From Rhizophagus irregularis (Eukaryota), in NCBI RefSeq assembly GCF_026210795.1, contig NC_089434.1, positions 1,612,001 to 1,676,000 of the forward strand: a DNA stretch of 64,000 bases. Reading direction: 5' to 3'. Position numbers and translations under genes: made by a program. The number at the start of each line of letters is the position of its first letter. Positions within the stretch are counted from its first letter, which is position 1. The notes beneath the pieces are model-generated. The model searched no databases, had not been told where the DNA came from, and saw only the letters and a program-made list of their open reading frames with translations. Shown in pieces: positions 1-64,000 of this stretch.

Positions 1-299
1 TTACATTTAACTTGATTATATTTTTTCATGAATTTCTTGAACTTTCTCGTAATATTTCCTTTCCAATACACCATATATTCCCACGAAGTCTCACTATCGA
101 TATTAATATACACTCGGTAATCATCATCCTTTTCATTCAACCCTTGTTTACTTAATGAATCTGCTATATTGTTTCCTGTATCATCAGAGTGGACCTTTAC
201 TTTATTCATCACTATAATCAAATTATTATCTTTCACCAAATTATACACCATTTTCCATATCCCTATTGAATTAACATTCCAAATTCTCCTTGTACCCAT
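1..299 (-). mobile_element. RNase H domain fragment, probably from a non-LTR retrotransposon (runs off the window edge)
   Basis: Manual translation from ATG 299 gives ...IWKMVYNLVKDNNLIIVMNKVKVHSDDTGNNIADSLSKQG..., matching the RNase H C-terminal motif KVKxHS-x3-GN-x2-AD-x-L-x-K-x-G. Not in the ORF track. Confidence 0.75.
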
Positions 300-841
300 T
301 GTAGCTCATCGTCCTCAAACAACATTTTCCATACACTAACTACTCCTAAATTATCTGCAATATTTAACATCTTTTAATTTTAACTATAAATAAATTATTC
401 CGAAATAAAATCGGTAATTCTACAATTACCGTATATTTTTTTTCATTGGTAAATGTTTATCATCAAAAACGAAGAGATAAAATCATTCTAAAATTAAGAT
501 AATTTTAACTGATTTTGGTTATTAAGATCAACACTAAAATGTCCGTCCAGCACGTGACGTCGTACAATATAAGTTAAAAATAATTACTCATATGAGTCAT
601 GATGTGAGTTTCGTCATGAATAATCGAGTATATAATTTAAATAACATAAATATATCTTTTATCTTCTTTTTTTTTCGTCTTCTTTTTTTAGGTCTTCTTA
701 TCTTTTTTTTTTTAGGTCTATCTTTTCTCTGTCTAGGTCTTCTCTTTATTATTAGGCTCCTTTCTTTACGTCTTCCTTTAGGTATGTGGGTTGAGAGTAT
801 GTAGGGTTGTGTGTGGGTGGTGTGTGTATGTTTGTGTATTT

Positions 842-1400
842 CTTTCCCTTTCGTATTTCCTTTCCCGTTTTCCCCTTTCCCTCACGTATTACCCTATTCC
901 CCTTTCCCTCTCGTATTCCCCTTTCCCTCTCGTATTCCCCTTTCCCTCTCGTTTTCCCCTTTCCCTCTCGTATTCCCCTTTCCCTCTCGTTTTCCCCTTT
1001 CCCTCTCGTTTTCCCCTTTCCCTCTCGTATTCCCCTTTCCCTCTCGTTTTCCCCTTTCCCTCTCGTTTTCCCCTTTCCCTCTCGTATTCCCCTTTCCCTC
1101 TCGTTTTCCCCTTTCCCTCTCGTTTTCCCCTTTCCCTCTCGTTTTCCCCTTTCCCTCTCGTTTTCCCCTTTCCCTCTCGTTTTCCCCTTTCCCTTTCGTA
1201 TTCCCCTTTCCCTTTCGTATTCCCTTTCCCTTTCGTATTCCCCTTTCCCTCTCGTATTCCCCTTTCCCTTTCGTATTCCCCTTTCCCTTTCGTATTCCCC
1301 TTTCCCTTTCGTATTCCCCTTTCCCTTTCGTATTCCCCTTTCCCTTTCGTATTCCCCTTTCCCTTTCGTATTCCCCTTTCCCTTTCGTTCTCCCCTTCCC
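842..1400. repeat. 19-bp pyrimidine/purine-asymmetric minisatellite, about 29 copies
   Basis: Unit TCGT(A/T)TTCCCCTTTCCCT(C/T) tandemly repeated. It explains all the overlapping ORFs at 752-1456. Confidence 0.95.
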
Positions 1401-3044
1401 CCCTGATCAATGTTGCTGCACCTCAACGTGGTGATCAGGTGACAACAAGTTTTTAAAAAGACTTGGCTAAGTCAGCAACAAATAGTAACTACATATTACA
1501 TAAGCCATATCGATTTAATAAAACATACCACAAGTTTTAATTTTGAAAGAGCCGTTGTTATTAACTCACTTTCTGGAGGTCCAAAGGCTATTGAAATATT
1601 ATCATTGAAGCAGTTAATATAAATGGACGTATGTATATATATAAATTATTTTTCAACAAGTTCTGTGATCAATAAACTAATTAATTAATATTTATTGGTT
1701 ATAATAGGTATTATCAACATAAAAAGAAATTACAAGTTTTTGATATATATGTGCGGTACTCTAAAACCCCTCAAAAAAACCTTACCTTAATAAACAACGT
1801 GATACCAAATATAACAATCTTCATATAATTCTGAATAATTTTTTTGTTCCTATTGGATAAAGAATTATAATTCACAAAATCTGGACTTGTTTCCACAAGC
1901 AATTTATATTCAATTAGTTGGTTAAGGAATGCCTGTGTTTATACAGCAGAAACAAAGTACATCTATACAACATTGGAGATATACTCAATATCGTTTAACC
2001 ATACAACATTGGAGATTATATCATATCAATAACTATATTATCAGCAAAAGCGTCAAGAAATATCCTTTGTGCAAAAGGAGTTGAACGAAACTTTAATCAA
2101 ATCACTTGGAAGTATCATACTCACAACATTCGTTATTTGAAATAAATAATGTAACTAGTTTGATTTAAATTTATTAGCATGACATTTTAAAGCTTTTCAA
2201 CAATATATGTTAGGATGGACCATTTGAAATTTCCCTCTAAGAATGCTATAAAATATAATGTCATTTACTGTACTTAATTACTGTTGCATTATTTCTTTAG
2301 TGAATTATTGGTTAAAGAATGTTTAATAATGTAAATTTTGAATTTTTAAGTTTAATTGACTTTTGCGATATGAATATTTTTTCAATCCAAATTTAACTTG
2401 GGCAAAAAGAAATAAAGTTAAAATAATAAAATTAAAAATAAAAGAAGCCTAACTTTATTGATTTTAAAAGTTTTAATGAGTATAGTAAAAAAATAGGTGA
2501 GTTAAATATTTGCAAAAAAGTTATGGTATATTGATATTTTCGTGTTAACGTTAATTTTTTTTTTTTTACCCCGTGTCTTCTATATGGCTATATATGGCTA
2601 TGCTACAGGAAACGTTTGTTTTATATCATTTTATTTTACTTTTACTTTAGAAGGCAGTTACTGCCGATATGCCGATAATGGTACAGAATTACAGCGGTAA
2701 ATTGATTACATGAAATAAAGTAAGTTATCTATCGACTAGAAAAATAGTGGACAATAGCTAGCCACAATAACATAGTTGCTGCTCTAGCAAAAGAAAGTGT
2801 TAAATGTTAAATAAAAATCATAAGGGTAAGAAGAATAAAAAGAAGAAGAAAAAGAAAAAGAAAAATTAAAATTTATAGAAAATCAAAACTTGTTAACGGG
2901 AAATTATGTAGGAAATTATAACTAGTGAAATAGATCCACTTAATAGTATCATCGTTAATACGATAGTTGTAAAAATTACGGTAAACATGAATACATGACA
3001 GGCTACTATCGGGACGACAACCCGAATCGGGATGAGCATGATCT

Positions 3045-5036
3045 CCCTATAAAAAAAATTGACCAATTTTTGATTAGAAATCGTCTATATTTTCCGGACA
3101 AAAACAGGATCTACAAACATCCGGAATATTGCAATATTCCGGACATTCATAAATAAGGAATTTGTTTGTATAGATTACTTTAATGGTATTTTATTATTAT
3201 TTATACAAATTAAAAGTAAAACAAAAAAATATCATAGACTAGTATGTATAGAATTAATACTGTCATTTCAATTAAATGTGATCTACTTGCACCTACATTT
3301 ATGAATATTGAGACACAAGTAAATTTTTAACCTCGCTGAGCAACTTTAATTAAACACAAAAGAGTGGTTAAATTACGCTCTGAAGTTGAAAAAATTCAAA
3401 AATTAGTAATGTTATAAAAGCGTGATTTTCTTCACAAATATTATACTTACACTGAAATACAAGTAATTTTGTCCTCACTGAACAAAATTTACTTAAGCAC
3501 AAAAGGGCAATTTTATTTGACAAAAGTGGTAAAATTACGCTCTGAAGTTGGAAAAAAATTCAAAAATTAGTGATGTTATAAAAACGTGATTTCTTCACAA
3601 ATATTATACTTACACTGAAATACAAATAATTTGATCTCACTGAACAACTTTACTTAAGCACAAAAGGGCAATTTTATTTGACCAAAGACGCTCTGAAGTT
3701 GGAAAATAGAAAAGTAAAAGTTCAAAAATTAGTAATGTTATATAAAAACGTGATTTTCTTCACAAATATTATACTTACACTAAAATACAAGTAATTTGAT
3801 TTCACTGAACAACTTTACTTAAGCACGAAAGGGCAATTTTATTTGACAAAAGTGGTGAAATTACGCTCTGAAGTTGGAAAATAGAAAAGTGAAAATTCAA
3901 ATTAGTAATGTTATAAAAACGTGATTTTCTTCACAAATATTATACTTACACTAAAATACAAGTAATTTGATCTCACTGAACAACTTTACTTAAGCACGAA
4001 AGGGCAATTTTATTTGACAAAAGTAGTGAAATTACGCTCTGAAGTTGGAAAATAGAAAAGTAAAAATTCAAAAATTAGTAATGTTATAAAAACGTGATTT
4101 TCTTCACAAATATTATACTTACACTGAAATACAAGTAATCTTGACCTCACTAAACAACTTTACTTAAGCACGAAAGGGCAATTCTATTTGAACAAAGTGA
4201 TAAAATTACGCTCTGAAGTTGAAAACAGAATAACGAAAAAATTTGAAAATCTAAAAATCTTGTAAATATTATACCTATATATGAAATATGTAAAGTTTTT
4301 ATCCTTCGCAAGATATAAGTAACAAAAACTGAGTTAAAAGTGTTTGATATATGCTAGTTTGTATTAACAAAGCTTTTTTTAAAAAAAAAGAGGAAAGATT
4401 TTTTTTTTACAGCTATAACGTAAACAAAAAACAAATAAATAAAAAAGGTAATCACATGATACTGATGACGATCACTATGTATTCCTTTGAATTTGATTGG
4501 CTCAGTTAAATTGATTTTTTGTGTAACATTTTGAAAAAAAACAACACGCGCGTAATAATTTTGCAAATATTCAAGCTAACTTGATAAAAATTAATATTTA
4601 ATTAGTTTCATCCCCCTTTCTCTAAAGTGTTGGAACTGTTAAAAAACTACAAAAAAACGTGCTTATTGTAAAATAAAAATTGTACACAGTTTACAACAAT
4701 ATCCCATGCTCACTTTTCAAAATAAAATTTTAAATATAGAAAAGAGACGATCTCATTCTCTGAATATGGATTATTCTCTATTTCAAGATGGATTCTAAAA
4801 ATTCTGGACATTTCTTTTTTTGGATAAATTCCGGTTGATCAAAAATTACGGACAAATTCTGGATATTCAAAAAATTCCAGATATTTCTTTAGGGCAAATT
4901 CCGGGTGAACAGAAATCCCGGACAATCAAACATTCAGAAAATTGATTCTTGTCCTAAATCCAGGGTAATTTCCGGATAATTTTTGGATGCACCCGGACAT
5001 TTTCAGATACAATTTCCGGACATTTTTTTTATAGGG
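3045..5036. mobile_element. Non-autonomous CMC (CACTA/EnSpm-like) DNA transposon, about 2 kb
   Basis: 15-bp TIR CCCTATAAAAAAAAT (3045-3059) / ATTTTTTTTATAGGG (5022-5036); 3-bp TSD TCT (3042-3044, 5037-5039); clustered subterminal TCCGGA(C) motifs at both ends. Confidence 0.85.
3310..4260. repeat. Tandem array of about 6 units of 150-175 bp inside the CMC element
   Basis: Anchor ACGCTCTGAAGTT recurs at 3375, 3537, 3688, 3863, 4034 and 4208. Confidence 0.95.
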
Positions 5037-5695
5037 TCTTGATTATGAACAAAATTTCCTAAAACTGGATTTGATGATGTTGAGTGTTTCATTCCATTGG
5101 GATAATTTATCACATTTATAACGCCAAATATTGATATAAATATCTCGATGTAAGTTATACACAAAGTTACATAGTGGCTTTTTCTAATTTGATGGCTGCA
5201 CGGAAAGTAACTATTAAGTCAGAGGGTATTAGATTTAGAAGTAACGTCATAAGCGGTTTGTTAGCTGATATCTTCGTTGAACCAGTTTAACACTATTAAA
5301 AGCGTCAATCACTGAATCGATCGTATCGTTCTTTTTCGAACCACCATTTCCGATTATATCGTTCCAAGCATTGTCCGGTTTTCCATAATTAAAAGTCAAA
5401 TGAAGAGATGGCTTCGTATTGAAGTATAGTAAATGTAATAAATTTAATTTACAGAATATTTATTCCGTTATCAATTAATCTCGCGTACTTTGAAGAGGGA
5501 ACAAAGATCGAAACTATCTTTGAACAAGATTATATATTATTAAATAATGCATCACGATTTTATTTGTTTATGCCATAAAATTTATTCCATAAAATTATTA
5601 TTTTCGTCTAAATTCGATTATTATTGTTGTAACGATTAATAATGGTTATTATAAGATAATTTATATATTTAATAATTTGAATAAATTTATCACAT

Positions 5696-5765
5696 AATTA
5701 TTTAAATTACAAACTAAGAATCTTGTAAAATATTTTACTACTCTAATCTTAGTGTTTAAATAATT
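5696..5765 (-). promoter_or_regulatory. Conserved stem-loop in the putative 3' UTR of kinase copy 1 (paralogous copies at 12155-12223, 16376-16436, 60083-60148)
   Basis: Nested inverted repeats AATTATTTAAA/TTTAAATAATT, ACTAAGA/TCTTAGT and GTAAAA/TTTTAC, shared by four kinase loci. Confidence 0.55.
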
Positions 5766-5844
5766 CAAAATAAAAAAAAAATAAACAAACGATAATAATT
5801 TAAAATATAAAAAATATGGTTAATTTGATTTATCAAAAGACAAT

Positions 5845-8225
5845 TTAAAATCCATCTAAAGACAAAAAAAATAACATATCAGTAAATTAATTAATTTGCT
5901 AAGTTTGATTTTTCTATTTTATTTTAAGAACTTACCATCAGGAATTTCCAATTCATCTTGTTCATTCGAATGAAGATTTGGATTATTATACATTTCGTCA
6001 TCATCTATAAGAAATTAATAAATAAAATTAAAAAAAATATATAATATTGATATTATAATTGCAACATTTTTACCATCAATATTACTAATATTTTGTCTTT
6101 TCGTTTTTCGTAAAATTAATTCTTTTTCATCGTCTAAATTTTTAATTAAAGTCACATTTAATATACAATTTGCAAAAATGATGCATTATTTTTTTGCTTA
6201 CCATTAATATCAATATTTTTTCCTTTTACTTGTTTTTGTCGTCAGAATTTTTTAAATAAGAATCGTTAGTTTTAATAAAAAAAAAAAATTGAAATAGTGA
6301 ATAACTTTATTCATTTATTTACTCACTATTTGAATTTATTTGCAACATTTTAAATTCATTGGGTAATCTTTCACTATCACCTAGAATTGAAAATGCAAAA
6401 GTAGATTTAATAATAATTTCGTTATTTTCAAAAATAAGTTCAAATCATTTACCTCTGAAAGTATTAATTATTTTTGATGATTTAACGCTATTCCGCTCAT
6501 TTGATTTATGAAAATCATCGACTAAAAACAAATATCGATCGAGTTATTAAACATCAATATATAATTAATTCAAAATTGTATCGTTAATAAATACTTACTA
6601 TTGTTAGGAATATTAAAGTCATATGATTTACTATGAGATGCTATTATTTAAAAATAAATTATTTTAATAATTAGAAATATTAATTTGCCTTCTATAATAA
6701 TTTAAATTAGAAAAATGACAATCTATTTAAAACAATAAAAAAAATTTATTAATAAATTATACTTAATACCTTCTGTTGAATTTCTTGATTCAAGCAGATT
6801 TTCAAAATTGTGAACTTTACTTATAAATAATCTTTTACTTGTATAATTCGCTTCTAAATTATCAATTTCTTGTTGAAATAATTCATCTGGCATACTTTGA
6901 TAATATAAATTAATTTTACGTATTATTTTCATAAGTGTACTAATATCAGGTCTTTTTAATGGATCAGCATCCCAACATTTTTTCATTAAATTTTTATATT
7001 CTAACGGAGTTTCTGACACAATTTTTGGTCTTACACCATTAATTATATTTATTGCGAGATCATAATCATGTTCATAATTTATAAATGGTGGTTGTCCAGA
7101 TGAAATTTCCCACATTAGCATTGCAATACTATAAATATCAGATGCATAAGTATATTCTCTTCCATCAATAACCTCTGGTGCTATGTAAGGAAGATTTCCA
7201 TATATACTTGTTGAAGATTTATTAGCAGGTCCACAAAATCCAAGATCACTAATACACCAGCAATCATTATATTGTGAATACAATATATTCCCAGAATGCA
7301 AATCCCTATGAATTGCTTTCTCAAAATGAATCGAATTTAGTGCATTAGTTATTTCAAAAGTAATTCTAATTCTTTCTTTCCATGTAAGTTGATTATGATA
7401 TTGTTGTAAATATTTTCTTAAATCTATATCCATTTTATATATTACAAGCATATAACTTCCATTTGTCATATTTTGTGTTAAACCAAGACATTGAACAATA
7501 CTTGCCCATTTATTGCCTATAGTCAAATGTGACACAGCCTAAAGACAATATTTATCAAATTGTCAGTGTTAATACGAGAAATTATCTTAATTTTATAAAA
7601 ATTTATAAAATTTAGAATAAATTATACAAACCTCTTCAAACCAACATTGATTTGCACTTTCAACATCTTCTAATCCTTTAAGTATTACTTCTAAAGATTC
7701 GTTGGTTCTTACTAATTGTTGATTTTTGGAATCCCATTCATCATAATTTCCATTAATCCAGTCTGCTGTATAAATTTCAGAGAATCCACCTTTTGTTAAA
7801 TAATTGACATTTTCTAAATTATTGTATGGGATCCATTCAACTATATTATTCGGCATGAGTGATTCCATTTGACATTTCTGGATTAAATTATCAATATCAT
7901 CATTTCCAGATGTCCAATTTGAAAAATTTTCTTTCAAATAATTTCGAACGCAATATTCACAATATAATGTAGCTAAACAATTTTGGTTACAATTTTCACA
8001 AATTCTTCTTGTACCAGAATTAATCATAACTTTATCTCGATCATAATTTCTAGTTAAATCTCTTATTGCTTCAGTTTTTTCTTCATTTGTAAGAATTTTA
8101 TCAGCAAGAACTGTTTGTTTTCTAAATTCGAAACGTTTATGTATATCATTATGAATATTAGTATCTATTAATGTAAATGATCTACTATTTGTTGCATAAA
8201 TTAATTCATATCGAAGAGTGGACAT
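5845..8225 (-). CDS. Tyrosine-kinase-like (TKL) protein kinase, copy 1, multi-exon
   Basis: Exon 1 8225-7632 (CENC..C..CEYC motif, KGGFSEIY, VILK); exon 2 7538-6770 (HRDLHSGN, DLG, APE, DIYS, KRPD). Several small GT-AG exons follow, ending ...DGF-TAA at 5845. Confidence 0.9.
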
Positions 8226-8510
8226 AATGTAATTAATAAATTAAAGGAAAGAAAGAATTGTGTTTCAAGTTCGGTCACTCCAAGATAAATTAGTAAATGC
8301 AAATTGTAGATCAAAACTTGTATCACCATATGATTAAATTCTGTGAAGGCGCAGTATCGACGCCTCTAGTATTTTAAAAGTTAACAGAAAATATAATTTA
8401 TGTGGCAAACTTTTTTCTTTACTTAATAAATAAATATCATTTAATATTTAACTTCATATTAATTAACATTTAATTTGACGAAAAAAAAAAAATTTTAAAC
8501 TTTCATTTAA

Positions 8511-9072
8511 TAGAGCTTAGATCCGGTGAATGATCCTAATGGGTTATTCAGTGAATATCCTAGGATTACGGATATATCCGTTCACTTTTAGATAGGATAT
8601 CCGGATTTTGCTTAAGAAAATAGGATATTCACTGAATATATGATGTAAATATGATGTAAACATGATGTAATAAAATTTCAACAATGGAATATTACTTAAT
8701 ATTAATCCCATATGTATTTTTTTGGAATGAGATTAGTTTAATTAACGTTCCCATCTGAATAAGTAGTCTAGAGTTATTTCAAAAAAAAATACTAGCTTAA
8801 AGAAACAGGATGTCTACTGTAATATAATAGAAGTACAGTAGATAGTAATATTGAGAATTACCTAGATTTTGATAAATGTCAAAATATAGATGACGAAACA
8901 ACAACAATAATTCAGCTTTTAAGATTCTTTTAGAATCTGGTGGCCATAATCAGGATACGAATAAAATTTAAAAATAACTCAATGAATATCCTATGAATAT
9001 CCGGAATTACCATCCGGATTAATATTTAGAATTGATACCGGATATCAACGGATAATCCGGATCTAAGCTCTA
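8511..9072. mobile_element. MITE with 16-bp perfect TIR (hAT-like ends, TSD not resolved)
   Basis: TAGAGCTTAGATCCGG (8511-8526) / CCGGATCTAAGCTCTA (9057-9072), with subterminal GGATATCC/GAATATCC-like repeats. Confidence 0.85.
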
Positions 9073-9236
9073 GCTGAATTGATAATATCTGCAAAAATTT
9101 GAATGAAGTCCTAAAATATTAGTTAAGTACATATTTTTTTTTGTATTTAAATATGTTAAAATTTGAATTTAATAAAATTTATAGAATCAAGTATTAAATT
9201 TACTACTCTACTTTTAAATTTTTTAATAGCGAGGTC

Positions 9237-9393
9237 TAGTGGATTTCATCATATTTTATCCTAGGATAATCCGAATTATTTTAGAATAATTTATCCGGAT
9301 CACCATTTTCTAATATCATAGGATATCCAGAATTCAAATTCATCTAACGAATTATCCTAAATTATTCATAGGATAATCCGGTGAAAACTCCAC
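9237..9393. mobile_element. Small degenerate MITE related in motif content to 8511-9072
   Basis: Imperfect inverted ends GTGGATTTCATC... / ...GGTGAAAACTCCAC and internal GGATAATCC repeats. Confidence 0.5.
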
Positions 9394-10516
9394 ATAAAGT
9401 AGACGTACAGTGCATATAAATAAATAGAATAATTTTTTAAAAATATGTTATTCGGGAAAATGTCCATTCAGGATTTTGTCCTGTCGGGAAATCGTTGTCG
9501 GGAAAAGGATACGTCAGGAAAATGGATGTCGGAATCGGTCCGACAACGAAAAAGGTAGATTAAATAAGTGCTAAGTCTCATAATTTTAAAAATTTTTGTT
9601 TTTCAATGAAAAAAAGAAGATTAATAAAAATATTTGAAATGTTTCTCATCATAATATTACCGAATAAGAATTCTCGTTATGTGCAAATGATAGATTTTTG
9701 ATATTTTATCAATAATATCTATTATAATATAGCAAATTGAAAAGCTGTATGTCAAAATAATAAGCACAATAAATCAGTCATCATAATTTTAATTAAATAA
9801 GAATTTTAAAATATTTTGTATTATAACTTGATCTTTTATTTTAAATATTTATTGATTTTTAATTATAAAATATTACATTATAATTTTTATAAATTAAATT
9901 CTTTTTATTTTTCATCTAAACTTATAATAATGACGTTATCAGCGTAGCAGTTAAAAAAGTCAGTAAAACATATTATAATGATTGAGAAGTTACAGTTTAT
10001 TATATATATATGTGTTATATATATTTATTTATAAGGTTATCACATTAAAATTTTTTTTCGTTCCACTTTAATAATTTTAATAAATTTATTCAAATTCTTA
10101 CTATAACCGTAAATTTTTATAATCCCAAGTTTACATCGCTCGCCAAGTCTCAGGTTTTCTTCCTTTCATAAAATTCGATAAATTCTTTCGTGTGAAGGGC
10201 TGCTTGTTTTTATCATAAAATCATTGATTATGTAACCGGGTCTTGAACTAATTAGATCAATGAATGATGAATAAATATACTCCCCACGTAAAGATTAAAG
10301 ATTATAAATCAGTTTATGTTAAAGTTTATTTACGATAAGTATTTTTTTATTTAAGTCTGATATTTCACGTGGGAAAATTTAAATATAGATTCACTCATAA
10401 AAACAATGAATATTTCGTGCTCTAAAATTAAATCCATGTTTATATTTATTAACTGTATCCTTAAAAAATATATAATAAAATCTATAATTATCCAGAATAC
10501 TCCTAAGACTTAGTTC

Positions 10517-10879
10517 TAAAGCTCTACATGAGCCGGCTCAAGCCGAGCTGAGCCAAAATTCGAGCCAGCTTGGCTCGATTATAATGGCCGAGCTTGGTTC
10601 GTATCGAGCCAACTCCAAGCCGAGCTTTAAGGTAGCTTGGCTCGAGCCGGCTCGATTTTTTAGATTTACTGTAAATATAGAATTTGCGAAATGATCAGCT
10701 GATGACCACATGCGCAAATATCATTTATGCTTAGTTTCAGAGCTCGCGAGCCAGCTCATAGTTCGTGAGCGAGCTTGAACGAGCTGCATTGAAGCTCGGC
10801 TCGAATGATCCGAGCTCAATTGATTGCGAGCCGCGGCTCGCAAGCTGGCTCGAGCTGGCACGGCTCGTTCGGAGCACTA
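10517..10879. mobile_element. hAT-type MITE
   Basis: 8-bp TSD CTTAGTTC (10509-10516, 10880-10887); imperfect TIR TAAAGCTC..GAGCCG / CGGCTC..GAGCACTA; dense GAGCC/CGAGC subterminal repeats at both ends. Confidence 0.85.
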
Positions 10880-12301
10880 CTTAGTTCTATAAAAAATATG
10901 CGTATGAGGGCGTAAAAGTGATAAAATTAAGCCATAACATAGCTTGAGTTTATTTTATTCAACAAATAAAAATAAAATGAAATCAATAAAAAATAATTGA
11001 GTAAATTGTATTCTTACATGGTAAAAAAGATACGCAGTATCTTTTTTCTTAAATGAACCTATTTATTTGAAAAAGAGAATAATTTATAAATAGCGGTTAG
11101 TATCATTATCATAATTAAAAGTCACTTGCACATGCAAAAAAAATTATACTTACTTTAATTAGAAAAAATAATAATAATGAATATTTACCGTATAGTATTG
11201 TATACAATAACCCCAGCTATAGCAATAGTATTGAGATACTTATTATATACGGTATCTACAAATTTTTGAAAAGAACCTGGCGCTGATTTGACATTTGGCC
11301 AAGAACCATTAGTATTCGATCTAAGCTTGTTTTTTGAATAAGACTTGGATACTACATGCAGCGTTATGGCTATAAATTATGTCCCTGTACAGTATTTGAA
11401 ATGCGATGATGGTAACTTAATGAAACGGTAGATTTTTAACTTTTGTTATTAAGTATAAACAATACAACTCTAGCCTTCAATATGGAATAATTTTAAACTT
11501 TTAAATATTTTATCTTTATCATTTTATTATTGCAAATATAAAAATATTTATACTTAAAAAAAAAATCAAATTTGAAGATTTGAAATTCGATCAAAAACTT
11601 AATTTTTGATCAAAATGTTTTGTTAGATTATAGACAAAAAGATTGACATAATTTAAAAAATTAAAGAATTGATTCGTTAAATTTAAGAAACTGATAAATG
11701 GTGCAATAATATATTTGTAAATATTTTCCATAAAATAATTTCAATGATAGTTCTATCGAAAATTCTTTTTAACGCTATCGCCATTCGTCACTGTAGTTTC
11801 ACTTAATTAATTGTATGGAGTGCTGTAGGTACGAAAATAAAAAGTCTGAATCGTATATAATGGAAAAAATATACGTTCAATTTAATATATGGGCCCTGAC
11901 ATTTAATAGATGTTTAATATTATTGAATCTAATACAATTTTTTTAATAAAACAATCACGTTACCTGTCAGATATTCCGTCTGATAGATATTTTTTGATTT
12001 TTTTGATAACGAATGAAATGTTTGTTATGATTTTACAAATGTTTATGCCATAAATATACTTTATATCATATTTAACATATATACAGTAGTTGTAACGGTG
12101 AGATAAATACATTCTTTATTGATAATGATAATTTATATATTTAGTAATTGATATAATTATTTAAATTACAAACCAAGAATCTCGTAAAACATTTTACTAC
12201 TCTAATCTCAGTGTTTAAATAATACAAAATAAGTATAAATAAATGATAAAAATTTAAAATATAAAATAACATTTGTTAATTTATCAAGAGATAACTTAAA
12301 A

Positions 12302-14619
12302 TCAACCTAAAGATAAAATAAATAAATTAGTTTTAAATTGTTTTAAAAAGAAATTTTTATTTTATTTTAAAAATTTTACCATCGAGAATTTTCAATCCAT
12401 CTTGCTCTTTTAAAAGAAGATTTGGATCTTTATATATTTCGTCATCATCTATAAGAAAAATGAATAAGCAAGAATTAAAAATAGTAAAAAAAAAATTATT
12501 TTATTATTATATAAATTTCACCTACCATCAATATTAATATCTTGCTCTTTTTGAATTATTTCTTTTTCGTCATCTAAATTTTTAAATGCGCCACGTTTAA
12601 TAAATGAAAATGATATAATGATAATTCGTTCACTTATTTACTTACCATTTGAATTTATTTGCAACTTTTTAAATACTTTAGATAATCTTCTACTGCCAGC
12701 TAAAATTAGGATTTTGAATTAATGTTAAATTCAATTTCAATTTATTACTTCTAATATATAATTAATACTATTACCTCTAAAAATATTAACTACTTTTGAT
12801 GATCTTCTACCATTCTGCTTATTTGACCCGTCAAGATCATTAACTGAAAACGAATAATATTAAAGTTATAAACATGATTGTTATGAAAATAATTCAACAA
12901 TATATTATTTAATACTTACTATCATCAGGAATGCTAGAATCATTTGATTTATTGTGAAATTCTATGATCAAAATAAGTGGTTTAAAAAAATTAAATTATT
13001 ATAATAATTTGATAGAGGGCAAGTAATTTTAATTTATACCTTCTTGTTCTTCTATATAATTTAAATGAAAAATGATATTAGTATATAATTTATTTTTGAA
13101 TTAATAATAAAGATATAAAGTTATACGCTTATACCTTCTGTTGCATTTCTTGGTTCGGGTAGATTTTCAAAGTTATGAATTTTACTCGTAAATAGTCTGC
13201 TACTTGTATAATTTGTTTCTAAATTACTAGCCTTACTTATTTCTAAGTTATCGCTTTCTGATTGGAATAATCCATCTGACATATTTTGATAATCAAAATT
13301 AATCTTTTCTATTTTTTTCAAAAGTGTAAAAGCATCAGGCCTTTTTGATGGATCGGAATCCCAACATTCTTTCATTAAATCTTTATATTCTAATGGAGTT
13401 TCTGGTACAATTTTTGGTCTTATACCATTGATAATATTCACTGCAAGATCATTATCATGTTCATAATTTATAAATGGTGGTTGTCCGGATGAAATTTCCC
13501 ACATAAGAATTGCAATACTATAAATATCAGATGCAAAAGTATATTCTCCTCCAATAAGAACTTCGGGCGCTATATAAGGAAGATTTCCATATATACTTTT
13601 TGATGGTTTATCAGCAGGTCCATAAAATCCAAGATCACCAATATACCAATAATCATTCAATTGTAAATATAATATATTTCCAGAATGTAAATCTCTATGT
13701 ATAACTTTCTCTTTATGAATATAACAAAGTGTAAGAACTATTTCATAAGCAATTTTAATTCTCTCTTTCCATGTAACTTTTTCGTGGTTTTGTTGCAAAT
13801 ATTTTCTTAAATCTATATCCATTTTCGCCATCACAAGCATATAATTTTCATTTAATGGATTTTGTGTTAAACCATAACATCGAACAATTTCTGTCCTTTT
13901 ATTACTTATAGTTAAGTATGATTTAGCCTAAATGACAACATATTATTGTTAATAGAAAAATCTTTTAAATTTTATAAATGTAAAGTTAAAATTATAATTA
14001 TACCAACCTCTTCAAACCAACTTTTACTTGCACTTTTAACATTTATTAATTTTTTAAGCACTACTTTTACCAATGGACTTTGTATTTCAGGTCTTTCAAT
14101 TCTTTTTAATTGTTTTTTATTAGAATCCCATTCATCATATATTCCACCAATCCAGTCTGCTGTATAAATTTCGGAAAATTCATCTTTTATTAAATATTTA
14201 ATATTTTTTAAATTGCTGTATGGGATCCACTCCACTATCATATTTGGAGCAAGTACTTCCATTTGACATTTCTGTATTAAATTATCAATATCATCATTTC
14301 CAGACGTCCAATTTGTAAAATTTTTTTTTAAATAATTTCGAATACAATGATCACAATATAATGTAGCCAAACATTCTTGGTTACAATTTTCACAAATTCT
14401 TTTCGTACCAACATTATCCATAACCTTATCTCGATCATAATCTTTAGTTAAAAATCTTATTGCATAAGTTTTTTCATCATTTGTAAGAAATTTATCAGTA
14501 AGAACGGTTTGTTTTTTAATTTCAAAGTGTTTGTGTATATCATTATAAATATTAACATCTATCAATGTATCTGCTCTATTTATGGTTGCATAAATTAATT
14601 CATAACGAAGAGTAGACAT
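12302..14619 (-). CDS. TKL protein kinase, copy 2, multi-exon, with altered glycine-rich loop
   Basis: Exon 1 14619-14008; exon 2 from 13927 (HRDLHSGN, DLG, APE); 12-nt micro-exon 13051-13040; further small exons to TGA at 12302. The Gly-loop reads IKDEFSEIY instead of KGGFSEIY. Confidence 0.88.
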
Positions 14620-15216
14620 AATTTTAATTAATGAGAAAGCATGAATGAATAATGTTTAAAATTTGTTCATGCAGACTCCGAAATAAATTGATAAAAAATG
14701 CAAATTGTTGATCAAACCTCGAATTGTACCACCACCAAAAAATGAATATTGCGACCTTGAGGCGCAGGACTTGATAAAATAAGAAATACTTTTTGCTTCA
14801 GCCATCAAATACGATTACCACATTGAAATATGGTATTTTTGCAAACACAATTTATGTGTGACAAATTTTGATTTCTATATTTAATATATTTAATAAATAA
14901 TTAAATCAATACATTCAATACATACTATTTTTATAATTTGACGAAACAAAATCTAAACATTCAATGATTTTCAAATGATTGGCTAATAAATTAATTTACA
15001 TTTTTCATTAAAAAATATTCATTATTTTAAAAATTAATATAAGCATGGTTGATATTTGATAAAAAAAAAGGCCCATATTTCTAGGTAATAGTTTCAATTT
15101 GAATTTATTTTAAATAAAAATAATGAATATTAAAATTTTTTTTTAAAAAAAGATTCATCTTATTATTATTTTTATTTAAAGTCGTATCCAAAGTTGGAAA
15201 AACTTTGTAGAATTTA

Positions 15217-15382
15217 GGGCAGTGACGTCTATTTATTTATTACGTAATATTACGTAATATTCATTTGTTTATAAATCTTAACCCACCCCCACATAACATA
15301 TAAAATCTTATGTTACACTATATATATTAAACCTTTCTTTACTCACCCCCTAAATATTACATAATAAAATTTTCATTTGCCC
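15217..15382. mobile_element. PIF/Harbinger (Tourist-like) MITE, 166 bp
   Basis: TTA TSD on both sides; ends GGGCAGTGA / TCATTTGCCC; inner inverted match TTATTA(C/T)GTAATATT. Confidence 0.65.
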
Positions 15383-16375
15383 TTATTATTTCTGTAACCT
15401 GTTACGTTGCAACAGGATTAATTTATGCTAATATGCTACTCTCAGAAAAAAATATATTAAAAGAAAAAATTAGTAAAAAAAAAAATAAATAAACTATTAT
15501 AGCCCTGCAGCGTCGATCTGATCACCCTATCACCTCTTCTCAGTTATATTTCGATACTCGGCGATCCGATCCTAAAAGACATAATAAGTAACAATTATAT
15601 ACACGTAAAAAAAATATTAAATATAGTTTATAAAAAAAAAATATAAAAAATAAAGGTGGTTTTTTTTAATTAAAGAATAGTAAAAAACATTAATAAAGAA
15701 CCAAAAAAAAAAGTACGAACGACTGCGGCAAAGATATGTCACGGGGAGAATATCATTCTAAACGTCAGATGAATTTTTTTTTGATGGATGTGATAAATAA
15801 TAAGGCTTGATTTTTAAATTTTCATTTTCATTCATTATTATTAAATTTATAATAAATAATTGCAATAACTTTTTTTTATGCATTAACTTTTAAATTATTG
15901 ATCATATTAAAAATAAATTTACTGGTAGTATATTTTATATTTCACTGATATTTTATCATTACAACCATATATTTTGAATTTGACAAAAAATTAATATAAA
16001 ATATGGCATAATCAGCACCAGAAGAAACTATTTGGAGATTTATTGATAAGGGAGAAAAATAATTACTCTATTTACCATTATTTAGAATTATAACTGTGTT
16101 GCATATATGATATGATTTGTAACAATGAATTCTAAGAAAGCTTTTTTTTATTAGAACAATTTGTTTTTATCTTTCGCTAAATTAGTTGAATCAGTCGATG
16201 TTGAACCTGTTCTATAAGATAATACTTAACGGTCATAAATGGGTGTTAGTATTATATGATATTAAAGTTATTATCATAGATTTTATATGTTTTTATTTTA
16301 TCAATAAAGAGAAGACAGTAAACTGACCTGATTAATAATTTATACTTTTAATAATTGATACAATAAGTTCGCTAT

Positions 16376-17298
16376 AATTATTTAAATTACAAACTAAAAA
16401 TCTTTGTAAAACATTTTACTACTTTAAATCTTAGTGACCTTTAAAAATATTAATAATTGTTGATGATTTGCTACTTTTCTGCTTATTTGACCCGTTAAAA
16501 TCATTTACTGAAAACCAATATTAAATTTATAAGCATGGTTATGAAAAAAATTCAACAATGTATTATTAAATATTTACTATTATTAGGAATTCTAAAATCA
16601 TAAATTCATACGATTTACTGTGAAATATTATTATTAGTAAAATAAGATATTTTAAAAAATTAAATTATTACAATAAAAAATGATAAGAAATTATTTATTT
16701 ATACCTTCTTGTTCTACTGTTGCATTTCTTGGTTCAGGTAGATTTTCAAAATTGTAAATTTTACTTGTAAATAATCTGTCTGCTACTTGTATAATTTGTT
16801 TTTAAGTTACTAGCTTTATTTAATTCTAAATTATCACCTTTTTCTAATTGAAATAATTTATCTGGTATATTTTGATAATATAAATTAATTTTGTTCATTT
16901 TAATCCCTAGTTATCAGGTCTTTTTAATGAATTGGCATCCCAACATTCTTTCATTAAATTTTTATATTCTAATGGAGTTCCTGGCACACTTTTGGCTTTA
17001 TACCATTAATAACATTAATTACAATATCATTTTCATGTTCATAATTTATAATGGAAATTTCCCACATAAGAATTGCAATATTATAAATATTAGATGCAAA
17101 GTATATGAAAGATTTCCATATATACTTTTTGATGATTTATCAGCAGGTCCACAAAATCCAAGATCATTAAATTGTGAGTATAGTATATTTCCAGAATGAA
17201 AATCTCTATGTATAGCTAAAGCGTAAGAATTATTCATAAGCAATTTTAATTCTCTCTTTCCATGTAAGACGACTATTATTTTGCTGTAAATATTTTCT
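16376..17298 (-). pseudogene. 5'-truncated, frameshifted TKL kinase, copy 3
   Basis: AIHRDFHSGNILYS, DLGFCGPADKSSKSIYGNL and NFENLPEPRNAT remnants with several deletions. Lacks exon 1 and the last small exons. Confidence 0.9.
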
Positions 17299-17416
17299 GG
17301 AAAGTTCGTACTGCGGGTTTATCTGATTACCATTTGTGGATTACTATTACTAGGTTATTCGTGTGAATGAAAAATTGAATCATAAATACCGTATTAATGC
17401 TATAATGAGTCTCTTA

Positions 17417-17676
17417 ATGTATCAAAATAAGAATGAACCTGCCTTTCCATCGGTTCAAGAATTCAAGATGATGAATTCGTTTAGTCTCTGTGAATTCCTA
17501 AAGAATAAATATAAACAGCAGGAAGAATTTTTTAATCATTTCGAGATTCTCAGACATGAAATGATTGATGGTGAAAATTTTATGTTATTAAATAAACCAA
17601 ACCTCGAAGATTCTCCATTCATATTTCCTGCCGGGGATCGAAGATTTGATCAAAAAACTTAAAAGTCAAGAAGGAG
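17417..17676 (+). pseudogene. SAM-like domain exon, copy A (frameshift near the end, splice donor mutated to AT)
   Basis: PSVQEFKMMNSFSLCEFLKNKY...FEILRHEMIDGENFMLLNKPNLEDSPFIFPAG then, in a shifted frame, IEDLIKKLKSQ. The pattern resembles the SAM header of the 51488 gene. Confidence 0.65.
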
Positions 17677-18014
17677 ATAAGGAATTATACAGTAGCTTAT
17701 ATTGCTGAAACTACCGAGATAAATATTCTAATTAATCGGATGATCAAACACAGTGTACTACATATAATGTCGATCATAATATATTTTTTATTTGTGTAAA
17801 ATGCCGCAATTTATCATGTGTACATAAATGCAATAACTGATAATAGTTATATCCACGAAAAATTCTCAATAAGGATTAAATAGAACAGTATAATAGTTTC
17901 CAGAAAGTTCGTACGATATGGATTGTATGGTTGACGATAACAGGTTATTGTGGGAAATGTGTGAAATGAAAATTGAATTATAAATACAGTATAAATTCAA
18001 TAACGGGTCTTATT

Positions 18015-18253
18015 ATGTACAAAAAAATGGTATCTCCCCCACGAAGAATTCATAAAATTTGACGAAGTCGTTCGCTAACTTTTTAGTGGAAGATATGAAA
18101 TTTATTTCAAAAAAATGAAAGACTAACTTATTGATGGTAGTAATTTTATGATGTTAACTGAACAACGACTTCAAAGCGATTCTTATAATTTTCCCGGTGG
18201 CGTCATTTTATTTATCGAAGAACTAATCAAAAAATTCAAAAGTCAAGTAGGAG
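18015..18253 (+). pseudogene. SAM-like domain exon, copy B (degenerate tandem duplicate of copy A)
   Basis: LIDGSNFMMLTEQRLQSDSYNFPGGVILFIEELIKKFKSQVG followed by a GTAAG donor. The upstream non-coding sequence GAAAGTTCGTAC...AAAATTGAAT.ATAAATAC.GTAT is shared with copy A. Confidence 0.6.
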
Positions 18254-18737
18254 GTAAGAAATCAAAACTTATAATACTAAAATAGTTATAGTAAATTGTA
18301 TGTATATATTCCTAAAGGAAAAATAGTTAACACCGATGTTGGGGGTTAACATATGTATCATCTGTGGAAGTATTAATTTTATTGGACACTAAATAACACT
18401 GAGAAATGGGGTTGAAATTGATACGTAAACTGGTTGAAACAAGAACATCATTTAACTAGATGAACTTCTCAGTTGCAATGTAGCCAACGTTCCTGATAAG
18501 ATAGTTCTCCAAGCATGAACATAATTATATACCGAATATTCATACTAGACTTACATCCGAATGTATTCAAAAAATTTCTTACGGAGAATTTTTTATAATT
18601 ATTTTATGAATAGGTACCAATGTTGGGGTATAGAAACCTCTATGGAAAAAATGAATATAACGGAAATTCAGGTATGATAATTCGTGCATTGATGATTGCG
18701 TAAAAGTATACTATGCCTTATTAATATTTTTCCAAAG

Positions 18738-19021
18738 CCCATTCCAAATTAAATGATATCGAATTACTTCGAAGATTATTCAGAGGAATAGCCGAGGACA
18801 ATAATTTCACATTTAAGGCCATCGCTGACGAATTAAAGTCAACAAACCATTCTATCAGTGAAACCACAGTAGAGAAATTTTATCGTAATAAATCCGACCT
18901 TACTCTGGATAATAAATTAGCTGTGCAGAAGTGGATAGGAAAATTTATAGACGAATGGAAAAAGGATGATCAAAGTGTGACGATTTTAGTCAAATTGGAT
19001 CCCGCACATAGCACGAAGTAA
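18738..19021 (+). CDS. Terminal exon encoding a putative Cro/cI-like helix-turn-helix domain (may belong to a decayed SAM-HTH gene)
   Basis: AG acceptor, then 94 codons: ...DIELLRRLFRGIAEDNNFTFKAIADELKSTNHSISETTVEKFYRNKSDLTLDNKLAVQKWIGKF...TAA. Not in the ORF track because it has no ATG. Confidence 0.55.
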
Positions 19022-19469
19022 TGTCAAATATATTATTAGTTCTCGAGATCGATATAAACACAATTGTTATGTATATAATTATCACACTTTGTATCTGTAA
19101 ATAATATACTGATCTTTCATCGAATAGAAAAAAATCAATAATTTTTATTTCATATAACTACGAGATTTATTACAGTATTAATTGCTAGAATATACTGAAA
19201 GGCGACTGATGATTTATCTGTTTCCATCCAGTAGAACTCTCGTAATCGAATATCGAAATTATTTCTCATTTCCAAATAGTTATCGTACTGATCTCATATA
19301 GACTATAAGAGGAGATCCCACACAGCCATTCTTATGTATTAGCTCATGTGGTGAGATTTTTGTTAACAAAGCAGAAAATTATATGATATCGTGGTTAATC
19401 ACATCATGTCTCGAAATTCCAGTAATGTGTTCCCCGTAATAAGTAGATAAAGACAGGTTAATAGTTAAT

Positions 19470-19765
19470 TGCTAACATTGGATTAATGGAAGTTATGATG
19501 AATGAGTTCCTAAGAACAACAATTAAAAAGATTTGGAACTATTAAAGTCATACTTAAAAGATTAGTAGATGTTGAAAATGTAAATCTAAAATTTTATTCT
19601 AAATTTACTTATATAATCCGAAGTTTCAGTTTTGTATTAAATAGAGTGTTATTATTTAGGCCAAATCACATTTGGCTATAAGTAATAAACAGGCAGAAAA
19701 AATTGTTCGATGTTATGGTTTAACACTAAATCCACCAAATGGAAATTATATGCTTATGATGATGA
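19470..19765 (+). pseudogene. Short inverted fragment of a fifth TKL kinase copy (exon 1/intron/exon 2 junction)
   Basis: WINGSYDE..., KVILKRLVDVEN, then tag|AKSHLAISNK...VRCYGLTLNPPNGNYML. Confidence 0.8.
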
Positions 19766-20883
19766 AAATGGAAATAGACTTATAGAATATTTCATTTCAA
19801 TGTATCTTTTATTCGTATTATTCGCAGATAACATGTACTGTATTTATAGAGAACTCTAATTTTTCTATTTGCAGGTCCTTTTCCTTTACGCTTAAGAGTA
19901 TTAAGCAATTTATTTAATTAGGTAGCAGAAGGTTATAAAGTGTATAATTAAACAACGTATCAAAATTATCCGATCAGACGTGTAGTATAACGCTGTACGT
20001 CGGCATATACTTCCAAATACGAATAAAGGATTTCACACAATAAAAAACTATCAATATACAACAATGAGATAACCAGATAACCTTTTATAACTTTAAATAA
20101 AAACTTTATTTCGTTATTATCTTCCTAAACATTACTACAAGTAAATTGACCTATATTTATAATAAATTATACATATATTAATATCAATATGACTAACATG
20201 TTCAATATGTCAATCATGTTCAACATGTTAATTAGGTTCGATGTTAATCATGTTAAACATTTGCAACATCGATCAATTTCGGAGTGGCACATGATGATCA
20301 CAAGACACGAGTTACATTACAACATAGTCAGATTCTCGTTGCCGCCAATGTGAAATTCTCGTCAAACATCACAGGTTGTGTTGACACTATTAATGAATTT
20401 TCTCGTAGGTAACTAACCAACTAGGACCATTCATTAGTATTATTTCTCGTTAACTTTTGCATTAGTGTTCTTTCTTTTATTGAGTAAAAATCCTACGTTG
20501 ATGTTGATGACATATATCTCGGGAAATATGCGATTTACACACTATATCTATTAGTTAGTTTACTGTATAACTCATGTCACATACGTATATCTCGGCTTTA
20601 TCTCTTAAAATCATTATGAAACAAAAAATGTAAAACCGAAGAAATCTACCCGATCACCCTGAAAAATAGCATTTCAGAAGAAATTATTTCGTCATTAGCG
20701 TGTGCACATGGCGCTTTTAAATTCTTTATTTTCGCATATTTAGTATTTATTCCATTACATGATATCCAAGAGATACGCTTCACATATAACGTAAATACAA
20801 AAAGTCACACGAGACATATATATATATAATATGTAACATATATGAATTTTATTTATAAAAGAAAAAAAGAATTATTTGTACCT

Positions 20884-21540
20884 TTATTCCTCCTTTTCAC
20901 GTACAGACACATTTGACAGATGAATTTGAGTATAGAGATGGTTTTTATATCCCTTTGAAGTTATGTATTTGTTGCAATATTCGCAATAAACGTGCGTATT
21001 TTGTCCAGGAGTATCAGGAGTAGACTTGGAGTGATTATGCTTGCTATCCGTACTTTTTTTTTGATCAATCGGAACAACCACGCATTCATCCGTATAGTCC
21101 GAATCTTGACCTTCATCATTAGGAAAGTTTTCATCCTCCACTACTATTTCTTTAGAAACACTAGTTCCAGTTGCGTTCGAGCCACCTTCTCTTTCGTTGC
21201 CACCCAGATCATCATCGCCAGCGTTCATCATACCCAATATATCTTTCACTTCTCGTGTGAGCAAATTTAGCTTCTGATAATCATCGGAATTTTGTGATTC
21301 ATTTTCTTTTACGGAACTATCTAGCTGTCTCTGCAACTCCACGTTTTTACATGAAAGTTCTCTATTCTTTTTTTCAAGTTCCGTACATCTACGTTTAAAA
21401 CTTTCTTTTTCTTGCGTTATCGATTGTAATCGTTTCTTAATAATTTCTATATCCTTTCCCAGGGTTTCAAGCAGTCCTTTTTTTTCTTTTTTTTCGGAGG
21501 ACGACATGACGTTACTACTGTCCGTGTTATCTGTCATCAT
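20884..21540 (-). CDS. Intronless protein with N-terminal coiled coil, acidic linker and C-terminal matrin/U1-type C2H2 zinc finger
   Basis: 218-aa ORF with heptad-rich residues about 22-105 and C-terminal YCEYCNKYITSKGYKNHLYTQIH (C-x2-C-x11-H-x5-H). Confidence 0.7.
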   Translation of the reverse strand: MMTDNTDSSNVMSSSEKKEKKGLLETLGKDIEIIKKRLQSITQEKESFKRRCTELEKKNRELSCKNVELQRQLDSSVKENESQNSDDYQKLNLLTREVKDILGMMNAGDDDLGGNEREGGSNATGTSVSKEIVVEDENFPNDEGQDSDYTDECVVVPIDQKKSTDSKHNHSKSTPDTPGQNTHVYCEYCNKYITSKGYKNHLYTQIHLSNVSVREKEE

Positions 21541-23038
21541 TAGAGCTGTTTGCTGAACTTTTAAAGAATAGTGTGCGTTTCATAAAAAAGTATTCTTGCC
21601 AACCTTCTTAACAAAAATTAACAGGACTAACAGGAAACTTTAACAAAAAATCCAGTTTACGTTTAAATAGTCCCACGTGGAAAGAGAGAGGTAAGATACC
21701 AAATGTGTTATGATCTTCATTCCCTTGTATTCCAAAAAAGGAGCTACAGTTTTGTAATGCAGTTTACATGTAACGTTACATCGGTAATACAAACATAAAA
21801 ATTTGGTGACGTATCATATTTGTAAATTCATGAACTTAATTTACAGAAAAAACAATACGGGAAGAGATTATTTATGTTTTCTTAGACGAATAGTGTCTTA
21901 AAATAATTTTATTTTATCATACTTCACAAAAGTCTAAGATCACCATTTTATTATTCCCTTGCTCGTGTGAGTGATTTTTATAAAAATACTTAGGAACGAA
22001 GACTCTATCTTCCTTGTCGTGTGATTCAGAGATTAACAAAAGTGTTTATATGCAATAAACAATGTGGGGACACAACTAATTACATACTTACCACAGAAAA
22101 TACTTTCCATTATGACCCCTTGCCGCTCAACCACGTCTTTTATTCATACATTTTATCGATAACGATCATTTATGTCATGTCAAAGAGAATACCCAAAAAA
22201 ATAAGAAGGTTCTAGGAACACACCTTCGGTGAGCTTTTGTATTACACAGAAATAAATATATCACTTAATTTATCGATAATTTATTTTCATTTGAAAGTCT
22301 TGGCAAATTAAGGATCAATATGAAAATGAATCTTAATTGTTTTCGTATCAATTAACGTTAAAAAGTAGAATCTCTGTGAGAATATCAAGAAAACAAATCA
22401 TGAATTATAATTATGTAACACGATGGTAATATACAAAAAATATGATTTTTTTAATTGTTTCTTTTTATTGATTGTAAATATCTTGTTGAATTTAATTATT
22501 GTTATCTGTCATTTGTTAAACTCTTAATGTCTTAATCGTTAAAAATATTTATTAAAAATAATATATACCAATTTTGGTAGTGAACACAAGATCTCGATAA
22601 ATCTCATAAAAACTTACTTAAAAACTTAAAATTATACAAAGCTGCGTCTAACCCATTGTCCCAACCGACATCAGATTGGATTTAAATAAATCATTAAATA
22701 TGATGATTTTAAAAAATCAAAGAATAGAATTGTAAAACATTTATTAAACTCTCAAACTCAATACAATTTTTTTGTCCCAACTATCATGCCAAGATTTTCT
22801 TCGTGATCAAGGTATTACATTGATTTTTTTCTTTCAGAGTAATATTTTTCTAACAGCTTTATAACACAAAGTCAGGTTACTTGCAAGAGAATGTAACTTA
22901 AGAGCGTAAAAATTAGCAGTTAATTATTTCTTATACATAAAAGTTGTTTCTAATATTTTGTGTATTTAGCTCCCTTAACTCTTCCTCGAGCATTTCCTCG
23001 CCTCTCATATTCTAAAAATTACAAAAAACCACATCGAT

Positions 23039-23416
23039 ATGCCCGCTCTTGTAATTCAATGGAATGATGCCGGCTTTAATGACGTTGCAGCCTCACCTGG
23101 TAACAGAAATGGAGTAGTTGGTCGAGATAGAAATGCGATAATTAATCACTTGGTTACAGGGGGGGAAACAAACCATCACGAATGGACAATCGGTTGGAGA
23201 CTGCGAAGCTACTCTTCCCAATTGGTATGAGAAATTTCTTTTCTTGATCTCATAGCTCTAGCTAATTCATTTTCATTTTCCTTTTATTCTATTTGCTAAA
23301 GATTCCGGCATCAAACCGGAATTCCTGATGTTGTTATTTCTTGTTATAGAATAAATAAGCTAACAGCTGGGGGTGTAATTGATGTAGAGATATATAACAA
23401 TGCATTTAGAAGATAA
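23039..23416 (+). pseudogene. Small two-exon gene of unknown function, probably frameshifted
   Basis: GC-richer coding-like exon MPALVIQWNDAGFND..., GT donor near 23225, then a second exon RHQTGIPDVVISCYRINKLTAGGVIDVEIYNNAFRR* that does not join in frame. Confidence 0.5.
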
Positions 23417-24449
23417 CGTGAGTTGAACACTATTTTTTTGTTTATAGCATCGCCCACTAAATTCTAAAATAGGTGATTTCTTTTATTTATCGATAATTCC
23501 CAAATACGGATATTATTTTTTAATGAATTTTTTTTCTAACATTTTTTTAACGAACTTTCATGCGAATTTTTTGGTTTTTTCAATATATTTTTTTGTTCTC
23601 TGCCAAATTTTACGAATTTTTCTTTGTCTTTGAATTTTTTTTTGTTTTTTCAATATATTTTTTTTGTTCTCTGCTAAATTTTACGAATTTTTCTTTGTTT
23701 TTGAAATTTTTTTTGTTTTAATGAACTTTTGTTTTTTAACAAATTTTTTTCGATTTTTTAACTAAGAATTTTTTTTGTTTTTAACAAATTTTTTTCCTTT
23801 TAGCAAATTTTCTTTATATTTGAACTATATCTTTATTTGTAAAAAATAAAAAAATTACAATTCATAGTTACTACTGACAATAATTAGTTTTGTCCTTCCA
23901 TGTTCTTGGCATTATTAATTGGTGTTTGTATTCTTTTATTTGTTGAACCATTTGTTGAAGAGGAATAAAATTAAATGAAATATTTCCATCTATTTTTTCC
24001 TTCGAGTTAAATTAATAGGTTGGCGCAATCTTGAATCACTAATAAGAATGCCCTTTTACGGAAATGATTTAGATTTCAGATTTACAATGTCATCGATCGG
24101 TTTCTCATAAAACCGTTATTGCCTCTAACCCCGTTAAGACGCGTAATCCCTAATTAATATTCTATTTTTGGTGAGTTAATCGGAATTGTCGTATTAACGA
24201 AATCTTTCCAAGATCTTGTAGACCCAATGCAAATTTATAAAAAGGTGATGTCCCGATCAGTGAATCCTTTTATCTGCCTTGCACACTTTCAATATTCAAA
24301 CAAACGAGTATAACCCATAAAGTAGTAATAAAGTAGGTCGGTTTATAGTTCGTGTTGGTAAACGAAACAAAAAATTTGTTTGGATAAATGAACCTAGTAG
24401 AATGAAGAATACATAGTTTCTAGGATAAGTGGGCGTGCACTACATCACC

Positions 24450-24587
24450 AGGGGGTTCCTTAAATGTATACGATACTAACGTACGCACCGGCCGGAGTTA
24501 AGTTTAACGCTTTCACGTGCAAGTGTATAACTCCTAAACTCTAGTAGGATATACGTACGCACGGTGCGTACGTTAAGGAACCTCCCT
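24450..24587. mobile_element. Small MITE, about 138 bp
   Basis: Inverted ends AGGGGGTTCCTTAA / TTAAGGAACCTCCCT with internal AACGTACGCACC / GGTGCGTACGTT repeats. Confidence 0.65.
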
Positions 24588-25063
24588 TATAGCTAGATGC
24601 CCCATCGTCACGAGATCAATCTAATTGGTCTAAATAAATATGACTAATTCTGGCCAACTCCATTGTAAACTCTGACCAAATTCCAGAATAACTGGTCAAA
24701 TTATTAACATAATAAAGAAATGTCCGTTTTTTAATTCTGCTCCATTTTTCGACGTAATTCTGGCCAATTTGTAAAAAAAAAATGAACATTTAAAATGGAT
24801 AAATATTAAAGTACATTGGGGTGTATATTATTAACGTACAAACTTATATGTATGACTAGAATTATTGTAATACAGGTAAAAGACTGATAATTTTGGTAAA
24901 CTATTAAAACTCCATTTATCACGCAATTTATAAATAGACTTTCCTAAATAAGAATATTTATATGGAAATATTAATAGTACCCTAAAAATAAATAAGATAT
25001 TGCGCGAAATCTTGAATCTTTTTCCTTACATTGTAACCGCGAACTTTTTTTTTTATAGAAAAC

Positions 25064-25968
25064 ATGTCTAATAGCGAAGTAACACCTATATCTAAAGATA
25101 TTAAAAATGCATAAGATATTAAAGGTGATACTTTTAAATTACAGTTCTTTTGAAAATTTATAAAAAACTATAATACTTTACATGGCAAAATATGATGATG
25201 AAAAAACAATGAAATAAGATGAAGAGAGATAGTTTGTTCAAAAAGTAGCCTTACAACAAAAAATAAACTATAGAAAACGAATAAGCCGTAAATAACAAAT
25301 CCACTAGAAATAGATCATCTTAAAGATGTAATTGTACTTTTTTATTCGTGGAATTAAATCGGCTTATGGATTATAGTTAAAATTGATTTGACACATAATC
25401 ATGATCTCATTCCTTTACAATTAAGGAATTTTATACCAGATAATCGAGAAATACCTGATAATATATATTAAAGATACAGTATATACTTGGTCTACATATG
25501 GCTGGAATTTATGCAGCAAAGATTCGTGAATAAATCAACAAAAGAAAAGCTTTTGATGCGCATAATTTTGTTACATTATTAGATAGAAAATAATGAACTT
25601 GCATATGTTAAAGTTAATAATTACACAAATGAATTTGAATCCACAATTTGGATGTTTCCAGAATAAAAACAAGATTTTTTGACATTGTTGATTTTGACAA
25701 TACATATCAAACAAATAGGTTTGATCTTCCATTTGGAACCTTTACAGAAGTTATTATGGTCAAAGCGTTTGCTTCACTGTTGCATTATTAAAAAGTGAAA
25801 CAACAGAAGATTTATATGGTCTTTTCATAATTTTTTGAGTTTAGTTAATTATCAGCATCAAATGTTTACTTACAGATAATGATAGTGTTATGGAATCTGC
25901 GTATAATGTTACATTTAACAATTGTGGAACTAAACACGGCTTATGTCAATGGCATTTAATTAAAAATA
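25064..25968 (+). mobile_element. Decayed Mutator-like (MULE/FAR1-type) transposase
   Basis: Fragments KGDTF, RCNC, WIIVKIDLTHNHDL (FAR1-type DNA-binding domain), FDNTYQTNRFDLPFGTF, GQSVCFTVALLKSETTED, LLTDNDSVMESA and TKHGLCQWHLIKN, interrupted by stops and frameshifts. Confidence 0.9.
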
Positions 25969-26291
25969 AATCAATAAAGTTTGATTTTTAAATTTTTATT
26001 TTTTATTTTCTTTGCTTTATTGTCTGAAGCGTAGCGAAGGACTCTATAGCAGAGGCATGCAAACGGAACCGGAACCCAGAAACCCGGACCCAGCCTGGAC
26101 CAGATCCGGGTTTGGGCCGGCAAACTTTCTTTCAAAATTCACCAGGGCTAGACATGATTTTTTTAAACTAGGATTCTCGTAATTCTGGCCAAAATCGTCT
26201 TAATTCTGGCAAAATTAAGTTAGACGTACGAATTTCGTCAAATTGATATAATAAAGCCCGGAAACTTAATATATTAAGTTCGGGATGGGTT

Positions 26292-26397
26292 GAGTCTACA
26301 ATGAGTCTACAGCGGGACAATGTCAAGTCTACAATGAGTCTACAACCAGATAATGTCGAGTCTACAATAAGTCTACAACCAGTCAAGGTTGAGTCTA
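26292..26397. repeat. 33-bp tandem repeat, about 3.2 copies
   Basis: (G/A)AGTCTACAAT(G/A)AGTCTACA... starts at 26292, 26325 and 26358, with a partial copy at 26391. Confidence 0.9.
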
Positions 26398-26497
26398 AGA
26401 TTAAACTAGACTAATCATAAATAGATCACAAATCATCTTAGACAGGTTTTCAGAAAGTATATTTTTTTCGGATATTTAGATTACTCCTTGCATCCTC

Positions 26498-27309
26498 TCA
26501 TTTTCTAGCCCAATATTCAGCTTCATGAAAAGAATTAAATGTATTCGGCTCTATTGTCCCATCCCTTCCAGCGCTAGGATTGAAAGATTTCACTTGATCA
26601 TTTAGGGCTATAATTTTTAGATCTTTTGTAAAGATAATATCCTCCAAGTCTTTACACACAGACTCGGCGGTCTTCTTTATATCCCGTTTTTCATTCTTAA
26701 GCTGGAAAATAGTAAAAGATAACTTGCCGATCTCCTTATCTTTTCTAACTATATATTTATCCAAAGTAGAGATACGTGATTTATATTGCTTCTCTAACTC
26801 AGCTGAGCGTGAATTATGCTGGGATTCCAATTGATGTTTAAATGAATATGTCTTCTGTTTCATATCTACCATACAATTATTATATTCACTCTCTTTGCAA
26901 GCCATAAGAGCATCATATTCATCTTTTAGACGTTTGCATTCCTCAGCAACCTGAGCCTCAATAGTTTTTTTAATATTGTTTTCCTTCTATCTTAGTAAAG
27001 GTCCTTAGTAAAGTCTCATGCTCCTCCAACTGTTTTTCCAATCCATCCAATCCGGAAAAAGTAATAGTACCATCAGTGGAGATATTTGCTTCGATCTTAA
27101 TCTTCTGGTGATTTTTAATCTTATAGTTACCTATTAACATTACTAGTGAGCAACTCCTCTATATTTGGACGAATTCCTCTAGCCTGTTCCTCAGATAGTG
27201 GGTTATTTTTGCGGGTTGTAGGATGTAACCATGCATCTTTTTTCATGGATGGGGGTAATTGGTCAAGCAAACTCTTATAGTGCTCATTGAAATGTGATTG
27301 GCTGAACAT
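26498..27309 (-). pseudogene. Intronless coiled-coil protein gene broken into two ORFs
   Basis: ORFs 27309-27127 and 26905-26498 are linked by coding-like sequence (KIKIEANISTDG..., KKTIEAQVAEECKRLKDEYDAL). A short CTTAGTAAAG duplication lies at about 26991-27013. Confidence 0.65.
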
Positions 27310-27520
27310 ATGACTGATTATAATTTAGTTCCTTTGGCAAAGTAATATAATCTTAAAAAAAAAAAATCAAAAGTTCAGAAATTTCAGAAATTTCATATTT
27401 TTCCAAAAGTATGGGTATTTCATTTGTTTCCAACAATAATTTCCGCCTAGAGATTGGCTAAAAATTTGTCAGAGTCTAGTTTTCAGAAAAAATACTAAGA
27501 ATATTCGTGAAAAAATCCTC

Positions 27521-28303
27521 CTAAACAATCATGGTTTTTGTCCCATCTTTCAATCTTAATGCGGGCTGATTAAGATAGTTTATAGATGGTAGTAAGTTAT
27601 TTTGTTTTGCATATAGAGACAAGATAAATATTTCGCTTGTATTACTTTTGCAATTCGATGATTGATAAGAAGTTGGTGAAATCATTTCTTGCCTGGTTGT
27701 TAAAATACAAGCTGGCTCAAAATTTGGAGCACTGGGCATAGTATTTTTTGCTATAGTTGCAGTTTCAGCCTTGAAGCAAGAGTAATTCCAATGATCCTTC
27801 ATCAGATTTTCAGACTCAACTTCATAGGCCCATCTCCCCCATCCACTATAATATTCCTTTCTAGGCTCTACTTCGGTAATCTTTACCAATTTCCAGCATT
27901 TGAAGCAGATAGCCATTTGACTTTTATGGACACTAGGTTTACAATAGCCAAAGGGATTTCCATATAACTCACCATTAACATAGTATGTTGTGGATTTTAC
28001 TTACCCGAATGAAGCAAAAAGGCAGTATACATGGTATAAACTATATTTTCACTTAGAAAATAGTTCTTGCAAAGGAGCCCTTATATGAACAGCCCATTGC
28101 TGGGGTGTTTCATGAGGTCTAATAACGGATAAATGATCATATTGTTTTTCTATTTCAACCACTTTTTCATACTGATAGTTATCAGTTTGAAGTCGATAGT
28201 TAAAACCATGTTCCATATCATATCCAGGACGGAGATTGATAGGTTTAGGAACAGATGTATTATAAATATTATCTAATATGATTTTAACTGTTTTACCGGG
28301 CAT
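27521..28303 (-). pseudogene. Intronless gene of unknown function, broken into two ORFs
   Basis: MPGKTVKI... (28303) and MAICFKCWK... (27916) are bridged by NPTYYVNGELYGNPFGYCKPSVHKSQ, which is in frame with the second ORF. Confidence 0.55.
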
Positions 28304-28379
28304 AATTATTAATAAATTAGCGATTTAGTGAATTACAGTGAATTGTAGCAAATTATAACAATTTATTGATTTATAGTGT

Positions 28380-28856
28380 TTTTTAGCGATTCTTTATTAA
28401 CTTTATATTAGTGTTTCAAATTTGTTACTACATTTCCCGATCACTAACTAATTATTTTCCTTAATTCGTTTCTCATGATCCCTAGTTAGATTTTGTCATA
28501 AATCGGCCAAAGGTCTTTATTATATTTAAGCAGTTGCTTTTGCAGAACAATAAGTTCATATTTAGCCCGATTAATTTCCACCTATGATCACATGATTTGT
28601 TTTCTGTTTGGGATCCATTATCGGGTGTCAGGCATTCCGGCCAACTTTGAGGATGTGATTTTTTCCGATCCATAGTTTTGCGACTCCGGTCTAATGATTT
28701 CTGGTAAATCTCTAATGTATGGTGCAAATAATCCTCTATCCGCATATTTTTCTCAGAAATCTGGTTTTGAGGAATAGGTTTGTGAGTGTGATTTAGGAGC
28801 TGTTGATAAGCCCTTTCTAATTGAGAGTTTACCCGCCGTAATGCGATTATAATCAT
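28380..28856 (-). pseudogene. Intronless gene of unknown function, probably frameshifted
   Basis: 124-aa ORF. An alternative frame near its end reads VEINRAKYELIVLQKQLLKYNKDLWPIYDK, which looks more coding-like. Confidence 0.45.
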
Positions 28857-29546
28857 GATACTCAGTTATTTTGCGCACCCAGCTTCTCACAAGTTCGAAA
28901 CCAGAAAAAAAATATACTTATTATGCTAGAATTGAGAATGATATAGAAATTAGATATTTGATAAAATGCTTATTGCGTCAGTTAACAACATATTAGTCTT
29001 TTTAATTTGCTCTAAGAAATCAATACCTTCTGTTTGGGTCGCCATTTAGTAACGAATTTACTACATTTAATCTGATAATGTTCAAGTGTTTGTGCAAGTA
29101 AAATCCCCAGAATGCTAAAAATAATGATTATGAAGTAGCATAAATACAATACATTTCCCGCATATAACAGTTACCAAAGGTAATGGTAACAACATATACA
29201 CAGTTGTCTGATGTGGGCGAACTTTATTGATATACATTTTCGGTGCTATTTTTTCACTACAGTATAATAGATATTGCTGGTCACAAGTGTGGTAATCTTG
29301 GTGCAGTAAACAAATGGCATTCGACACAGTAAATCTCATAAATTTTTATTACAAAAAAGGAAAACTCAAAATATATATATTATGCATTATAAATCTCATT
29401 TCAGAAAAATAAAAATGTGCAATTAATAATATAACTAGATGAAGCGAAACTTATACAAAATAAGCCTTACTACTACACATAAGAAAATATAATTTTTTTT
29501 TAACTACATTTGAGACGCATGATAATCTATTGATTAACGCATTGGT

Positions 29547-30462
29547 TTAGGTACGTCGCTTAAGCGCATGCTCTTTTCGAAAATGCTTCATAAATATGTG
29601 ATTATCAGTAAAAGTTTCCGCACATTTAGGACAGGCAGATCTAGTATCATCATCCGATGATGATGAACCTGAATATTGCTGTAATCATTTCATGAAATAA
29701 ATAAATAACTAAAAATGAACTCCAATAATAAATATAACATACTTTTGAGATAGCCTTTTCAATCATCTCTACATCCAAGATGAATCCTGGAAGAATCTGC
29801 TGACCATTAACAGTGGTATTCATATCTCTCCATCCATGTTCATAATGATGAACAGTATCACTATTTTCGTACCTTCTCCACGAATGGATATTTCCCACCA
29901 GTTGGTTGTTTTCATCTTGGCCGATGCTAACTAGAAATCCTAACTCTACAGCTGTTCCCTGTGCAAAAATTTTATTTCTGAATCTATCGTCAAATACTTG
30001 AAATTGTGCTTCAGTTTCAATAAAATCAACCTCAACAATGAATATTGGAGTGAAGGGTTGGCCTTGAAAGGTCCAATTTTGTAAGCTGTTCAAATTACGG
30101 TCTGTTTGTTTTGGAGTGAAAGAAACATCTGGTGCTAGAATGGTTCTCTGTCCCCCAACATTAAAATTAAAGCCACCTTGCGAAAAGGTAACGCCTCCAT
30201 TTTGGCGAGTTTCGATGTTCCAGTTAGCTAACTGTCTCCCAATTTCTAAGACAACCTTTCCTCTTGCGTATGGAGTCTGTGGCATTGGGATTAACTTTCC
30301 ATTTTCGTATTCGAAGAGGTTAACTGGTTTTCCATTAAGTTGTATAGTGCGAGTCTTAAGTTGGTCGTTTATGTACTCGAACTCTTCAAATGTATAAACC
30401 TTCTTAAGGTCTATAATTTCGAGATCTATTTTCTCACAGTAAACTTTTGATATGTTCGCCAT
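29547..30462 (-). CDS. Uma2-family (PD-(D/E)xK fold) endonuclease with a C-terminal C2H2 zinc finger, two exons
   Basis: Exon 1 30462-29743 has FEYENGKLIPMP, SQGGF, LAPDVSF and PIFIVEV (Uma2 pattern). After a 64-nt GTATGT..AG intron, exon 2 29678-29547 encodes CPKCAETFTDNHIFMKHFRKEH then stop. Confidence 0.85.
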
Positions 30463-31682
30463 GGTTGTATGGTTGTAGGAATAGAGTACGAAAATTTTTT
30501 TAATACTAAAAAATTCGTTTTTATGACTTTACGTTACACAAGTGAATAAGCCAATGACTTGCTCCTGTTGAAGATGTAAGTAATCAATCCCCTTACTAAT
30601 ATAGTATCCGATGTATGACGTAATAGCGATCCAAAGAAGAACACCAGCAATGGGAAAAAACTAAAAATGACAAAAGAAAGGCTTTAGATAAGTAATAATC
30701 TCAAATAGTAAATTCTGATATCTTAATAATCACACAGAACACAAGTACAGCAAAAATTATGAGAAGGATAGATAGGATATTGATTAAACTTTTCTTATAA
30801 ATGAAAAAAGAAGACATTGATTAAAAGAAGTGTAGGAAACTTAGGAAACTTTTTTTGAATACTCGTTATTATATATCTTTATTTGATTCTGACATGACAT
30901 TATTGATTAATGCTATATTTCAACGATGCAATACTGCGGTAGAATTTTTTACATACGCCCACGTGATTGTTAGGAAAATTCAAGTTTCCTAAACGGAACA
31001 CGAGTACGGGAACATCTAGCTATAGATTTATAGCAGTTTTAAAGACTTTAGTGATTCTTTATCAACTTATACTAATGAATATCATTCAAGAGAGCATCAT
31101 ACTCTTCGAATTTCTGAGCAGATCGTTAAAGATAAAACCAGCCACATTCGTTACTACTTCTTGATCATACCCGAAATTCTCTGTTAGGATGTCCTTATTG
31201 AGATCATTTAGATTTTGCTATAAATGTTTTGAACAGTCAGAATAAAACAATTTTTATAAAGTGCATAAAATTTATTAATAAACATCTTACTTTCTCATTT
31301 TATCTGTTATTATTCATTTATAATTCCTTTTTTTATATAATTCTTTTTAACTTTGGTATTATTTGAGTTACGATTTTCTCTCTCCTAGCGTAATTTTATG
31401 TTAATAAATTTCAAGTTCGTTAGTAATTATAATATCAATTTCTAATTATCAACCAGTATGAAGAAAAACAACTACTATATAAATATACGGTTCCTAATAA
31501 CAATTCATGATTTTTTTTTCTTGATATTTTCACGGATGATCATTAAAATTAGTAATAAAAATTAAAAATTCCATAAAATCTATCATTATTAGTTAAAAAA
31601 GTATAATAAAAAGTTTTATGATTCTCATGACGCAGTAACTATTTGATACTAAAATTAGTTTAAAAAAGACCAATTCGAAATA

Positions 31683-31904
31683 TAGTGGACACTTGATAAT
31701 TTTTATTGTCGGGATTGTCGGGTACTTGGGTTACTGGGTTATTAGAAAATATAAATAACACGGTATACCTTAATTAAATTTTAATATAACATAATTTATA
31801 AATATATATATGTCACGTGTTATATATCTTTTCTAATAACCCGACTAGCCGAGTAACCCGAGTACCAGACAATCCCGACAATAAAAATTTTCAAGTGTTC
31901 ATTA
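31683..31904. mobile_element. Foldback MITE with about 80-bp inverted arms
   Basis: GGACACTTGATAATTTTTATTGTCGGGATTGTCGGGTACTTGGGTTACT... pairs with ...AGTAACCCGAGTACCAGACAATCCCGACAATAAAAATTTTCAAGTGTTC. Confidence 0.85.
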
Positions 31905-33300
31905 ATTATATTTCGAATTTTGCTGTAATAATTAGAGATTTTTTATACCTCCGTTCCGGTCCATTTATTTTACAAAGAAATTTACTGTTTTCAAAAATTT
32001 ATTAATATATCCACATGATACAGTATATCAAACTCAATGAAGATATTAAAAGTAATGATCATCAAATTTTTAATGTTGCGATTTAACGATATTCATTAAT
32101 TTAAAATTATGATCGTTTTAATAAGGATAAATCGACAAAACTTCAACAAAACTTCAACAAAATTTCAACCAAATTGATTTTAAAATGATATATTAAATTT
32201 TGTTTTATTTTGTTTTATTTTTTTTTATTTCTTTGTTTTATTTATTGATCATCAAAGTTTCAATTTGAGAAAAAACAAAAAGAAAATATCGTTTAAAGTT
32301 TAACCATTCGAAGACCAAGTGAAAAAATAATATGTTATTATCTTTGTAATTTAAAAAAAGAATTTTAATTTATTAAATTAAAACATATAGTTTATCTCTT
32401 GGGTCAATTAATTAAAACATTGGACAACGAAAATGAAAAATAAAGAAATTTTGATCGACTAACAAAGACTAACAAAGAAAACCATTGATTTAACCTAAAA
32501 GTTTCATTTATTAATAATTTAATAATAATTCACCCAATTAATCCACCCAATTAATCATGAGCTGATATAAATAATATTTTGTGCTACTATAATACTATTA
32601 AAATAAGTTCCAACTTCCAACCACGTTTACATGAACACGAGACGATCATATAATACAATCGTGCCATTTATAAAATTAATATTTTAATTAATATCCTTAT
32701 CGGTAATTCAATAAAACTTATCTTATAAATTAAATCATTGAAAGAAGTTTAAATGGCATGTTTTTATTCATCATAAAATTAGGGGAAAATGTGTAAAATT
32801 TATTTATTTGATAAATACGATATCAAATATTACTTGTACTTTTATTTTGACCAATATAAATTTGTTGCACATTGTACACATACACGGAAATTGCTTAATC
32901 CTGATATAGTTATGAATTTTCCTACAAACTAATACTTGGCTAATTTATGCTGGATGTAAAGTTAGTTTATGCATAATGCAATGCTGGTGAATGCAATCTG
33001 CCGGTAAAGACGGGAAAATCCGATTGGTTAAAACGTCGTCACGTCTGGACACCGCAGTTACCGCACACAGTATTACAACTTTGAATTTTAACGCATCATC
33101 GGGATCCTGGTTCCATACGTATTTTTATATTTACATAATTATATGATTATTAAAATGATTTATTAATTTACTAAAAAATCTCAGTAAATTTATATAATCT
33201 CTATATAAGATAATTAATTTTTAAATTTTAATATGATATGTTTTTTTATATATAAATATACAAAGACTAAATTATATTATTATCACATTACATAATCCTC

Positions 33301-36300
33301 TTAATATAATTTATCATCACTATCATACTCGCTACTAGTTTCACTTTCCTCATTGTTATTGTGATTAAACCCTAAACTTCTTGGTGATTTTACTCCTATA
33401 TTATTATAATTATTTTCTCCTGGAACAAAACTTAATAAAGGTTTAACGTTCGTATTCCGTAATGCTATTGTATGTGCTGCATCAGGTTTTAAATCAATTT
33501 CAAGTAATGTTTTTCCATTTGGTGATAATATACTTTGAACTGGTGCACTCTTTGATAATGGTGCATCTATTTTTAATAATGTTCCCGAAGGATTTTTATG
33601 TGATCTTTGAGTCTTACTCTTAGTTAGTAAAGATCCTTTATTAAATTGTACCCCGTTTTCAATTTGCACCAATCGACCTGTAGGTGAATTATTGGAATTA
33701 TTATTATTTTCATTTGTTGTATCATTATTCTTATCTAATAAAGATCCTTGGCTGAATTTTACAGAAGTATTTAAATTAACAAACGTTAAACTATTCTGAT
33801 CTCTGATGATTCCGACCCCTCCTATAGCTTTACGAAGTTTTTCTCTTTCTTTAGCTTGTTCAAATAATGCATCGTTTGAAGCTAATAGTGATCCTTTCAC
33901 AAATGCTTTACTTTCAGGTTCAACTTGTTTGGGAGATGGAATTTTTTCGTTATAATCTAATAGTGAACCTTCTTTAAATTTTTGATCCCCACTCGATGCT
34001 GATGTATTATTCAATGAATCTTTTATCCCATTGTCTGATTCTTTCTTTTTAAGTCCTGGGTTAGTAATAAGTCTTAGGGAATTATTTTCTATTTTACCGT
34101 ATAATGTTGAATTACGAACATGTTTACGTAGGTTTTCCCATTGGTTAATAGACCTACGTCTTTCCGATACTTTATTATTAGATTCATTTAACTCCGTAGA
34201 ATTCTCGCCAGATTTCTATTCCGTCAAATAATATAAATGTTAAATTAAAATTTCTGATTTTTACTAAGTTATAAAATATATATATAAAAAAAAATATATT
34301 CTGCAAACCTCTGAATAAAGCTTATCATCACTTTTGATGGTCTTTTCAAACCTTTCCGGATATTTAGCTCGTAGCAAGTTATTCTATTAAACGTGGATAA
34401 AACTTTAACATTATAAATTTTATAATATATATAAATTTTATTTTATGAAAATTACCTTAGCAGCTCGAAGACTCAACACCCAGTCTTTCATTTTATCCAA
34501 GTGATCTGCACACAAATAACGTATGTAATCATCTGGATTTTCAAACATTGCAACTTTGTCTTGAGATTTCAATGCAAAAATAAACTTGGTTGGAGATTTT
34601 CTCACGGTTTTTGTAAAAGTATACACATCAAAGCTTGCAAGCGAACAAAGGAGAGTTTCATTATTCCCCTAGTTATAAATAATGTTAATTTTTTTTTTCA
34701 AATAAAGTAATAATTCACAATTTTATTTTTACCTTTGCATCCTTGCAATGATATACAGTTCCATCTCTGATAAAAAAGTGTCTTTTCTGCCATTTATTTT
34801 TCTTCACCTCTAAATGTAGAGATCCAAACATGGGAGGTACAGCATTTTTGAATCCCTAAATAATGAAATTGAATTTAATAATTCTAGCGAATAAATTATT
34901 TAACATAAATAAATACATACTCCTAATGTCAGACAATTCCTGTTTATGTATTTTTTTAAAACAAGTGCATTTTGTTTATTTGGTTCCCAATTTCCGATGA
35001 CTGTAGCAACATATTCCCAATCTCTTATCGGACGTTCTAAATAACAAATTTACAATTAATTAAATTTTATAACAAAATCTTGATATCCTAAAAAGAGAAA
35101 TATTTATTATATACCTAAACCATATTCATTAATTACTTCAAATAAAGTCCAAGATTCAGAATCAGAAATTGTTTCATTATCACGGAAATAGTTTAAAATG
35201 TCTAATGCAGTTCTAGTTGCTGTTATTGACAATGTTCTATATTGACGTAAGTTTTCGATAAAGATCTGTGTTGTAAGCTAAAATTTATACATATATAAGA
35301 TTAGTTTAAATTGAGAATAACAATTAACAAGAATGGTGCAGTAAGGACATCACTCACTTTAACTTCAGTGATTTTCGCTTCCTCTTTTTCAACATGTACT
35401 TCCGCCTACAATAAAATAAACAAATTTAAATACGCTTAATAAAATTGGTACATAACGATTAAAGCCAGGTGATACGCAAAATTTTCGTATAGTTAGGATT
35501 GTACCTTTTCACGACGATAACGAGTTCGAGATTTAGCTCGTTCTCTGTTCTCATTTTCTTGAGTCTTAGATTTAACAACTTCACGTTCTTTTGGTGTTCT
35601 TCCACGCTCTTCTAGTGGTTTAGATTTAACTCTCTCGCGTTCCTCTTGAACTTTTGATTTGGTTCTTCCACGTTCTTCCTCCTCTCGAACTTTTGATTTG
35701 GCTCTTCCACGTTCTTCTTCCTCTCGAACTCTGGATTTGGCTCTTCCACGTTCTTCCTCCTCTCGAACTCTTGATTTGGCTCTTCCACGTTCTTCCTCCT
35801 CTCGAACTCTTGATTTGGCTCTTCCACGTTCTTCCTCTCCTCGAACTTTTGATTTGGCTCTTCCACGTTCTTCCTCCTCTCGAACTCTTGATTTAGCTCT
35901 TCCACGTTCTTCCTCTCCTCGAACTTTTGATTTAGCTCTTCCGCGTTCTTCCTCTCCTCGAACTTTTGATTTGGCTCTTCCACGTTCTTCCTCCTCATGA
36001 ACTCTTGATTTAGCTCTTTCACGTTCTTCCTCCTCTCGGACTCTTGATTTAGCTCTTCCGCGTTCTTCCTCTCCTCGGACTTTTGATTTAGCTCTTCCGC
36101 GTTCTTCCTCTCCTCGGACTTTTGATTTAGCTCTTCCGCGTTCTTCCTCTCCTCGGACTTTTGATCTTGCTTGATCGTGATCATTATCTAGTTCAATGTT
36201 TTTACTAGATTCTCTTCCTCGCTCTTCTAAATTTTCACGGTTCACATTTTCTTTTTCTGATGATTTTTCAACTTTATTCTTAGATCTTATCTGTTCTTTA

Positions 36301-37919
36301 TCTTCAGGTTCTCTTATCCTTGATATCGCTCTTGTACTAGTTACATTAATCTGTGAATCCACATCATGATCCTGAGAGTGTATTCGACGTCCTCCTTCTC
36401 CGTTTTCTCCTCTGTATTTATTACCAAGAACTTCTCTATCATCAGATTCTTTTTCGATTGACTCCGAACGATCATGAACATGCTCAGTTTCTTTTAATTT
36501 ACTAGAATTAATTGAGAAAATCTTGTTATCATTAGAATTTCTTTCCTGAGATCTTGGCCCTTCAGTATGTTCTTTCGAATTTGGTGGTTTAGAAGTTTCA
36601 ATATGATCATCTGATGACTTCTCTTTAGATCCTGAACTTCGATGAGTTTGATCAATAGAATTTCTGTTTCTTTGCGTCCTTACAGGTGAATTTGTAGAAT
36701 TTAATGAATTATCTTCACCTTGTTTATCTAAATTAGTATCTTGAGCTTTTGAATTAGATCTAGATCTTAATGGACGGTTTTCATCATCAGTCTCATATAA
36801 AGTAGATGAAGAGGTTTCACTACCATATTTTGATTCTTGAGTTCTTAAATTTAAACGAAGTATAACTGATTGTTTATCAAAATTAATATCTTGAGCTTTT
36901 GAATTAGATCTAGAACTTAGTGGACGATTTTCATCATCTGTATCATATGATTTTATAAAGGTTTCATTGACCGATTTAATTTGTGATTTGCCTAAACCAC
37001 GACCGGTTGTCGGAGTCCTTTTAATTTTCTTTTTACCAGTTGATAAATCAAGGGATGATGTTGGGGACAAAGTTGGGGAACTATTTTCATTTGAGATGGT
37101 GGTTTTTTGATCATCAACAGCAGAATTTTTAATATCTGATAAATTATTTAATGATTTACTTCTTAATGTACCCATCAATGAACTATAATCACTATCATTA
37201 TCACTTCCTGAAGTATCATCTGATGATGACTCGCTAACGTCATTGTCACTATCACTACTTAAAATTGAGGAAGGATCCATCATAGTCCTAGGAGAAAGCA
37301 TAGAAGAATGTATAGGCATCACAACATCATTAACATTAGCATCTGATAAAGACCTAATACGTTGATAGTTTGAAATACCAAGTGTTTGTGAATCACGCGG
37401 ATGTAAAAGATTATTATCTCGTGGTTTTGATTTCACATTACGAGAATCAACAGATTTCGATTTTTGATGAAGCGAAGTGCTATCTAAATTACGCATTTCT
37501 TTGTGAGAAGCAGATCTTTGATGAGTGTTAAAAGAAATTGTAGGTGGTATTGATAGTACTGGATCGCTAATTATGGGATTGGACGAATCTTCTTTTTTTA
37601 AGCTTCTCTCTATTTCAGATTTTAAATTATACAAGCTATATAAATTTGCATCTAACTCTAAGGGACTATCATTTTCAGAAATAGTATCCGGATTTACATC
37701 ATTCGAGTGTAAAAGATCATCTGAATCCTCTCGAGCAAGATCCTATTTTATAAAAAAACAAAAAAAAAACGTTCAGAATATTTGGTATAATTATTATTTT
37801 CATTTTTATAACCGAAATTCTAGAAAAAAAAAAATTCCAGTAAATAACTAACTTACCGCGGTTAATTTATCAACCTCTTGCTGTAAAAGGTCAAACATTA
37901 ATTCAAGTTGGCCACTCAT
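33301..37919 (-). CDS. Large adaptor protein with long disordered N-terminus and tandem RA-PH domains (Grb7/MRL-like module), about 9 exons
   Basis: Exon 1 37919-37857 and exon 2 37742-35505, then exons encoding WTLFEVINEYGL|ERPIRDWEYVATVIGNW (RA) and GSLHLEVKKNKWQKRHFFIRDG...YLCADHLDKMKDWVLSLRAAK (PH). The last exon has repeated F-x-(K/Q)GSLL motifs and a stop at 33301. Confidence 0.88.
35640..36165 (-). repeat. Coding 39-bp tandem repeat, 13 copies of (R/H)(G/E)EEERGRAKS(K/R)V
   Basis: Counted in the 713-aa ORF translation. Confidence 0.95.
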
Positions 37920-39428
37920 AATTCTTCTTTTTACTATTTTTTTTTATTTTAATGTTTGTTTTTTTTCAAATGTTCTCTTACACTCAAAAAAAGAAAAAAA
38001 AAAAATTTCTTTTTTTTTATCAAAAAAAAAAAGAGAATTTAAAAGGTTTAGGTTGGAGGCTTTTAAACGATTGAAAAGAAAGCTTTACAAAATATTTATG
38101 TTCAAACTTTAAATAAGCATAAGTTTATGACCTATTTTTCTATATATATATTGATCAAGTTTTTTTTTTAAAAAAAAAACCACAAATAAATTAAATAATT
38201 AAAAATAAAAAAAAATAAATTTACAAAATGTTTAATTTTTGAAAGTTATAAATAATTATTCTTTTTTTTTTCTTTTTTATTTAGTTCATATTTTTTTTTT
38301 GACTTTTTTTACCGCATTTACAACGAAATATATGTATTAAACTGTTTATAGGGTAAATAATGTAGAGAGTATATGAAAAAGTGAACAAAGTTCAACTTTT
38401 TCCAAATTCATCATTATTATAATATTATATTGCCGTATCACTTAAAGAGATCTGAAAAGTATAACAATGGGGTCACAAGCAACGAGGAGAATATTCTAAA
38501 AAAATAAACTGTACAAAAAAAATTTACTTTTTCCGGAAACGTTTTGTTTCACGTATTTATAAATGATCAATTTATTCCCAAGTGATAAGCGGTTGAACCA
38601 ATTGTCGGATAGTACGAATGGTGTGAAAATTTAATACTACTTGGCGAATATCAAAAACTTCAACGCTGCGGTATGACGCAATTGTTTAAATTAAAAAAGA
38701 TCTTTTGTCGATTGAACTTAACAAAGAATTTTTTTTTACTTTATCCAGTCCTTTAAAAGTTAAGTGAATTATATAAGTGAGAAAAAATATATATTTATAA
38801 TTTTTTTTTTTTATATCTTTTCGAAGGAATTCTTTTTTTTTGTTTGTTTGTTATTGTTTGAAGCCACCACGTGCTCTAATTCATTTCGAAATGATAGATT
38901 TTTTTAAACATTTTTTACTGTGTTCCCTACTTTTTTTTCTAAAAAAAAAGTATTATTGATCTTCATATTGATTTAATATCATTTGTGAAACATTGAAAAA
39001 AGGCTTTTCTTATTAAAATCATCATCAATTTTTTAAATCTCCCATATACGGGGAAATCTGATGCAGGTAATCCATATCAGTATTTAGTTAGCTTATAATA
39101 TCGGAGTTTTTCTCGGACATTTAATAAATATCATTAAATTGGAAATTCCTTGCCGTAAACGATGTAATATCCGCGATTCCGGATTTTTTTATTGTTAATT
39201 ATTATTAATTACTATATTTTTTACTATGTACAAATAAGGTATTATTAATTATTTTTTTTTTTAAAAAAAATTCACATTTTAACATATTAGTACAATTGTT
39301 TTTATGTGTATTTAATCTCCCAAAATATCAATTTAATTATTAAAAAGAAATATTAATGAAGATATTAATTATTATATAGGTATATATATATATTTATTTG
39401 AAACATATTGTATGTCTCGTTATAGTCA

Positions 39429-41147
39429 TTATAGCCATACTGGTTCATGTACTTGTCCATTGAGTTTATATCTGAAATCAACAATGGTTTCTTTTGCTTT
39501 TTCAAGAAATCCCTTACTGAATCTTTTATCAGTTCCTATATGTAAACGATGCAAGTGTTCTTTTAAATATCTAAATAAAACTTCTAAATGAGCATCAGAA
39601 AAATCCGGTGAATATCGAAATACAAGACTTTTGAGAGGTGCCCTTGATTTAACAATAAAGATCTCTAATGATTTGGCACAAAACCGCCATTGAGCATCAA
39701 TAAACAACTCTTTTAAATTCGATAATTCTTGATTAGCTATTCTTAAAAATAATTCATCCGCAACATCTGGATTTCCAGTCAATTTCACTTTCTCAAGGAG
39801 AGGACATGATGCAAAAAGAAGCATCAACTGTTGAAATTCTCTTCTATCCACATATATCTCAAGATGAACAAGATTCTGACAATAATTTGCGACAGTCGTT
39901 ATAACTTGAGGTATGAAGTTGTGTTCAGGATAATAATATCTTGTTAAAGTAAATGTTCTAAGTGTCTTGCCTGAATGTTGTACTATTAGTTCCGGAAGAA
40001 TGGTTTGATCCCTGAAACAACAAACATTGAAAGATAATTTTGTTAAATGAGGGAAATATGATTGTTCTATCATGTTTACTTCGTTACATTGAAAATTAGC
40101 GTGAGAAAATATTATTTCCCTTAAATTTGTTAAATGTTTCACTTCCGAAAAAATACTCCAATCCTTTACTATCCCTTGAAAATAAAAAATACGCAACGTT
40201 TTCGCTTGTGTTCGAAGTCCTTCCATGATTGATGGTAAAATACGAAATTTACATTTAATAAATTTAATTTCTTGTAAACAATTTTGTACTTTTATCAATG
40301 TTGATAATCTCTTTGCATCCTTTCTACTTTCATCCCTTCCAAAATTTGACATATCAATCACAAGTTTTCTAAGATGATGTGTAATTTTTGATAAAGCATC
40401 TAAAAAATTACTTGTCCAATGAGTAGCCCCCCACGTAAATTCGACAAGTTGTGATAAACAATTCTGAGATCCGGTATAAGTAGGAATTAATAATATTTCA
40501 TTAGGAATTTCATTTACGGTAATCCAGAAAGAAATACTCGGCAAACTAGTACATCTTTGTTTATCCTCTGACCATTTTGTATTCACCATATCTATCGATA
40601 AATGACTTAGATTTGAACAATATAACACTAAAAGTCTGCATAGATCACAAGCCATTTTTTGAAATAATGATTCCGCCCAAGTAATCGATGATGTTGACCA
40701 AGTAATTTCTGAAAAGAAAGGCTTAGAACTACATTGAAAATCCATTAAAAATCGTTGAGATCGAAGATATTCAACGCCATCATGTAAAGCCCAAACTAAA
40801 TCATGTATGTCAAGATGTCGAATGAAATCAGTATATGCAAAAGTTGTTAGAGGTGCCGTTGTCCATATAATCAAGTCTTGAATATTTACTGAACTTGCTG
40901 TATGTTTGTGTGCAAGAATGGTAGTCAGAGTCGCAAGGAATTTTTTTACTTTCATTCGACGTTTTTGTTCTGAACATCGACAAAATTTAGAGCAAGTATA
41001 TAAAAAACGAAAAGGTTTTCTCCATAAAAATTGAACCGCAACTTCACACCAAAGTCTATTAACCAATAAAGCTCCGTGTAAAGATTTTTTATCATGTTCG
41101 AGATTAGTGAATATTTCCCAAAGACAATCACGGTTAAGGGCAGTCAT
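39429..41147 (-). CDS. F-box / leucine-rich-repeat protein, intronless
   Basis: N-terminal LNRDCLWEIFTNL...LLVNRLWCEVAVQFLWRKPF (F-box-like) followed by RNI-like LRRs (CSNLSHL, CQNLVHL, CPLLEKVKL). Confidence 0.9.
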   Translation of the reverse strand: MTALNRDCLWEIFTNLEHDKKSLHGALLVNRLWCEVAVQFLWRKPFRFLYTCSKFCRCSEQKRRMKVKKFLATLTTILAHKHTASSVNIQDLIIWTTAPLTTFAYTDFIRHLDIHDLVWALHDGVEYLRSQRFLMDFQCSSKPFFSEITWSTSSITWAESLFQKMACDLCRLLVLYCSNLSHLSIDMVNTKWSEDKQRCTSLPSISFWITVNEIPNEILLIPTYTGSQNCLSQLVEFTWGATHWTSNFLDALSKITHHLRKLVIDMSNFGRDESRKDAKRLSTLIKVQNCLQEIKFIKCKFRILPSIMEGLRTQAKTLRIFYFQGIVKDWSIFSEVKHLTNLREIIFSHANFQCNEVNMIEQSYFPHLTKLSFNVCCFRDQTILPELIVQHSGKTLRTFTLTRYYYPEHNFIPQVITTVANYCQNLVHLEIYVDRREFQQLMLLFASCPLLEKVKLTGNPDVADELFLRIANQELSNLKELFIDAQWRFCAKSLEIFIVKSRAPLKSLVFRYSPDFSDAHLEVLFRYLKEHLHRLHIGTDKRFSKGFLEKAKETIVDFRYKLNGQVHEPVWL

Positions 41148-41323
41148 TTTTAAAAATACATTGAATTAAATCAAAATTCAGGTCTATAGAAAAGTAACCC
41201 GTGATAATATTTTATTGGCTAAATTTCTCGTGATAAGCTTCCAATCAAGGATGCCACATGTCAAAAACGACACTCATAAAATGGGGACGATTATCAACTA
41301 TCATTCTTTAAAACTAAATAGTA
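41148..41323. promoter_or_regulatory. Putative bidirectional promoter between the F-box gene and TRAX
   Basis: Only 176 bp separate the divergent start codons. It contains ATTGG and CCAAT in opposite orientations and two CGTGATAA motifs. Confidence 0.55.
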
Positions 41324-42792
41324 ATGGAAACCGAAATTCAAAGCTCCCCTTTGGGTCAAAATGTTGATATCAAAACTCTTTTTACTAGTTTACGAGTAAC
41401 ATTAGATCATCATGTAAGTAAAAAAAATTAATTTATTTGGTTTTGTATTATAGACATTTTATTAATTATTTTATTTAATTCCATGGAATAAAATTTGATA
41501 GTATGATAGAAAAGAAAGAATTGTCAAGCAGTCAAGGTTTTAAGGCGTTTAAAATTATTGCAAATAATAATTTAAATTTATTTTAATTAATTTTACATTA
41601 ATTCGATCTTTTTTTTTTCGATTATTATAATTAAAAAGAGATATTACAGGATTGAGTAAAAAATTAATATTTCTTGCTCATAGGTACGTTAATTTAAATT
41701 AATTATTTTTTATTTAATTCTTTATTCTTTAAATTGAATTTTTATGTTTCTAAATTATTTATTATGAAATATATTAAGATCAAACCAAAAATCATTAAAA
41801 TCGATTTTAGAAGAAGCAGAAACGAAGAAAAAAGAAATACTTGAATTATTTCAGAAAGTATCATGTGAATTAGAAGGAATAAATTATTATAAGTAAGTTT
41901 TTTGTTATCATAGGTTCTTGTTAACATGATTTAGTTTGTACCAAAATTCTAATTTTTTCATCGCACTATAATACGGTTAGATATCATAAAAGTATTTCTC
42001 CTGCAATTCAAGAATTTATCGAGGCTATATCATTTCTAGAATATTTGGAACATAATCGTTTGATTTCTATGAATGATGTTGAATTAAATTTTAGAGACAA
42101 ATCGGGTAATCAGGTAATATACATTTTTTTCACGGTATATTATTATAAGTTTAAAAATTTTAAATATCTTTAGCTCTTCTATTTAATTAGTATTTACAAG
42201 TAACGGTTGAGGATTATGTTCTAGGTATAGCAGATCTAACAGGAGAGCTGATGCGTTACGCCATTAATAGTGTTGGTAAAGGAGATCATGATCGTGCTTT
42301 ACAAGTTTGTAAATTTCTAAGGAGTTTAAAGTCTGGTAATAAAACTTTATTTTATTGATTTCGATAAATAATTTTTAGTTTAATCTTAAACTAACTAATA
42401 AAAAAAAAAAAGATTATGATCTCCTCAAAGTATCAGGATATTCTCTCTTAGGAAGAAAATTGGACGGGATAAAAACAAATCTAGCAAAAGTTGAAGATGG
42501 TACGAACTTCAAATAATTTCTTTTATTTATATGTTATTTTTATATTTATTTTATTTTATCTTCATTACCATTTTTATTAGCTTGTTACGCTCTTACAATT
42601 AGAGGTTCCGGTAATTATTGCTTTGTTATGTTCTGACATCTAATTTATTTTTTTTAAAAAAAATATCGTACCTTGTGGTTAACATTATATTCTTTTGATT
42701 ACCAATTTATAGAGTATCCAAAAGAATTTTATCAACACATCGTTAGTGAACATGCAAGAAATTACGGCGATAATATGGACGTTGATGAATGA
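41324..42792 (+). CDS. TSNAX: Translin-associated factor X (TRAX, nuclease subunit of C3PO), about 9 exons
   Basis: Spliced translation has [65 protein letters not shown] and [20 protein letters not shown]. The catalytic QExxE and DxxGE residues are present. Missed by the ORF track. Confidence 0.92.
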
Positions 42793-43899
42793 GGCTTTAT
42801 GCATTTTTATTCTTTTGAAGTCATTATTTAATATTAATAACAATAACAACATGTAAAAATAATTATTAAAGATTTGAGATTAAATAGCTTTGTATAATAA
42901 TAAATTTAATATTTTCACCACTGTTTTTTTCATATTTCGTTTTCAAGTTTAATGATTTTTTTATAAATATACAAGTTGAATATTTTCATCGCAAGCAAAT
43001 CCCCTCTTCCTCCCATCCAGAGTTGAATTGGAGTGGGGATATAGTCAATACTCATGTCCTTAGGAAATTGATAAGTACTTCTTGTCATCAAAGAGATGTG
43101 GGTTTTTTTTGTTACATTTCGTTTTTAGTTGTTACCACGCTCTTCCTTTGTCCCCATATATGTTTCTCTATAAATTTCTACAGAACAATGAAATCTCCTC
43201 CCACTTTTTTACCTTTAAAAATTGGATCTTCCCAGTGGTTTTTCCTTGCAATATAACGATTATATTTCACTCTTTGGTAAGAATTGACCCGATCTCGATC
43301 CCTGTATGCTCCTTGCAGATAATAAGTGCAGATCTTGGAGGTGCACTGTTCATCATATGCGACATGTGCGGTCGACTGTTTCATGTGCATCAAATGAGCA
43401 TACTGACTCATCATTAATGTCCATCATGTCCATCTAAAAAATCTGAGATCTCGTAGGATTAGCAATATATAGTATGGTGCGCACGATCTAAAGCTAACCA
43501 CATTTATCACATGACTTCAAAAAAAAAGAAGTAACCAAAAAATCGATTATTTTCTCTGTTAAATAATAGATCAGATCATTATCTTTCATATGGCAGAGCC
43601 CTTTTCTGGTTAAGTAATCAATTAACAAAATCAGGTATTATTATTAATTATAAAATGCAATAAATCTTAAAAACAAAACAATCCCCCCCCTATTACATCG
43701 ATCAGTATTAAGTAAAAAATAAAATATTGATATCCGCATGCAAAATGTCACAAATAGCAAGCAAAAAAATACAAATTACCAATGATAAAATATTTGATAA
43801 TTTTGAGGATGATGATATTTGGGATGATTATGATTTGGAGATAATCACACCATCTGTATTTGATATTATGCATCAAAAATTCTCGTAAAGTGTAATTAT

Positions 43900-45140
43900 A
43901 TATGCGTTAACCATATAAAAATTCATTTCACGTGATATGATTATAAGTCTGAAAATTTTGGCCACTAAATAAAATATTGATTGGCCTTACTATCCTGTTT
44001 CGGTCGGGATCCAGGATAGGCAAGTGAGGGTCCGCTCCTTCGGCCTTTGACCGTTGGTTTGGACGAAGTTTTATAATGGTGTCCGTTTGTTAGAATAGTG
44101 TAGCAACTTCTCATTGTAATCCTGCTTTACATAAAATAAATATAAACATTGATTGGCTTTAGACTGAGCGTTTGATGGTGCGTATATTGCAAATTTTAAT
44201 TTTCCTTTGCTCATCATTTCAACACCATCATAATACATATATTTAGGAACAAATTTCTTTATATTCCCGTAATTAAGTTCAATGTCTTTCTTTTTTAATT
44301 CATTTCTCTTCCTCACGCGTCAAATTAGTAGTAATATTTATTAACAAAACTATTATTGCAACTTTCTTCTTTAGAATCCCGGCGAGTCTTATATGTAATT
44401 TTGCTACGATATAATTTATTTCTTAAATTGAGTTCAGAATTGAACTGCCTTCTTCATAATTATAAGAATAAAAGAATTCGTATATAGGTTTTCTAATATT
44501 CAATTTTTTTGAATTTCATAGGTGAATGCCAGTTTTCGTTTATTATAAGCGTTGAGGAATTTTTAAATTCGTTAACTAGTTACTTTATTATTCATAATAT
44601 TATGAGATTGTTCATTTTTTCTCTGCTTGTAATAAAGGGTTTTCTGCGTACAGTAGTAAAAGTTGGCTTGATTGATTTTACGATTCACGTGATATCTTTC
44701 ACCAATATTTAAACCACATGATAATGTTTCGATGTATGGGATGTGCATTCCGCGTCTATTTTATATACCTAATTATCATGTAATTAGTACCTCTGTAATT
44801 TTGTATTGTATCGACAGGTTGCCTGCCTTTCTTGAAATAAAAATAAAATAAAATAAAATAAAATTCTTATTTTTTTGATGGGTCAACCGAAAACTTTATT
44901 TTCAAGTTCTTTCATCATATCAACATCTTGTAGGGTCGGATATTACTATTTTTTATTTCAAGGGTTGCATTTCCAAGTTTTATGTCAATATTCTGAATGG
45001 AAACAACTTCAGTTATATGAGATGATTAATATTGAATGGGGCTGCTTTATATGTTATTGATAGAGATTAGGTTGTTCACGACGTCTTTTTGATTGAGATT
45101 GAGCGGGTGTGGGAGTTATATGAGTGGGAGTAACATATAT
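43900..45140 (-). pseudogene. Highly degenerate repeat-associated reading frame of unknown function
   Basis: Coding-like stretches (MHIPYIETLSCGLNIGERY..., NIKKFVPKYMYYDG...) broken by many stops. Confidence 0.3.
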
Positions 45141-46479
45141 ACAGTATATATTCACAAGCTATTATTACAACAATGACAGTTGAAAAGAGCACGGTATCTT
45201 TATTTTCAATATTAAGTACAGTCATGGCAACTGTGATTGTTTGAGGTAGAGTGCAACTAACAGTGCAATGTGTGCGTAATAGGGCTGCTTGCTCGTTATC
45301 AAGTTTTTTTTTTATTAATAATATTCTTTTACAGTAAGTAGATGAAATTCATGATCTAAAAGAGGACAAACGACAGCATGATGTGTATTTACAGATAATC
45401 TATACATTAAAAAATTTATACTAAAAAATAGCTTTGCAACAAATCTCTATCAAAAACTCAAACAAAATCTCTACCAAAATGTATCAAACAAAATCCCTAT
45501 CAAAAAATGTCCCAAATGAACCCTTAGAAAATTTCTCAACAAAAATCTATCACTTCACTTTGTGTCTTTATCATCTCCCGGTGTAATATAACATGATTTC
45601 CACTAGATGCTGAATAATTTTTACCATCAGTAAAAAAATGTCAATTTTTCAATTTTCCATAATCAATATGATTAGAATCTCCGTCATTATCAGATCTCGC
45701 CCTTTCATTTAGTATGTTGTACTTTGATTCTTACGATCATCCACATTGCTTGGTCCTTGATTGTTTGACTCTTTTTTCGTCCCTTATTGAGATTACAATA
45801 TATTTCTAGCTTTACATAATATTCTAAAAATAATATAATGTGATGAAATTGCTGACTTATTTTCGGATACAGAGATTTAAATTCAATGTAATATTCTTTT
45901 ACAGTAGATAGATGTAAATGACAGTATGTTAAGTATTTTTTTACTTTATAGGTAATCAAACATTTTTACAGATAAATTAAATGTCAAAAGTAGTTTTGCA
46001 ATAAAATCTCTATTAAAAAATGTCTCAATTGAATCCTCAAAATTTTTCAAACAAAATCTTTATCAAAAAATGTCACATAGCATCAATTTCAATATCAAAA
46101 TCTTCACTATCTGAATCTGCTCTTTACTAGTATGTTGTACTACTTTTACGATACCGATATTCTTACGGTTACATATTCTTTTCTACTATATAAATTATCT
46201 AATTTTAATTTTTGTTAATGTTAAATAAATCTTCGTTCCAACTAAATTGTTTTTTATATCTTTACGGGCAAATAAGTCGTTCCAAATTCAAGATTGATTT
46301 TACTTGCCACTCCTTTCCAGAAACTATGTTTCATGTTACCGCTTTTGTTTTCGTTTTTTTCATTATCGTTCCACGTGTCCCTTTGATGACAATATCGTTC
46401 GTGGATTATGTGCCTGATTATACCATCATTAATAGGGAAATCGATTTTTGTACATCGATGTTTTCATGTTCATGTAATC

Positions 46480-47269
46480 ATTTAATTCATCTCCTCCCTG
46501 AATAATTATTGACTTTAGTTGAGGTCATATAAGATTTAATTTCAAATAATCATAAATATACATACAATAAAATCTCTAATGAGGGAGCCATTTACTTTGT
46601 CCTTTGTAAAATTCTTGCACTGGACAACGAATTTTACTCCCCTATGTTCAACAAATGGTATGTGTTCTGAATCTATAACTCCAATATAAATTCTTCAGGT
46701 ACAATATTTGATTCATTGGATTTAAGTCTTTTTAATTCATTACTTATACCCCTAATTTCTTTAGATTTCGAGCCTTTCTTCCATACTTTTTAATCAATCT
46801 ATTATAGATTACAAAATATTAATTATATATTTATGTTACTTTATTAACCTCTAAATATTTAATTGGGAATACCTTCGATATTTGTATTAACAGGATGCAT
46901 CCTAATTAAAATTTCGACTTGTCATTGAATCCACCATAAATTTGTTCTTTTATCGTTATTATCACTACTGGTCCATTTATGGTAGGCTGATATAGCCGAT
47001 ATGTGTCCACATATTGTATATCTCATATTGTTATTTTTTCATAAGACGTAAGATCAAAATATAACAATGATGTAATAAAATTCTTCTCTTAATATATCAG
47101 ACGATTTGAAATAAAAATCAAAGATATGAACGTGAGAAGTGGTAAATTTGATGATTTTTATATTAAAAATATTTTGCGGTATATCAAATGTGAACAAACA
47201 TAATTGATAGTTATTTACATCTGTTATTTTCGAATTAACTAATTTTTCTTTCGTATTAGTTTTTCGCAT
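46480..47269 (-). pseudogene. Decayed gene containing an Mrr-like (QxK-type) restriction endonuclease motif
   Basis: Minus strand 46700-46565 reads IGVIDSEHIPFVEHRGVKFVVQCKNFTKDKVNGSLIRDF, matching the Mrr-type VQCK...V...(I/V)R(D/E) motif. Flanking frames contain stops. Confidence 0.55.
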
Positions 47270-49377
47270 AGTTGATTATTTTGATGGCAATGCAGGAATA
47301 AAAATTTGAGACAATTGCAAATACTTCTTTTAATATATATATATATATTACAATATGAATTCTAAAAGTAATTAATCAATGATAAATCGAAATGGTTTAC
47401 TTATATGTGATTGGATTCAGTATAATCATTCCCATTGATGGAATATAAAAAAAAAAAGAAATAGTAACCAATCAGCGTAACTTTATGAGATGGTTCAGGA
47501 ATGGTAATTCAAATTTTATTTCCGGTCCATTGAGATTTGAGAATGCCCTTAAACTTCTTTGAAAATTTCAATAACATGAAATTATTTTTTATATGTTATT
47601 AAACATATTTTTGTATTATTTTTTTCTTAAAGAAAATTCTCATATTATATTTGACATATATGTATTAAAATATACACGTCGTAAGTAAAAATTGGATATA
47701 ATTAAATAATTAGGAAATATTTGACATTATAGAGTTCTAAATATAATTAACTTTTTATTAATATATCATAATTGTTAAACTAAATAATAATTTGTATATG
47801 TATCGGGATTATATCAATTTAGTAAAAACAATACCAATCAAAAATGATAATTTTTGCGTCATTGTTTAGATTCTTAATTTCAAACATTAATCAGCACGTG
47901 ATCGATATCAATTTTGATAACAATATATTTAGCAAACAAAAAAAGAAAGTGCATAGGCGGAAGGAAGGAAATAATTCTATAGTCCTACGCTTCGCTCCGG
48001 ACGATAACAGGTTTTAATCTTCATATGACAATTTTAATTTTTTAAATTGGTAATAGGATGTTTTTTTTGCTGTAAGGTAAAAATACTATTTTAAAAATTT
48101 ACAAGGTAATTACCTTCCATGTTTTACAAGCATTTTAGAGGTGATTAACAATTCAAATCATTGTATTAAATATTAATATGAAAATGAAACATGTAAGTGG
48201 TGTGATTTGAATGATTGAACGAATATTCTATTAAACATAAAATAAAATTTCATCATGGTACGATCACTTACAGTAAAAAATCATTTTTATAAAGTAAGTG
48301 GCAATATACTCTTTACTAGTTAGATTTAGTCTAGATGATCACTAACTGGAAAAAAAATTTTTAGACAAAAAAAAATTAGCGACTGTTTTAATTTACTCTA
48401 CGATAAACAATGAGCTCAATACTAGCCCAGACCGATATTTCTATTAAGGAGTAAACGAAAATAATGTAAATGAAAATTTTTATAGGAAAAATTTAAATAA
48501 AGTTATAAAGTGGATTAAAATAGCATAAAAATAAAATTTATAGAAATTAATACATCACTTTTATTGGATGTATGACGTTGAAAACAATCTAAATTATAAT
48601 TACCAAATACAACTTGATTTTGTTTATGGTATATACAATTTTCTAGGTGAATTTTTAATTCTTCATAAATATAATAATTTTCTGGTTCAATTTCTATTTT
48701 TTATCTTTCAGTAATCAATTTATAATTGTTTCTAAAATAGTTATAAAAAATTAAAAATTGATCCAGGAAATTGATAATATGATTAGCAGAGGAAATGTTT
48801 TCAAACCATGTTGAATATCAATATCATTCTACATATATCTGACATGGTGTCTAAACATTATCCGACATGATGTCCAGACATCAGCCGGCGTGATATTCAA
48901 ACATCTGAAGACTGCTAAGTGACCTCTGTTTTTGTACCAATTTTCTACACAATGTTTAACTCGCTATATCTGAGCGAATAAAAAAGTAGTGAATAGGACA
49001 TTATCAATGTTGAGGAGTCTTACTGTACATAAATTATAGTGCTTTTTAATTACAGTATTATCAACGTGTAATTACTTCCGAAATTGACTTGCATAAGAAC
49101 CAATCATGACAAATTATCTCACAGCTTATTTTCAATATCAACACAAAAATTGAATTAATAAAAAGAAAGGCAAAAAACTTTATTAAATTTTTAATATGCG
49201 TAAGCTTTACAATACGGTATATAAAAAAGTGCTAAACTTTGAGATCGTGAACTTGGTTTGGTTCACGAAGTCGATGTTTATGACAAATCTTAGCAATTAC
49301 ATTCTAAAAGGATTTCTTTAAAAACAACACTTAAGCATATAAATATACAGTGTCAAGGTACAATCATGAACTTGAAG

Positions 49378-51488
49378 CTATATATCTTCAATCTTCAGGT
49401 CAAGTTCAAGAGCGTATTGTTTAAAACGACCAAACCAAGCAGGTTTTTTATTGATAACAGTTTTCTTTGTAGTGTGAATACTGTAAGTAGTAAATCTTGT
49501 TTCAGGTAAAACAAAGTAAAAACTGATCTCCTCATCTGGACGTGTTATTCCACGAATATACTTTTCCAGGCCACTCTTGACGATAGGATGTCTCTCTGCA
49601 ATAGTCATCTGGAAGAACTTGTTTGTAGGGATAAAAGAATCGAACGACTTATTATTTTTTTGAGTTGGTATGTAATATTTAGTAGTACCGGACGTATTTG
49701 TAGCATCTCCAATATCATCAATGTCACTAAACAACACTTTTTCCATGTTATTCAGTACAAGCCTTGGATCATTCCTTTTGAAGTCTCGATCTATAGGGCG
49801 AACTTTAAATTTTCCTCCACGTAGCAACTTTCGATGAGCAAGTCGCTCAAACATAGTACCTCGGAGTGAACCAAATTCATTCAAATCATCGCTACTATTC
49901 ACAAAATCTAACAATTCTTGCTTGTGTTTTTCAGCAAGTTTGTTTATTACCATTTCGGAAACGTAATCAGACGCAAACTCTAGAATACGTTCACTATAAT
50001 AAGACATTTTATCAGCGAGTTTAGAATCTGTGGAAGTTGCGAGGTCTGCCGAATTCACGAGAGTTGCTGATGTAGAAGAACCTTCAATTTCTCTCCCCTT
50101 TCCTTTATTTTGTATATTTCGTGCCTCTTCCTCTTGACCCGCCTCTTCCTCTTGATCCACCTCTTCTGCTTGATCCGCCTCTTTCACTGGTACATTTGTA
50201 CAGATATGAACGAGATTATGATTAGCACTGTTGCCCGAAGAGGTTTCACCAACAAAATACATTATGCTTTTTTCAACTTCAATAATTGCAGCATCCAGTT
50301 GTTTTTGCGAATTGTAATTGCGAGCATGAAACAAGACAAATCGAGGAATCCCACCCCATTTATAATGCAGGGCCCGAACTTCTTCTTTAGTAAGATGTTT
50401 GAAAATATCAATTTTATCCCTACAAATATCGATCTCTGCAAGAGACCACACCGGCATGTATCGTACATTTATCCCAAGTGAATCAAACGTTTTATAGTAT
50501 GTCATCTGGGGCGAACAGACAAGAATAGTTTTTCCACGAAATTCCATCGGTTCCCGAGCGTCTACAATATACCAAGTATCATTTTTTCCTAGGTAATCCT
50601 TGAATAGGTGAATATCGTCTACCTTACTACAGTAAACTTTGTCTTCGCTGAAAAGAATCGGAGATCTGTGATGTTGGTGGTATACGACCGTTCTATTGGC
50701 TTTTGCAATAATATAAAGCAAATAATAACCGAAGAAGGTTTTCCCAATCCCCGGGTTTCCGGTAATACGCCAACGAGACCTATTACTTTCAAAAATTATC
50801 TTGGACAAATCGAGATAGCAATCGCGGATGAATATAGTAGATATTGGATTTCCGTAATCGTCAACGCCCAGAAAATAGGAAGCATCATTGGACAAATTAA
50901 GGACATTGTCATCTATTGTCGCCTCCTTGAATGCTTTCCAAACCTTTTCAAGAGATTCATTATCATAGTTATCACTTTGAATTTCTTCTTCATCATCAAT
51001 TTTTCTTCGTTTGTATCCTAAATACTGGAAAATATTAAATAATGAACGGTTATCAAATAGTCAAGCCAAAATGCGTTGACAAAATCTATTACGACTCATT
51101 TACAGCAGTGGGTTGATCTACAATAACGTGAACGTTTTTTGGGAGGGTTTGACGGTTTGATGATAAGAAGCAGGAAAGAAAAGCACATTATTGGCAAATA
51201 TGAGAATGAAATTTACTTACGTCCTTTATATTCATTAATCAAATTTACAATCATTGTAGAAGCTCCAAGAGGTATTCCATAAGCTTTAAGACCTTCGTAC
51301 GTTAATTTAAAAAAGATCGAGCCTTTGACTTCTTCAGCTGTTAACGTGTCTATGTGATTATCAATGTCGCTTAACCTCTCTTTCAAAAATAAATTAAGTT
51401 CTACGGCATTATATCCTTTCACTTCCTCGAATGTCGGAAGAGGAATAACAGGAACACCAGTGGAGGAACTTGCAACGTTAGACGACAT
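49378..51488 (-). CDS. Crinkler (CRN)-like effector: SAM header + P-loop NTPase + restriction-endonuclease-fold domain
   Basis: Exon 1 51488-51221 is SAM-like. The main exon has KRRK, FIRDCY, Walker A ITGNPGIGKT, WYIVDA, YMPVWSLAEI and WGGIPR, then RGTMFERLAH...SFDSF...FFQMT. This matches the NTPase+REase architecture known for Crinkler-RHS proteins. Confidence 0.88.
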
Positions 51489-51739
51489 AATTTTTGCGAT
51501 TAAAATAGTATGAAAAGAATGGATGAATCGAGAAAAAAAATTTTGGGGTTATTCATATATGAGAAATTGTCTCACAGACTGATCTGACTCATCAGTTGAT
51601 CGGTTACGCAAATTACATCACACAGAGGCGAGAAAAATAACAATTATCTATTACCTCTGATAATGAACGCCTTAACGGCGGGCCGACAAGAATTTTCCTG
51701 ATATCATACAGCGTATTTCGCATGATGAAATTTTCGTTC

Positions 51740-52300
51740 TCTATGCTTTTACCGATACTATTGGTATACCATTTTGATACAAAGCCTCCCAGCACTCTCC
51801 AAAATACTCACAACAGCCCTATCGACCATCTTTACCATTCTTTATATTTTCGATTTCATGGTATTAACAAGGTACTGAACTGTTAAACACAAATTTATCA
51901 CCATAATTCTCACTGTATCTCAATAATAGATAAGGAAACTGCTCTAACACTATATGTTTTCGCTTTTCATCTGCTTCATCAGGTAAAATAGAGATCGGAA
52001 GTCTGGATATGGATCTCCCCTGAAGAATAGATGATGTACTCACTTCAACTTTGGACGATCTGCCTGGATCGATTCCTTTGGAATCACCCGAAGAATTGGT
52101 GTCATAAGTTAAAGAAATAGGTGGGTAAATGTGGGTTGATATGCTTACTCCAAGGTATCCGCTTGCGTCTCCTACGCATTGGTCTAATCACCTCTTCGGA
52201 ATCAATAATAGAGTCATCCTGATCATCGGGTAATTCAGTGTTGGATTCTTGGAGAAATAATCACTCCTGTTAAACAACATTTTTGTTGTTCTTTCCATCA
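51740..52300 (-). pseudogene. Degenerate intronless gene fragment of unknown function
   Basis: SRLPISILPDEADEKRKHIVLEQFPYLLLRYS...PC*...GCCEYFGEC with stops. Confidence 0.35.
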
Positions 52301-54131
52301 CTAAACTAAGTTAACCGACCTTCTCCTTTAGTCAAAATACTGTTGAACTAAAAAAATTAAATTAACCTCCCCAAAATAAATAAAAATTTTTAATGGTTAT
52401 TTTGCTAATAACATTTGATATCGTGGTACACCAAGTATATTTTTTGTAAAAACTAAAATTTACTATCTACGATTTTAGCAAAAAGCCCATGTACACGAAA
52501 ACTATCCTAAAAAAACAAAGCAAAACAAAATTTTACCTAAAAAAACGATAATACTATTTCTTTTCTCAATCTTCTTTACTTTTTGAGGTCTTTCTACCTG
52601 CCTATTCCATATTCACCCTCTTCGTCTTGTCTTCTTTTGCCAAACGGCTCGCCATCTTCCTATTGTTAGTGTCAATTTTCGCAATCTCACATTCTATTAA
52701 TTGTTTTGATAGCCGATCCCAAAAGTTGCGATCATCTACTCCATCACGTCACCATCATTGAACACCGACACTTTATGTATTCAACCACGTCCTTCTCTGA
52801 TATCTTTTCTTTATCGAGAAGTCTTGACGAACGGTCCACTCATCCATTCCGGGTCCTTATTTTTCGACTCCGGATCACGTGATTGATGATCGTACCTAAA
52901 GTCGCCTGTAACTTTTCCCGCTTCATCAGGTTCGACCGACGAATGTAATACTTCTCTAGTTAAATTCTTCTCCTTTTCCAAGAATTCGCCCAGCGCCCAT
53001 TCGTGACGGTCTTGGATCTTTTCCGAATTTACCGATCCAAAAGATTCCCGTTTGAATAAAGCTTCTCTTCTTTTTGTTCGAGGACTAATTTCTTCTTCTC
53101 CAGCTGCTCCTTTACTTCTTTGAAAGTTCGAAATGACCATTTTGTTGTATCCCCTTTTTCTGCAACCAGAGCTCCAGATCCTTTTGCGACTTAAAATAAG
53201 TTGACACTTTCCACGGTCGATGCTTTTATTACTTTGAGAACGCTATTTTGGGATTACTTATGATTATTTTATTACGTTACAATCGTTACATCCAGATATT
53301 TTATTAAGATAGAGTTATCTTGGCCAGTTCTGACGGAATTCTATAACGTAAGTTGACCTAAATAATGATTCGATATGATATTTTTTTTTTAAAAAAAAAT
53401 CGTTTACACATGTGATAAATATAGCATTGTCGAGCTATAGCAAAAAAAAAGAAACCATAATGATATTAATAAAAATATAAATTCAGATAATATTTTAAAT
53501 TTGATGGATCGATGAACTTTGAAAATGATACGGAAAAACTTTTTCAGTTAGAATAAAAATATGAAAAGAATTAAAACCTTTCAAACGCCCATTAATTAAT
53601 TTATGAAATTCACGCACAATTAAGTACTGAAAAAAATTAAAGCATTAGAAAATCGAAAAAAAAAAATAGGGAAACACTTATTAAATATTATTTGGAGATT
53701 TTGTTGATCCGAGTTCTAGTGGCGGTTTTGGTGGTTCTTGGCAACGGTTCAAGTGATAGTTATTATGGTGATGAAGACAATCCGTATGACGGTTCTAACA
53801 ATTCAGGTAGCGATTCTGATAGCGACTTTAATTCTAGTTTTAATAAAACAAATACATTTACGAGATTTGAAGATAAGTATTTAACTCCGGGCGCAAGTTG
53901 CCGCCGTTCAGTTTAAATTACAGAATAGGTACATAAACAATTAATCATTTATAAGAATATACATCAGATGATCATCCAATAAATAAATACATTATTTTAA
54001 TTTTTTACTTTTAAATAACTTTTTACAAGTGTTACAAATTTTGATATCTAAAATAGTTCTGTGATTTTTTTTTTTTAAATAATATTATATACATTATATA
54101 CTTTTTACTATTACTAGTATTTACTAATTAA

Positions 54132-55334
54132 TTACACGTCAAGTGTTTTGACAGCATGTTCGTAGAAATCCATGTAGATATAGTATTTTGCAAGTAGATT
54201 TTTTAATTCAGTTTGATTATTGAGATTACTAAATTCATTAAAATTTTCCTCTTTTTTCGAGATATTTAATTTTACACTTCTATCATCTTTAATTTTCCCC
54301 AATTCTTTAAGAAGTTTCGCTCTATCATGTTCTATGAATATAAAGCGTGAGACAAACCCGAATGGGTCCATCTTGCCACGACCAAAAAGAAAGACGAAAA
54401 CTCCCCAAATGCTAATGTAACCACCGATATTACTAAAAAGTTCAAATAATGTAAGGGATGGTTTTAGAACCTGTGTCATAATATGTGTCGGTGAAGAGAG
54501 TATAATTCCAACCAAATTTTCATCTTTGACAGTAGAATCAACATGACCCTTAAAAGCCATCTGAAAACTTCGATATGTGGTTCCATTTAAAACTTTAGTG
54601 CGTGTCTCTGTATATTGTAACATACTCATATTTTTTAATGTTAAAACATCTACATAACTAAATTTGTTCCCTTGAGGAATGGAGCGTGACCAGTCTATAT
54701 CATTGTTGGTGTCACCCATGAAAAATATAACATCAGAAGATTTAAAGACTAGAACAAAAACCCCAGCAGCATTAACCTCCTGCTTCAAAAATGATGGGAA
54801 CAATGTACCATTAAAAAATTCACAATCACCATGTTCTCCAGAAATAGTAGTAAAAACTCGTGATTTGATTAAATTAATGAATGGGGCAGAATTATTTTTC
54901 CTGACATAAGTATCAAAACTGACATAATATTTTGCAATTACAATTTCGAGTTTAGCGTCAGGATTCTGAGTGTTAAGACAAAAGAGCATAGATGGAAAAG
55001 ATTTATTCTCTTCCAATGTCATGGATAACTTGGGAGGATAAAATATCATTTTACGAACATTATATGAAGTGACTGCTACAAAACCGAAAGTCAGAAGTAA
55101 GAAAGTAATTATTTTAAGTATTCTTGTGGGAACGCTTCGAGTATTGTCATCAATGAAATAATTTATAAATTGTTGACGGAATTGGGGAAATTGAAAGATT
55201 CGTACGATGAATGTAAGAATTATAATAACTACAAAAATTATGGCTACTATTACTGCGAACACACCAATTTTGCCATTGAGAGTCTCAAGCCAATCATATT
55301 CAACAAAATGACCAGAATCGAGAGAGTCATCCAT
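54132..55334 (-). CDS. Intronless membrane protein with DEG/ENaC/ASIC-like signatures (putative ion channel subunit)
   Basis: Hydrophobic segments at about aa 24-46, 73-92 and 296-318; ectodomain about 200 aa; motifs FPSMLFCLN, HGDCEFFN and FELFSNIGGYISIWG. Confidence 0.7.
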   Translation of the reverse strand: MDDSLDSGHFVEYDWLETLNGKIGVFAVIVAIIFVVIIILTFIVRIFQFPQFRQQFINYFIDDNTRSVPTRILKIITFLLLTFGFVAVTSYNVRKMIFYPPKLSMTLEENKSFPSMLFCLNTQNPDAKLEIVIAKYYVSFDTYVRKNNSAPFINLIKSRVFTTISGEHGDCEFFNGTLFPSFLKQEVNAAGVFVLVFKSSDVIFFMGDTNNDIDWSRSIPQGNKFSYVDVLTLKNMSMLQYTETRTKVLNGTTYRSFQMAFKGHVDSTVKDENLVGIILSSPTHIMTQVLKPSLTLFELFSNIGGYISIWGVFVFLFGRGKMDPFGFVSRFIFIEHDRAKLLKELGKIKDDRSVKLNISKKEENFNEFSNLNNQTELKNLLAKYYIYMDFYEHAVKTLDV

Positions 55335-57764
55335 ATTGTTAATTTTTGTTTTTAATAAAAAAAGGTTTTATAATATTTATAATATTTGAAAAAATTGGAA
55401 TAACTAGAATATTTATTCTATTTTATTTTTATTTATTTTATTTTTTTTAAAATATTTTGTTATTTTCTGTAGCAATGATTTTTTTTTCAGTTCTAAAAAG
55501 TTTAATTTATAAAGAATTCAACAAATAATTTTTTTAACAAGATTTTATGAATTGTTATTGTTTTGATAATAACAGATAATAACAAAATCGATTTGAATTT
55601 GCGTAACTAATTGTTCTCATTATAATCATTGTAAGCATGTTATGATACATGGGGTAAAATATTATCCTTAAATGTATGTATCCTTAAATGTATGTACATT
55701 TAACAACCTGTCGTTTTTCCTAGGATAAAATGATTTTTACCAAAATGTTATATTGGCGGATCTATTTATGTTACGTTGGCAAATCTATTTATATGTTATT
55801 GCGGATCTTTCCTTTTAGTGTTTGTTGTGAAGTTTGATTTGGACGCCATCATGCAATGTCGATCAAATTTTCTTTAGTAAGTCCGATTTTTTTTTAGTAA
55901 GTCCGATTCTTACAATATTTAGGTTAGTATGAAAAAATCTGGTGTAAACAGTATTATCCTTTAATAATTGTTGAATCGCAGCCTTTTATTTATGAAACAC
56001 GAAGAATAATAAAAATCTTGGTAGAGTTTAATATACCATAAGGAGTAGCAAGCATCAAAAGTTTAAAAAAAAGAAGTTTGATCGTAATACAAATGATATG
56101 ACAATTATTAATAATAGGAAAACCTATTGTTTGATAAAGTTTCTTTGTATGAAAGTACATTACTGTATCTTTCTTTATCAGTTATACCCGAATTATGTAG
56201 TATTGCAATTTTCTGTATTTTGGTTTTTTGCTATTGGCGAGTATATAGTAGAAAGTGAGTAGGTTTATTTATAATAGGCATTTTTTCTTTCAATTTGAAT
56301 AACTGTACTGTACGTCGTTTTTTTTGTGACGGAGGCGTGTGAATTGAAATTATTATCGTGGTTCCATTGTATTTTATCTTATGATTATTATGTAATTTTA
56401 TTGTAACGGTTTCTGAAGTAATTTTATTAAGACATTTTATATACTTTTAATTATTTTTTTATAACCTTTTCTTTCCTTTTTTTAACTTAGACTCGCAAGT
56501 ATATGATGATTGAGTAACAATTTAAGATTGACATTTTAGATAACTGCGTAAATACAGTAGTGCTTGCTAATTAATTAATTAGTAAATAGGAAATAATTAT
56601 GATATTTGGTAATAAACAGTTTTAATTATATTTTCTCATCAGTATTGATATATTGATAATATCTTTCAATTATTTCAATTATTGTATTATTTATAATTAT
56701 AAAAAAGAAAAAAAATTGATTGAAAAGATAAAATTACCTTTTCGTCTAATTTAATAAAAAGATCTTCTAACGGTATTGGAACCCAATATGGAAATGTGGT
56801 ATCGAAATTTTTCGAAAAACATTTTTTGAATGGTCTTTTAAATAAATTGTAAATAAATTTTACAAGAAAAATTTTTATGTATCGCGTGGGAATTGGAAGT
56901 AACATATTTAATGACTCTTATTTTAGAAATATTTTATTGAGGTTGTTCCTGAATAATAATTATTTATGTCATTTAATTTAAAGTGTGGTACAAAAATAGT
57001 CTTTCGCGTTACTTTTGCATGTAATCAGTCAAATTTTTTTTTGAATTAATTTTCTTTCACATGAGTTTTTTCGGCAATCTGTGATGACAAATTTAATAAC
57101 ATTTTCCCCAGCGTCACTATAAAAAATTTAAATACTTTAAATAGATAGCCTTCTAAAAATGTACTATTTAATAATCATAATTTTATGAATTTTATAAATT
57201 GAAACACTGTTATCAAAATTTTTTATTTATTTTATTGACTAATTATAGCGCTAGAAATTTAATAAATTAGTTAGTATTATATATAAGAAAATTTTCATTT
57301 TAAATAATATATAGAATTGAGTTATTCTTTTTACATAATATATACTTTTTTTGGTTTACTGATTTTACAAAAAATTTCAGTATGTAAAAAACAAATCATA
57401 GTCACGAAGTAACGATAATATAATCACTACTATTATCAATATTTTCCATTCTTTTAATTCTTTCGTCAAAGTAAAAGAAATTATTTATAACTTTACACTT
57501 AGATGTTTTTTTATTTTTAGTTACAGTATTTATTTATAGAAAATGTAAAATTTATTATAGCGATAAGCATGTTTAAAAATAGTTTATTATGTCTATTTTA
57601 AACTTGTTTGTGTAATTGTTGTTACACTATAAATTTAAATTTTTTTTTCTTTCAAAAAAAAAAAAAAAAAAAAAAATTCATTTTTCCAATTTATATTTGT
57701 ATTTATTTATATAATAAAATAAAAAAAAAGTTTTCATTTAAACCTTTATAATAAAAATTGCATT

Positions 57765-60042
57765 ATGTCTACTATTCGAAGAGAATTAGTTTATGCAACA
57801 GCTCATAGAGCATATTCGTTAATTGATTATAATATTCACACTGACATACACAAACAATATGAATTTCAAAAACAATTTATTCTTGATGATAAACTTCTTA
57901 CAGATGATGAAAAAACCGAAGCAATAAATTACATAACTGAAACTTATGACCGAAATAAAGTTCTTTTTAATTCAGGAACAAAAAGAATTTGTGAAAATTG
58001 TAAACAAGAATGTTTAGCTACATTATATTGTGAATATTGTGTTCGAAATTATTTAAAAGCAAATTTTAAAAATTGGACATCCGGAAATAATGATATTGAT
58101 AATTTAATACAGAAATGTCAATTGGAAACATTTGTGCCAGATACGGTAGTTGAATGGATTCCATATAACAATCTAAAAGATATTGAATATCTAATAAAAG
58201 GTGGATTTTCTGAAATTTATACAGCAGATTGGATTAATGGAAGTTATGATAAATGGAATCCTAGTGAACAGCAATTAATAAGATTTGAAAATGAAGAAAT
58301 AATACTTAAAAAATTAGAAAATGTTGAAAGTGCAAATCAAAGTTGGTTTGAAGAGGTGCGTATTTTAAATTATTTTATAAATTGAATAATTTTTGTATTG
58401 ACAATAAGATTCTTAAATTTTTTATAGGCTAAATCACATTTAATTATAAGTAATAAATGGGCAGAAGTTGTCCGATGTTATGGTTTAACGCAAGATTTGT
58501 CAAATGGACATTATATGCTTGTAATGAGAAAAGAGGATATGGATTTAAGAAAATATTTACAACAAAATTATAATCAACTTACATGGAAAGAAAAAATTAG
58601 AATTGCTTTTGAAATAATTAATGCACTTTATTTTATTCATCTTGAAAAAGCAATTCATAGAGATTTGCACTCTGGAAATATATTATATTCACAATTAAAT
58701 GATAGATGGCTTATTAGTGATCTTGGATTTTGTGGACCTGCTGATAAATCATCAAAAAGTATATATGGAAATCTTCCTTACATAGCACCAGAAGTTATTA
58801 ATGGAAAGGGATATACTTTTGCATCTGATATTTATAGTATTGCAATACTTATGTGGGAAATTTCATCTGGACATTCACCATTTATTGATTATAAGCATGA
58901 TGATTATAATCTTGCAATGGATATAATTAATGGTATTAGACCAGAAATTATGTCAGATATTCCTTTAGAATATAAAAATTTAATGGTACAATGTTGGGAT
59001 GCTGATCCATTGAATACAATCTCTTCGGAAAAAAATAAAAAAAATTCATCTATCATATCAAAATATGCCAGATGAATTTTTCCAGCAGTCAAAAGCAGTG
59101 AATAATTTTGAAATAAAAACTAGCACAAATTATATAAGCAGCAGATTATTTACAAGCAAAGTTCATCAATTTGAAAATTTACCCGAACAAAAAAATGCAA
59201 CAGAAGGTATTATTTATGAAGTTTTTTTTTATTGATTAAGATATGATGACGTTGCTAATTTTTTTTTTAATTTAAATGATTATACACATTATAGAAGAAC
59301 AAGAAGGTTAGCTTTTTTATTGTTATTTTATTAATTATTATAATAATTTATAACCTATTTTTCTTATTTTTTAAATAGCATTTCATAGTAAAACATATGA
59401 TTTTAGTATTCCTGATAATAGTAGGTATTTATTGAGTATTTCATTTGATGAAATATTTATTAATCAAATTTGCGTTTTTATAGTTGAAGATTTTAATAAT
59501 TCAAACGATCAGAAGATTAATAAAACATCAAAAATAAATAGTATTTTTAAAGGTAATTTAATTATATATTCAAATTTTTAAAATAATGATACAAATTTAT
59601 CTCGATTTTAGGTGGTAGTAAAAGATTATCTAAAGTATTTAAAAGGTTACAAATAAGTTCAAAGAATGGTAAGTAATACTATTTTAAATTTTAATTGTTT
59701 ACAATATTTATTATAATCTTATTTATTTATTTAAAAATTTAGACATTCAAAATGATCATAAGAAAGAAAAAATGCAACAAATGAAAGGATCAGTTAATGG
59801 TAAGTATAATTTTTTTTGTTATAAATTTTCATTTTATTTTTTGCAATGTTTAAATTAAAAACTTTTGTCCTTTTATAGATGATGATGAAATACATAATAA
59901 TCTAAACCTTCATTCAGAAGATCAAGATGAATTTGAGATTCCTGATGGTTAGTTTCTTAATATTTTTCTTAATATTGTTTGAATAATATCTTAAATACTA
60001 ATTTATATTATTTGTATATATTCTTTTTTAGATGGATTTTAA
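57765..60042 (+). pseudogene. TKL kinase, copy 4; near-intact but frameshifted at about 59013
   Basis: Exon 1 57765-58355; exon 2 from 58428 has all catalytic motifs. The KRPD codons are missing (about 11 nt) after CWDADPL, and the homologous frame resumes as IQSLRKKIKKIHLSYQNMPDE. Downstream micro-exons look intact up to DGF-TAA at 60042. Confidence 0.85.
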
Positions 60043-60493
60043 AATTATGTTTATAAACAAACAATATTGAAAATTTATTGGATTATTTAAACACTAAGAC
60101 TAGAGTAGTAAAATATTTTACACATTTCTTAGTTTGTAATTTAAATAAATTTTTTTTTATTTATTGTATATTATCAATAAATCTAAATCATTATTTTTTA
60201 TTTATTAAATCAAAAAACGCAAAGAGAACAATAATCTATGAAAACAGTAATGTGAAGATTAGGTTATTAAATATTATGGTTTCTTACGCAAGTTACATAT
60301 CTATAACTAGGAACAAGAAATTTAACATCCGTATGTGAAAGTTGGTCGGGAATAATTAATTAGAATGCATGGATAGAAAAAAATGTATCAATAGAAAAAT
60401 GTATTAATCGAAAGAATGTATCAATAGAAAAGATAACAATAGAACATGTTACTATGTTAATAATTAATTTGTATAGTTATTGCTTTAATATTT

Positions 60494-61627
60494 TTTTTTT
60501 TATTTCAGTAGATAAGAGTATTACAAAAAAAATTTTAATATGGTGCAAGTAAACTATACTCAACAATAAAATTGTAGTACTAAAAAATCTTATAAAATTT
60601 TAAAAAATAAATTTTAAAGAAAATAAACTGGTAGTTTTATTCTTCAAGACAAGTACTATCAAATTACCGGTCAGATATTTGAAAAAAGATCTGTATAAAA
60701 AGTTATAGGCATTTAAAACTAACCAATTTTTATATGATCGGCCTAAATTTGAAACAAATTGAATCACACGTGCCCTATCTTATTGGCTAAAAATTTTTAT
60801 AATTCAGGCCGAAATTATGATATTTCAATGCTGGCCCGAATTATCACATTCATTTGATGAGAAAATTCCTTTAACAATGAGAAAACCTTCTGATTTATGA
60901 GAAAATCATCACACGTTTACTGATGCCATGTAAAACAAAATGACAACAACAAGTTAGTAAGATACCTAGGAAAAAAGGTTGTTATATATAACAATACCAT
61001 GTAATTTAAATATGAAGAGTTTCAATGAATAAATTTTTCGTTTTGACATAACAGATAAAATATTATGTACGAAACAGTGTAACATATAAAAATTCTCGTT
61101 TTTTATTGGACAAGGTCTGATCACGTGATATGAAAACTTGCGCCAGAAAATTGAAACATCATCACGTGATTGTCGAGTATAGTTTACTTGCACCATAGAA
61201 GTAACAACTACAAGTAGTGAAAACTAACTATTATCTGTGTTAACATCCCGCAAGTAGGACCTCGTCTCCCATTTTAGAACTACTTCAACAGTAAACTACG
61301 CTACTGCTAAAGCTAGTAGAAAATTGAAACGAAATAAAAAAAATAAAAAAATTAACGCACTGGGGAATAGGAATATGACCAAATAGGATATAAAAATGGG
61401 GAGGAAAAAAAGCTAAAGCTAAAAAAAAGCCTAGAACCGTCGCACTACAACTACCTACAATTACAACTATACACTCCTTAAAATTCACCCAACTACACCA
61501 CCGTGGGATCCTACATAAGAAAATAAAAAGAAGGCATCATGGAGTTAGCATATGTATACTACCGGTACCAGAGGAACGTTCTTCTTTCTCTTGGAAGGAT
61601 TTTGCTTGAAATCTAGGAGAGGAGATT
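60494..61627 (-). mobile_element. Putative 5'-truncated retroposon (LINE 3' end) with poly(A) tail and long TSD, hosting a MITE
   Basis: Direct repeat GTTATTGCTTTAATATTT at 60476-60493 and 61628-61645, with a T-tract directly inside the left copy. Confidence 0.5.
60541..61195. mobile_element. Tc1/mariner-type MITE, 655 bp
   Basis: 27-bp TIR TGGTGCAAGTAAACTATACTC(A/G)ACAAT with one mismatch, and TA on both flanks. Confidence 0.9.
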
Positions 61628-62019
61628 GTTATTGCTTTAATATTTATTTTTATTTATTTTAAGGCTAGCCAGGAGAAGTACATTTGTAATAATTAAACTA
61701 ATAAAAATAATTATAAAAATAACAATATGTAGAATCATCGCTCAAATAAATTGAGCCCTAACTAGATTAAAGAAAAACTATCTAAAAACCCAACCGAATG
61801 AAGATAGCTAAAATCAATTAAAAAGAAAACTAAATAATCTGTATTTTTCTTTCAGCTTACACTGCCACCTGTAAATATTGTCATAGGTGGAATGTTTCAC
61901 ATTGTTTGAAATTGTTGTATTTATGGAAGAAAGAAGAAGAAGAAGAAAAAAAGAAAGGGAAACACTAAGATACAAATCATCTATATTCTGTAAATAAAAT
62001 GAATTTTAGTAGAGAGAAA

Positions 62020-63437
62020 ATCATCTTTTTCCTTTAAAATAGTGAATGAGGTACACGCTCTTTTTGCTATAGGAGAGAATTCCAAATTTTGGTTTAGATA
62101 ATTATTGTTCAAATGCCTTTTTTTGTGATGAAATTCGATCTTTTTAGTGTCATCAGAAGTGGCTTCCTGATCATCAGGTTCGTGGTCAATACTTTGTGGT
62201 AAAATGATTATACGTTGCGGTATAAACTTTACATCGCATGGTTTTTCAATAATTTTCCTCTTACAACTTCACCACCATTATGAGTATGAAAAAAATCTTT
62301 AAAAAATTTTTTATTAGTAAAATGTAAAACATATAAGAATTTAAATAATAAAATATTACCACATGTTTTTCTCCTTGAATTTAAAGGAAAAATTGTTTTA
62401 CACTCATTATTTTCAATTTCAGGCTATTAAATTAATAAATAAAATTAAATAATTTGTAATTAGATAATAAAAATTGTAAATTTATACTTACTATATGAGA
62501 TCCATTAAATAAATTTCTCAACAATGATATTAGATCAATATCATCTGGTATTTTCATGTAGCGATGCCATTTTTCGCCACTAACATACTTTTCACATCCA
62601 ATTATATATGTTACTACTAAAGTACCATTACATTTAACTTTTCTCAATGTAGCTTTGCCAGTACATTGCACATTATTAGATTTAAATTTACATGTTGATT
62701 CTTGAGCAGCTAGAAAGAAGCTTTTCAAAAGAAATATAGGATAAGAAATTATTTAGAAAGTTAATGTTGTGACTTAATTTGAAAACTGTAATTATAAAAA
62801 ACTTATTATTGATAAATTTAAATAAACAAATTAGATACTTACGAGCAAGTTTTTCTTTGTACTGTGTTATTTTCTTGTTGTGCAATGATTCTTTTAAAAT
62901 CTTCTGAATCAAAATCAACACATTGATGGCTTTGGTTGATAAATTCAGCATCTGCAAACTGGCAGTGCTTTATTCCTCAGCACTTACGTTCATTTTTTTT
63001 TACTGAAGTGCCAAGAAATGGACAGTCTTTAAGTGTAATACCACCACCTGATCCATTTATAGAATACTGTATCTATAAATAAAACAAGAATGTTAGAAAT
63101 GATTTTAAATGAATAAATAGGTAAAAATATATTTACATCACTGAAACAAGCAAGAGGATTAGACCATCCAGTTATGTTGTAAATTGTAGCAACACCAGTT
63201 GGTGATGTTCTTGGATACTCTATAGGAACTGAAGTATGGATTATAGTATTTACTGAAAACTTTTTTGTAAAATATGCTAGAAAGTCTTCATTATCATCAT
63301 TGCATTCTTCATCACTCTAAAAATTAATATTTTAAGTGGTGCTAAATGTCAATAAAAACAAATAGTTTAAGCTAAAGTTTTACCTGAGAATTAATAGTCT
63401 CATTGTCTGATATAAATTCTATGTCTGATAAACTCAT
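62020..63437 (-). pseudogene. Intron-containing Cys-rich gene remnant, probably the N-terminal part of a DNA-transposon protein
   Basis: Exons read IEYPRTSPTGVATIYNITGW..FSD|IQYS..GGG..DCPFLG, C*GIKHCQFAD, CTGKATLR...IIGCEKY..EKWHRY and KPCDVKF, with stops and frameshifts. The transposon link is only an inference. Confidence 0.5.
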
Positions 63438-64000
63438 TTTTGAATAAAAAAAAAAATAAAAAAAATAAGAACTTGAAACTATTTGAGTTTATAAAACTGA
63501 TATTGTATATAAAATATTTTATTAAATTGAGTGAAGGTTAAAAGTTTTCAAATTGACAGACGCGTCACGTAAAAAGTATATAACTCACATAACTGAGAGT
63601 AAGCCACAAAACTATTTATAGAACTATATGAACTATATTATATCGAATCGCATGATTTAACTCTCATAACATAAATATTACACAATGTTCATCATACGTT
63701 ATGTATGATTTTGATGCTTACATATATGTATGGTTTAAAATCAACCATACATTACATACTTCGTCATCCATACACTACATGTTATATATATACTCAAGAA
63801 AGAGAAGGCCAAAGGTACTGAAGAAGATAAAAGAGTGTTGAATATAATAGTCTGAGGTATATTTTTCTGCGGTTGTGTATTAATATCTAAAACATTATTC
63901 TTAGCAAGTCCGCCTTCGGTAATATTACTTCCGCTATCGGAACATGAGTCCAGCTGCAAATAAGGTTTTAAAGGTTCATACGGAACTGAGGAAAAGTCTT

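What the first reader, a model, noticed from the sequence alone, without database searches (positions are those of the whole stretch)
54132..55334. A minimal DEG/ENaC/ASIC-like ion channel in a fungus
Seen: after a TM helix (aa ~73-92) comes Y-P-x12-FPSMLFCLN (nt 54998-54978), then HGDCEFFN (54830-54810), then LFELFSNIGGYISIWG entering a second TM (NIGG at 54431-54420). Known: DEG/ENaC channels carry FPAVTxCN after TM1, GxCYTFN in the beta-ball (these two Cys form a conserved disulfide) and LLxDIGGQMGLFxG at TM2. All three motifs occur here in the correct order, and the only two ectodomain Cys are exactly that pair. The ectodomain is only about 200 aa, with no Cys-rich thumb, no GAS filter motif and an extra N-terminal TM. 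Inference: a stripped-down trimeric channel of the DEG/ENaC (or PAC-like) fold in a lineage not usually credited with one, possibly sensing pH, ions or force at the soil or plant interface.
Basis: partly seen in the sequence, partly recalled or inferred. Interest (0 to 1): 0.88.

Follow-up and report, generated by a model that had tools for sequence, protein, structure and literature searches.

The report
Fungal relative of acid-sensing channels
A gene of the root-symbiotic fungus Rhizophagus encodes a small membrane protein that is related in sequence and in predicted shape to animal acid-sensing sodium (ASIC/ENaC) and chloride (PAC) channels and likely forms an ion channel, a channel type for which our paper searches found no fungal report.

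The parts
54132..55334 (-). Single uninterrupted ORF, 400 aa (P0001): minimal DEG/ENaC-PAC-fold membrane protein of the three-TM clade
   Evidence: 99% identical over the full length to R. irregularis protein P0002; only copy of the family in the window
55191..55274 (-). TM0, extra N-terminal membrane helix (aa 21-48); acidic N-terminus before it and basic residues after it, so likely N-out
   Evidence: hydropathy and charges; helix in model; R45 and R53 basic in 0.85 and 0.77 of family rows
55155..55187 (-). Short helix of the TM0-TM1 loop (aa 50-60), likely cytoplasmic; sits where DEG/ENaC have the HG re-entrant loop
   Evidence: model, pLDDT about 60; no HG in 39 of 39 pre-TM1 segments
55041..55133 (-). 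TM1 (aa 68-98)
   Evidence: model; aligned to TM1 of PDPNaC1 and FaNaC
54450..55040 (-). Ectodomain (aa 99-295): 12 beta-strands, one 5-residue helix, no thumb, no knuckle; 5 sequons
   Evidence: block pLDDT 69-93; fold matches
54975..54998 (-). Strand 2 motif FPSMLFC with C119
   Evidence: P114 and C119 invariant in 40 of 40 non-redundant A4 rows with a residue there; matches Pfam ASC positions 13-125 in paralogues
54810..54833 (-). Strand 5 motif HGDCEFFN with C171 (predicted disulfide partner of C119)
   Evidence: C in 39 of 39 rows with a residue; aligned to the corresponding Cys of ASIC5 and PDPNaC1; distance not measured
54579..54593 (-). Five-residue turn between strands 9 and 10 (aa 248-252), where animal DEG/ENaC insert the Cys-rich thumb
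   Evidence: model; position of the thumb is recalled knowledge
54384..54449 (-). TM2 (aa 296-317), predicted pore helix: N302 (0'), G305 (3'), S308 (6'), G311 (10'); one residue shorter than in the wider family
   Evidence: register from HMMER alignments to PDPNaC1 and FaNaC and the residue roles in PMC12714832; counts
54357..54386 (-). Family signature FG-x-x-[KR]-h-x-P[FW]G (aa 317-326) that ends TM2; K321 at 20'
   Evidence: motif in 38 of 40 aligned proteins, K/R at 20' in 35 of those 38
54150..54356 (-). Cytoplasmic tail: long helix aa 327-359, variable linker, conserved L-x-x-L-L-x-x-Y-Y helix (aa 369-395)
   Evidence: (low confidence, pLDDT 37-60)

Best explanation
This Rhizophagus protein is a sequence and predicted-fold homologue of DEG/ENaC and PAC channels, reduced to TM1, a 12-strand ectodomain and TM2 plus an extra N-terminal helix, and it likely assembles as a trimer whose TM2 helices would line an ion pore that is likely opened by an outside or lumenal cue (protons or a small ligand) and is likely anion-preferring or non-selective rather than Na+-selective. 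Shown: the ORF, the motifs and their conservation, profile homology to DEG/ENaC, absence of G/SxS, HG, E18'/D21' and PAC's TM2 lysine, and a conserved K/R at 20'. Predicted: the fold and the absence of thumb and knuckle. Inferred from the solved relatives: trimer, TM2-lined pore with a gate at N302/G305, gating by rigid-body movement of the beta-core at subunit interfaces as in PAC (conserved ionisable ectodomain residues D208, E243, R245, R255 are the candidates), and a ring of K321 at the cytoplasmic mouth that disfavours cations. Odds by step: homologue 0.95; conducts ions 0.7; not Na+-selective if it conducts 0.75; gated by protons specifically 0.35. The confidence given is for 'an externally gated ion channel'.
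Confidence: 0.6

Rival explanations
1. A non-conducting membrane sensor or cargo receptor that uses the same beta-sandwich, in the way Erv41/Erv46 do in ER-Golgi retrieval (their role is recalled knowledge); the signal would pass through the conserved cytoplasmic motifs instead of a pore.
Confidence: 0.22
2. A cation channel that works like ASIC/PDPNaC1: proton- or ligand-gated, Na+/K+-permeable and amiloride-sensitive.
Against: No acidic residue at 18'/21', a conserved basic residue at 20'; no thumb, so no ASIC acidic pocket (PMC8809534).
Confidence: 0.13
3. A decaying or silent copy in a lineage-specific expansion, with no present function.
For: 0 reads laid in two polyA runs and 1 in a third run of the same species label; many short family records.
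Against: The lay had no positive control and read about a quarter of each run, so it is no test. The frame is intact for 400 aa here and in R. diaphanus at 92% identity; both Cys, the sequons and all family motifs are kept.
Confidence: 0.05

Closest known systems
Animal DEG/ENaC channels (Pfam ASC PF00858): centipede PDPNaC1 (9jf7), FaNaC (7yvb, 8on7), ASIC1 (6ave), ASIC5 (9mky), ENaC (6bqn)
   Same: Detectable sequence homology at TM1-strand 2 and strand 12-TM2; 12-strand palm/beta-ball; the strand 2 / strand 5 Cys pair; N/D0', G3', S/G6', G10' in TM2.
   Different: No thumb, no knuckle, almost no finger; ectodomain 196 aa; no G/SxS, HG or E18'/D21'; TM2 one residue short and capped by FG-xx-K-xx-PFG; extra TM0; conserved cytoplasmic YY helix.
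PAC / ASOR / TMEM206 proton-activated chloride channel (Pfam PF15122; 7ji3, 7jna)
   Same: Same minimal architecture, a bare 12-strand core between two helices; best Foldseek match (E 1.8e-11, TM-score by target up to 0.57).
Erv41p lumenal domain (3zlc; Erv41/Erv46, ERGIC family)
   Different: 6% identity, no profile or Pfam link; not known as a channel (recalled).
Non-animal DEG/ENaC homologues of Tunicaraptor, Cafeteria and Symbiodinium (PMC10507113)
   Same: DEG/ENaC relatives outside animals.
   Different: Those were found by BLASTp with animal queries, which returned no fungal candidate in that study; their sequences were not compared here.

Membership tests
DEG/ENaC (ASC) | Two TM helices flanking a large ectodomain | tested here: met
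   TM1 68-98, ectodomain 99-295, TM2 296-317; an extra TM0 is added
DEG/ENaC (ASC) | 12-strand palm / beta-ball core | tested here: met
   [not shown]
DEG/ENaC (ASC) | Post-TM1 P-x-x-x-x-C motif and its partner Cys in strand 5 | tested here: met
   C119 40 of 40 and C171 39 of 39 rows with a residue; aligned to the same Cys in PDPNaC1 and ASIC5; bond itself not measured; in the wider family only 14 and 9 of 19
DEG/ENaC (ASC) | Pfam ASC gathering score (23.6 bits) | tested here: inconclusive
   P0001 no hit; of 10 paralogues scanned, 7 match and 1 (P0009, 59% identical to P0001) passes
DEG/ENaC (ASC) | Cys-rich thumb between strands 9 and 10 | tested here: not met
   5-residue turn, two Cys in the whole protein
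DEG/ENaC (ASC) | G/SxS filter in TM2 | tested here: not met
   Ser at 12' in 0 of 38; G at 10' kept in 24 of 38
DEG/ENaC (ASC) | Pre-TM1 HG motif | tested here: not met
   0 of 39 segments; PDPNaC1 also lacks a canonical one
DEG/ENaC (ASC) | Acidic residues at 18' and 21' below the filter | tested here: not met
   1 of 38 and 0 of 38
DEG/ENaC (ASC) | Trimeric, amiloride-sensitive cation current | not testable with these tools
   needs biochemistry, cryo-EM and electrophysiology
PAC / TMEM206 | Thumb-less 12-strand core between two TM helices | tested here: met
   description in PMC7904269
PAC / TMEM206 | TM2 lysine (human K319, seven residues after G312) as anion filter | tested here: not met
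   no K/R anywhere in aa 296-318; K/R at 10' in 0 of 38; residue numbers from PMC7904269
PAC / TMEM206 | Sequence match to Pfam TMEM206 or PAC chains | tested here: not met
   none; only a sub-0.9 language-model lead (score 0.83)
PAC / TMEM206 | Proton-activated, outwardly rectifying Cl- current | not testable with these tools
   needs electrophysiology
Erv41/Erv46 (ERGIC) | Lumenal beta-sandwich | tested here: inconclusive
   [not shown]
Erv41/Erv46 (ERGIC) | Sequence match to ERGIC families; C-terminal di-lysine signal | tested here: not met
   no such family listed; C-terminus has no KKxx/KxKxx
P2X receptors | P2X ectodomain fold | tested here: inconclusive
   not among the 50 rows shown; one weak viral P2X-like match with TM-score 0.16 and rmsd 25.7

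The most novel reading that the evidence does not exclude
Early-diverging fungi keep a large family of bare-core channels that shows what the common ancestor of the Na+-selective DEG/ENaC and the Cl--selective PAC channels looked like, and arbuscular mycorrhizal fungi have expanded a three-TM clade of it into acid-gated anion channels, with a lysine ring as a third solution to selectivity, that could release phosphate or other anions into the acidic space around the arbuscule.
Probability: 0.12. Interest if true: 0.93.

Novelty: new variant of a known kind. Interest (0 to 1): 0.72.

Why it matters
DEG/ENaC channels are treated as animal proteins with a few protist exceptions; a 2023 survey that included Fungi in its BLAST found none there (PMC10507113), and PAC was described as structurally alike but unrelated in sequence (PMC7904269). 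A fungal family that is DEG/ENaC-like in sequence and PAC-like in architecture points to an origin of the superfamily before animals and fungi split and to the thumb, knuckle and G/SxS filter as later additions. It offers a natural minimal channel for asking what the core alone can gate and select. For mycorrhizal biology it adds an unannotated, expanded family of candidate surface channels or sensors in a fungus whose ion export to the plant and whose sensing of soil and host are poorly explained (own knowledge).

Tried and rejected
Trimer prediction: three copies of aa 62-345, folded without the alignment; score 0.14 against a mark of 0.32, verdict 'no answer'; it is evidence neither way. 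Expression: 18 of 24 listed runs hold the stretch or part of it, only 1 of these is on record as RNA, with a 0.05 share; laying 53900-55400 gave 0, 0 and 1 reads in three raw-read runs (24-30% of each read) and contigs over 53900-54868 in a fourth run that may be DNA; no control gene was laid, so this is no test. Single-sequence searches: no Pfam, NCBIfam or significant PDB hit for P0001. Profile A1 alone reached FaNaC only at E 0.085. Word-index protein searches stayed inside Rhizophagus except for one Syncephalis protein. Taxon names for the unnamed distant homologues could not be looked up, so the family's range is known only from that one name and from Atlas cluster labels. No whole genome is held, so copies per genome, synteny and dN/dS were not obtained. 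Metagenome contigs: 113 pattern matches, none confirmed; the wider alignment had no searchable stretch; phage records no match; viral structures only a weak P2X-like hit. P2X was not among the listed fold matches, which does not exclude it. The PAC register from aligned-range ends was dropped as unreliable (offsets of 7, 3 and 1); the G-to-K spacing was used instead. Neighbouring genes gave no clue to function. Two papers recalled by DOI were not held.

Full report
Observation. The stretch 54132-55334 on the minus strand is one uninterrupted reading frame of 400 residues. FPSMLFC (aa 113-119, nt 54998-54978) and NIGG (aa 302-305, nt 54431-54420) lie exactly where stated; HGDCEFFN starts at 54833, three bases upstream of the stated place. 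C119 and C171 are the only cysteines, and five sequons fall in aa 99-294. Hydropathy shows helices at about 25-43, 72-90 and 299-317. The N-terminal 22 residues carry 6 acidic and 1 basic residue, and basic residues follow TM0 and precede TM1, which by the positive-inside rule suggests N-out, a cytoplasmic TM0-TM1 loop, a glycosylated ectodomain and a cytoplasmic C-terminus (inference).

Organism and family. The protein is 99% identical to an unnamed Rhizophagus irregularis protein; 25 of the 30 hits carry a Rhizophagus name (18 irregularis, 3 diaphanus, 4 clarus) and 5 carry none. These are 90% clusters across strains, so they do not count paralogues per genome. The window holds one copy. A profile of 27 sequences (A1: P0001 and 26 of the 30 hits; P0002, P0004, P0005, P0025 left out) found 83 representatives at E<=0.001 among 1.84 billion. 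Besides further three-TM proteins, these include more distant proteins, many with only two TM helices, that share GG-x11/12-FG-xx-[KR]-h-x-P[WF]G at TM2 and a C-terminal L-xx-LL-xx-YY helix. One is named Syncephalis plumigaleata, a zoopagomycote (recalled); the rest are unnamed. The ESM Atlas lists 18 of 30 nearest clusters as family-less, the three shown being eukaryotic and mostly Mucoromycota, and gives ciliate (PF27811) and PAC clusters as sub-0.9 leads. In a FastTree tree of 33 proteins the three-TM proteins, plus P0060 whose record begins after TM1, are separated from the rest by a branch with support 0.997 (midpoint root, no outgroup). In that clade the GG-to-FG spacing is 11 in 18 of 19, against 12 in 16 of 16 measurable wider members: TM0 and a one-residue deletion in TM2 go together.

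Sequence homology. P0001 alone has no Pfam hit at E<=1 and no significant PDB hit. Its family does: 14 of 27 members match Pfam ASC at E<=1, the next family 7. Of 10 scanned in detail, 7 match, at ASC positions 13-125 or 398-441, and one (P0009) passes the gathering score with 26.4 against 23.6 bits. Of 35 distant proteins only 2 match ASC at E<=0.05. Against 177,635 PDB sequences, profile A1 reached FaNaC at E 0.085, A3 at 6.8e-4 with DEG/ENaC chains ranked 1-4 of 9, A4 reached PDPNaC1 at 9.5e-7 in two stretches, and A5 ranked DEG/ENaC chains 1-8 of 10, FaNaC at 6e-6. No profile hit PAC or Erv41.

Pore anatomy. The HMMER alignments to PDPNaC1 with the residue roles in PMC12714832 (gates D372 and G375, equal to cASIC1 D433 and G436; G378; GAS 382-384) place N302 at 0', G305 at 3', S308 at 6' and G311 at 10'. 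In 38 of 40 aligned proteins that have the TM2 end motif (P0054 and P0059 lack it and were dropped), Ser at 12' occurs 0 times, D/E at 18' once, D/E at 21' never, K/R at 10' never, and K/R at 20' 35 times; no HG occurs in 39 pre-TM1 segments. PMC8536179 names G/SxS, HG and acidic 18'/21' residues as the selectivity elements of ENaC/DEG, and PMC7904269 names the TM2 lysine for PAC. The outer gate is therefore kept and both known filters are replaced. Conserved ionisable ectodomain residues in 52 non-redundant rows of A4 are D208 (acidic in 0.93), E243 (0.98), R245 (basic in 0.79) and R255 (0.90); no ectodomain His is conserved.

How it most likely works. By descent and anatomy the simplest reading is a trimer whose TM2 helices cross at G304/G305 and form a gate at N302/G305, opened when an outside or lumenal cue moves the beta-cores against each other, as proposed for thumb-less PAC (PMC8809534). 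With no acidic ring and a conserved lysine at the cytoplasmic mouth, Na+ selectivity is unlikely; anion preference or little selectivity is more likely. All of this is inference. TM2 breaks at G318, so K321 may face lipid rather than the pore. TM0 has no counterpart in the solved channels and could brace the pore or tune it to membrane tension (speculation). The serious rival is a non-conducting sensor or cargo receptor, since fungi already use a related sandwich in Erv41; against it, every sequence link is to channels and the small pore-face residues are kept.

Membership. It fails defining tests of both animal families (thumb, G/SxS, HG, E18' for DEG/ENaC; TM2 lysine and sequence match for PAC), so it is not filed as an ENaC, ASIC or PAC. 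It is a separate fungal branch of their shared superfamily.

Literature. Nine full-text searches for fungal members or for the PAC/ASIC comparison listed no paper that describes fungal DEG/ENaC- or PAC-fold proteins; four returned nothing at all, the phrase 'Deg ENaC' scored no occurrence in the rows listed, and subscription journals are mostly missing, so this is a weak negative. Seen: PMC10507113, passages and its section 13 (BLASTp including Fungi; candidates only in holozoans, one alveolate, one stramenopile); PMC7904269, PMC8809534, PMC12714832, PMC8536179, passages; PMC13183375, passages with no statement on fungal ENaC/PAC, whose supplementary orthologue tables were not read and could list some; PMC7935092, passages, nothing relevant. 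The precomputed ASC label on P0009 shows that databases already tag a few members. Earlier AI notes of this scan report similar bare-core proteins in Podospora, other fungi, Naegleria and marine protists; they were not checked and are not used as support, but they mean this window is one case of a wider pattern. What is particular here is the three-TM clade with the shortened TM2.

Verdict. Observation confirmed; fold and homology supported; channel function likely (0.6-0.7) but untested. New variant of a known kind, interest 0.72.

Noticed in passing
window 57723-59075 (+), 6723-8240 (-), 13121-14655 (-): Three similar two-part protein kinase genes; the kinase exon of the first matches PK_Tyr_Ser-Thr at E 5e-30. 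Typical of the expanded kinase family of Rhizophagus (recalled).
   Followed up: partly
window 49378-51060 (-): 560-aa ORF with a P-loop; weak nSTAND3 match below cut-off (E 0.001). From recall it resembles the Crinkler-type P-loop proteins common in arbuscular mycorrhizal fungi; not tested.
   Followed up: partly
window 29650-30528 (-): Uma2-like restriction-endonuclease-fold ORF (PF05685, 38.4 bits, above cut-off).
   Followed up: partly
window 39429-41165 (-): 578-aa ORF that looks like an F-box plus leucine-rich-repeat protein by eye; no Pfam or NCBIfam hit at E<=0.01.
   Followed up: partly
window 752-1471 and 35493-37742: Tandem-repeat, low-complexity stretches that give overlapping open frames.
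   Followed up: no
[not shown]
   Followed up: partly
protein P0091: 902-aa homologue with two complete TM1-ectodomain-TM2 units in tandem: a fused pair or a merged gene model.
   Followed up: no
ESM Atlas clusters: Ciliate clusters with Pfam PF27811 (Y80K_N, on 43% and 68% of members) and a cluster with mostly Streptophyta records score 0.86-0.88 against this protein; leads for further hidden members of the superfamily.
   Followed up: no
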